This document shows, in pieces, positions 1-64,000 of a DNA stretch of 64,000 nt. Source of the DNA: Leucoraja erinacea. Taxonomy: Eukaryota. Both the position numbers and the translations under genes were made by a program. Numbering within the stretch: position 1 is the first letter of the stretch; each line of letters starts with the position of its first letter. Location of the stretch: NCBI RefSeq assembly GCF_028641065.1, contig NC_073383.1, forward strand, positions 52,390,001 through 52,454,000. The letters are read 5' to 3'. The notes under the pieces were generated by a model. The model was not told the DNA's origin. It made no database searches and worked only from the letters and a program-made list of their open reading frames with translations.

Positions 1-908
1 GGGGTGCAGTGTTAGCTGTGAGGAGGATGCTAGGAGACTGCAAGGTGACTTGGATAGGCTGGGTGAGTGGGTAAATGTTTGGCAGATGCAGTATAATGTG
101 GATAAATGCGAGGTTATCTATTTTGGTGGCAAAAACAGGAAAGCAGACTATTATCTAACTGGTGGCCGACTAGGAAAAGGGGAGATGCAGCGAGACCTGG
201 GTGTCATGGTACACCAGTCATTGAAAGTAGGCATGCAGGTGCAGCAGGCAGTGAAGAAAGCAAATGGTATGTTAGCTTTCATAGCAAAAGGATTTGAGTA
301 TAGGAGCAGGGAGGTTCTACTGCAGTTGTACAGGGTCTTGGTGAGACCACACCTGGAGTATTGCGTACAGTTTTGGTCTCCAAATCTTTGGAAGGACATT
401 ATTGCCATAGAGGGAGTGCAGAGAAGGTTCACCAGACTGATTCATGGGATGTCAGGACTGTCTTATGAAGAAAGACTGGATAGACTTGGTTTATACTCTC
501 TAGAATTTAGGAGATTGAGGGGATCTTATAGAAACTTACAAAATTCTTAAGGGGTTGGACAGGCTAGATGCAGGAAGATTGCTCCCGATGTTGGGGAAGT
601 CCAGGACAAGGGGTCACAGCTTAAGGATAAGGGGGAAATCCTTTAAAACCGAGATGAGAAGATCTTTTTTCACTCAGAGAGTGGTGAATCTCTGGAACTC
701 TCTGCCGTAGAGGGTAGTCGAGGCCAGTTCATTGGCTATATTTAAGAGGGAGTTAGATGTGGCCCTTGTGGCTAAGGGGATCAGAGGGTATGGAGAGAAG
801 GCAGGTACGGGATACTGAGTTGGATGATCAGCCATGATCATATTGAATGGCGGTGCAGGCTCGAAGGGCCGAGTGGCCTACTCCTGCACCTAATTTCTAT
901 GTTTCTAT
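1..908 (+). mobile_element. CR1-clade (HER1-like) LINE, 3' part
   Basis: ORF2 C-terminus motifs [27 protein letters not shown] and [13 protein letters not shown]; 3'UTR ends in a (TTTCTATG)n tail. Confidence 0.93.
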
Positions 909-1467
909 ATGGGGTACAAATCCACCGCAATGGGAACGTTCCAAACCAGCGCCATTCCTTCCATTTGGCTTATAAATTAATGTAAAATTTAAAAATCATG
1001 TTTTATTGTTAATTCTTTGTGAATGTTCTTTGGCCACTTAGGCTATTTAAAAATGTTAATATTTTCTTAAGAAATGGATAAATGTTTAGATCTATTAATT
1101 GAAGTTTGGAATTAGCTACAATTGGGTAACTTGCTAATTATATACTTTAATTTCAGGTCATCCAAGTAAGATTGTTTCATATTTGTTTCAGAATGCTTCA
1201 ATCTATAATAACTGAAAAAGTATTTCAGTTCTCTTAATTTTTAATAAAGTTATGGCCATTTCACTGTCCTCGATCACAGCTTTTGTGTTAAGTCAATGGA
1301 AAATCAATAGGGAATACGATGCTAATTTCCGAGTATGAAAATGGCCATAACTTTTTTAATACTGAAGATATGAAAGTGAATTCGTTGTCAAGTTAAACTT
1401 ATTTTTGTGCTTTATCTGATAAATTACAGACTTAATTTTTTAAATCTCAAAATTTTGTAACATTGCT

Positions 1468-3492
1468 GGACAATCACATGTGATGCGTCCCAGTATGGAC
1501 TTGGCGCTGCTTGCATACAGAGCTCTACCGATGGCGGCCACAGGCCTGTTGCCTACGCCTCCCGCACCCTGACTGAAACTGAAGAACATTACCCCCAAAT
1601 CGAAAAGGAATTACTTGCTGTGGTTTTTGCCTGCACGAAATTCAAACACTTTATTTTTGGAAAATCTGTGATTGTGCTGGTCACCATCCTGACCAAGACC
1701 ATCCACAGCCTGCAACAGATGATGATGCAGCTACAGCCCTTTGATTTTACTAGTCTACAAAAAGGGCAAGGACATGCAGATAGCTGACACACTATCAAGA
1801 GCCCCACACAAAACCTGCAAACAACAGCCCTCAGAACAGGACCAGTTCTCGGTAATGAAGGTGTCGTATGTTCCCACTGAATACCTAAGCAGCCTGGCAG
1901 AGCACACGGCTGCTGAAGAGACTCTACAATTACTGTCTTCAGTCATCCGACGCGGCTGGCCAGATAAACAACAGTGCCCCACTTGCGATTCGCCCAGTTC
2001 CACCTAGTTCGCGACTAATTGGTACTACAGGACGGGGTTATAGTCAAGGGTCACAAAGCAATCATCCCAGCCGTTCTTCGGGACAAGTACTTTGAAGCTG
2101 TCCACGGGAGCCACCTCGGTGTGGAAGCAAACCTACAACAAGCGCAGAGCACGTTTTACTGGCCTGGTATGACCAAGTCCATACACAAAAAAATTCGAAG
2201 TCTGCGCTATCTGCAACAGCCTAGCGCCACACCAACAGAAACAAACTTTGCTCTCGCACCCGGATCCTCCTCTGCCGTGGTACAGTCGCTACCGACATAT
2301 TCAAATGCCGTGAAAAACACTATCTGGTTGGTTTGAAATTCAGGCTGGTTTGAAATTGACCTACTCCAAACCGTCACATCTGACGCAGTCATCCAGAAGT
2401 TGTCACGCCACTTCTCCGTGCAGTTCCCCTGCATGTCTCCCATCTGATAACGGCACAGTTCACCAGCCAGTGCTTCAAAAACTTTGCTCAACTATGGGAT
2501 TTTCGACATGTCACCAGCAGCCCTGAATGTTCACAGGCTGTCCGGAGTGCCAAACAATTAATGGAGCGTTCACACCTTGCTAAATCCGACATTTATCTGG
2601 ACCTGCTCAACTTAAGGAACATCGCCCGCGATCCAATACTGGGATCTCCAGCCCAATGCCTGATGTCTCGTCAAACCCGTGCTGCCCTGCCCGTGCCCCA
2701 GCAGCTGCTGCAGCCACAGGTCCGTTCACCTCCCGTTGTCCAGAAACTCCAGCTGAAACGCGATGTACAGAAACGATCTTTCGACAAGTCCACCAATCCA
2801 CTCACACCTCTCTCCAGTGGACAAGTTGTTCGCCTTCAGACCGACAAGGGCTACGGCATTTTGGGTCACATTCACAGCCCCGCCAAAGAACCGCGCTCTT
2901 ACCTGGTAAGCGCGGACGGAGGCCTTTACAGACGCAACCGTCAACATCTCCTTCCTGTGAAGGAATCACGTCCTGCAGTTCCGTATCCAGAGGTCACACG
3001 TTTGATGTACCCTCCCACTGCCGGTCCGACTGCTCCCTTGCACCCAGTTGCTGCAGAACCACTGACCGTGCCCCCAGCGCCGTACTCTCCCGCTTTGCAG
3101 CCTCCACTCTGCGGGTCTCTGGTATCGTCCTCGGTTAATTTCCCGGTCACTTTCCTGGTGACAGGAGGAGACGTGGATTTATACCTCACCCGCGCTGGAC
3201 GGATCTATAGGCCACCCCTTAGATATGGAGATATAGATTTTGTGTAACCATCTATAGTATACATCCCTGTATGCGTTATTAGTGTTTGGTCATCACGTAT
3301 CAATGTGTATCTGCTTATTGGCTCACATTTTAGTTGTGTTTTATTTCAGTTCTACAAGGAAAGATGTAGATAGGTTACTTACACTAACCAATTGTAGTGC
3401 TTTATTAGTAGAAGCTCCGCCTACCATGTGGTTTATATTATCAGAATTCAGTTCATACTGTTAGTCGAATAGCTGCTACGCTTGCCTTAACA
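1468..3492 (+). mobile_element. Degenerate Gypsy/Ty3 LTR retrotransposon, 3' half (RNase H, integrase, probable 3' LTR remnant)
   Basis: TCDASQYGLGA, PVAYASRTLTETE.HYPQIEKELLAVVFAC, IADTLSR, HGSHLGVE/FYWPGM and LYRRNRQHL motifs with frameshifts. Purine run AAGGAAAGA is followed by TGTAG at 3365 and ACA at 3492. Confidence 0.88.
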
Positions 3493-3779
3493 ATGTGCTG
3501 AAGTGTACAGTGAGTAACCTTTAATAAATATGTTGTACCATGCTGTGCGAGTGACTGACCCTTTTACAAAAATGCATTTCTAAGATAAGCTCATCCCATC
3601 TGCCCACACATGATCCACACACCTTCGCTTGCAGCACACCCAAGTGCCCATCCAAAAGCCTATTAAATGCACTGTTCCATGGTGGAATTCTTAAGGCCTT
3701 AAAATGAGTGACTAATGAGATAGCAATGCATAATTGAGGCTGTTGAAGGAGATGACGAGTTCCACCAGTACTCCCCAAA

Positions 3780-5230
3780 CTCTTTCTCTGCTACATCAAA
3801 AACCATATCAGGGCTGCCTTCTGCACCCATGCAGAACTCTTTGATGTCATTAACCTTACCCCTAACTTCCATTTTGCCTTCAAATTCATTTGGACTATCT
3901 CTGGCATCTCTCTCACCTTTCTGATCTCTCTATCCGCATCACAGGATAGACTATTGACTGACATCTACTGCCGATCGACCAACTCCTCTGGTTATCTGGC
4001 CTACACTTCATCCCACCCTGCCTCTTGCAAAGACGCTATCCCCTACTCTCAATTTCTCCATCCCCACCGCATCTGCTTCCAAGATGGGCCTTTACATTCT
4101 AGGTTATTGAAGATGTCCTTTTACTTTGATAAACATCTCTGCTATAATCTGTCACCTGAGTCTTCTGTGTCCGTTGTTCTACCCTTGCTCCCCCCCCCCC
4201 CCCCCCCTCAGATAGAACGAGGATAGAGTTCCCCTGATCCTCAACTTTCACCCCACCAGCTTCCGCGTCCAACACATCATCATCCAACATTTCCGTCTTC
4301 TCCAAATTGATCCCACCAGTCACATCTTCTCATCCCCACGCCATTCTGCCGAAACTGATCTCCTTCATTCACTCATCCCTACCCATCCAAGCCACCCCTC
4401 CCCAGATATGTTCCCCTGCATTCTCAAGAGATATAACACTTGTCCCTATACCTCCTCCTTCAACTCTACCCATGGACCTCAGCAGTCCTTCCAGGTGCTA
4501 CAGAAGTTCATGTTCACCTCATCTAACCTTAGCTACTGCATCCGGTGTTCTCGATGTGACCTACTGTACATTGGCAAGACTAAGCATAGACCCGGTGACC
4601 ATTTACCCAAACACAGAATCGGTCCAGCATGGCCTGCAGCATATCTCGGTTGACATCCAGTTTAACTCCTCTTCCCATTCCCATACTGACCTTTCCATCC
4701 ATGGCTAAGATTATCCATTGCCAAGATGAAGTCATGAGGAAACTGGAGGAACAACACCTCACATTTTGCTTGTGTAGCTTTCAACCTGTATGAACATTGA
4801 AATCTCCAATTTTAGATAACTACATAACCCACCCCGTCTTTTTTTTCCTATGTAACCTCCCTTCTTCATTCGCCACCCCTTCCTTTCCCCGTGCCCCACT
4901 TGGATTTGCATCTATTTCCCTCCCCCTCCACCTGCATCCCTTCTATCTTCACAATTCACAACTCTTAAATCCTTTTGGCTCACACCTTCTGTCTTTTTGT
5001 CTTTGGCATATATCTATTTGCCTAATAAAAAAAGCCTCCTCATCTGTGTGGTCCTATTACAAGCCAAGTTTTGTCCTGTCTCTCCTCACTTTTATTACAC
5101 TTTCACCTCCACCCATATACTCAGTCCCAATCTGACAAAGGGTCCGGACCTGAATGGCACATATGCACCTATCCATGTCCTCCTGAGAGGCTGCCTAGCA
5201 TGGTGATTTACTCCAGCACTGTCTTCCAAG
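3780..5230 (+). mobile_element. Penelope-like element fragment (RT C-terminus + GIY-YIG endonuclease + terminus)
   Basis: TDIY...[23 protein letters not shown] and YCIRCSRCDLLYIGKT (GIY-YIG); degenerate hammerhead-like motif near 5130-5160. Confidence 0.85.
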
Positions 5231-5255
5231 GTTGAGAATGCTTTCATTTGTAATG

Positions 5256-6263
5256 AGCCTGTCCCACTTAGGCGATTTTTCAGGCATCTGCCAGCGACTG
5301 TCATGTTGCCGGCAGTAGCCTGGAAAACCGGCACACACACATCACAAAGGCAGGGGCCTGGGCAAGCGCTGTCTGAAATTCACATGCAAAGCCAAGGTGA
5401 TACAGGCACACACCGCGATGAACAGGAAGGTTGGCGCTGTAATTAAGACGGCTAGCACAGTGTACGATAAGTCCTTTAAAAGGGGGGGGGGGGAGAAGGG
5501 GCGAGGGAGGGAGAAGGAGTAGAGACAACTGTTAAGAAGCCCGACAACATTTAAGAAACAAGAGACACACGGCTGTGAAGTTCGGCGGACATTTAACATT
5601 ACCAGTTGGCTATCCTTGGTTCTGAAAACTACTGCTTACGTTTTTTTCCCCCAATGAAATTCACCAGTCAGCACTGGCCACAGCTTACGAGAACCTAAGA
5701 GAACTTTTGACCACCTGGCAACCCATTAGGACCTCCTTGCAACCCACCTACAGCTCGGGAATTCTCGCTACTCTCTAGGACGGCTTCATTCTAGTCACCG
5801 CTAATTTCTCAACAGGGCCTGTCCCACTTTGGCGACTTTTTAGGCGACTGCAAGAGACTTTGCCGTTGCCACATGTTCGCGGGTGGTTGCCGTGGAGTCG
5901 CCTTCAAGGTCGTGAATAATTCCCACAATTTGGGAACTAGTCGCGGCCTCATTATGGTCGCCGAGAATTTTTCAACATGTTGAAAAATTAGCAGCAACTA
6001 GAATTAAGTCGCAATGGAGAGTAGCGAGAATTCTCGAGTCTTAAGTGGGTCGCAAGGAGGTCCTAGTGGGTTGCCAGGATGTCCAAGGTTCTCATAGGTT
6101 GGAGCAGGTGCTGACCGGTGAATTTCATTGGCTCATTGGGGAAAAAAAAAAAAAAGTAAGCAGTAGTTTTCAGAACTAAGGAACCGACCGGTAATGCTAA
6201 ATGTCCGCCAAGCTTCATAACCGTGTATCTCTGGCTTCTTAAAAGTTATCTCCACTCATTCTC

Positions 6264-6301
<38 letters not shown>

Positions 6302-6451
6302 TCTTTTAAAGGACTTAACGTACACTGTGCTAGCCGTCTTAATTACAGCGCCAACCTTCCTGTCCATCGCGGAGTGTGTCTGTATCACCTTAGCTTTGCA
6401 CTTTACTGTCGCCGGCAGTCCGCTGAAAAATTGCCTAAGTGGGACAGGCCC
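5256..6451. mobile_element. Two oppositely oriented copies of a Harbinger-like MITE forming a large inverted repeat
   Basis: TIR GCCTGTCCCACTT at 5257 and 5817, and its complement AAGTGGGACAGGCCC ending ~6451. 5380-5800 is the reverse complement of ~5970-6400. Confidence 0.75.
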
Positions 6452-6912
6452 ATAACACTGCAAAGGTTGCAAAATATCTTTGGATGCTTCCAAGTGATAG
6501 AAAAATATTTATCTAGATGGCTGTCATCTGTGAGAAAGATTGTGTCTTTAAACATTGTGAAATTATATTTTATGACGATAACCACAGAAATATCTGGAAA
6601 TACTCATGGAGCATTCGTGAAAAGAATGGGATTAGCATTTCAGGCTGCTGGATGTTCATCAGACTCTTTTGTCCAGCATTTTACATTTTGCCTTAAGTTA
6701 TTGATCCCTTCGTAGATTCAATAATTTGAATCTCGAGTGTCTCATTGATTAAAAAGGAACAAATAGGTGTATACCAGAATCTGCAGTTCCTTCCTACACA
6801 CGGGGTTACCAGTGCAAATTGGAGGAACGGCACCTCGTATTTCTCTTGGACAGCTTACACCCCAGGGGTATATTGACTTCTCCAGCTTCAAGTAACCGTT
6901 GTACCTTCCGAC

Positions 6913-7350
6913 TATCTTCTTCTTCTATATAGTGTTTTTTGGCGGTTGGCAAACAACTTTTTTGGTGCATTACCGCCACCAACTGGCATGGAGTGTGGAT
7001 CAAACAACACCATTACATATTCTAATAACCTATATCCTTCCGAACAAATTGGTTACCCTAAGAAAAAGCATCAGAATTTGATAGCACTTATTTGAACTCC
7101 CTTGCAAAATATCTACCAAATCAAATTGTACTCCTTCTTTTCTGAACTGCTCACTCATCCGTTCTCTCTCCTCCTCATACCTCTCACAATGTACAATGAC
7201 ATGCTCTATCGTTTCCTCTTGCCCACAGTATTTACATCTGCCTGTATTATGCTTGCCCATTACAAAAAGTGTACTGTTCAGACCAGTGTGTCCAAATCTA
7301 ATTCTTGAAATCACTGTCTCCTCTTCTCTGTTCTTTCCTGCACATCTCAT
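6913..7350 (-). mobile_element. Nimb/I-clade LINE, 3' end
   Basis: EETVISRIRFGHTGLN...CKYCGQEETIEHVIVHC (C-terminal CCHC knuckle); 3'UTR hairpin GGTGGCGGTAATGCACC; (GAA)n tail. Confidence 0.8.
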
Positions 7351-7354
7351 CACC

Positions 7355-7600
7355 AGGGACTATACTGGATGTTGGACAATTTTATACTGGACAATTTTTA
7401 CATTTATCAAGCCAATTAATCAAACCAATTAACCTACAAACCTGTGGGTCTTTGGAATGCGGAGGAAACCGAAGATCTCGGAGAAAACACACGGGGAGAA
7501 CGTACAAACTCTGTACAGACAGCGCCCGTAGTCGGGATCGAACCCGGGTCTCTGGTGCTGCATTTTGCTGCAAGGTAGCAACTACCGCTGCGCCACCATG
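7355..7600 (-). mobile_element. tRNA-derived V-SINE (HE1-like)
   Basis: Minus strand: GGTGGCGCAGCGGTAG (A box), GGTTCGATCCC (B box), then core GCTGTCTGTACAGAGTTTGTACGTTCTCCCCGTG. Confidence 0.85.
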
Positions 7601-7934
7601 AAGGAAACCCAGGCTTTCCTTCTCTCTCCATTCCTCCCCCTTCCTAGTTCTCTGACCAGTCTAACTGTCCCCCTGATTAAATGTTATCTCTGTGTGCTTC
7701 GTTGTCATCCTCTTCTGGGTAACAATCGTTTTCCTTGAACCTCAACTCCTTTGATGTCTCGTTTTCACTTCCTTTATCTCTGTTGTCTCCCTCTCTTGAC
7801 TCTCAGTCTGAAGAAGAGTCAAGACCCGAAACGGCACTCATTCCTTCTCTCCAGAGCTGCTGCCTGTCCCGCTGAGTTACTCCAGCTTTTTGTGTCTATT
7901 CGGTTTAAACCAGCGTCTGCAGTTCCTTCCTGCA

Positions 7935-8225
7935 CTCGACTCGTTCGACCAACGGTTCGACCGACAGCATCGCGCGTTCAATGCGCCTGCGCGCACGGTT
8001 GCCGACGGTTGGCGCCCACGTGACCTGCTGTCCCACGGGGCAGCGCGTGGAGGGTCACGTGGACGAGATGGCTGCCGCTGCCGCTGCCGCCTTTAACCGC
8101 CTCTCCACCGGCTCCAAGTTGGGCCCGCAGTACGACCAAGAGGGCAATGTCATCGAGGTACTCAGCTCGGGGGTCGCAAGCCGAGTTGCCCCTTCTGTGG
8201 GGTAAATGTTCGCCTTTAGTATCGG
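7935..8225 (+). promoter_or_regulatory. CpG-rich CCDC93 promoter/5'UTR with an NRF1-like site and two E-box (CLEAR/USF-like) sites
   Basis: Dense CpG; TGCGCCTGCGC at 7982-7992; CCACGTGACC at 8016-8025 and GGTCACGTGG at 8053-8062, just upstream of the ATG. Confidence 0.75.
8068..8157 (+). CDS. CCDC93: CCDC93 coding exon 1
   Basis: ATG in a CpG-rich region with good Kozak context (gagATGg); 90 nt ending ...VIE|GTACTC; phase 0 joins exon 2. Confidence 0.85.
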
Positions 8226-11200
8226 GGGCAAAGAACAAGCTGGAGGAACTCAACGGGTCGAGCAGCGTCTGTGGATTTAACGGATGGTTGAAGCTTGGGG
8301 GTGGTGACCCTGCATCAGGGTTAAAGGGGGGGTGGAGGGAGCTTCGGTCACTGGGTTCCTCCAGCAGTTTGTTGTCGTTGCTCCAGATTACAGTATCTGC
8401 TGTCTATTGAGTTTCCATTGGAACTGCAGGATACTGTGAAAATAAACTTTGCCTGTTTTACTTGGTGATATTTTTGATTATGTTTGCATGCATTTAATTT
8501 AAAGATACAGCAAGGAAACAGGCCCTTCGGCCACAATGGTTTTATCCACTTTCTCATAAACCTCCTACACGTAAATGGCAATTTTTACAGAGGCCAATGA
8601 ACCTACAAGCTTGCATGTTTGGGGGAAGAAACCGGGGTACCCAGCGGAACCCCATGCAGTTACAGAGAGAATGTGCAAACTCCTCAGACAGCACCCTTGG
8701 ACAGGATTGAACATCTGCGTCTGGTGTTGTGAGGCAGCAGCTCTATCTCTAGTGCTTCTGTATTTGTTCAGGACATTTTGCCAGTTTTCTGGGGTTTTGT
8801 TTTGTTTCTTGTACAGGAGAACTAATAAACAGATATTTGTTTCTTTTTTGAAAATGCTTAATTTATCTTTATTTCTATACATTTCTTGGTGTTGATTTTA
8901 ATGTTTGACTTTTGCTCTTTGGCTATGATTTTCTCTCTGGACAAATGGTAGCCTGTATCTACTGCAAATGCTTTTTTATATTCCTACCTTTATTGTTTGG
9001 TGACATTCCTTAATAGATTTTTACTACTTTTAACTATTCTTTCCAAGTAAGCTTCTTAACTCTTTTAACCTACACATTGGTTGAGTGTGAAATATTGGGA
9101 GTACTAAACATATTGCTAGTCATCCTAAGGTATTTATAATTTTCTGGACACTAGATTTCCATAAACGAATTCAAAGCCAGATGAAATATAGCCCAACCTG
9201 TTGAATGGAGCAAAGGCTCAGCAATTTTTTTTTTTTTCAGGTGAAATGCCAGTGGTTTGGTCTGAGAGTGGTAGCAGTGTGGAATGAGCTTCCAGTGGAA
9301 GTGGTGGAGGCAGATTCATTGGTATCATTTAAAAATAAATTGGATAGGCATATGGATGAGAAGGGAATGGAGGGTTATGGTATGAGTGCAGGCAGGTGGG
9401 ACTAAGGGGAAAAAAAATTTGTTCGGCACGGACTTGTAGGGCCGAGATGGCCTGTTTCCGTGCTGTAATTGTTATATGGTTAATATGCTGTCCTTTAAAA
9501 GGGAATGAGGGAATTAGCCAATTAGCTAAACTTTATTGATGATAACATAATTAGAATCCATTCTCGGTATTGATATCAGCCATACTTCGGCATCCATAGA
9601 TGCTGCCTGACTTGATGAGTTCCTCTAGCAGTTATAGTTGTACAGCAGAGAAATTGACCCTTTGGCAGAATTTGTCCATGCTGACCAAGATGACCCATCA
9701 AAGCAGCAAGCATTTGGACCATAGCCATCAAAAATATTCCTATCCATGTGTCTGTCCAAAATGTTATTGTACCTGCTTTAATCACTTCAACTGGCAGCTC
9801 CTAATTCAGCCACCCACTGTTTAATAAAGTTGCCGAGTCTCAGGTTCCTAGTAAATCTTTCCCTTATAACCTTCTACGTGCTCTAATTCTTGATTTTGCC
9901 TACTCTGGGGGAAAATGACTCCATGCACTCGCCTTCATGATTTCAAACCTATCAGTTTCTTCCATTCCAAGGAATAAAGTCTGAGCCTGCCCAACATTTC
10001 TCTGTAGCTCAGGCCCTCAAATACCTGGACACGTACTTGGATAGGAATGGTTTTGAGGTGATATGGGCCAGACGTGGGAGTAGTGTAGACAGCAGTCTTG
10101 GTTGGCATATGCAGGTTGGGCCGAAGGGGCCTGTTTCCTTGCAGAATTTATTCAGTTCTAGCTGCATCCTTGCAAATCTTATCTGCATTATTTTTAGCTT
10201 AATTACTTCTTTCTTGTCGCAGGACGACAAAAACGGAGCACTTTTTTTTGCCTCAACTGTAGATACTTCAAAAATGAGGAATCAAAATAAAGTATGATTA
10301 ATTTTCTTCTGCAAAATATGTCAAAAGCAACCAGCAGTTGATAAGGGTGTGCACCTCATTGTCTCTCAGGGCAGTGGAGGCAGGGTCCTTCATTACATTC
10401 AGATAAGACTTGGAAATTAAAATCATGGCTAGGGATTCTGTACGAGATAGTGATATGAGGTTGACTAGGTCTTGTTTTTTGATAAGTACATCCAAGAGAG
10501 GCTAACTGGCTACTACCTATGTTTATGCCCTTTCAATAATTCTGCTCTGGGTTTCGAGCATCTGCAGAATCTTGTATTTTGGAGCACTTTGGTATAGCTT
10601 AGTTCTGTTTGATTGCTTGTGGTAAAGCTTCATCTGTTCCCAAGGAACTCTATGTTCATGCATTTAACCCATTGTTTATTACATTTAATGCATTCATTTT
10701 AGTCATATCTAATGGTTTCTGAGCAAGTAAAATAAAATGCAATCCTTGTAAAAATGTATTAATTTTTGACCTATTAGGTTGAAACTCGTGAGGATGAGGA
10801 ACAAAATGTCAAGTTGACAGAAATTTTAGAATTGCTGGTTGCTGCTGGATACTTTAGAGCAAGAATTAAGGGACTATCGCCATTTGATAAGGTGAGAATA
10901 ATAAATGCAGTTCCTTCATATCTTCGGCAGTTCCTTGGGATGAAAGATGATCCAGTCTGGTTATGCGTCCATTCTGCTTCTGCACCAGAAGGGCATTCTG
11001 CTTCTGAACCAGAAGTCCATTGTGCTTCTGAACCAGAAGTCCATTGTGCTTCTGAACCAGAAGTCCATTGTGCTTCTGAACCAGAAGTCCATTGTGCTTC
11101 TGAACCAGAAGTCTGAACCAGACATTGTGCTTCTGAACCAGAAGTCCATTGTGCTTCTGAACCAGAAGTCCATTGTGCTTCTGAACCAGAAGTCCATTGT

Positions 11201-14200
11201 GCTTCTGAACCAGAAGGGCATTCTGCTTCTGAACCCCAAGTCCTTTCTGCTTCTGAAGTAGCTAATACGACTAAGCAGCTAATAAGCAGACTCCTGCACA
11301 GAACATAGAACAGTACAGTACAGGAACAAATGCTTTAGTCCATGACATTTGTGCCAACCACAATTCCAGTTTAAATGTATCCCAATACAGATCTCCATCC
11401 CTCCATCCCTTGCAGGTTAATATGCGTGTTTAAATGCCTCTGAAAAATTCCCACCACATCTGCTTCCATCACCACCCCAGGCAGAACTTTTCAGGCTTCA
11501 GTCTGGGTCTGGGTCTGGGTCTGTGTCTGTGTCTGAGCCCGGTAACTGGACCTGGGCAGAAGCAGAGCTGGAGCTCAAGTGAGGGAGTATTGTGTTTGGT
11601 ATTGTGTTAGGCTGTTATTCATTGACTACAGCTCAGCGTTTAATACGATCATCCCCTCCAAGCTGGTTACCAAGCGCTCACATCTGGGTCTCTGTGCATC
11701 CCTCTGGAATTGGATCCTCGACTTGCTCATCCACAGACCACAGTCTGTCCGTATTGGTGGAAATGTGTCATCTACGATAACAATCAGCATGGGAGCACCT
11801 CAAGGCTGCGTGCTCAGCCCCCTGCTTTACCCATTCTATACTCATGACTGCGGAGCCGGACATAATGCGAACTCCATCATCACGTTCGCAGACGACACCG
11901 CTGTTGTGGGACGAATCACTGATGGTGACGAGTCAGAGTATAAAAGTGAGATCGACCGATTGACCAAATGGTGCTAGCACAATAAACTGGCTCTCAACAC
12001 CAGTAAAACCAAGGAACTGATTGCAGAAGGGCTAGGATAGGGATCCACAATTCCGTTTATATCAACGGGACGATGGTGGAAAGGACTTCAAATTCCTGGG
12101 CGTGCATGTTTCCGAAGATCTTTCCTGGTCCCAGCACACTTATGCAATTATAAAGAAAGCACATCAGCACCTCTACTTCCTGAGAAGATTACGGAGAGTC
12201 GGTATGTCAAAGTGGACTCTCTCGAACTTTTACAGGTGCACAGTAGAGAGTAGCGTCCAGGAGCGAAGAAGAATGCAGAAAGTTGTGACCACTGCCCAGT
12301 CCATCATCGGTTCAGATCCCTTTGATGGCGGGGAGGTTAATCGCAGTCGCTGCCTCAAAAAGGCTGCCAGCATCATCAATGATCCACACCATCCTGGCAA
12401 CACACTCATCTCTCCGCTGCCATCAGGTAGAAGATACAGGAGCCTGAAATCTGGTACATCCAGGTTCATGTACAGCTTCTTCCCCACAGCCATCAGGCTA
12501 TTAAACTATCCATCAAACAAACTGAACTATAACAGATCCTATTGCACTTTATCTGTTTATTTATGTGTATATATATATGGTCTATGCTATATAGACTGTT
12601 CTGCATTTATACTAACTAAACTCTCTTGACTTGACTACTCAACTCCTCTTGTTATGAAGGCCAACATGCCATTCGCTTTCTTCACTGCCTGCTGTACTTG
12701 CATGCGTACTTTAATTGACTGATGAACAAGGAACCCCAGAATCCGTTGTACTTCCCCTTTTACCAACTTGACCCGACCATTTAGATAATAATCTGCCTTC
12801 CTGTTTTTGCTACCAAAGTGGATAACCTCATATTTATCCACATTAAACTGCTTATGCCATGCATCTGCCCACTCACCCAACCTGTCCAAGTTACCCTGCA
12901 TTCTCATAGTATCCTCCTCACAGTTCGCACTGCCACCCAGCTTTGTGTCATCTGCAAATTTGCTAATGTTTCTTTGAATCCCTTCATCTAAATCATTGAT
13001 GTATATTGTAAATAGCTGCGGTCCCAGCACCGAGCCTTGCGGTACCCCACTAGTCGCTGCCTGCCATTCTGAAAGGGACCCGTTAATCCCTACTCTTTGT
13101 TTCCTGTCTGCCAACCAATTTTCTATCCATGTTAGCACTCTACCCCCAATACCATGTGCCCTAATTTTTCCCAATAATCTCTTATGTGGGACCTTATCAA
13201 ATGCTATCTGAAAGTCCAAGTACACAACATCCACTGGCTCTCCCTTGTCCATTTTCCTAGTTACATCGACACCATCAAAAGCTCCTTCATTTCAGGATGA
13301 TTCGTCTTCTGATATTTCCAAACTAATTTATTTGTGTGGATGTATGTATATATTTTTATGTCCTGTACACCCCTGGAGCTCTAAAATCAAATGTGATTAC
13401 ATTTGGACTTTAGACGGTAAAGATGGAAACAGGCACTTCAGCCCACCGAGTCCACGCTGACCAGCGATCACCTCGTACATTAGCGCTACTCTACCTACTA
13501 GGGACAATTTACAATTCACAGAAGCTAATTAACCTTCAAACCTGTATGTCTTTGGAGTGTGGGAGGAAACCAGAGCACCCAGAGAAAACCCTCACGGTCA
13601 CAGGGAGAACCTATAAACTCCGTACAGACAGCACCGGTAGTCAGGATCGAACCTGGGACTCTGACTCTGTTTGACAGGAATCTACCACTGTGCCGCCCAA
13701 AATGTTAAATATTTAGAACATACAAATGAATCATGCGTCACAAAGGTAGTCCCGATGTCAGAAACATTGGGGCAGGGATCTCTGCTGTTCCATTGACCAC
13801 TTTTTGTTCTCATTTTGAGGTAGCTACAATGATTTTGGAAGTCATCTTAGTCTTCCAAGATCTTGCTGTAATCCATTATTGGTGGAGGGCAGTGTGGTGT
13901 GGTTGGCGGAGCTTTGTCTTTGCTTTGAAAGTGCAAACAGCAGCTTTGAGTTTGGCTGCTGAGCATTAACAAGCCTAACACCAGCTCTATTGTTGAGGTT
14001 TGGGGACCATGTCACTACCAATACACAGAGTCATTGAGTCAGACATCATGGACTCATCCATGCCGCCCAAGCTGCCTCATCTAAGCTCATTCCATTTGCC
14101 TTAATTTGACCCATATCCCACTAAACCTTTCTTATCAATGTGCCTTTCAAAGTGTCTTTTAAATGCTATAGTACCTGCCTATGTACTCTGGATCTCGATT

Positions 14201-17200
14201 CCCCTACCCTGAGTAAAAGACTCTGTGTATTTGCCCTATCTATTCACCTCATGTTTTTTATACCCATCAAACTCAGTATGAGAAGATTATGTGGATAAGT
14301 ACAGATTTGAAAGAAAATACCATGATCAGTGCACAATGTGACCTTGTTTTTATAAATTATTCGATAAAGATCTGTCCTATATTCAACTTTAAAAACCCTT
14401 TTCTTGCAAGTTGAAAATGATATAAAGTCATGAAAGAGATATAAGAATGAGCGAGTACCTGGTTAAGTGTATGGGTAGAATCAGGAACTAGTTTGTTTAG
14501 GTGTGGCTGAAACCAGATACCAACATGTACTGTAGTGAGACCAGGCAGGTTGAGTGAAATAGTTTTTATTGACAAAACACAAACAAAAGCTCGTAACACC
14601 GCGTATCTAGTCTAACTAACGGATACAACTCCTGGCATTGCGAGGAGAGCTAATTACTATATAAAAGACCGCGAACGAACCCCCGCGGTCACGTGACAGT
14701 GCCGACCAATGATGAGGGTTCTGACTTCCCAGCCCCATCACTAGAAGCCGCTACAATACCATATTAACCACTGGGCTAATAATTTGATCATTGCAAGGGT
14801 GTAGTCAGGGCAGGTTAGTGGAGGACATGATTAATGTGAAAAATCTTCGACCCCATGTATCCTTTCATGGCCACTCAGAATTTCATCTTCCACAGAGTTA
14901 CCACTCATTCTTCTAAACTACAATGACTTTTGCCCAACTGGCTGAAACTTTGCTCAAATAACAACCCATCCCTGAGATGAGTACACTAAGTAAACAGTCT
15001 GTAGTGCTGTTATCCTAACATAAATGTGGAGACAAACGATGAGTTATACCAAATGTGGTTTGAATAATGTTCTGTATGGTTGCATTACTTTTCCTATTTC
15101 CATACCATCTCTAGGCCACCAGTCTTAATTTACCCTCCTAATTACTTGCTATACCTTTTCATTTACAAGGGCATCAGATTCTTCTGCAGTCAAGACTGTT
15201 TAATTGTCATATGTACTGAAACAGAACAATGAAATTCTTATAGTGGCCCAACGGGTTTGTAAAACACAGTACTCAATAGATAACATAACATGCAAACAGT
15301 TAGAAGTCCCTAATGCAACAAAGATAATTTGTAGTATAGTTGGAGCTCATGGTGTTCAGTAGCCTGATGGTTGTTGGGAAGAAGCCGCATATTATTTTGT
15401 ATTCTTTTCATATAAGCAATATTATGCTCTCCTGTTCTTCTTGTTTACCCTCATTATACACCACCTACTACATTCTTGCCCATATGTCTTTCCTGTCCAA
15501 AACCTTTGGCCAATTATTTGTGTCCTCGTGACTTACTTTCCATCTCACTTTTGTTCCAGTAGCAAATTAGTTTCTAACACTCTCACTCTTGTCATCTAAA
15601 TCATTGTGTTCACAAATCAGCCTTCCCTCCCTCCAATCCTGATTGACTCCATCTACATTTCTCGCTGCCTCAGGAAAGCAGCCAACATAATCACATAATC
15701 AAAGATTATTTTCTTTTCATTTCCTTTTCTCCCCTCTTCCCGTGGGGCAGAAGATACAAAAGCTTGAATACTCCAACTCTCATGTATAAGTATTCTCATA
15801 AACTGAGAGTGTAGTCCTGATCTACCAACCTACCTCATTGCAGCCCTTGAATTTTTTATCTGCACTTTCTCTGTAACTAATGCTGCAAAACTACATTTTG
15901 TCCTCTAGTTATTTCTCTCTTTGCACTGCCCGGAGCACTTGTGTACGGCTTAATTGGACTCTAATATGTATTATTTGACTGGATAGTTGACCATCCGTTT
16001 AAATTTATTGTCATGCGCATGTTTGAAGAAAGACTGGATAGACTCGGCTTGTACTCGCTAGAATTTAAAAGATTGAGGGGGGATCTTCTAGAAACATACA
16101 AAATTCTTAAGGGGTTTGACAGGCTAGATGCAGGAAGATTGTTCCCGATGTTGGGGAAGTACAGAACAAGGGGTCACAGTTTAAGGATAGGGGGAAATCT
16201 TTTAGGACAGATGAGAAATACATTTTTCACACAGAGAGTGGGGAATCTCTGAAATTCTTTGCCACAGAAGGTAGTTGAGGCCAATTCATTGGCTATATTT
16301 AAGAGGGAGTTAGATGTGGCCCTTGTGGCTAAAGGGATCAGGGGGTATGGAGAGAAAGCAGGTACAGGATACTGAGTTGGAAGATCAGCAATGATCATAT
16401 TGAATGGCGGTGCAGGCTCGAAGGGCCGAATGGCCGACTCCTGCACCTATTTTCTATGTTTCTATGAGATACAGTGAAAAGCTTTTGTTGAGTGTATCTC
16501 GGTACATAGGCCAATAATATACCAATAATAAAGATTGCAAATAGCTGAGATCCCTGTACTGATTCCTTGCATCTCACTAGTTACTGTAGAACAATAATTA
16601 TGATTAAATGATGGCATGTATACAGAATGAAAAGCTTTTGTTTGATTTTTAACTGTGTCAAAAATTGTTTTCGGTAAAACAAAACAGTCGGTCTTTAACA
16701 TTATTAATTTAAAAATAAAAGTATACCAATACACATTATTCCACAGGTGGTAGGTGGATGACAAATAGCAACTGAGATATTGATACTGATTTCCTTTTCT
16801 CAGAAAATTACTGTATTGGTCAATAATTATGATTAAATGATGGCATTTTGTATGGCTTAAGAATGAGCAGCAATAAAAGTTGGATGGTTGGGATTTTTAA
16901 CTGATGTTCAAAATTGTTGTCCTTTCTGTTTATAATATATAAAACAAAACAAGTCGGTCTTTAACAACATTATTAATTTAAAAATTGCTAATTTAAAAGT
17001 ATTGTAAAGAAATACACATTATTTCCACAGGTGGTAGGTGGGGTATGACATGGTGTATTACGACGTGCAACTTTGATATTGATGTTGATTTACTTTTTCA
17101 AGAAAATTCCACAATTGGTCAAAAGATGTAAGTTGAAATATTTTGAACATTTTTTATGGCTTAATGGAATGTAGCAACTACTTGTACTGTGCACCTTTTC

Positions 17201-20200
17201 AGGCACAATGCCCGAGAGTGCTTGGCATGAATGCAAACAGACCAAGCAGTACCAGAAAAAGCAATTTAATATGTTTTAGGAAGATCAGAATTCAGTAAAT
17301 GGAGATAAATTTAGGAACAGTTTCAGAAAGTATCAACATGCAAATGACCAACGCCTGTAAGAGTAAGGGGCCAAAGGATGTGTGCTGCAGGGCTGCAGCA
17401 AGTAACATTACTTTTGAATGTCGAAAGAGTACTTCAGAAAGATAAGTGAATATTTTAGCTTGAAGAATCATAAGTAATTGTAATTTTTTCTGAGTTGTAA
17501 CTAAATCATATTTCTTACTATGCAAAGTTTCTGTGGGCTTAAAATTTTTCTTACACTATTCCTCTGGTGAAACAATTTGTTGAATCACCAAACTTGTTTA
17601 AAATATTCTTATGATACACAAAATTACTGATGTTTCAATATTTAGTAGCACTATAAAAGAGGAAGACTTGCATAAAAGGTATGGTGGACATTTTACTTCT
17701 GAAATATATAGAGCCTTGCACAGAGAGAAAATTGTATCTGTTGAGGCCAATGGGTGAACTGTAGATGAGTAAACAGGTTTTGGAACAAAAATAAAATTCA
17801 GGGTCTGGATTTCATACACATATTCCCTGTTGTACAGGTGCGTAATGTTACCAAACACCAATTGATTTTTTTGTTAATTGGTACATTTTTTCTGAATGTT
17901 GTAAAATTCTTGTAATCAACAGAATGTTTCAGAATATGAAAATTACTTGCTGCTTAAAATGTTTGACATAAGCACTATTCCAGTCAGGAGCTAAACAATT
18001 TAATATAAAATAATAGCATTTGTTTAATGTTGCAAGGCATCCCAAGATATTTCACAAGGATGCCGTGATCCTGATCAGAGAATTTAAGCAGCATTTTAAA
18101 GAGGAAGAGTTAGACAGAGATGGTGGAAATTTTATTTTATTGAAACACTCTTAAATAGGCACAGCACAGAAGGATATAGATTTAATGAGGACCAATGGGT
18201 CTACTGTAGATGAGTAAAAAGGTTAGCATGGAGCAAAAATAAACTTGAAGGAACTCAGTGGGTCTAGCAGCATCTGTGGCGGCAAAGGGGTGATCAACAT
18301 TTCAGGTAGTGACCCTGCATCAGGACTACATAGGCTCGGGTGTGAATGGCTGAAGGGCCATCTGACTAGAGTTGATCTGGACGAATGAGTTGCAAATTAT
18401 AAAATAGTCACTTGCTCGTTTGAAGATTAAATTGTTTTTCGAAAGTTCCCTCTTAAACAATGGTCTTTTAATATTGATTTAGGTGGGTATAACATAGATA
18501 GCTTATAAATTAAAGGCCAATGTATGCACTGCCAATCAGCAGTAAACAGTTAGCGTAGGAGCTGCTTTTCGTAATTTTTCCCAATGAATAGTATTTGTAT
18601 TAATGGCTGTGTTGTCTTTAATCACAAGTTAAATAAATCTTCATAACTAAAACACATGGCATGATGTCATAATCTTCATTGAATTACAAAAAAAAAAAAT
18701 TCTATTTGTTTCACAAAATTGTTGTATTTTTATAAACTAGTTGTTTTCTACTTTATGTGTATTTTTTCATTGGAAAGCTATTCTTTACTGGGTTTATTTT
18801 AGAGATACAGTGCGGAAACAGGCCCTTCGGCCCACCAGGTCCATGCCGACCAGCGATCCCCGCATATTAACACTATCCTACGCACACTAGGGACAATTTT
18901 TACATTTACTAAGCCAATTAACCTACATATCTGTATGTCTTTGTACAGGAAACCAAAGATATCTGTATGGGATGCTCAGTCTAGCTAGCTATCCAAGTAT
19001 GTAGCTCAATCTAGCTAGCTACCAAGTTATCCAGTATGTAGCCATCATCTAAAGATTAGTTAAAGTTCTCGAACAAAACCCACACAGGTCACAAAGAGAA
19101 CGCACAAATTCCATACAGACAGCACCCGTAGTCGGGATCGAACTTGGGTCTCCAGTCCTGCAAGGGCTGTAAGGCAGCATCTCTATGGCTGTGCTACCGT
19201 GCTGGGTTATTGTAAAAAAAGTTGTAGACCGTCTATAATCACCCTGGACATTAAAATCTATAGTTAAATTCAAAATAAGTCACAACATTTTTGTATGTGG
19301 TGGGGGGAGGGGGGGAACACATTACATTTTATTATGTATTTTTCAGATTCCGTTTCAACAGCACAATAATTGTTTTGCAGTTCCCAATAGCTATAAAGTA
19401 CCTTTTGATTTGTTTATTGGACTGTGATTTCATGGCAGATTAGAAATGGTCAACTATTGCTCAGTAACATGTCATTATTACTTTTAAGTGGTTGGTAAAA
19501 CGTGCAATTGAAACCAGAGAAGAGATGGGAGATTATATTCGGGCATTTTCCATATCTCAATTTCAAAAAACCCACAGTCTGCTTGAGGTGAGTTTCTCAT
19601 TCGCATTCACACTGTAAACTTTTAGAGTCATCATTTAAAGTACTGACAACAGACCAATAAAATTCCTAATTGCAGCAGCATGACAGGCCTGTGGATATGG
19701 TAATTAGTTATGATATATTTATCATTATACAGTGTGAGTTCGTAACCCAGTTAGATCGTTTGAAGAAAGGATCTCCATCCAAAATTCAAACACTAAAAGT
19801 TAAAATATTTTCTAATAACTCTGAGGTCAGTCCTGTGGGCTTAATGATTTGCTGAAGATAAAAAAAACAATCGAGATAAGCAAATATATTGTAGAGATAA
19901 GGAACTGCAGATGCTGGTTTACAAAAATAAGCACAAAGTGCTCGACGAACAACTGGTCAGGCAGCATCTCTCGAGAACATGGATAAGTGTGTTAGGTCGG
20001 GACCCTTCTTCAGCTGATTGTGGTAGGTGGAAGAAAGTTGGAAAAGATGTGGGGGCAGGACAAAGTCTGTCAAGTGATACAGGTGAGAGGAGGCGCAGAA
20101 CTCGTTAATTTCATTAACTTTTCCACTAACTTCCACCCTACCCTTAAATTCTCTTGGACTATCTCTGACTTCCCTCTCCCCTTTCTTGATCTCCCTGTCT

Positions 20201-23200
20201 CCATCATGGAGAACACACTATCGATTGATGTCTACTACAAACACACTCTCACACAGTTATCAGTACTGTTACCCGAAACGTTGCCTATCTCCTTCGCTCC
20301 ATATATGCTGCTGCACCCGCTGAGTTTCTCCAACATTTTTGTGTACTATCAGTACTACACCTCCTCCCATCCAGCTTCTTGCAAAGATGCTATCCCTTGC
20401 TTTCATTTTCTTTCTCTCTGCCACGTCTGCTCCCAAGGTAAGGCTTTCCATTCTGGAAATATCAAAGATGTCCTCTTTCTTTAATGTTGTTTCCCCCAGT
20501 TATCATAGATGGATTCCTCCTGTCTTCTGTGTCCTGTAGTTCTGTTCTCACTCCCCCCTACACTCAGACGGATATTTGAATGCCAAATTCTGGATGCAAT
20601 TGTAAAACTCATCCTTGATTACCTTCACACAGCTGTAAAGTCATTCATATTCTCCATTTTTAATCTTTTTTCAATGATGACCATGTTTGCTTTAATGGAA
20701 AATTCATTCATAAAAGACGTGTGTAGTCTTTCATCATGTTGTGTGGTTTCAAATGAGCTGCCTGACAGGAAAAATGCAGTCTATGTAGTCTGCTCCCTTG
20801 GAATTCCGTCTGTACACTGGCATTTGCTCTTTTCTCGAACTGAGCTTTTCTAATATGGCCAATATTTTTGGTGAATGGCTCAACAATGTCATACTCCAGT
20901 ATTTTGATATATTTGTTTGGCTTCCTTTGTTTTTCAAGGCTATGGTTTTTTCCAAATCAAAGGGTGTCATTAATTCTTCTGAGGGTTTTAAATTTCTCTG
21001 TCGCTGTTCTTTTTTTTCTACTCTTTTAGGGTGAAAACTGAATTCTGCATTCCCTGGAATGTAATTATGGTGCTGTAAGATTCAACAGTCTTAGTGAATT
21101 GATCCATCAACTGTATTGTGTCTCAAAATAGGTGCATGTGAATTGCATGTTTTTAGTGGATTTGGTGCAAAATATGTGGTGAATTGTATAATTTATTAAC
21201 ATAGAAACATAGAAAATAGGTGCAGGAGTAGGCCATTCGGCCCTTCGAGCCTGCACCGCCATTCAGTATGATCATGGCTGATCATCCAACTCAGTATCCT
21301 GTACCTGCTTTCTCTCCATATCCCCTGAACCCTTTAGCCACAAGGGCCACACCTAACTCCCTCTTAAATATAGCCAATGAACTGGCCTCAACTACATTCT
21401 GTGGCAGAGAATTCCAGAGATTCGCGACACTGTGTAAAAAATGTTTTTCACATCTCAGTCCTAAAAGATTTCCCCTTTATCCTTAAACTGTGACCCCTTG
21501 TTCTGGACTTCCCCAACATCGGGAACAATCTTCCTGCATCTAGCCTGTCCAACCCCTTAAAAATTTTGTAATTTTCTATAAGATCCCCCCACCCCCCCCT
21601 CAATCTTCTAAATTCTAGCAGGTACAAGCCGAGTCCATCCAGTCTTTCTTCATATGAAAGTCCTGACATCCCAGGAATCAGTCTGGTGAACCTTCTCTGT
21701 ATTCCCTCTATGGCAAGAATGTCCTTCCTCGGATTAGGAGACCAAAACTGTACGCAATACTCCAGGTGTGGTCTGACCAAGACCCTGTACAACTGCAGTA
21801 GAACCTCCCTGCTCCTATACTCAAATCCTTTTGCTATGAAATATATAAATAATAAAATATTGTATTTCCTTTCAATATATTTGTATTAGGATGATGACTT
21901 CAAGCAGCGGAAAGACAAGGCTATGAAAACAGTCGTAGAAGTATCTGTAAGTAGAATATGGAGATCATTGGTTACTCTTCATTTTATTTCAAGCCCTGTT
22001 TGGGAAGAAAAGTACAATGTCATCAGAATCATCACATTTAATATGTTTATCAATTTGACTTCATCTTAAGCATTCTATTTATTTGTATGTGTAAGGATAT
22101 GCACAGAATGTGATCAAACCATGCTTGCATAAAACGTGCAAAAAAAAAGCAATCGTGTGCAACACCTTTTTAAATTGCAGATTCACCATTCTTCTGTGGA
22201 GAAACACATTGTGCCATGGCAGAGTGCAATATTCAGATCATACAGACTCTGATTCAGATTAGTTTATTGTCACATTGACCAGGGTGCAATGAAATTCCTT
22301 GTTCTTATATAGTTTATAGAGTAAACAGTATAGGTTGTAACAATAAATCCATCAATAAATATAACGATGAGTGCAAAACACCAAAATGGTGTAAAGATTG
22401 GAGTGCCTTTGGAAGTAATTCAAAAGCATATACTGTAGTACAATAATAAATTAATCGAAAGAAATAAAGTTAAGAGTAGGAGTACATGGCAGCACCTCTG
22501 GGAAGGGGGTGTGAACAAGTTGATTGATTCAGGTGCCTGATAGCAGTGGGGAAGAACCTGTTCTTGAGCTCTGGTTTTCAAGCTCCTGTATTTATTTTCT
22601 ATCAGAAGGAAAAACTTAGCGGAGTTTCCTCACCTCTCGATGCCTCAGCTCAAGAGCAAACAGTTGCCCTATCAACTACATGCCTTCTTGGCAATAAATG
22701 TCTTTCCCTTTCTTATCCCGACCGACCCCCACCCCCACCCAGTCTGAAGGCTTCAATGGCCGCGTTGACTAATCGCCATCGCAGCCATAGATGCTGCTTG
22801 ACGCTGACTCTGACATCTTTTCTGTGTAACCTGCAGTGGAGAGAAGTCTTTTTTTGGCCTTCCATCACAGCTATGTGATGGATGTTTATGTAAAATTGTA
22901 ATTATGTTGTGTCTGGGTCTATTTGTGTGTAATGTATGGCTGCAGAAACGGCATTTCGTTTGGACCTCTAGGGGTCCAAATGACAATTAAATTGACTCTT
23001 GACTTTACTGAGTACTGTGGACGGCTTGATTGTATCCATGTATAGTCTTTTCTTTGACTGGATAGCATGAAAACAAAACGTTTCCACTGTACCTTGGTAC
23101 ACGTTACAATAATAAACTCCATTAAAGATGCACCTTAACAGGATACTTTCTATAGTGCATCTGTTGAAGTTTGGGGGAATCAGTGGGAGCAGACCAAATG

Positions 23201-26200
23201 TTCACGGTTACCTAAGAAAGTAAATACACTGAAGTACTTAAACAACTATCGCTTTATAACCTGTTCCTGCAGTTGCTTTGTATCCTTCTGTGCAGTTCCA
23301 GTGTTTGTGGGCTTGAGATTCTCATCACCCTAAGAATTAAAAAAAATCTTCTTCCACTACCCTCTGAGCCTTTTGGCCCTTTCCCTAAACCTATGCTCTT
23401 TAGCTTTAGATAATTCTGCTATGGGGGAAAATGTCCTTTTATTCATCCTATATGTTCACATCATAATTTAGTATACATCTTTTGGCTTTTTCTACTGCAT
23501 GGGAAACAAACTCTGTCTATCCAGTCTCTCAACTGAAATGCTCCATCCCAAGTAACATCTTGATGAATCTCTTATGTACACTATGGTGTAATTGCATCCT
23601 TCCTGTCGTGTGGATTTCAAAACTACATAGTACTCCAGCTATGGCCTATCCAGTGTAAAGTTACACCTTTACTTTCCTTGGTCTTGTATTTTATTCCCTT
23701 GAAAGTATCCCATATGCTTTCTTCATTTCTTATCAGTAGAGCCAGGATTTTGCCATAAATGCCATGTGCCTTTTCATGCCTTTTTTGATGATTTCTGGAT
23801 GATAATGCCCTTTTCACGATTGAATGCCTAAATCAGCCTTTTTGTACTATTTTAATGTAACTTACAAGACAATTTATAGCACGGGGGCGAAACCCGGCTG
23901 TAAGTGGGTGTTAAGTGGTGATTGGAAAGGGGTGCTTGGGAAAGGGTCCAGTCTTTGCAGACTGGAGTCATGCTTTAAGTCGGTGTGAAGTGGTGATTGG
24001 GGAGGAGTATGTGGGGAAGGATCTAGTCTTTTCAAATTGGAGTCAAGCTGTGAGTAGGTGTGAAGTGTTGGTTGGGGATGGGATGTGGGGTACCAGGGTT
24101 AAGTTTCTGTTTATCGAACCTGCAGTAGAACTCGTTCAGGTAATTGGTCAGCTGACGATTGCCCAAGGAGCGGGGGAGTTTCCTCTTGTAGCTTGTGATT
24201 TCTTGCAAGCCCTTCCACACTGAAGAAGAATCATTTGCTGATAACTTGCTCCTCAACATCTCAGAGTACCTTTCCTTGGCAGCTCTGATTCCTCTTCTCA
24301 GCTTGTACTTGGCCTGCATGTAGAGATCTGCATCCCCGCTCCTGTAGGATCTACCCTTGCAAGCTTCAACATGCCTAAAGTCAAGTCAACGCCTTGTAAA
24401 AAACTGAACAATTTGGTGAGAGTGTACGGGAGTGATATATTATCTACAGACAACTGTGCAGTTTTGCAAAGCATGTGAGAAAGCAGTGAATCATGAGAAG
24501 AAATATTTCATCTCCCAGCATGTACAGACAACTAAACACAAGTCGACGGCAGAAAAAGGTAGTTGCAATGCACAAGATAACAGCATGAATGTAGAGTTTG
24601 TAGCTTGTTTCAGGAATGCACCCGTGACCTCAGCTGGGGTAGAAATAAGTTTTTCACAACTGAAGTCTATTCTGTCTGACAGACGGCATAGTTTAACACC
24701 AGATAATTTGAAAAAAATGCTAGTATGCAATCAGGCAATATTGTGGTATACCTTTATAATTATCATTTTTACCCATATTTTGGTGGTGGAAATACATGCC
24801 TTTTTATGCCTTTTTTTGTTGTCAATAAATGCCTTTAATGTCTTTTTTGTAATTTTATTTTGCCTTTTTGCCTGCCTATTTCAGAGATTTTTAGCGCCTA
24901 AACATCCTGGCTCTACTTATCAGCATGTACTACCACCTACAGGGATTCTTGGACTTGTACGCCAGGTCCCTTTGTCTTTCAATATGCCCTCAGCCCTGCC
25001 ATTCATTGTGTATATCCTACTTTTACTAGTCCTGCCATTTCACCTGCTATTGGCTTTGCCCATCTTATCAACCGATCAAAGTCGCCTTGTGACCTAGAGG
25101 TCTCTTCCTCTCTCTCTGCAACACTACTGATTTTCATCTCTTCATACTAATCACACCTACTACATTCATGTATATTCATGTTTCAAGGTTTCAATCACGA
25201 ATAAACAACCGACTACCACTGCCTCCTGTTGCCAAGACTATTTTGTATCCAGTTGCACTATTTGCTGTTTTCTCAGTTTTCCAAAATGAAATGGAAGAAT
25301 AGTCTGATCTGATTTTAAGTTCTTTTTTTTCCCCCACTTGGAGACATTAGATAATTTTTATTTGTCCAGCTTTTCTCTTGCCCTCACAGAAGATATAAAG
25401 GCCATTAGATAGAAGATAGACACAAAAAGCTGGAGTAACTCAGCAGGACAGGAGAAGGAATGGGTGATGTTTCAGGTTGAGACCCCTTTTCAGTCTATCT
25501 TTGGTTTAAACCAGCATCTGCAGTTCCTTCTTGCATATAGACACCATTATTTTCCCAAATTGACGAGGCCTTGATTCTACCAAATCTGTGTGTGTGGGGG
25601 GGGGGGGGGGGTTGTCAGTTCCATTTGTCTTTTTATCAGTGTTTTGATTTTAGACTTAAGTCTTGTTATTTCAAGTCATTACAAGTCTATCAGTAACTGA
25701 AAAAGGTATAGGATAAACCTCCTCCTTACTAATAACCTTGGTGTAGCATCGTCCTTTAGGGGCATCTGGAAGCTATTTGGCCATCCCGCAACTATTGGTC
25801 TTAAATTTGAACACAGACTAAGTTAAATAAAAGCTATTGCTCTGTTAAAAGCTGTTGTTAGTGTAGAACCACCAGATGGCCAATAAATAGCATCCACTTT
25901 ATTCTTAAATAACAACTAAAACTCCAGGCACACAAGTAAATAATAGAAAAAGAGCAGGATGATGATGGATAGGATGGTAAAAGCAACACACAAGAATTAG
26001 CAGGAGTAGGCTGCTTGGCTCCTCCAGCCTTCTCTGCCATTCAATAGCATCATGACAGATTTTTTCCTCCAAGCCTCATCTCCTTTTCACTGCCAGTTCC
26101 CCAATTGCCTTTAATTCTCTGACCTTTCATTAAAATGTATGTTCATCTTTTTTAACCCTCCTTCTCCCTCCCAAGAATCTAGCCTTCACAATTCTCGGAG

Positions 26201-29200
26201 GTTGATAATTCAAAAGTTCTGCCACACTGTTGTTTTAAAGGACTACCCACCAATCTTGCTAATACAACCCCTTATTCAAGGTTCTCCTATCAGTGGAAAA
26301 CATCTGCTCTAGCATGCCCCCTAATGGTCATTGGCCAGTTGAGCTGATTTCAAGATTACTCTCTTTTTCCCCAAAATCTCTCCATTATCTCAATCTTTTC
26401 CTTCACCATATTTCATCCGTTCTTATGTTATCTGCACTTTTCTTGTCCCAGCATCCTGCATGCCTCTAACCTTTTAATTATTACATTACTGATAACCCTA
26501 ACCTTTACACCAAGGGGGTATATGCAGTGGGCATCCAGTGAAAGCAGTGGAGACAGGTACAATTATAAAGTTTAAAAGCTGCTCAGATGAGTTCATGGAT
26601 AGAAAAGGCTTTGAGGGTCTCATGCCAAATGGGATTGGTTTGGATATTCACTTTGGTCAGCTGGGATGTTTTGGGCCAAATGGCCCATTTCCTTGCTCTG
26701 AATCTATGATCTTAAGCTCTGGAATTCCATACCTAAGCCCCTCTGCTTAATTTAAAACACTCCTCAAATTTTACCTGCTTTTTGTAAATTTGTAATTATT
26801 TGTACTAATTTCCCTCATGACAGTGTTAAATCTTGATAAATCTTTTGTGAAGCACACTACAGCTTTTCACTATTAGCAATGCTGTATAAATGTGTTGATC
26901 ACATGATCATTAGTTAAATTCTTCTGTATTCACAGGATGTTTATAAACCACAACGCAAGTATAAACGTTTGGCTGGTGCTGGAGAGTTAGTGGATGAAGA
27001 ATCCAGAGTCCATTCTACCCTTCTGGAATTCGGCCGGTATGGTTTGTGATATTGATATTTTTAAATAGTAATAGCTTTGTTTTGCTATGTTTTAATTAGA
27101 TTTATTAGCAGTTAAATTGATCTTTGCATATAAAGTGGTTGTAATTCCAGTTTACCATTATCCATTGCTAATTTCAGCTCCTCTGTCATTTTCTATAGTT
27201 TGAAAGACGCTGTTAAGCTTTATTAATATTGACTTTACAGTCTGAATAACTTTTACGGACCATTCTTTTGAGCTGATTATTATGCAACTTCAACACATTT
27301 TATACATCCAATGTATATTACTATTCAACTTCCACAGTGACATGAGGGAGTTACTCTTTGTTGCAGCTTGGGTATGAAGAGACTTCTTGCGTACCCTAGA
27401 TGTTTTTCTTTAATAGTTTCCTCTTCCTGGATCGGTTTGCAAATTTGCATCACTGCTCATTTTGGATTAGATAGCTGTTGCTGGTGTGCTTAGTCTTGCT
27501 GTTAGCATTTGCAAATTTATAAGCAATAAACAAATGATCTATTGCCTGTAATCAATAAGGCAATATCATATTTTTCCGCAATGGAAAGTTTTTGAAAGTA
27601 AAACAAGTTTTCAAAATATTGTCTCCACTGGGTACTATAAGTCATTGGCCAATAAATACTTGGGGTTTTTTTTAACTGCAGTGGCTGTTGTTAGGTAATT
27701 ATATGTGGTAGTTAATGCAGCAAAGACTTCTGCATTCCAAAGGGAGAAAAACTTTCCTTATTCAGAGCAAATTATTGATTGAGAAATCAATCCCAAAAAC
27801 AATTAGATGTGCTCATTAGTAATGGTTGATGCAAAAGAGCACAATCTTACACTGGGAGAATTCTGTATTTGTTAGTGCCAGAAATTGGCTGACAATAGAC
27901 AATAGGTGCAGGAGTAGGTCATTCGGCCCTTCAAGCCAGCACCGCCATTCAATGTGGTCATGGCTGATCATCCCCATCAGTACCCCGTTCCTGCCTTCTC
28001 CCCAGATCCTCTGACTCCGCTATCCTAATGAGCCCTATCTAATTATCTTTTGAAAGTATCCAGAGAACCGGCATTCTGAGGCAGAGAATTCCACAGACTC
28101 ACAACTCTCTGTGAAAACGTTTTTTTTCGGGTTTTTTTTTTAAAGTACCAATACAGGTGCACAACCTTTTATCCGGAGTTCCGGAAACCGAAAAACTCCG
28201 AAAACCGGTCATTTTTTCCAGGATGTCGTCTGCACGCCAAAGCTCGCGTTTGGCGCCAAACTTGACCCGAAACGACCCACGGTCAACCCAGGTCTGTACT
28301 ACTGTAGCGGCTGCCTCCTCCCCGGAGACCGGGGAGACACTTAAACATCTGTAAATCATTGCTTAAATGTTAGTCAGTTAGTTTGGAGGGCTTTTATGTG
28401 AAGGGGGGGGGTGAAGGGGTAAACTTTAATTCTTAGTCCCCTACCTGGTCGGAGAGGCGGGGAGCGGTCAATGCCTTACCGGGTCGCCATGCAGTAAGCT
28501 CCGCAGCGCTGGGGCTGCGGGCATCCGGCCTCGGGCGGCGCCGGTTGTAGCTCCGACCCAGGCAACTCTACCCCTGGCTGCGAGGCGCTCCAAATCCACC
28601 GCCGCTCGCGGCCGGACGCCCGCAGCCCCAGCTCCGCGAATGTTGGGAGTCGGCGGCGTCGCAGCGCTGGGATACCAGCGGGAAGCAGGCAATGCCTTAC
28701 CGGGTCGCCATGCGGTAAGCTCCAGAGCGCTGTGGCCGCCGACTCCCAACATTCGCGGAGCTGGGGCTGCGGGCGTCCGGCCGCGGGCGGCGTTGGATTT
28801 GGAGCGCCTCGCAGCCAGGGGTAGAGTTGCCGGGGTCGGAGCTCCAACCGGCGCCGCCCGCGGCCGGACGGAGCCCCCAGCTCCGCGATGTTGGGAGTCG
28901 CCGACCAGGTAGGGGACTAAGAATCAAAGTTTCCCCCTTTTCACCCCCCCACCACCACCACCATATAAAATCCCTCCAAACTAACTAACTAACATTTATG
29001 CAATGATTTACAATGATTCCCCGGTCTCCGAGGAGGAGGCAGCCGCTCCAGACTTTTCAAGCCGCCCGCGCTACCTTCCTAATCTACGCTAAAAATCTTC
29101 CATTCGGAAATCCGAAAATGTCCGAAATCCGACAAGTGTCTGGTCCCAAGGCTTTCGGATAAAAGGTTGTGCACCTGTACCGCATAAACAATCATCTAAT

Positions 29201-32200
29201 TATGCTCCTTTTCTTCAAGAAACTAATTTTAATTCACTTAAATGGATGAAATTAGATCACAAATAAAACTTGGCTTTCCAGACCTTAATTTTTAGTAATA
29301 CACAGGTGATCGCAGAAATAATCTGCTATCTCAATGCCGGATATTTTATCTAAAATAATATTTTCTTCAATTGTCAAGTTTGTCTTTGACAGATGGTTGG
29401 TAGATAACTAAATTATTGCATTAATGGAGCTTGCTACACAAAGTAAGACCATCAAGGCTAGTCCCAGTTTTACAACGTTCTGGATTATCTAAAGTTTGTT
29501 CCATTTTTATTTAAAATCCAGTTTTATTTAAACTTTTACAACTTTTTAGAAGTTGTCTCAGATTTAGCCTTCATTACTCGCTACTTGAGAATTATATCGG
29601 ATGATAATCCTGATGTTTCAAACCTTTTAATGTAAGAAGTTGTTTGCAATACAACTTAACCCCAAGGCTTTATCAGATGTATTCTATTTCATATGAGATC
29701 TTAGCGTATGTTTGAAGTTTTTGGAAATGAAGCGGAGCAAATGACTGAACTGTCAGAGGGAGCCCTTTAGAACCAGTGACTATAATTCTATTAGTTATAG
29801 AGAATAGTTGTAGAGAAATATAGAACTGTCATTGATGTTGAGAGAAGTTAGCCAATGCTAAAAGTGCTGGAGGTAAATAACGGACAAACTAGAAGATAAA
29901 TTAACTAAATCCTGAGTTGGAAAGCAAAAGAGAAACTGTAAACCACCTGTACAATCCAAGAAAGAATTGCCCTATGACAATATGAGAACACAATATATTT
30001 TTTGTCATTGAGTATCCTTTTAAGCAAGCTTTATCTTATTGCCATTCCACCATTGTTCAAAATTTAATTTAAGGCACTGGCTAATACCTCCACTCATGAC
30101 AAAATTTGTCTAATTTTACACAACTTGTTTTCTTTCAGAATATTGTTATGGTGGGGATTTGGCAAAGACATCCCATTATTTTGGGCTGGCTTTATGCAAG
30201 TGTCATAGGGTTTATCAACAGAATTGGCTTTATTGCCTCATTTCGCCATTGTTTCTAATTATTAGTTAGCCTGTAACTGTTTGCACTATATAAATAACAT
30301 GACTAAACTATGTCATGCACTTAATTTGCATGTTACAACCCAGTTTCAATTGTAACAATATAACAGTTGGTTATTTATTTTGTGTTCATTTTGACATGAT
30401 CACAAAAATTGCTCCAATTAAAAGACTGGTATTAACATGGAATGCTGGATATTTCTGGTTCATTCTGCATTTGTGGCATGAAAGCCAAAAGTTATTTTAC
30501 CTGAATTATTCTGTAGAATTACAAAGTCAGTAATAGTGTACATTCAGTACTGAACTCATGAATTCACTCCGAGCGAATGTAAATGAAATAGTGAATGGCA
30601 AACAGGCTGAATCTCCTTTATCCAAAGGATTTTGCCTGTGGTATAGTTTTAATTGTTTGCTTCAAGGTGTTAAAATTGTCAGCATGATTAGCTTCATGGA
30701 AGAGATATAACCAAAAACTGCATGTAAACCTGGTTCACAGCTAATGTAAATTAAAAATTATTAACATTAGGTGTTTCTTCGCAAGACTTTTTATAGTAAC
30801 TTATTAACAGCAGATGTTTAGATATTTTCTTTCCTTGCCACTGCCTTTCTCTTTTTATTTCCATATTACTGATCTTAATGACTTTCAAATCTTTCAATTA
30901 CTTACAATTTATTCTTCCTGTTTTATGTTAAAACTTTATTTTCTCACTCCTTTTGTTGTTTTCTGACATTCTTCATTTTCATTAGCTTCCCTGATTCCCT
31001 CATGTAAGTATTTAGTATTAATTTTCATTTCAAAGCATGCACTTTTAAACCTCATTGCTAGTTTTCAAATTTAGTATTGATTTCTTAATTATTGGTAATT
31101 TAAGATAGTTGTGAATAAAATTCACAATAGGTAATGGGAACATACTCAGTTACCAGCTAGAAGAGTAAACACTGGGAATTGTTTTTATTTTATATGCATA
31201 GTAAAATTTAAGGAACTGAAAGGCAATTTTATAATTGGAGCCCTAGATGACTAAGAATGTGGTTACTAAGGGTGCAAATGGAGCAATATAAAGCTCATGG
31301 AAAGTTGTTAAGTAAATGTAGGCTATTCAACCCTTCAAATCTGCTCCATTATGACTGACTTTCTACCTGATCAAATTTGAATTTATCCCAGTTTCCCTTG
31401 CTCTCAAAAGATATTTGTCTGAATACACTCAATGATTGAGCATCCACAGTTTTCTGAGTAAACTGTTCCAAAATTCATTCAATTTTGCTCAATCTATCTG
31501 TTAAACAGTTTTCTGTGACCATGTTGTTGAATCTTTAGCCAAGTGGAATGACCCACATATAGACTAGTCTCACGAGAATCCTGTATAATTGAGCTAGATA
31601 TCTTGTGTGGTTTGCATCGGTTCTCCTTCATTGGATCAGTTCATTACCCAATGTCCACACTGTAGCACAGCCCACTGGGGCTCATGCAAATTTTGTCACC
31701 TGCTACCCCTCCACCCAGCTCTACAATTCATAGTGTTGTCACAATAAGCTGTTACTTATCTCTACTGAGTCTCATTGAGTATCCTTTTAAGCAAGCTTTA
31801 TCTTATTGCCATTCCACCATTGTTCAAAATTTAATTTAAGGCACTGGCTAATACCTCCACTCATGACAAAATTTGTCTAATTTTACACAACTTGTTTTCT
31901 TTCAGAATATTGTTATGGTGGGGATTTGGCAAAGACATCCCATTATTTTGGGCTGACTTTATGCAAGTGTCATAGGGTTTATCAACAGAATTGGCTTTAT
32001 TGCCTCATTTCGCCATTGTTTCTAATTATTAGTTAGCCTGTAACTGTTCGCACTATGTAAATAACATGACTAAACTATGTCATGCACTTAATTTGCATGT
32101 TACAACCCAGTTTCAATTGTAACAATATAACAGTTGGTTATTTATTTTGTGTTCATTTTGACATGATCACAAAAATTGCTCCAATTAAAAGACTGGTATT

Positions 32201-35200
32201 AACATGGAATGCTGGATATTTCTGGTTCATTCTGCATTTGTGGCATGAAAGCCAAAAGTTATTTTACCTGAATTATTCTGTAGAATTACAAAGTCAGTAA
32301 TAGTGTACATTCAGTACTGAACTCATGAATTCACTCCGAGCGAATGTAAATGAAATAGTGAATGGTAAACAGGCTGAATCTCCTTTATCCAAAGGATTTT
32401 GGCTGTGGTATAGTTTTAATTGTTTGCTTCATGGTGTTAAAATTGTCAGCATGATTAGCTTCATGGAAGAGATATAACCAAAAACTGCATGTAAACCTGG
32501 TTCACAGCTAATGTAAATTAAAAATTATTAACATTAGGTGTTTCTTCGCAAGACTTTTTATAGTAACTTATTAACAGCAGATGTTTAGATATTTTCTTTC
32601 CTTGCCACTGCCTTTCTCTTTTTATTTCCATATTACTGATCTTAATGACTTCCAAATCTTTCAATTACTTACAATTTATTCTTCCTGTTTTATGTTAAAA
32701 CTTTATTTTCTCACTCCTTTTGTTGTTTTCTGACATTCTTCATTTTCATTAGCTTCCCTGATTCCCTCATGTAAGTATTTAGTATTAATTTTCATTTCAA
32801 AGCATGCACTTTTAAACCTCATTGCTAGTTTTCAAATTTAGTATTGATTTCTTAATTATTGGTAATTTAAGTTAGTTGTGAATAAAATTCACAATAGGTA
32901 ATGGGAACATACTCAGTTACCAGCTAGAAGAGTAAACACTGGGAATTGTTTTTATTTTATATGCATAGTAGAATTTAAGGAACTGAAAGGCAATTTTATA
33001 ATTGGAGCCCTAGATGACTAAGAATGTGGTTACTAAGGGTGCAAATGGAGCAATATAAAGCTCATGGAAAGTTAAGTAAATGTAGGCTATTCAACCCTTC
33101 AAATCTGCTCCATTATGACTGACTTTCTACCTGATCAAATTTGAATTTATCCCAGTTTCCCTTGCTCTCAAAAGATATTTGTCTGAATACACTCAATGAT
33201 TGAGCATCCACAGTTTTCTGAGTAAACTGTTCCAAAATTCATTCAATTTTGCTCAATCTATCTGTTAAACAGTTTTCTGTGACCATGTTGTTGAATCTTT
33301 AGCCAAGTGGAATGGCCCACATATAGACTACAGTCTCACGAGAATCCTGTATAATTGAGCTAGATATCTTGTGTGGTTTGCATCAATTCTCCTTCATTGG
33401 ATCAGTTCATTACCCAATGTCCACACTGTAGCACAGCCCACTGGGGCTCATGCAAATTTTGTCACCTGCTACCCCTCCACCCAGCTCTACAATTCATAGT
33501 GTTGTCACAATAAGCTGTTACTTATCTCTACTGAGTCTGAGAACTTTATTCTGCTTATTACAACATCAATTTGGCGAACAAGTTGTTTCAAATGTGGTTA
33601 GATGCAGAATGTGGTGACGGCTAAATTGACACTTGAATATGATGTTAATTATGAAGAGGTGGTACATTAATTCTATGTTACAATTATTGCAGTGTGCTTT
33701 TGATCAGTTGATAAACATGTGTATGCTTGAGTATTAATTGTTTTCTCCTCCACTCTCCCCAAACCTCTCTTTCTGCAGGAAGTACGGTTTCAGCAAGCAA
33801 TCTAAAACTGAAACGGTAAGAATTTAGCATAAATCTAATTTACTCTAGTTTTTATTTCATCTTTGGAGACAAGAGGCTGCAGATGCTGGAATCTTGAGCA
33901 ATGTACAAAGTGGTGGAATAACATAGCAGGCCAGGTAGTATCTTCTGTGGTGGGCAATGGAATAAACCATTTTGGGTCAGGATCCTTCTTTAGGTGGATC
34001 AAGTAGAAGGGTCATGTCCCAAAAGTCATCTACCCATTTACCTCCACCCGTGCTGCTTGACCTGCTGAGTTACTCCACCACCTTTGCTCGTCATAGCATT
34101 GCTCTGTATAAACTGCTAATTTGGATTTATTGGTTAATGTTTTGAGTCTTGGATCAATGAATATACTCATGATAATACAGCCAAAATCAACTCTAATTCC
34201 ATCTACAAGTTTTTAGATGACATCACTTTGGTGTGCTGAATAGCAAACAATGACACGGCAAAGTAAGGAAGGAGAACTTAGTGACATGGTGCCAGGACAA
34301 TAACATCTCCCTCAATGTCAACAAGACGAATGAGCTAGGTATTGACTTCAGGAAGCATGGTGGAGTATATGCCCCAATCCTTATAAATGATGCGGAAGTG
34401 GAAATGGTGGAGAGCTTCAAGTTCCTTGGCTTTAATATTACCAATAATCTGTCGTGGACCAACCACATTGGTGCGAAAGCCAAGAATGCACACCACACCT
34501 ATGTTCCTGAGGAGACTGAGGAAATTTGGCACATCTCCAGTGACTCTTACGTATTTGTACAGATGCACCATAGAAAGGATACTGTCGGGTTGCATCACAG
34601 CTCAGTTTGGGAACTGTTCTTTCCAAGACTGCAAGAAATTGCAGAGAAATTGCAGGGAGTTGAAGATATAGCCCAATCCATTACACAGGCCAAGACTTCC
34701 TAATATTTACTCAATCTACATTTTGCTGGCACGGAAAAGCAGCAGACGTGTCCGATCCTGGTCATTCCTCTTTCTCCCTGCTTCTGTCCAGGAGAAGTTA
34801 GAGAAGCTTGACAGCGCACACCACCAGACTCTGAAACCGCTTCTTCCCCTCTGTTATCAAACTTCTGAACGATCCCTCCGTAAACTAGGGTACTGTTCGA
34901 TTCACCTCTACCCCATTGAGGACATTGGTCTTAATCTAAAGAACTCGCGCTACAATGCTGAGAATTATATTCTGCACTCTGTATCTTCCCCATTGCTGTA
35001 TCTATTATACTTTAGTTTGAACTAATTGTATCTATGTATGGTGTATCTGGCCTGTTTGAATAGCATGCAAAGCAAAGTTTGCACTGTACCCTAGTACATG
35101 TAACAATAATTAACCTAAACCTGAAATTAATAAGTATTACAACTAGAGGTTCTTGAAAATCTGTGTTAATTTATGCTCATTACCATAGAATATTGGGTAC

Positions 35201-37402
35201 AATAATTAATTATGATGTTAGTGATGTACCTTTATAAAACATTTTAGAGATGTTGTTTCTTATTATTCACCATTTCCTCTTTGTATTAAATGTTCACATT
35301 TGTTCAAACGTGTTACATGTAAAAGTGTGTTAGCACCCCAAAACCTGGATGGCATTCTAGTGCTTCGCTGTTGTTACAGTAATTTTGAAGAAATTTGTGG
35401 TAATCTACATAATTTTTTATTTTTCAACATGGGATTACAGACTGAAGACAAAAAAGGCATCTTGCCAACAGGGTTGGCAGCTGAAATTACTAAACTCTCT
35501 GAAGATGATCTGGAGGCTGCTGAAGAGGTAGATAACAACACGTTCAATTTTATAATGAGAGATCCTGAAATATTTACCTTTTTCTGTTTGTATATTATAT
35601 TGCTCCGCAACTTGTGGGATGCCAGTTCAAAGTGTGGGCCATTGGCTTTCCAATTTGCATATATTTCAGGTTACTAATCCTAAAATATTTTTTAAATGGG
35701 GAGCAGTTTAGGAATATTTCTTTAAAAAGCCAATATTATGAGAGAATAGAATTTGGATGAAATTATTTCCTTTTTAAACCTTGAACTGTGCAATTAAAAT
35801 ATAGTACATCAGGACTTGAGGTACATCCTGGAATTTGTTGACTAGCCTTTGAGAAGGATATTGACATAAGCAAATTAGAATTGCCCATAGTCAATGTAAA
35901 TTGACAGCTTGTAATGAGTAGGCAGTGTCAAAATAAAATTTATTTTAGAACCATTAATTATAACTGAAATCTTTCATCCGTTTTTGACCTAAATGATGAA
36001 GAAGAAAATGTCTAGCTGCGTAAAACCATAATGTTCTCAAGATGAGAAGAAAATTCCTGAATGAATCTTAGAACAATAACTTTTGAAATATAATATTATG
36101 GAAGATATTGAACTTTGACTTAAACACTCACATTGTATCTCCTGATGTATGATATTAACATTCTACTGCAGCAAGTTGTTCAGCAAACTACTACAACTGC
36201 AAATTCAATCTAGGTTTGCAACAGCATTGCAGCTACCCAACTCAGTTATTTGGTTGCATGTGCACAATTCTTTGTACATTGCCACTGCAGCTAAAAATTA
36301 AATAATTATTTTTATAGATGTGGGGCTTGCTTTTAATTATTGCTATAGTTGCAGTTCTTTTGGAAGCAGAGGAAATAAATAATGATATGTGTGGAAAATA
36401 TATGGATATATGAAAGCTGAGTGTGGAAGTGATGCTTGCTTTACAGTTTATAGGAATTTAATCGTATTACAACCCTGGCCAGACTATTACCTACCAAAAT
36501 GTGTTAATCCTGGCTAAAATAGAGCAGCCATAGCACCAAAATTTAGTAAAGGACTCGTGTATTGTTAGGCCATTTTGGACAAGTCTGATGTGCTCTGCAG
36601 AAATAAGACAAGCTTCTGAATGATGCCAGTAACTCGGGGCCCAGATCAGTGTTGCATATTCAATTGACAGAAAGAATGGGATTTCTGCAGAGGACCTCCA
36701 AGGAAGTGTAAAATGCATGAAGTTGATTGGATTAATGCAAACTAAGTGTACATATTGTAAATTATGTTGCTAGACAGTTACCCTGTTGTTTGTTGATTGG
36801 CCAAAGTGTTGAGCCCCTGGCAGGATTGTTTGGATTCCAGGGTTAAATACAATACAATACCGTTTATTTGTCATTTGAACCTCACATGAAGTTCAAACGA
36901 AATTTGGTTTCTGCAGTCATACAACCAGAAAAGAACCAAGACACACCAACACAATCCACACATACATCCATCACAGCGAATCTCCTCACTGTGATGGAAG
37001 GCAGTGTTGCATTATTCAAGTTAGCTTCTTCTGGAAGCTTCTCCTGCAACAATGTAAGGGAGATTTTGTTATTGGTCTGGGAAACTGTCAATAATGTATT
37101 GTTGTAATTAATATGTTTTATTGGATTGTAAATAGACCACCCTTCTGTAGTTCGGCCCCTCAAGGTTCGGGGACCTATAAAAGGCAGCCCCCACAAGGTC
37201 CTTTGTCGATCTTCTGGAAGAGCGCTTGGGACTGCGTAACCTTTTGGAGTGTTTCTGCTTGCACGAGGCTGAAGGGCTTGGCTAGGCAGATACAAAGATC
37301 GAACCCGTGGTGGTTTAGGTATTGTATAGAGGAATTTGTTGTGCATTCCAAAAATGAAGATTAGTTGTTCCAGCGGTTAAATCAGTGTTTTATTGACTGA
37401 AC

Positions 37403-37455
<53 letters not shown>

Positions 37456-40400
37456 ACTCAGAAGAGCTTATTTACAAATGCACGGTATTTTAAGACTAAT
37501 GTATGGTGAATGATCATTGTGAATATTGGCATAATGAGCAAGTTGAATTGTATTCAAATGTAACATTTAGAATATTGTGATGATTCATAAACATTTTGAA
37601 CTTGCTAATGTAGAAAATTATTGCTTATTCTGAAACTTTTCATCTTTAACCATATTCAAATTTCCATTTTTCCAATTAGCTTCGCATTAAGACATTGATG
37701 ACTGGAATGGCAGCAATGGCAACAGAAGAGGTATAGATTAGGAATGCTCTAGGCGAAGCATTCATGATTCTGCTTGCAAGATACAGATACAATTAAGTAC
37801 CCTGATTTTTGTGAACAGGTTGCAAGCAGAAGACTATTTTAAGGTTTTTTTCACTTTTAGAATTTTTGTGATGAAAAGCAAATAGTAAGCAACTGGTAAC
37901 CCTTTTAAAGACTAGGCAATCCAGCATTTAACAACATTAACATTTTCAATATTTGTCCCAATTTGTTGCCAAGTGATGGGACAAACTTGAGACAAATTTA
38001 ACAAAAGATGGTGATTATCTGTTTGTTTTTTTAATGCCAACTAAAATGTTAAATGTGTTATTGTAAGGTCCAATTAAAAAAAAAATTACAGTATAAATTA
38101 AGGATGAACAAGCAAGGAAATGGTGTCATTTCAAGGTATAATTAACAAAAAATTATCAAAAATGTCCTGTGTAAAGGTTACTTTTCCATAATTAGAGTAA
38201 ACGAGCAAGGGACAGGTATCATGTTACAAGTAGGTGTAGGTAACATAAAATATTTTCAATATGACTTGAGTAAACAAGCAAGGAGTTAGTGTCATTTTGA
38301 GGTATGATTATCACAAATTTTCTGTGTAAATAAAGAAGTGACAAGCAAGTAAAATGTGTTATTTTAAGGTACAATAAAAAAACCCAGTATAAATTAAGGG
38401 TGAACAGGCAAGAAAGTGTCATTTCAAGGTGCAATTATCAAAAAATGTCTGCATAAAAGGGGCACCATGCCCTTTTACTCCCGCCAGGGGCATTGCCCCT
38501 CGGAACCCTACTGGGGGCAATGCCCCCTGGACCCCCATCTCTCTTCCTCTTTTTTTCATTTTTTTCCTCTCATGCCTGCCTTTTTTAAATACAACTACAC
38601 CACCTTGCTTTTTTCTATTTCGTCCATTTTTTCTATTTTGTTCATGTTTAATTCCTAGTCTTTTTTTGCATGATTTTTGCTTTGATTCCTGGCCACATAT
38701 GATTGCCTCCAGTTTCCAAATTGTATTACAGACATTAAATTACTCAAAGATAATTTAGCTCATTTTTAGTAGGATTGTCCCTTTTTATGGCTAATATTTT
38801 TCAAGAGTTTTAATCTATAAACCCTCTGCTTAATCAGTATCCCCACAAAATCTTATGGTTTTCATGCTTGCCCTGTTTTTATAGTTGGACTGTTTACAGT
38901 TCTGGTAGATCCTTCTCCTTACAAATTTAACACTTTTGCTGCCATCCTGTTTAAACTTTCAAATAAGATAGTTCCTTCCTGTTAGTCAGCGAGCACACGC
39001 ATTGCTACAGCTCCTTCCTATCCTGGAACTGGTTCTAGTGTATCTTGAAAAGAAGATAGCACCGATAGCTCTATTTTTTTAATGAGTCTAATTGAATTTT
39101 GCTCTTTTAAGGACTAGTCTTTTTTTTTCCCTCCTTTACTCATGATTGTTCTGTGATTCCTGGACTACAACAAGTGGAATGCCTCCTTCCCTTATTTCTT
39201 TACAGACCTCTACTGAAATATCACTGAAGTAGCATACTCTTTTGGATTTTTGTGCTTGGCTTTAAAGAATGATATTATAATTGTGAAGTTCACCATATCT
39301 GCCATGGATATATTTTACTCCCACTCAATTCAGGATGACTTTAGAGCCACAGTCCTGATCTGTAATGTATTGTATTCAAATTTTTTTTTTAATTTTCAAA
39401 TTCAAATTTTATTGTCGTTGCCTCACTTTGAGACAACGAAATGAATTTCCCGTACAGCAGTATCGTTAAAAAAAAAAATCACAAGAAAAATAATAAAAAA
39501 TAAATAATAAATAAATAATAAAACATATTAAAAAATAAAATTGAAATTGAATTAAAAATTTAACAAAAGCACAAACACAAAAAGTCCACAACACAACATA
39601 ACATAAATGGCACCCAGGTGAGGACGGCACCATAGTCCAGCCAGCCTCCCCTCCGTGTCCATCCGTAGTCGGGGCCTTCCGAGCACCCGCAGTCGCCGCT
39701 ATAATAGTCTCCAATGCATTTTGCATAGAACTACCTGCCCAAATTCAACCCCTTTTCAATTTGTTACCTTTCAACCAACCATTTTAATGTACCTTTTCAA
39801 ATTTGAAGTGCTATTTCTCAATATTGAATATCTGTTATTGTTCGATTCTTTGTAATTTCATTTATAGTGTCATATTGTGTTAATGATTTCTAATCTGAAG
39901 AATTTGACAAATATTCCTGGATATAATTGCCTTTTATATCAAACAAGATTCCCTCAGATTGTTGCTACCATAGGACTGACATGGTAGGAATGATGTTGCT
40001 GCATACAGCTCTCAAAACAAGAGTGACCCATATTGTTCATTCTGTAGTTAACCCTTCCTCTCTTCCCAACATTTTAAAAATACACTTGACCATGATCACT
40101 GGAAGCTATTGGAAACTATGCCATGAATGAGTTTTATATCAGGATACACCTGCCCCGTAATATTTGACAGCATGACTATGCACTCGCTTTACTTCAAAGA
40201 TATGTTCAATTTAGGATGGTACATTATTTTAGTTAGTAAAAACAACTTGCACTCTTCCTCATCTTGATGATGCTACAGGATATAATGTTACTGAAAGTGT
40301 ACCTGCATGTTTAAAGCCAGCATGTGTAATCATTTATGCGATTTCTGTTGTCGTTATCTGAAAGCATCAACTGATGAATGTGAGGAAAGTGATATCATCA

Positions 40401-43400
40401 TTCTAAACTTTGAACCTTTGCTTAATTTGCTTCATATTTTTGATTCAGGGAAAATTGACAGCAAGTTCAGTGGGTCATATAGTAGGACTACAGTCAGAAG
40501 AAATTAAACAGATTGCATCAGAATACGCTGAGAAGGTAAGAAGTTATTGCATCTGCCTGACATTCCAATGTACTTCAAAGTCAATACTTTGATTATCAAG
40601 GGGTTATAATTTAAGTTTGGTCAACCTGCACAGAACATTGTAATATAAATTGCAAAATTGATGAGTGACAAGTTCATTAAAAGTTTGAAAATGATTAAAT
40701 GATTGATAAGTTGTTGATTTAGTCCTTCGCGGTTGGCTTCTTTGTCAGTTGGGATTGTAGAACTACGGGGAAGAGAGGGATGGAGAAAGATTAAATTGTG
40801 ATTTGTTTGATCCTTTAAACCTGCCATGCCATTTGTGGCTGATCATCGAAATCAGTACCCCATTTCACCTTTCTTTCCATTTTCCTTGAATCCCTCTAGC
40901 CCTAAGGACAATCCCTGACTTTTTGAATCTATATTCTTCATCTCATTGGCGTATTCCTTATCCCTTGGTCTTGGACTCCTCAGAACATCTTTCTAGCATC
41001 TCTTCTGTTCTATTAGTTTTTTCTATGTTTCTACAAGACTCCTCATTCTTCTTTACTACTATGTCTAGTAAATATAAGATGAACTGGCCCAATCTCTCGT
41101 CAAATATCAATGCAGCCAAGTCAGGTATCAATCTAGTGAATAAATATATTGGCATTTAGTACCAAATTTCCTGCAATTAATTTTGTTTCTATTTTCTGAC
41201 TGACGTCACAGCTGCACAGTCAGTAAAGGTGGAGGTTTTTCCCTTCCCGAGATCATTATACATTTTACCTGGAGCTTTGACCTACGACTCAAGACATAGT
41301 GGCAATCTTGACTTAGTTGTGAACATGTATGTACCCCTCGATCAATGTTTTGGTTTTAAGTTTCACTGCAGCAATTTGATCACAAAAATAAAATAGATTT
41401 AACACTGCCTGCTCTTTTGCCCCCCTGCCTGCTATACCCACCTTGTTGTACTTGTTATACAATGAAGAGATCTGCTGTTTTTAAAAATACAATTTACACT
41501 TGCAGCAATCAGAGCTTTCAGCTGAAGATCGTCCTGAGCGGCTTGGAGCTGCTCAACAGTATCGAAGACAAATTGCATCTCTCAATAAACAAATCTTGCA
41601 AAAATCAAAACAGTTGGAAGAGGTAAATAAATGAAACTTTTCCATAGTTTGGAGAGAGATTTTTTCCTCTTCATAATAAGCTCTGTATTTTCATCAAAAC
41701 TAAAGTTGAAATTACTCAAAAAAAAATGAGGATGCTACAGCACATTCTCCTTTATGTAGTTTCTAGTATGTTTTGATTTACAACTGACTTGCCTAAACTG
41801 GATATAAGTCACTGCATTCACTATATATATCTCCCTCATGATTTTATACACAGTAAGATCACACCTCAGTTTTCTGCACTCAAGTCAAGTCAAGTTTATT
41901 CGTCACGTACACATACGAGATGTGCTGTGAAATGAAAGGTGGCAATGCTCGTGGACTTTGTGCAAAAAGACAAACAAACAAACAACCAAACAAACTATAA
42001 ACACAATCGCAAACACACACATATTCTTTTACATATTAAATATTGGAAGGAAAAACATTCAGTAAAGTTAGTCCCTGGTGAGATAGGAGTTTACAGTCCG
42101 AATGACCTCTGGGAAGAAACTCCTTCTCAACCTCTCCGTTCTCACCGCATGGCAACGGAGGCGTTTGCCTGACCCCAGCAGCTGGAACAGTCCATTGCAG
42201 GGGTGGAAGGGGTCTCTCATGATATTGTTGGCTCTGGAGTTGCACCTCCTGATGTATAGTTCCTGCAGGGGGGCAAGTGAAGTTCCCATAGTGTGTTCGG
42301 CCGAACGCACTACTCTCTGCAGAGCCTTCTTGTCCTGGGCAGAGCAATTCCCAAACCAGATGGTAATATTTCCAGACAAGATGTTTTCCACAGCCGCCAA
42401 GTAGAAGCACTGGAGGATCCTCGTAGACACTCTGAATTTCCTCAATTGCCTGAGGTGGTAAAGGCGCTGCCTTGCCTTACTCATGAGTGCTGCGGCGTGT
42501 GATGTCCATGTCATATCCTCAGAGATGTGGACTCCCAGATATTTAAAACAGCTCACCCTATCCACAGTATCCCCATTTATCCTCAGTGGTGTGTACGTCC
42601 TCGGAAGATGTGCCCTCCTAAAGTCCATGATCAGTTCCTTCGTTTTTTTGATGTTCAAGAGGAGGCTGTTGTCCTGGCACCAGAGTGCTAGATCAGCCAC
42701 CTCCTCTTGGTAGGCCTTCTCATCGTTGTCTGAGATCAGGCCCACCATCACAGTGTCATCAGCAAACTTAATTATTGAGTTGGAGCTGAACCTAGCCACA
42801 CAGTCATGTGTGTACAGGGAGTACAATAGGCTGAGGACGCAACCCTGGGGCGATCCTGTGCTCGGGGTGAGGGACTTTGATGTATTCCCTCCCATCTTGA
42901 CTACCTGGGGCCTGGCGGTGAGAAAGTCCAGGGCCCAGGCACACAGGGGGGTGTTGAGCCCTAATTCCAGTAGCTTCCCGGCCAGTCTGGTGGGGACTAT
43001 CGTGTTGAAGGCTGAACTGAAGTATTTAAAGTCCTAGCCTTCTCAAACTTTCCCTAAAGCTTAGGCCCTCGAATCCTGGCAACATCCTTGCAAATCTTCT
43101 CTGCAATCCTTCCAACTTAATAACACCCTTCCTATAGCGGGGTGACCAAAATAGAATAAATTTCTCCAAATACAGCCTCACCAATGTCTTGCACCACTGT
43201 CATAGGGAAGAAGATATAGGAGCCTGATAACTGTAATATCCAGGTTCAGGAACAGCTTTTTCCCTACAGCCATCAGGGTGGGGAAGTCGGTAGCCGTGAT
43301 GGACTAGACAGTGTTGACCACTTTTTGCAGTCTTTACTCCTGTGTGTTCAAGTTGCCGAACCAGACCATGATGCAACCTTGTGCAACAAGTTGGATTTCA

Positions 43401-46400
43401 ACTGACATTAAAATGGAACTATAAACTCTTTGAGAATACTCATGAATAAAGATACAACTAAATAGAGGTCACTTATATTGATATACCCTTTACCACTTTT
43501 TTTATTAGCTGCAAGTTAAATACAGTGAGATCCAGGCTACATGTGAGGAAGAGAAAAAGAAACTGGTGGAGGTATGATTTTATTTTATATGTATGGAAGC
43601 AAAGTATCTGGACATTTGCTAACAACTTGCACATAGAAGACAGAGTGTGTGTGTGTAAATAGCAGATATAGTTTAATCTGAGCAAATGTGAGATGATGCA
43701 CTGTTGAATGTAAAAGAAAAGGACCTTTAACAGCATTGATGTAAGAAAAGGATTTTGAAGTCCAATTCCATAGCTCCCTAAAGGTAACATCACAAGTCGA
43801 TTGAATGCTAAAGAAAGTATATGGCCTGCTTACTTTTATATTCAGTGCCCCGACTGATAAGTGTCAGTCATGTTGCAGCTTTATAAAACTTTGCTTAGGC
43901 CACATTTGGAGTATTGTTTGCATTTCTGGTCGCCCCATCTCCAGCCAATCAATTCACTCTACATGATATCGAAAAGAGACTGAGAGCACTGGATGCAGCA
44001 GACTACAGGACCACCGAGCATCCCGCCTATATTATTGAAGACTGGTGCTACAGAACTAATTACATCTCCAGCCAAGTTATTCCAGTACTATTACAACATT
44101 GGCATCTACTTGTGATAGTCAAGAAAGCAGTTTTCCATTACATTATCAAGGACTACCAGGGATGAGCAATAAATGCTGGCCTTGTTAGTGGCAACCAATC
44201 CTTAAAATGGATATTTAAAAATAAGGTGGTAATAATTTCAGATGAGCTGAAGCCTACTCAACAGGATTAATATGGTGAAGATGTTTAAGTTTACAGAAGT
44301 CATGAAGACTGCCGTTGTGGAGAACATTCGTGGTTAGAGAATGATATCAGTGTGCTGGTGAAATACGCTGCAGGGTCTTGGTAACATTGATGAACAAAGG
44401 GATCTTGAAGTACGTCCAGAGATCCTTGAAGATGGCAGCACAAGGCGATTACATGCATATGGCATATAGGTGTGGGATTGGATACAAAAGCAGAGGAATT
44501 ATGCTCCAAATTTATAAAACTTTGGTTATATCTCAATTGCAGTGTTGCTTGTAGCTTTGGGCACCACACCAGAATCATAATCATACACAGGTAGACACAA
44601 AATGCTGGAGTAACTCAGCGGGAAAGGCAGCCATCTCTGTAGAGAAGGATTGCAGAGATGCTGCCTGTACCGCTGAGTTACTTCAGCATTTTGTATCCAC
44701 CTTCGATTTAAACCAGCATTTGCAGTTCTTTCCTACTCATAGTCATACAGCGTGCTGCAACAGGCCCTTCAACGCAACTCGTAGAGTATCCATCTACGCT
44801 GGTCCCTTTTACCCATGTATGACATATCCTCAACCACTATAGGAAGATGTGATATTGATAGTATGAGTGCAAAAGAGATTCATCAGGATGTTGTCTGGGA
44901 TGGAGTGTTTCAGTTATGAAGAGAGACTGTTGTCCCTGAAGTGGAGGTGATTAAGAGGGGACACAACTGAAGTATACAAAGGGGTATATAGGAGAAGTAT
45001 AGATAGGCTCGACTGTAGGAAACCTTTCCCTACATCAGAGGTAAATCAAGGACATTATTTTTACGATGAGGGAAGAGATTCAGAAGGTATATGAGGGGGT
45101 CCTTTTCCTCCCAAAGAGTGGCGTGTACCTGCAGTGCAATGATCAAGAGAGTGGCTGAAGCAGGTTCACTGGCAGCATTTAACTAGTGTCCAGGCTTAGG
45201 CCCAGAAAGAAATAAGCCAAGAGCCGAAGATGGGATTGGTGCAAGAGTGCACACTGGTTGGTGTGAATATGATGGGCCGCAGGCATGTTTCAGCACTGAG
45301 TGTCTCTGACTGTTTTCCCCTGAAAGGGTCACAGTTTCAAAAGGAGCCAAGCTCTGCAGGACAAATGAGAAAAATCTTTACTAAAAAAGGGAGGTGACTC
45401 TCTACCCAAGAGGGCTGTGAAGTATGTCATTGATTGCATTCAATTGAGAGCAATAGGTTTCCTGATGATGGAGGAACTGGGATATGGAGCTGGGGCAGGA
45501 AAATGGTGGTGAGGTAGATGATTACCTTTGATCTTACTGAATGTCAGAGCAGGCCTAGTTGCTGATTGCTTTCTGCAGTGTTTAGCTTTTGCTTACAATG
45601 TCACCTTTTAATATCCCCATCAAATTTATTTTTCTACGCACTAATTAGATGGCCTCCAGTTTGTAGATTACTTTCATGCCTAGAACATAGTGATTCTGTT
45701 TGGTAAGAAGGGCATAGAAATGTTGACTTTCTGTACTTCCAACTTTCAGAGTATTTTGTTCTTATTATCTTGGTTGATTTTTTATTTTCAGGTTATGAAT
45801 TATGGGCAGAAACTGGATAAGGAACTGGCGAAGCTCGAAGCTGTGGAATCCGAAGCTGATTCCAGGTAAATAGGAATTGGACTATATATTTAATTCAGTC
45901 TTCTGGATTTTGCAAATACTGGAAAGGCAGCATTTGAGACCCTTAAGATATCAACAGATATATTAGTTCTTTAATAAATTACTAAATTGAAAATTTTGTA
46001 TCCTTTGGGATAATTAATTTGTCTGATAAAATTGGAATAATGGAATAAAGTGTCAAAATAAAATGAAGAGATAGAAAAATAACTAGTTGAAAGAGATAAA
46101 AAGCCTTGTCGGTAGCTTTGTGTTATGTTTCTTGCATGTGTCTTCTGCAAATAAAGAGAAGAAGAGGAGAGAAGGGGGAGAAGGAGAAGGGAGGGGGGGG
46201 AGGAGAGGGGGGGGGGAGGAGAGAGGGGAGGGGGGGGGGGGAGGGGGGGGAAGGAGGGGGACGGAGGGGGGGGGGGGAGGGGGGAGAGAGGGGGGGGGGG
46301 GGAGAAGGAGGGGGGGAAAAGGGAGGGAGGGAGGGCGAAAAGGTGGGGGGGGGGGAGGAAGGGGGGGGGGAAAGAGGAGGGGGGGGGGGGGGGAGGAGAG

Positions 46401-47480
46401 GAGGGGGGGGGGGGGGTGGAGAGAGAGTGCCTTTTTACTTCAACCCAAACCCAAACCCAAACAACCATATGCAGGCAGTGCTTTTTTTTACCTCTAACCA
46501 TATTTTCATTTTCAAACCAAATTAAGGGTACTCACAGTGCTGTAGAGATTTGTCAGTGTCATTCAGAGCTCTGATTGAGGCACACCACTTGCAGAGACTG
46601 ATTGAGGCACACCACTTGCAGAGACTGAGTGAGGCACACCACTTCCTGGTTTTATAGTCCCTCCCCCCTGCTGCTACTGGGGTCAGCAGAGAGAATGGAG
46701 AATTTTGTAAAATCATTAATATCTCTGTCATATTTCATCGACGGAAAAAAACCTCGGCACATATATGGCGGAGAGGGGCTATGAGCGAGGTGGCCAAAAA
46801 TGACGGCCGTAGGTGGTGGCGTTCTCTCGGAAATCGCAACACAGATCACCAAAACCGGTCAAGAACAGAGTTTTAGTAATATAAAGATTCCAAAATTATC
46901 ACTGCCCGGTGATCTGACTTTTTTGGAGCAACTTGCATTTTGTGTTTCATTATCTTAAACAATATTATCATAAGAAAAAGATCAAAAATGAACTCAAATT
47001 ATTAATCAATTCTAATATTATGCATATTTTCCTTTAGTTGTCCCTGTTTTAATTCTTTTTACACAGCTTTATATAAATGTATTGTGTTAAAATAGTTTTC
47101 ACTCCAGCATGTTATATACCAAGTTGTTGTGTTCGTAGGATCCATCATTTTCATAGTAAACGAGAGGACCTATTTCAACATTTACTGACCTCTGTATTTA
47201 TTGCAAGTTTTTATTTCTGCACTGATTCTAATACAAGCACCTGTATTACATAGCATCCTAGAAAAGCTGAGAGAATTGGTGACAATGAATGAAGGTCTAA
47301 AGGATCAAGAACAACAGTTTAGGAATCATTGCAGGGTAAGAATGTGCTTCAGGATGATTATAGAATGATAAGACACAAAAATAACATGCCTAAGTTGCGT
47401 AAATCTTACTATTTCTATCCTTAAAAAAGCAGAATTCCCTTTTATTTTATATCATTGCTATGCCGCTTCTCTCCCCCTTC

Positions 47481-47517
<37 letters not shown>

Positions 47518-50500
47518 TTGGCCCCCATTCTGCAAGTCTTTAATGGCTTTGTCAAAGTAGTACTAGATTGAGTGCTTTATCCTGAATTATTTGACCCCAA
47601 TTACTCTGTAAAGTTTAAGTAGCTTGTTCTTGTGGTACTTGCAGTCTAAAGCAGAAACATATTTTTATTAAACTTAACTATACTTAAATTACTATGTAAA
47701 CCTTTCCAGAAAATGATAAGATTAGCTTAGCAATATATAATTATTAAATGGGGTGACAGGTTTCTTACATTGTCAGTTCGTAGTGCTGCTTCATGGCTTC
47801 TGAAACCCAGATTTGATTTTGATCATTGGTGCTGTATGTGACATTTGCATTGTTTGTATTGTACTGTGTGAGTTACCCTTAGGTTATCTGACCAGTGTAT
47901 CTTTCTTCGAGTAGGGTTGGTTGGCAGGAGAATTAGCAGTGGTGGAGCCTTGGGTTACTGATAGGGATATGCAGGAAAATGGGATTAGTTATATAGGTGC
48001 TTTTGATGGTACGAATACCATGGGCCAAATGGCTTATTCCTCTGCTGTATAACATTTTCTAAATGTGTGATTTTTAAGTTTGAGTATTGATAACAATAAA
48101 CCTTCTCTTCCTGAATCCATGCAGTCATAAAATTTCATCGTGTCAGATCATTATATACTCCTTCCTACTTTCTGTCCAGCAACCAAACAATCCTCGTCTC
48201 TCTGTAGTATAAACCAGCTTGTTTTTTTTAAGGTTGTTTAATTCGAGTAGGACCAACCAATTAGGTTATGTCCGCCATTCCAGTCCCAAGTGCCATATTC
48301 AATATCGACCCAGTATTTCTTTTTGTGGAAATAAAAAAATTACAGATGCTGGAAATCTAAAATAAAATCAGGAAAGGCTGAAGAATTTTACAGCTTAATT
48401 TGAGACAGTTTACATTATATTTTGAGTTACATTGCAGGAGGAGATGGCCCGATTGCAACAGAATATTGAAAATCTCAAGAGTGTAGCTGGGAATGAGGAA
48501 GCTGAAGTAAAGGTACATTGTACTATCATAAATATGCTAATAAATCAATAAATAATCATTCTAATATCAAAGTAGATTTGTAATGATGAACATGAGAAAG
48601 TATTGATAAAGTAGCAATACCTTGAGAAAATGGAGATGCCCAGTTTGAATTTTCCCTTCATTTTTTGCACATAAGTACTGAAATTAACATGGCCCATGAT
48701 CTTGAGGGTATTGCTACTTTATCAGTCCTTTTTTTAATAATCGTCTTTGTTACATTTGTCCTCCAATTAAAAAGAATTGTCATTTTCTACAGTAATGTAC
48801 AGTTTGTAACTGTTATTTAAACTGTCATGCTGCTGGTTATTCAACAGGAGCAATCCTAAATAATTCAATTTCTTTCCCTACTAGTTCTAGAAAAGTGCAA
48901 GTTCTCGTGAATGCCTTTTTAATTGGTGTATTAGTGATCTACTTCATGTAATTATGAAGTAACTTGTTTGAATATAATAAGACTATTTTAAGGCGTTTTG
49001 GGGATACTGTATGAGAGAATGATCTATCAAAGCCTGTTTATTTAAATTGTTCCACTTTTTATCTTCCACTAGGAACACGGTGAATTAATAGAACAACAGT
49101 ATAAAGAAGATCGAGAAAAGCTTCAGAAAATACGACTCTTGTTGGTAAGAATATTTTGGACTATTAATTCTCAAACACAAATGTTAATGAAAAGTCTTCT
49201 CTGGTGCATCTATCTTAAAACACTGAAGTTTTAACTCAAACTTTACCAATGTTCTCAAATTTGTGTCTATTACTAATATTGCCAAAAGTGGAATTGGTCT
49301 TAATACTCTACCTAGGCCTCTCATAATTCTGTGCATTTGCAATGAAATGCACTTTAAACATCAATAAAAGAATCCCACTCTGGCCCTCCCTCGAGTACAC
49401 TCAACAGATTTCATAATTCTTATGTATATTCTCTAATGCGGCCTCGTACAAATTTGCTTTATATTTAGCGAATCACTTTGAAGTGCAAGGGCAAATACAG
49501 TACCCAGTTTTACACGTGTTTATTATTTCCTTATTGCAAAATCTTGCAGTTGTGGGTGAGAAAGACGTTTCTTGTTCATTGGACATTGGTATACTAACAA
49601 TGCAGATACTTAATGTCCATCCATAGTTGTTGCTGAGCAGAGTGAATGAACTACAGATCTAGAGTCACATACAGGCCAGTTAGAGTGAGGATAGCACACT
49701 TTCATCCCACGAGTTCATTAGTGAGCTGAATTAATCCACAACTTTGTTTTATGTTCAAGATTCCGGCATCTGTAGTTTCTTGTGTCTTCATCAATGAACC
49801 ACTAGGGTGTTTACAACTGTACAGTGGTTTGTTAGTTACTGGTGCCAGTTTTATTTCATTCTAGCTCTCAGGGTGGGATTTGAACATTTTTCTGAATAAA
49901 TAATCCATGCTTCTGGATATTAATTCAATTATTTAACCACTCTGCCACTGTGCTTTTTGATTTTTGCCCCCAGTGACCTAGATTTGTGATATTTTTTCCA
50001 AAATTAAGCAGTTTACTGTGGGATGATTCAGTGTGTCATCCACGTAAATGATTTGCTCAGTTGGGTAATATTATAATAGGTTAATCTGGACCAGCTATTT
50101 GCTTTGTCCTGAGACACCTGAATGCTCTTATGCACATTGCCTGATTAAAAATATTAACCTTGTATGATACCTGGAAGTTTGAGTTGCAAAAAGGGTTTAG
50201 GTTTATAGATGTATATTTGAAAAAAAAAATCTGCATTTGCATTCTTGGGGTTTAATAAATTAAACTGAACCAGGATTACCTCGGTTAAATGTGGTCAGTT
50301 ATCAATGTTGAATTTAAAATTACTTATTCAAATTATAGAATCACATTATAACATCAATGCTGTTTTGCTATGTGGGATAGCCTATTAAATTAAAAGTTTG
50401 AAAATAAGGTAAATCATAGTTCATTTGCATGCAGGCTCGACGAAATAGAGAAATTGCTGTTTTGCAACGAAAAATTGATGAAGTACCAAGTAGGGCAGAA

Positions 50501-53500
50501 TTGACCCAATATCAGAGACGATTTGTTGAGCTCTACAATCAAGGTATGTATTTGATCTAATTTTCTTTTTTCTTCGCAAAATTTGCTCTGTAGAGCAGCT
50601 ATAGGTCCATTATTAAATATATATGATATATAATATATAATATGTGTGAAATAAAATACAATAACTAAGAGTAGGGGAAAAATGGGAAAATAACCTAATT
50701 TTGCTAATAAAAATTGAAAACAACTTGTGTTTTCAATTTTCAGTTTTTTACATGTTTTAGAATTGGGTCATCTTGTACTTGTGAGGCTATTTGAGTCCCC
50801 CCCAGAATCACCCAAATCATTTAAAAGCCAGTGGGATGGTAGTTAAACTACACTCACCGGTGTAATATAAGAGATGCACTGGAAATTTGAACACTGCATA
50901 CTCCACAGTACCATAATAATGATTGGATAATATGCGTCTCGATACTTGAAGTATAAGCATTGGGTAATACACTGGGGCCCCCCCCCCCCCCCCCCCCCCC
51001 CCCTGCTTGTCAAGATGGTGCTGTGGGTTTTTTTTTAACAGCGATCTGGAAATGTGAGCTTTGTTTAATGTCTCAGCCAAATTATGGCTTCTCAATCAGC
51101 CAATACACTGGAGTGTTGGCTAAGAATTTTGTATACAAATCTCTGGAGTAAAATTTGAATATGGCTCCAGCTGATTCCAAGACGTGATTGCTGCCAATTG
51201 GGTCACAGTTGTCAGTGTGACTAAATCTTGTGCATGCTTTATTACTTTTAAACTGGATTTTGCCCAAATTCATACCTGAATAATTATTTCAAATTACTTT
51301 CTATATTGAAATTAGTGAAACAATCCAAAGATTATTTTGAAGGATTCCACGTGCATTATATTTTGCAGTGAAACATTTGAAACGTAGATAAGGATTTGCC
51401 CGAATTAGATTTTAAATTATTTCTGTTATCCATATGTTTTGTTGCAGTTGCAGCAACTCACAAGGAAACAAAACAATTTTTCACTCTTTATAATACACTT
51501 GATGATAAAAAGGTGTACTTGGAAAAAGAGGTAAGGAAAACAGAAATCCATTGCATTGTATTCTCAGTCACTGATAAGTTAAACAATTGTGGCAAATACG
51601 TTCATCCAAAGCTATGACTATTAAAATAAAAATAAATACACATGATGGACCATGGAAATAAAAACAATGGATGGACTGAGCAAAATATCAGTCAAACCTG
51701 CTGAGTTATTTATAATTTGAGTTTGGCCTTCAGAAAAGGATATGGGTAGTCCCGGGGTTATATTAGGCTTCCGTTCCTGAGAACTGTCCATTAATATAAA
51801 ATTATCTTCCTCTGCAGTTATCAAAATGTCCCATTGCTGGTTTTGAAAATCTTCATGTATTAATGAATATTAGTGAGTGATAAACAATGTTACAATGTCA
51901 ATAGAAGCCTTTGTGGCGGGCTGAGCCATTTTGGTATTGAACTGTCGTTGGTTGGGCTAGAACTCTCGCGTGGGCCAGGCATGATCTGGGCCGACCAATT
52001 ACGCGGTCAGAGGAGGGGGCCGTCATGGGGTTAGAGAACAAAGGATTTTGCGATTGTAGTTTAACCCGTTTCACGAGCGACGGCACGGGAATAGTTACAT
52101 ATTAACTTGATACGTGCGTGAGCGACGGGGCTGTAGCGGTTAATTATGAAATGGTGTTTACACAATACGTGGACCTCTACAGTGGTGACCCCAATGATCC
52201 AAAATGTCCTATTTTGGATTTTATCATGTTTGCAGCCGACAACCCAGATCTGCAGAATGCAGTTTTGATCAAACTGCCCACTTTCTGGACATCACAGCCC
52301 TGCTTGTGGTTTGAACAGGCAGAAGCCTAGTTCCACATTGCCAGATCACTGCTGATGCCACCAAATACTACTATGTGGTCAGTGCCATGGACCAGGACAC
52401 CGCCGGGTGCCTAATCGATTACCTTCGCCAGTCACCAACCGACGGCAAGTGCGAGGGCCTCAAAATACTCCTCTTGCGCACGTTCGGTCTCAGCCGCTGC
52501 GACAGGGCAGCCAGACTCCTGCACATGGATGGCCTAGGCGACCGCAAGCCGTCCGTGCTTATGAATGAAATGCACGCCTTGATGGACGGACACAAGACCT
52601 GCCTCCTGTTCAAACAGGTTTTTCTCGAGCAGATGCCTGATGACATTCGCCTGCTCCTCGCGGATGCCGATTTCACCAACACCCGATAGCTGGCTACCTG
52701 TGCGGATGTGCTGTGGCAGACGAAACAGCAGGGTGGCGCCACCATCAGCCGGGTGGCGTCGGGTCAACGTCCGGTTCCAGCTTCTACCAAGGGCACAGCA
52801 GTGAGGCCGGCCACGAGTGACGCCGGCAAATGTATGTGATGTTACTACCACCAAAGGTGGGGTTCCGAGGCCCGCCGATGCCGACCAACCTGCACGCATC
52901 CAGGAAACGCCTTGGCCGGCCGCCAATAGTCGCTACTGCGGCCGGCCAGAAGCACCAACTGGCCAAAGACAAATTTCGCAGGATGGAGGAAATGGGCATA
53001 GTGCGCCACTCAGACAGCCCGTGGGCATCCCGCTTCACATGGTCCCCAAAGCGTCTGTGGTCTGAAGACCCAGTGGGGACTACTGCTTTCTCAATGACGT
53101 CACAACGGCCAACTGGTAACCTGTCCCTCGCATCCAAGACTTCACGGCCTCTCTGATCATAAGCTTATACGGTTCACCATCCCTTCTCCGACACCTCGCC
53201 CCCGCTTCCTCCGAGAAATCACCTTCCGTAATCTAAAATCCATTGATCCCCTCCATCTCTCTGACCTCCTCTCCACCACTCTCCCCCTGGACTCAGCCCC
53301 CATCTCACCTGATGATCTCACAAACCATCTCAACTCCACCTTGTCAACCTCCCTTAACACTATGGCCCCCCTCAAAACAAGAACCGTAACTTTCAATACA
53401 TCTTCACCCTGGTACACACCTGCACTTCGTAAACTGAAACAGACTGGTCGCCGACTTGAATGGCTCACAAAGAAATCATCTCTCACAGTCCACCTTGAAG

Positions 53501-56500
53501 CTTACAAACTCCACCTCACTGACTACAAAGATGCCCTCATTGCTGCAAAATCTGCCTACCTCTCCTCCATATTCACTGATCCCTGCCTAAACCAGGGATC
53601 CTCAAGCCTCGAGCCAACACTCTCCCTACCTCTACTCCGGATCTCTGCACTCATTCCTCCACCAAAATCAGCACCATCTATCAATCTTTATCCCCTGTAC
53701 CCGACTCCCCAGCATCTACTCCACCACCTACCAAGGCCCCTCCTTTCAACATCTCCACTGACCTCCTTACCCCTCCTCCACACTGCTTCCTCTTCCAGTT
53801 TGACCTGGTCACTTCTATTGAAATCTCCAAACTCATCAGCTCTTCCAAACCTGCTCAACCTTCTCCACACTCCCCTGCTGAAGTCCTGCCTCCCCGTTCT
53901 CTGCCCCTACCTCACTAATCTCTTCAACTCCGCATTGTCCCAAGGAATTGTCCCCTCCGCTTTCAAAACTGCTGCTGTCACACCAATCTTAAAGAAACCT
54001 GGTCTTGATCCCTCCTCTCTCATTAACTACCGCCCAATCTCAAACCTCCCCTTTCTTTCAAAAACCCTGGAGCGTATCGTTGCGTCACAACTTCATTCCC
54101 ACCTCCTTGCGTATAACCTACTTGAACCCCTCCAATCTGGCTTTCGCCCCCTCCATAGCACAGAAACTGCTCTCCTCAAAGTCCTCAACTACCTCCTCAC
54201 CTCTGCTGACACTAGTTCCCTCAACATCCTCATCCTCCTCGACCTGAGCGCAGCCTTCGATACAGTGAACCATAATATCCTGCTCACCAGACTCAAAGAC
54301 CTCGGCACTCAGAGGCTCTGCACTCAGCTGGCTCCGTTCCTACCTTTCCAACAGATCCCACTTCATCTCTCCACAACCACACCTCTGCTACAGCCACAGT
54401 CACTCAAGGCGTTCCCCAAGGCTCCGTACTCGGCCCCCTCCTCTTCTTCATCTACATCCTCCCCCTTGGTCAGATACTCCACCACTTCAACCTGGACTTC
54501 CACTATTACGCCGATGACACCNNNNNNNNNNNNNNNNNNNNNNNNNNNNNNNNNNNNNNNNNNNNNNNNNNNNNNNNNNNNNNNNNNNNNNNNNNNNNNN
54601 NNNNNNNNNNNNNNNNNNNNNNNNNNNNNNNNNNNNNNNNNNNNNNNNNNNNNNNNNTGTTTGTCAGCTATAAAAACCTGGATGCAACATAACTTCCTCA
54701 AACTCAACAGTGATAAGACAGAATTCCTCCTCATAGGCTCCAAAGCCACACTCAGCAAAATCTTTGATTCCACCCTCTCCCTTGAGCCTCACATTCACCA
54801 TGTCATTAAAACCTCCTTCTTTCATCGCCGCAACATCGCCAAACTCAGACCCTCTCTCACACCTCCCGCTGCTGAAAGACTCATCCATGCCTTCATCTCC
54901 TCCCGACTGGACGATTGCAACTCACTTCTCCTTGGCATCAGCTCCACCTACATCAACCGACTACAACTGGTCCAGAACGCAGCCGCCCGACTCATCACCC
55001 ACACCAAATCCTGGCATCACATCAGCCTAGTCCTCAAACAACTTCACTGGCTTCCCATCTCCCACCGGATCACCTACAAAATCCTGATCCTCACCTACAA
55101 AGCCGTCCACCATCTGGTCCCCCCATATCTCACTGACCTCTCCCCCTAACAACCCTCACGGTCCCTCAGATCAACCGGTCTCCTCTCCATCCACAAGTCC
55201 AACCTCTGCAGTTTTGGGGACAGAGCCTTCTCCAGGGCAGCTCCCAGGCTCTGGAACTCCCTCCCCCAACTGATCCGCAATTCCGTGTCCCTCACCATCT
55301 TCCAGTCCCGCCTCAAGACCCATCTCTTCACCTCTGCCTATCCTCAGCCCCACGTCCCCCTCCCTTTTCATCTGTGCACTAATTGCCTCATTGTGTTTTG
55401 AATTGTATTCTGTCTTTACTTTGTGTACTAGTCATGTCTCTACTATTTATTTCATTCCCCTTACATTTTTTTCCTCTACCTGCTAAATTTTTGTAAGGTG
55501 TCCTTGAGACTCTTGAAAGGTGCCCATAAATAAAATTTATTATTATTATTATTAGTCTCGATGGCGCCAAGGTTTTTTCCTAAATCGACCTGGTACATGG
55601 CTACCATCAGATTCCAGTCCACCAGGACGACATCCCCAAGACGGCTCTCATCACCCCGTTCGGGCTCTTTGAGTTCCTACGGGTGCCTGGAGCTCCTCGC
55701 GCTCTACCTGGCCATCCGGCATTTCCGCTACTTCCTTGAGGGCAGGGGTTTCACAGGAACAACAAGCCACTCGAGTTTGCCTTTGCCAAGGTGTCTGATC
55801 CCTGGTCATCCCGGCAGCAGCGTCACTTGGCCTACACCTCCAGCACATCGCAGGCAAGTGTAATCGGGTCGCAGATGCGTAGTCCCGCACCGTCATCAAT
55901 GCCATCCATGCTTTGGTCCCAGGTTTCGACTACCCGGCCGTGGAGGACGTATGATTCGGGCCCGCTGACACCACATCCTTTGCGACGTGTCTACCGGACA
56001 GCAAAGACCCATCATCCCCGCAACCTGGCGCAGCCGGATTTTCGATATGGTTCATGGTCTGGCTCACCCTTCCACCCAGGCAACAACGGCACTGGTGGCA
56101 GCCAAGTTCATGTGGCACATGTTGCACAAACAGGTCGGCAACTGGGCCAGGGCGTGCATCCCCTGTCAAACCTCAAAGATTCAGCGACACATCAAGGCGC
56201 CGCTGCAGAATTTCGCCCTGCCACACTGGTGTTTCGACCACATCCACGTCGACATCGTTCGACCGCTGCCCCCATCCACAGGTGTCACCCACCTTTTCAC
56301 CATCATGGACCGATTCACGAGATGGCCGGAAGCCGTCCCACTCTCGGATACCTCCACTGTGACGTATGCACGTGCCCTCACTGCCCACTAGATCGCCTAC
56401 TTTGGTCTGCCGGTGGATATCTCCTTCTACAGAGGTGCGCAGTTTACCACTGATTTGTGGTCAACAATGGCCCGGCTGCTTGACGGTCAGCTGAATCACA

Positions 56501-59500
56501 CTAAGGCCTACCATCCGCAAGCAAACTGCCTCTTGGAGCATTTTCATCGGCATCTGAAGGCATCCCTAAATGCACGGCTCACGGGCTCAGACTGGATGGA
56601 CGAGTTGCCATGGGTCCTGCTGGGCATATGCGCTGCCTCAAAGGAGGACCTGGCAATTTCCTCGGCTGAGCTGGTGTACAGCGCCCGCTTACGGTCGCAG
56701 GAGACTTCATCTCGGCGACACATGGACATCGGGAATCGCCCATGACCATGTGGACGTGCCTCTGGGAGAAGATGGGCACACTCACGCCAGTCCCAACATC
56801 CCGGACTCACCACCACGTACATCCCACCTGCCCCCCAGGACTGCCAGTATGCCTTCCTTTGCCGCGATTCCCACCATACGCCACTGTAAAGGCCTTACGA
56901 GGGACACGGCACCATAACTTTTGTCATCAACATGGGCGGCAGACACGAGACTGTCTCTGTGGACCGTCTTAAGCCGGGACACTTGGACATGATATGATAT
57001 GATATGCCATTTATTGTCACTATACATGTACAATGAAATTAAAAGCTGCTCGTACTCAGTGCATACATATAATTTAGTACAAAAAACAAGAAACAGAAAA
57101 CAAAAACAAAAGGGAGAAGGGGGGGGGATAGGTGCACAATTCTGCGGCGCTATATACATATCTATATCATATCTAAAGGCAAAATGGTGAAGGAGATGTT
57201 TAAAGATCATATTAAATATTAAAATGTTTTATTTTTTTTAAATGTTAAAAATTACAGTTACAATACACATTACAGTTCCAAATTTCATTACGTGGATATA
57301 ATAGATGGAAGTCCGGGTGTTGGGCTGTGAAGTCAGTGCATGTGTGAATTAAGAGTAGTTATAATTTTCGGAAAACAACTATTCCTGAGTCTATTTGTCC
57401 TGGATTTGATGCACCTATAGCGCCTTCCAGAGGGCAGCAGGTCGAACAGTCCAAACGCAGGATGGGAGCTGTCCTTGATGATATTCTTTGCCCTGCTAAG
57501 GCAGCGGGAGGTGTAAATATCCATCAGGGAGGGGAGAGGGCAGCCAATGATCTTCTGTGCTGTCCTAGTTACCCTCTGAAGCCTCTCCCTGTGCCATGGT
57601 GCAGCTGCCATACCATGCTGCAAAGCAGTATGTCAGCAGGCTCTCGATGGACGAGCGGTAGAAGGTCAGCAGCAGGTTAGAGTCCAGGTTGTGCTTCCTG
57701 AGGACCCTCAGGAAGTGCAGCCGCTGCTGAGCCTTCTTGATGACCGCTGTCGTGTTGCCTGTCCAGGAGATATCAGCAGCGATATGGACGCCGAGAAACC
57801 GGAAGGTGTTGACCCTCTCCACACACTCGCCGTTGATATGTAGGGGGACTAAGTCGGTGCTGTGCCTTCTGAAGTCGACAATGAGCTCTTTTGTTTTCCT
57901 GGTGTTCAGAGCCAGATTGTTTTCTGAGCACCAGGTTGTCAACTTCAGGACTTCCTCTCTGTAGGCTGCCTCGTCTCCCTTTGAAATAAGTCCGACTACA
58001 GTAGTGTCGTCAGCAAATTTGACGATGCGGTTGTTGGTGTGGGCCGGACTACAGTCATAGGTGTAGAGACAGTATAAGAGGGGGCTTAGCACACAGCCCT
58101 GTGGGGAGCCGGTACTCAACCTGCGAGTGGAGGAGAGGTGGGGGCCGAGTCTCACAGTCTGGGGCCGGTTGGTGAGGAAATCTTTTATCCAGGCACATGT
58201 GAGAGTGGGGAGGCCGAGAGTGACCAGTTTATCAATGAGAATGTCCGGAATGATTGTATTGAAAGCTGAGCTATAATCCACAAAGAGCATCCGGACGTAG
58301 CTCTGCCCCTGCTCCAGATGGCTCAGCACAGAGTGGAGAGCTACGGTAATGGCGTCTTCCGTGGATCTGTTTTGGCGATAAGCGAATTGGTGGGGGTCGA
58401 AGTCTGGTGGTAGATAGTCCTTGATGTGCTGGAGGACCAATCTCTCGAAGCACTTCGTGATTACCGGAGTGAGGGCCACAGGACGGTAATCATTAAGGCT
58501 GGTGATGGGAGACTTCTTCGGCACTGGGACGATTGTGGCTGATTTTAGGCAGGACGGAATAACTGCCTGGTCCAGGGAGAGGTTGAAAATTCTGGTGAAG
58601 ATGGCAGTGAGCTGGTGGGCACACGCTTTGAGCGCCTTACCAGGTACACCATCTGGGCCGGTAGCCTTCTTGGGGTTCACTGCCAGGAGCACCCGTCTGA
58701 CATCGTGCTCCCTGACAGTGAGTGGAGTAGTACAGGAGCCAGGTGAGGGTGGGAACAGGGCTGTAGCAGGTGAGTGCTGCTGTTGTGATGTTTCAAAGCG
58801 GGAGAAGAAGCAATTTAGCTTTTCTGCCAGCGGCACACTCAGGTCTTCTGACTTTGTGGCACAGCCTCTGTAGTTGGTAATGTCTTGTATGCCCCGCCAT
58901 ACCTCCCGTGTATTATTGCTGGACAAGTGGGACTCTATGCTCCTCTTATGGTCCGCCTTGGCTTTTTTAATACTACTTTTCAGATCGGCTCGAGCAGCCC
59001 TGTACAGAGCTCTGTCACCTGATCTGAAGGCAGCATCGCGGGCTCTGAGGCGTGTGCGGACCTGGCTGGACATCCAGGGTTTCTGGTTTGGGAAAACCCG
59101 TATGTTTTTGTCCACAGTCACGTTTCCGATGCAGAACTTGATATAGTCCAGCACCGATTCTGTGAGAGTTTCCAGATCCTGGTGTTCGAATATGTCCTAG
59201 TTTGTCTGTGTAAAGCAGTCCTGTAGATTGGAGAGTGCATTTTCAGGCCAGGTTGTAAAAGACTCAATCAACCAATGCAAGTGGCACAGCCCCGCTTTAG
59301 AGGGCGTCCACCATCTTGACCACACCCGCCCTCAACTCTGCCAGCAGCGATCCCGAACGCAGGAGACGCTTACACAAGATCAGGCCGCCTCACTCGTGAG
59401 CCTAACCGTTTCCATTACTCCGGTTCTGGGTCATGTGGCTGAGCCATTTTGGTATTAAACAGTCGTTGGTCGGGCTCGAACTCTTGCATGGACCCGGTGT

Positions 59501-62500
59501 GATCTGGGCCGACCAATCACGCGGTCAGGGGGGCGGGCCGTCATGGGGTTGGACAAGAAAGGATTTGGTGGTTGGAGTTTAACTCGTGTGTGCTCACGAG
59601 CGACGGCACGGTAATAGTCAAATATTAACTTGATGCACGCATGAGCGACGGGGCTGTATAGGTTAATTATTAAATGGAGTGTTTACGCAACGAGTGGACC
59701 TCTACACCTTGTCAGTTTCTGAAGCTAAGGGGCTGTCGCACTTAGGCAACCTAATTGGCGAGTTTAGGAGAGAAAAATGTCCTCCTTTGTAGAAGACCTC
59801 CTTCGACTGTGTTGAAGACCAGCTACGACTAACTTCGGGAAAAATTGGACACCGAATAGTGGAGAGTGAAGCCAACCTCCTTTGGCCTCCCTTCGACTAT
59901 GAAGAAGACTACCTTCGACTACCTTTGACTACCCTCGACTACCATCGATTACCTATAACTAACATGCCGACCTACTACGATTAAACCTACAAGTAAAAAA
60001 AAGTATTGATTTTTTTTTTTCCATGGCGACCTTTTTTTACTCGCGGACATTTTTCAACATGTTGAAAAATACGCTGCGACCTAGCTGAGGCCTACGGCCC
60101 CTTCTATGGCCTCATGTTGACCATGCTGCGAGTATTAGTCGAGGGCAAACTCACCAGAACTCGCGGATTAGGTCGCCCAAGTGGGACAGCCCCTTAAGTG
60201 CTCTCCCTCTGTGGTCTGGCAGGTGCGTTATTAAAGTCGCAAGGAGGTTACATGTATACACATTTTTAAATTGGTTTTCTTTGGAATTTGCTTAAAATAA
60301 CAAAATTAATAGGGGATTCAATACAATTTTAATAGCTACAATACTGTTAACTTTACAACATTTTATGTTGGACAAGTGGCTCCATGGAATTATGTATTTC
60401 CAATGTAAGGGCACTAAATGACAAGAAACGTCTGAATGTTCAGACACAATTATCCTCACACTTCATATAAGTACAAGAAAAAATATGGGTTTCCTGATCA
60501 TTGTCTTGGTAGGTTTGGCTATAATGTCTTTATTGCATGTTATGGTGTTCATTATCTAATTTTAAGATTGCAAGATTTGGATTGGTTTAAATGTTTCAAA
60601 AGTAATAAATGACACAATGCTAAAGCAATATATGTCAAAAGGACTCAATCGGTTTTCTTACTTCCTAGGTTAACCTGTTGAATTCAATTCATGATAATTT
60701 TCAACAGTGAGTATCATGCAAGTTACATGGAACAGTTACATTTATGCCAGGAGAGGAATACTCAACTGCATTGTTGATGAATACAGTACCCTCCATAATG
60801 TTTGGGGGAAAAACTATCCATCCTTTATTTATTTGCCTCTGTACTCGACAATTTGAGATTTGTAATAGAAAAAATCTCATGTGGTTAAAGTGCACATTGT
60901 CAGATTTTTTTTTAATACATTTTGTTTTCACCATGTAGAAATTACGGCAGTGTTTATACATAGTCTCCCCTCCCATTTTAGGGCACCATAATGTTTGGGA
61001 CAGTAAATGAAAGTAGTCATGCTTAGTATTTTGTTGCATATCCTTTGCATGTAATAACTGCTTGAAGTCTGCGATTCATGGACATCACCAGTGGCTGGGT
61101 ATCTTCTCTGGTGATGCTCTGCCAGGCCTGTATTGCAGTCATCTTTAACTTATGCTTCTTTTGGGGGCTTGTCCCCTTCAGTTTTCTCTTTAGCATATAA
61201 AAGGCATGCTCAATTGGGTTCAGATCGGGTGATTGACTTGGCCACTCAAGAATTTACCATTTTTTGGCTTTGAAAAACTCCTTTGATGCTTTAGCAGTAT
61301 GTTTGGGATCATTGTCTTGCTGTTGAATGAACCGCCGGCCAATGAGTTTTGAGGCATTTGTTTGAACTTGAGCAGATACAATGTGTCTATACACTTCAGA
61401 ATTCATTATGCTACTACCATCAGCAGTTGTATCATCAATGCAGATAAGTGAGCCAGTACCTTCAGCAGCCATTCATGCCCAGGCCGTAACACCCCCACCA
61501 TCGTGTTTCACAGGTGAGGTGATATGCTTTGGATCTTGGGCAGTTCCTTCTCTCCTCCATACTTTGCTCTTGCCATCACTCTGATATGTTAATCTTCATC
61601 TCATCTGTCCACAAGATGTTTTTCCAGAACTGTGGTTGCTCTTTTAACTTCTTGGCAAACTAACCTGGCCATCCTATTTTGGTGGCTAACCAGTGGTTTG
61701 CATCTTGCAGTGTAACCTCTGTATTTCTGTTCATTAAGTCTTCTGTGGTCATTGACAAATCCACACCTGACTCCCGAAGAGTGTTTCTGATCTGTCGGAC
61801 AGGTGTTTGGAGATTTTTCTTTATTATAGCGAGAATTCTTCTAATAGTCTCTAACGGTTTTATTCTTGTTTCTCAGTCTCATAATGGCTTCTTTAACTTT
61901 CATTGGCACTACTTTGGTCCTCATGTTGATAAACAGCAAAAAAAAGTCTCCAAAGATGATGGAAAGACTGGCGCTCTCTTATACCTGCATTAAGGAGGCA
62001 ATGAAACACACCAGAGCAATTACAAACACATGTGAAGCCATGTGTCACAAATAATATGGTGCCCTGAAATGGGAGAATATGTATAAACACTGCTGTAATT
62101 TCTACATGGTGAAACCAAAATGTATAAAAATGGCCTTTAATAAAATCTGGCAATGTGCATTTTAACCACAAGTGATTTTTTTTCTATTACAAATCTCAAA
62201 TTGTCGAGTACATAGGCAAATAAATAAATGATCGGTCTTTGTCCCAAACATTATGGAGGGCACTGTATCTTGCAGTTTTTCCTCATTTATCTTTCTCATT
62301 ATGCATAAGCAAAATACACAAGACCAGTATAATGAAAATTCATAGTGCATAATTGGTGCAGGTGTGCTCACAGTGTCCTTTAATTAGAATCTGTTAATTT
62401 TGAAGCATTAAATTATTAAACTGACAATTAACACAATCTCCCTTAATTTGTGATGTAGATTAGGGTATTTTACATTTTTTCCTCAACAATTATCAACCAT

Positions 62501-62676
62501 CTATTACATTGACTTTCTACAAGTATTTGTAGATATGAGCATTTTAATCATTTGATCATTGTACACATTTTTAATTAAACTTGCATTTCAGGGCAATGGC
62601 ATCCCCAGCTACTCGAGAACAGTTTTTGCGTCAGATGGAACAGATTGTAGAAGGTATTAAGCAGAATCGCATGAAG
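8068..62676 (+). CDS. CCDC93: Coiled-coil domain-containing protein 93 (CCC/Commander subunit); spliced gene with 21 coding exons in the window, 3' end beyond the window
   Basis: Spliced translation [68 protein letters not shown]/.../[28 protein letters not shown] matches vertebrate CCDC93 as recalled. Exons have GT-AG boundaries and compatible phases, apart from the damaged exons 3-4. Confidence 0.97.
8505..8755 (-). mobile_element. Degenerate V-SINE copy
   Basis: Similar to 7355-7600 (aacctacaagc...tgcaaactcc.cagacagcacc). Confidence 0.7.
9255..9485 (+). mobile_element. CR1-type LINE 3' fragment
   Basis: [30 protein letters not shown] followed by a 3'UTR. Confidence 0.8.
10778..10891 (+). 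CDS. CCDC93: CCDC93 exon 2
   Basis: tag|[38 protein letters not shown]|gtgaga; 114 nt. Confidence 0.97.
10967..11258 (+). repeat. 24-bp minisatellite, ~12 units (GTCCATTGTGCTTCTGAACCAGAA)
   Basis: Directly visible tandem array ~75 nt after the exon 2 donor. Confidence 0.95.
11600..12630 (+). mobile_element. Rex1/Babar LINE RT fragment
   Basis: [36 protein letters not shown] and LYFLRRLRR motifs; stops and deletions; CTTGA-repeat tail. Confidence 0.9.
12635..13266 (-). mobile_element. CR1 LINE RT fragment
   Basis: [31 protein letters not shown] and [11 protein letters not shown]. Confidence 0.93.
13420..13700 (-). mobile_element. V-SINE copy
   Basis: Same family as 7355-7600. Confidence 0.8.
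14531..14755 (-). mobile_element. Solo LTR (Gypsy-type)
   Basis: TGTAGTG...CGCTACA termini; flanks GTAC/ATAC (4-bp TSD with 1 mismatch); TATA-like, CCAAT and E-box motifs; AATAAA on the minus strand. Confidence 0.65.
16020..16465 (+). mobile_element. CR1 LINE 3' end
   Basis: [21 protein letters not shown] plus the same 3'UTR and tail as 1-908. Confidence 0.93.
17031..17127 (+). CDS. CCDC93: CCDC93 exon 3 (apparent +2 nt frameshift in a G run)
   Basis: cag|[31 protein letters not shown](I)|gtaagt. It is 97 nt where the peptide needs 95, with the extra bases in GGTGGGGTATG. Confidence 0.9.
17712..17837 (+). CDS. CCDC93: CCDC93 exon 4 (middle garbled)
   Basis: tag|A GCC TTG..GAG AAA ATT GTA TCT GTT (AL.EKIVSV) and ATT CAG GGT CTG GAT TTC ATA CAC ATA TTC CCT GTT GTA CAG|gtgcgt ([14 protein letters not shown]). 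The middle resembles intronic 18185-18245. Confidence 0.8.
18803..19205 (-). mobile_element. V-SINE copy with an internal simple-repeat insertion
   Basis: Head at 19120-19205, tail at 18803-18960; (CTAG)-rich insert at ~18975-19060. Confidence 0.75.
19489..19587 (+). CDS. CCDC93: CCDC93 exon 5
   Basis: aag|[33 protein letters not shown]|gtgagt. Confidence 0.96.
19895..20560. mobile_element. Penelope-like fragments (inverted terminus + RT fragment)
   Basis: [25 protein letters not shown] and [14 protein letters not shown] on +; terminal repeat on - at 19895-20020. Confidence 0.75.
21197..21840 (-). mobile_element. CR1 LINE 3' end
   Basis: Reverse complement of the 1-908 family; [15 protein letters not shown]. 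Confidence 0.93.
21890..21946 (+). CDS. CCDC93: CCDC93 exon 6
   Basis: tag|[19 protein letters not shown]|gtaagt. Confidence 0.94.
23737..24915 (+). mobile_element. Internally deleted hAT DNA transposon with a CGGBP1-like transposase remnant
   Basis: TIR TAGAGCCAGGAT/ATCCTGGCTCTA; perfect 8-bp TSD CTTATCAG (23729-23736, 24916-24923). MPKVK...[26 protein letters not shown] is joined to [26 protein letters not shown]. Confidence 0.88.
23885..24347 (-). mobile_element. Rex1 LINE fragment nested in the hAT element
   Basis: [24 protein letters not shown]...[12 protein letters not shown]...LNEFYCRFD, homologous to the N-terminal part of the 57565-59154 ORF. Confidence 0.8.
26936..27036 (+). CDS. 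CCDC93: CCDC93 exon 7
   Basis: cag|[33 protein letters not shown](R)|gtatgg; 101 nt. Confidence 0.95.
27890..28115 (-). mobile_element. CR1 LINE 3'UTR fragment
   Basis: ggtgcaggagtagg.cattcggcccttc terminus, as in 21197-21840. Confidence 0.85.
28154..29177. mobile_element. Tc1/mariner-pogo (Tigger-like) MITE with a GC-rich foldback interior
   Basis: 22-bp TIR CAGGTGCACAACCTTTTATCCG at both ends; TA on both flanks. Confidence 0.9.
30005..33538 (+). repeat. Tandem duplication of a ~1767-bp intronic segment (30005-31771 / 31772-33538)
   Basis: Both copies start TCATTGAGTATCCTTTT and end CTACTGAGTC; identical ORFs at 30315 and 32082. Confidence 0.97.
33779..33815 (+). CDS. CCDC93: CCDC93 exon 8
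   Basis: Polypyrimidine tract, cag|(R)[12 protein letters not shown]|gtaaga; 37 nt, phase matches. Confidence 0.92.
34215..35125 (+). mobile_element. Degenerate Rex1-type LINE 3' end
   Basis: [22 protein letters not shown] and [14 protein letters not shown]. Confidence 0.8.
35441..35527 (+). CDS. CCDC93: CCDC93 exon 9
   Basis: cag|[29 protein letters not shown]|gtagat. Confidence 0.92.
37680..37730 (+). CDS. CCDC93: CCDC93 exon 10
   Basis: tag|[17 protein letters not shown]|gtatag. Confidence 0.92.
38030..38460 (+). repeat. Degenerate AT-rich tandem repeat (unit roughly 60-80 bp)
   Basis: Recurrent AACAAGCAAGG...GTGTCATTT(C/T)AAGGT.CAATTA motifs, about 5-6 copies. Confidence 0.6.
40449..40535 (+). 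CDS. CCDC93: CCDC93 exon 11
   Basis: cag|[29 protein letters not shown]|gtaaga. Confidence 0.96.
41506..41622 (+). CDS. CCDC93: CCDC93 exon 12
   Basis: cag|[39 protein letters not shown]|gtaaat. Confidence 0.95.
41881..43020 (-). mobile_element. Rex1/Babar LINE, 5'-truncated
   Basis: [24 protein letters not shown] and [11 protein letters not shown]; (CTTGA)n tail at 41881-41895. Confidence 0.93.
43509..43571 (+). CDS. CCDC93: CCDC93 exon 13
   Basis: tag|[21 protein letters not shown]|gtatga; 21 codons. Confidence 0.88.
43590..45560 (+). mobile_element. Cluster of old CR1 fragments and short interspersed repeats
   Basis: Degenerate [12 protein letters not shown] (43880-43930), [11 protein letters not shown] (44890-44930) and CR1-type 3'UTRs; palindromic repeat at 44590-44740. 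Confidence 0.6.
45792..45865 (+). CDS. CCDC93: CCDC93 exon 14
   Basis: cag|[24 protein letters not shown](S)|gtaaat; 74 nt. Confidence 0.93.
46083..46887 (-). mobile_element. Possible non-autonomous Helitron with a G-rich low-complexity core and 3x 27-bp repeat
   Basis: Minus strand starts A|TCTTTATATTACTAAAACTC and ends CTAG|T, with a weak subterminal hairpin (AAAGC...GCTTT); no TSD. Confidence 0.45.
47254..47335 (+). CDS. CCDC93: CCDC93 exon 15
   Basis: tag|(S)[27 protein letters not shown]|gtaaga; 82 nt. Confidence 0.95.
48438..48512 (+). CDS. CCDC93: CCDC93 exon 16
   Basis: cag|[25 protein letters not shown]|gtacat. Confidence 0.93.
49073..49144 (+). CDS. CCDC93: CCDC93 exon 17
   Basis: tag|[24 protein letters not shown]|gtaaga. 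Confidence 0.92.
50435..50543 (+). CDS. CCDC93: CCDC93 exon 18
   Basis: cag|[36 protein letters not shown](V)|gtatgt; 109 nt. Confidence 0.97.
51448..51530 (+). CDS. CCDC93: CCDC93 exon 19
   Basis: cag|(V)[27 protein letters not shown]|gtaagg; 83 nt. Confidence 0.97.
53150..55553 (+). mobile_element. L2-clade LINE nested in the Gypsy RT
   Basis: [50 protein letters not shown] and LKLNSDKTE; (ATT)n tail. Confidence 0.92.
54522..54657. other. Assembly gap (136 N)
   Basis: Run of N inside the L2 RT, directly after YADDT. Confidence 0.99.
56989..59260 (-). mobile_element. Young Rex1/Babar LINE nested in the Gypsy integrase tail
   Basis: 529-aa open RT frame ([40 protein letters not shown]); (CATAT)n tail at 56989-57005. 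Confidence 0.94.
59728..60194. mobile_element. Harbinger-like MITE
   Basis: TIR AGGGGCTGTC(G/C)CACTT ... AAGTGGGACAGCCCCT with TA-rich 3-bp flanks; internal CGACTA repeats; related to 5256-6451. Confidence 0.75.
60669..60706 (+). CDS. CCDC93: CCDC93 exon 20
   Basis: tag|[12 protein letters not shown](Q)|gtgagt; 38 nt. Confidence 0.94.
60784..62265 (-). mobile_element. Tc1 (DD34E) IR/DR-type DNA transposon with decayed transposase
   Basis: ~210-bp TIRs starting CAGT(A/G)CCCTCCATAATGTTTGGG with an inner direct repeat; TA flanks; [11 protein letters not shown] and [13 protein letters not shown] on the minus strand. Confidence 0.94.
62592..62676 (+). CDS. CCDC93: CCDC93 exon 21
   Basis: cag|(Q)[28 protein letters not shown]|gtaaga; 85 nt. 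Confidence 0.97.
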
Positions 62677-63164
62677 GTAAGAGTGCAATTAATTTCAAAT
62701 ACATTCTACTTGGTAATGTGATTAACTACTGATCAATGACATTTTGAGAGTAAAAGAAGAATTCTAGGCAGAAAATGGTAATGACAGTAAATTGGAGACT
62801 TAATTGAGAAACGTTCTAAGAAAGGATGGAGCTAACTAGAAATATTTTTTTGATATACAGTGGGTTGAGCTTGAATGGTTATTAATTTAGAATAGTGGGG
62901 GGAATCTATAATTTCTTCAAACATTCTTTCACATTTAAAGCTAACATCTAATCCAAACAAGATGGAAATTAATATGAAGAACACTTTTTTTCCAGTTTTA
63001 TAACTTGAGGGTCTATTTTGAATACTCAGGTTGACAGTGGTGAAACAAATTATAAAAGATATCAGTTGCTCAAAGTTCTCTGTCATCAATTAAATGTCAT
63101 TGCTAATCTCAAGCAGCTGATTTGCACATAAGGTTTCACAGATGACAAATTGAATGTTTAAACG

Positions 63165-63570
63165 AAGAACTGCAGGTACTGGTTTACAAAAAATACACAA
63201 AGTGCTGGATTAACTCAGAGGGTCAGGCAGCATCTCTAGAGAACATGGATAGGTGATGTGCTCAAAAAGCTGGAGTATCTCAGCAGGACAGGCAGCATCT
63301 CTGGAGAGAAGGAATGGGTGACGTTTTGGGTCGAGATCCTTCTTCAGACCAGGCCTCTGAAGAAGGGTCTCGACCCAAAACATCACCCATTCCTTTCCCA
63401 AGAGATGCAGCCTGTCCCGCTGAGTTACTCCAGTTTTTTGAGTCTATCTTCGGTTTCTACTTGCACATGGATAGATGATGTTTTGGGTTGGCACCTTGCT
63501 TTCTCCCACCATGAAATGTTATCTATCCATGTTCTCAAGGGATAGTGCCTGACTCGCAGAGTGACTTTAG
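63165..63570. mobile_element. Palindromic Penelope-terminus-derived repeat, nested in an older copy, with hammerhead-like motifs
   Basis: Arms 63263-63348 and 63356-63440 are reverse complements; each has CTGAAGAAGG(G/A)TCTCGACCCAAAAC(G/A)TC. Confidence 0.75.
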
Positions 63571-64000
63571 CATTGTGTGTCTTTTTTTAAATGGAATGTT
63601 TAACCAGTTTTTATGATTTTGGTGGAAGAGCAACAGCTGATATACTAGTTTACATATCTCAGTTTACAGAGCGCCATGTACTATGTTTACATATCAGATG
63701 TGCTGCTGCAAGTAATAATTATATTGCTCCGTTTTGGGACATATGATGATAAAGCACTCTTGAGGAGAATGTTGAATAAAATGTGCCAATAACATTTCTA
63801 CATGGGTAATATGCGGGCTGTACTTTAAATTTATTTATTGTTCATAGTAAATTAGCTATGAAAGATTTGCTTTAATGGACATTTATTTTCTTACTTTTGC
63901 AGCTAACAAATGTACTTTAAATGTAATGTCCTTTTTATAACTAGCTATACATGGCTATAAAAAAAATGTTTTTTGTTGGCCGCCTTCTCTCTGTCTCCCT

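What the first reader, a model, noticed from the sequence alone, without database searches (positions are those of the whole stretch)
63263..63440. Head-to-head pair of minimal hammerhead-ribozyme-like motifs in a palindromic retro-derived unit
Seen: two inverted ~85-bp arms. Each carries CTGAAGA-A-GGGTC-TC-GACCC-(G>A)AAAC-(G/A)TC, on + at 63357-63384 and on - at ~63319-63347. This is the hammerhead layout: CUGANGA, a helix II stem, GAAA, a minimal helix III and an NUC cleavage triplet. Established: Penelope-like elements carry minimal type I hammerheads that are thought to work as dimers. Inference: short palindromic units with one ribozyme per strand and no ORF may be a non-autonomous, retrozyme-like family mobilised by Penelope RT in elasmobranchs. 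Both copies here have GAAA>AAAA (CpG decay) and are probably inactive.
Basis: partly seen in the sequence, partly recalled or inferred. Interest (0 to 1): 0.7.

Follow-up and report, generated by a model that had tools for sequence, protein, structure and literature searches.

The report
Head-to-head stub of a Penelope retroelement
This 205-base mirror-image insert in an intron is a decayed scrap of a very abundant Penelope-type jumping gene, likely built at its landing site from two short copies of the element's hammerhead-bearing front end; the shape is already known and it is probably not a separate ribozyme element.

Summary
The palindrome is real (z -16) and carries a decayed minimal-hammerhead motif on each strand. 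It is a 205-bp insertion (63260-63464) inside a 17-bp target duplication, in a CCDC93 intron. Its arm is the pseudo-LTR of a Neptune/Nematis-type Penelope-like element (RT, CX4CxxC, GIY-YIG), with 43,932 exact core-motif hits in this genome. Palindromes are a minority (29 of 86 copies; 5 with both cores whole), vary at the junction, carry the ~35-nt tail on one arm and grade up to 3.2 kb. The commonest junction recurs across subfamilies, its centre base unlinked to the tail side, so it is not one master element. 5' ends pile up at -3/-2 before the core, not at the cleavage site. Helix I is 2 bp and the hairpin is predicted to lock the core; opposite-strand copies cannot form a cis dimer. The architecture is published (PMC3846280, PMC8557442) and the scan noted it many times, also in this genome. 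What remains useful is a testable model of how inverted ends form.

The parts
63243..63259 (+). Left copy of 17-bp target-site duplication (part of the older host element)
   Evidence: two matches in the window, 0 in 100 shuffles
63261..63349 (-). Inverted arm: pLTR positions -2 to about +88 (C of CUGA = +1), no tail; hammerhead-like motif 63320-63347 with G12>A and a broken helix II pair
63350..63355 (.). 6-nt junction filler, not matching the element's upstream sequence
   Evidence: centres differ among copies
63356..63456 (+). Direct arm: pLTR positions -1 to about +100; hammerhead-like motif 63357-63384 with G12>A and ACGU>ACAU; predicted cleavage after 63384 in an intact copy
63457..63464 (+). 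Remnant of the tail (possibly with an internal deletion) or filler
   Evidence: alignment to L245/L231 tails; inferred
63465..63481 (+). Right copy of the target-site duplication
63165..63259 (-). Left arm (with tail) of an older palindromic insertion of a related subfamily, interrupted by the finding
   Evidence: (I3, D1)
63482..63587 (+). Rest of the older host insertion (centre and right arm)
   Evidence: (I3, D3, I11)
62592..62676 (+). Nearest upstream exon of the host gene CCDC93; the finding lies in the following intron
   Evidence: Pfam CCDC93_CC E 7.4e-08; PDB 8f2u_N E 2.3e-10

Best explanation
The unit is a short, decayed insertion of a Neptune/Nematis-type Penelope-like retrotransposon, made of two copies of the element's hammerhead-bearing pseudo-LTR joined head to head inside a 17-bp target duplication, and likely assembled anew at this site. 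Shown: the arm is the element's pLTR (it follows the RT-GIY-YIG ORF and, in a tandem copy, runs on into the body); the architecture TSD - inverted arm - direct arm - tail on one side - TSD; clustering of 5' ends at -3/-2. Inferred mechanism: the element's RNA would start at an initiator-like TCAGTC three bases before the hammerhead core; the protein would nick both target strands about 13-17 bp apart and prime one cDNA from each nick at one of two internal starts (about +95 and +130) on the uncleaved leader; both cDNAs would run off at the RNA 5' end or stop earlier and be joined by microhomology (AGACT with itself gives the commonest junction) or with a short filler as here. The hammerhead-like core is inherited cargo; in the host pre-mRNA it is predicted to be locked in the hairpin and both copies have lost G12.
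For: Arm lies ~105-190 nt after the stop of an RT-CX4CxxC-GIY-YIG ORF (Pfam RVT_1 E 1e-05 and GIY-YIG E 0.0035, both below gathering cut-off) and continues into the body in tandem copy L257. Same layout at 3.2 kb with 14-bp TSD in L231. Core-independent sample: 29 of 86 palindromic, 5 with both cores whole; 42 of 86 5' ends in -14..+4, 0 in -29..-15. Sister subfamily: 37 of 88 in -6..+4, 1 of 88 at +27..31; base-exact mode -2 (11) and -3 (7) of 90. Tail on exactly one arm in 47 of 53 palindromes (one place counted twice), Fisher p 2e-08; TSD of 11 nt or more in 25 of 53 versus 0 of 400 shuffled flank pairs. One-base-centre palindromes: tail right 10 / left 8 / neither 12 of 30 (older) and 15 / 11 / 4 of 30 (young), none with both, several subfamilies. 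Arms of one unit share non-CpG variants 36 times versus 12.3 +/- 3.1 when shuffled (68 units). PAc in vitro nicks and extends both strands, has two internal RT starts bounding the tail, and uses uncleaved RNA (PMC11167929).
Against: One junction is strongly over-represented: 277 exact places in the older and 543 in the young subfamily, 38 of the first 50 short-spacer double-core places; this is also what a successful palindromic master would give. Shared arm variants fit gene conversion or fold-back as well as two cDNAs from one RNA. The transcription start is inferred from DNA ends only; RNA reads show no start pile-up and almost no reads on the element body. L253, a near-full copy, begins exactly at the cleavage site, so cleaved RNA may sometimes be used. 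Samples are the first exact matches on contig C1, not random draws; blastn ends are uncertain by a few bases.
Confidence: 0.8

Rival explanations
1. A non-autonomous palindromic, retrozyme-like family with one ribozyme per strand, copied as a unit by the Penelope enzyme.
For: Whole palindromes sit in single TSDs; one junction recurs hundreds of times; pLTR-derived non-autonomous retrozymes exist in vertebrates (10.64898/2026.07.22.740005).
Against: Both-core palindromes are 5 of 86 copies and 0 of the first 100 exact core hits have an exact head-to-head partner; junctions vary, centre base unlinked to tail; retrozymes are head-to-tail tandems with canonical helices; ribozyme fold costs about 51 kcal/mol in the unit, helix II pair probability about 1e-18; no stranded small RNA or defined ends in reads.
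Confidence: 0.06
2. Same parent element, but the inverted arm arises by self-priming/fold-back (on an antisense template, as proposed in PMC3846280, or by the first cDNA folding back at TCAG-T-CTGA or helix II).
For: Junctions cluster at self-complementary spots: the TCAG/CTGA centre and helix II, inner ends 10-13 in 7 of 24; arms share variants; published proposal.
Against: Simple fold-back predicts a second arm ending at the same outer point or at the target, whereas arms use the two different outer ends (one tail) in 47 of 53; inverted arms ending at -2/-3 are also joined to unrelated internal parts of long copies (L272, L275), and many junctions have fillers or unequal arms (L357: -4 against -110).
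Confidence: 0.2
3. The 5'-end cluster marks a 3' splice site or branch point, not a transcription start: RT would stall on, or copy from, a splicing intermediate.
For: Upstream of the core all subfamilies seen have a pyrimidine tract ending in YAG|T, several with a CTRAC-like word; in D. virilis Penelope an intron ends at helix I (PMC4209133).
Against: The CTRAC word is only 4-8 nt from the AG; ends peak at -2/-3 and keep the AG or G; no spliced joints in reads.
Confidence: 0.12
4. A miniature DNA transposon (MITE) or miRNA hairpin.
For: Long inverted repeat; weak Rfam miRNA-hairpin scores.
Against: All Rfam hits far below gathering; asymmetric ends, 13-17 bp TSDs and continuity with an RT ORF.
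Confidence: 0.01

Closest known systems
EN+ Penelope-like insertions with inverted 5'-truncated pLTR, one-sided 30-40 bp tail and TSD (Pen2a_Av, PMC3846280, passages; general scheme PMC8557442, passages)
   Same: Direct pLTR plus adjacent inverted pLTR, tail on one end, 8-10 bp (here 13-17 bp) TSD, palindromes at the inverted junction, heavy 5' truncation.
   Different: Here the unit is reduced to the two pLTR leaders (~200 bp), occurs in very high number, and ends cluster at -3/-2 before the hammerhead core.
PAc (Poseidon, Anolis) in vitro system (PMC11167929, parts 1-2 of 4 read)
   Same: Hammerhead then two RT starts about 100-130 nt downstream bounding the tail; uncleaved RNA as template; no reads ending at the cleavage site.
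   Different: This element has the CX4CxxC linker (Neptune/Nematis type) and its long frame starts about 35 nt after the tail rather than in stem II.
Minimal type I hammerheads of metazoan PLEs (PMC4209133, parts 1-2 of 4 read)
   Same: CUGANGA, extra base between 9 and 10.1, G10.1-C11.1, GAAA, self-complementary 15.2-16.2, UH.
   Different: Helix II is 4 bp (paper: 7-8 typical), helix I 2 contiguous bp (paper: 4-5; 2 in D. virilis); the two motifs here are on opposite strands, so no cis dimer.
Non-LTR retrozymes (PMC7229834, passages; 10.64898/2026.07.22.740005, parts 1-3 of 5)
   Same: pLTR-related, no ORF, type I hammerhead, would depend on PLE enzyme.
   Different: Retrozymes are head-to-tail tandems giving circular RNAs; this unit is head-to-head, tail- and TSD-bounded, with variable junctions.

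Membership tests
EN+ Penelope-like element (Neptune/Nematis type) | RT followed by C-terminal GIY-YIG endonuclease in the parent element | tested here: met
   733-755 aa open frames; Pfam RVT_1 and GIY-YIG, below gathering cut-offs; arm follows the stop at 77-91% identity to the reference arm
EN+ Penelope-like element (Neptune/Nematis type) | CX2-5CxxC linker motif and CCHH motif | tested here: met
   CX4CxxC upstream of the GIY-YIG motif and CxxC inside it in L231/L232/L240; definition from PMC8557442
EN+ Penelope-like element (Neptune/Nematis type) | Placement in Neptune versus Nematis by RT phylogeny | not tested
EN+ Penelope-like element (Neptune/Nematis type) | pLTR from partial tandem, inverted truncated copy, one-sided tail, TSD | tested here: met
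   L257 tandem; L231; 47 of 53 one-sided tails, TSDs; 24 of 30 young units with TSD of 11 nt or more
Minimal type I hammerhead (family consensus form) | CUGANGA, bulged base, G10.1-C11.1, GAAA, palindromic 15.2-16.2, UH | tested here: met
   5,316 exact intact 37-mers; 205 descriptor hits versus 5 in reversed controls, the sample being enriched by selection
Minimal type I hammerhead (family consensus form) | Helix I of 4-5 bp | tested here: not met
   2 contiguous bp in 121 of 205 hits, 4 or more in 3; predicted pair probability about 0 in a single intact arm
Minimal type I hammerhead (this copy) | Intact catalytic core | tested here: not met
   G12>A in both arms, further changes in each
Minimal type I hammerhead | Self-cleavage as dimer or with protein help | not testable with these tools
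   No read ends at the site, but fragmented poly(A) reads are a weak test; no Rfam hammerhead hit even for intact copies
Non-LTR retrozyme | Head-to-tail tandem units each with a hammerhead | tested here: not met
   Unit is head-to-head
Non-LTR retrozyme | Fixed unit propagated from master copies | tested here: not met
   Variable junctions and arm lengths; centre base unlinked to tail side
Non-LTR retrozyme | Abundant circular or discrete small RNA | tested here: inconclusive
   Reads equal on both strands, no end pile-up; library is poly(A), circles would be under-represented

The most novel reading that the evidence does not exclude
The tens of thousands of stubs record how Penelope-like elements make their inverted ends: both nicked target strands prime on the same uncleaved RNA leader at two fixed starts, run off at an initiator three bases before the hammerhead core, and anneal through a self-complementary AGACT end, which would replace the published antisense self-priming idea and imply that the ribozyme sits at the very cap of the mRNA with only a 2-bp helix I available.
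Probability: 0.45. Interest if true: 0.5.

Novelty: new member of a known kind. Interest (0 to 1): 0.22.

Why it matters
As a locus it is ordinary: a dead repeat in a CCDC93 intron, at most a double-stranded stretch in the pre-mRNA. As a class, such stubs give base-exact junction statistics on an acknowledged open point, how Penelope-like elements form tandem/inverted ends and tails (stated as open in PMC8557442), and they turn it into a direct in vitro test. The scan has already reached this reading many times, so this copy adds little beyond one more test (centre base versus tail side).

Tried and rejected
Rfam scans of the window end and of two intact copies found no hammerhead family. Pfam on three short ORF pieces of L116 gave nothing; PDB sequence search with the L231 ORF gave nothing. 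Cleaved RNA as main template rejected: no peak at +29 (9 of 86 in +23..35, same density as +5..22; 1 of 88 in +27..31). An extra cap-derived G was seen before 4 of 7 ends at -3: too few to use. A conserved reading frame across the arm was not found. RNA lay on the element body gave almost no reads, so no transcription start or intron could be mapped; the run's organism may not be this species (most reads 90-95% alike or less). Paper searches: 'Penelope+skate+palindrom+cartilaginous' 0 papers; 'Penelope+twin priming+inverted+retrotransposon' 2 unrelated listings; 'Penelope+Chondrichthyes+hammerhead ribozyme' 3 listings. Repbase/Dfam and paper supplements were not seen and may already hold this family. 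Rows dropped before counts: L147, L148, L169, L188; L299, L303; L140, L149, L194. In one search the 21 palindromic rows include one unit twice (L297/L298) and a likely spurious row (L363).

Full report
Observation. The window holds an inverted repeat centred near 63352 that folds at -156.1 kcal/mol, z -16.4. A hammerhead-like motif lies on + at 63357-63384 and on - at 63320-63347, each two changes from the intact form; shuffles give none. The minus copy has GGATC in helix II, the plus copy ACAT for ACGT, and both have AAAAC. The insert runs 63260-63464 between two copies of a 17-bp sequence that belongs to the left arm of an older, related palindromic insertion. It lies in an intron after a CCDC93 exon at 62592-62676. 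Positions below count the C of CUGA as +1.

What the arm is. The genome G000 has 43,932 exact matches to a 20-base core motif, 5,316 to an intact 37-mer, 6,053 to a downstream 43-mer and 49,427 to a 35-mer of a younger sister subfamily; reversed controls were 0. In long copies the arm follows, by about 105-190 bases, the stop codon of a frame with RT motifs, a CX4CxxC linker and a GIY-YIG domain; frames reach 733-755 aa and score to Pfam RVT_1 and GIY-YIG below the gathering cut-offs. By the definition in PMC8557442 (passages) this is Neptune/Nematis type; I did not build a tree. The longest frames belong to the sister subfamily (arm 77% alike); copies of the finding's own subfamily (87-91% alike) follow broken frames in L243, L245, L247, L248, L249. 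In tandem copy L257 the arm runs on past +130 into the body, and a long frame starts about 35 bases later. So the arm is both the element's end and its leader: the pseudo-LTR.

Are palindromes a family? In 86 copies chosen by a motif outside the core (90 fetched, 4 duplicates or tandem rows dropped), 29 have an inverted partner and 5 have both cores whole; inner ends range from -9 to +72. In 90 core-selected copies, 24 are palindromic, 7 with both cores. Over both sets the ~35-base tail is on exactly one arm in 47 of 53 (one place counted twice), and a duplication of 11 or more bases flanks 25 of 53, against 0 of 400 shuffled flank pairs. The same build occurs at 3.2 kb in L231 with a 14-bp duplication and at intermediate sizes. 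Against my reading, one junction is frequent: 390 places have both cores with a spacer up to 6 bases, and 38 of the first 50 have a single centre base (277 and 543 exact places in the two subfamilies). I tested whether this is a master: with the centre base fixed, the tail is right/left/neither in 10/8/12 of 30 older and 15/11/4 of 30 young units, never on both, the units span several subfamilies and the tail-less arm varies in length. One master cannot give that; two cDNAs ending in AGACT annealed to each other with a central mismatch would (inference). Arms of one unit share non-CpG variants 36 times against 12.3 +/- 3.1 (68 units), so both arms come from one source lineage, or were converted later.

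Where copies begin. 42 of 86 5' ends fall in -14..+4 and none in -29..-15. In the young subfamily 37 of 88 fall in -6..+4 and 1 at +27..31; base-exact walking gives a mode at -2 (11) and -3 (7) of 90, often with clean duplications. Long copies read TCAGTCT at -5..+2 in 24 of 26 young and 11 of 28 older cases, matching the initiator consensus YYANWYY (recalled) with A at -3. RNA reads and contigs from other samples show the same boundary as loose ends at -5 to -2. The finding's own arms end at -2 and -1. I infer run-off at the RNA 5' end of an uncleaved leader. A 3' splice site at the same YAG is the rival (PMC4209133 reports an intron ending at helix I in D. virilis). One near-full copy, L253, starts exactly at +29.

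The ribozyme. Intact copies have every core feature listed for PLE minimal hammerheads in PMC4209133 (parts 1-2 of 4 read), but helix II is 4 bp and helix I 2 contiguous bp in 121 of 205 descriptor hits. Rfam finds no hammerhead even in intact copies. In the unit, forcing the ribozyme fold costs about 51 kcal/mol and helix II pairs have probability about 1e-18; in a lone intact arm about 0.002. A transcript through the unit carries one sense and one antisense motif, so the published dimer fold is unavailable in cis. Poly(A) reads cover the arm equally on both strands with no place where many molecules begin or end; this is a weak test. PAc's hammerhead cleaves only with protein and is not needed for insertion (PMC11167929, parts 1-2 of 4), so an active role in the parent element stays possible and untested.

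Mechanism. Shown: identity with the pLTR, architecture, end clustering, decay. Inferred: nicks on both strands 13-17 bp apart, one cDNA from each using the starts at about +95 and +130, run-off or earlier stop, joining by microhomology or filler. This follows PAc's behaviour (both strands cut and extended, two internal starts bounding the tail). The published alternative is self-priming on an antisense template (PMC3846280, passages); unequal outer ends and short inverted arms joined to unrelated inner parts of long copies fit it less well but do not exclude it.

Comparison and verdict. Inverted truncated pLTR, one-sided tail and TSD are described for Pen2a_Av and as the general scheme; D. virilis Penelope has an internal promoter in the pLTR (PMC2377424, passages). 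Retrozymes are head-to-tail tandems (PMC7229834, passages; 10.64898/2026.07.22.740005, parts 1-3 of 5), which this is not. Supplements and repeat databases were not seen and may name this family. Earlier scan notes report the same kind of stub in other genomes and in this one; they gave me the lead to PMC3846280 and to the run-off idea, which I tested on my own samples. All samples are the first exact matches on contig C1 and favour less diverged copies. Verdict: real, explained, a new member of a known kind; interest 0.22.

Noticed in passing
window 63165-63259 and 63465-63587: Older palindromic insertion of a related subfamily; the finding inserted into its left arm, so the element landed in a relative's pLTR.
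   Followed up: partly
window 7803-7935, 25405-25530, 44589-44739, 19883-20017, 20271-20350, 33880-34077, 6770-6800, 8234-8318, 18246-18323: Further copies of the same pLTR family: one solo arm with upstream sequence, two palindromes joined inside the arm (no whole core), and older subfamilies.
   Followed up: partly
window 60781-62268: About 1.5-kb element with long (~200 bp) inverted terminal repeats (I1/I2/I4/I6/I7); looks like a decayed Tc1/mariner-type DNA transposon (label recalled, not tested).
   Followed up: no
window 59729-60196: About 470-bp stretch with short terminal inverted repeats seen by eye; may be a Harbinger-like miniature element (label recalled).
   Followed up: no
L253 (reverse strand, position 412): Near-full young copy whose 5' end lies exactly at the predicted hammerhead cleavage site; single case.
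   Followed up: partly
L231, L245, L247, L249 just upstream of the core: Subfamilies with otherwise different 3' UTRs all end in a pyrimidine tract and YAGTCT, which fits both an initiator and a 3' splice site; the ACGT of the hammerhead falls about +27..30 from the putative start, where a downstream promoter element would lie.
   Followed up: partly
L252-L275: The young sister subfamily has many 94-98% identical long copies with an N-terminal region and a proline-rich stretch before RT; 49,427 exact arm hits suggest recent, large-scale activity.
   Followed up: partly
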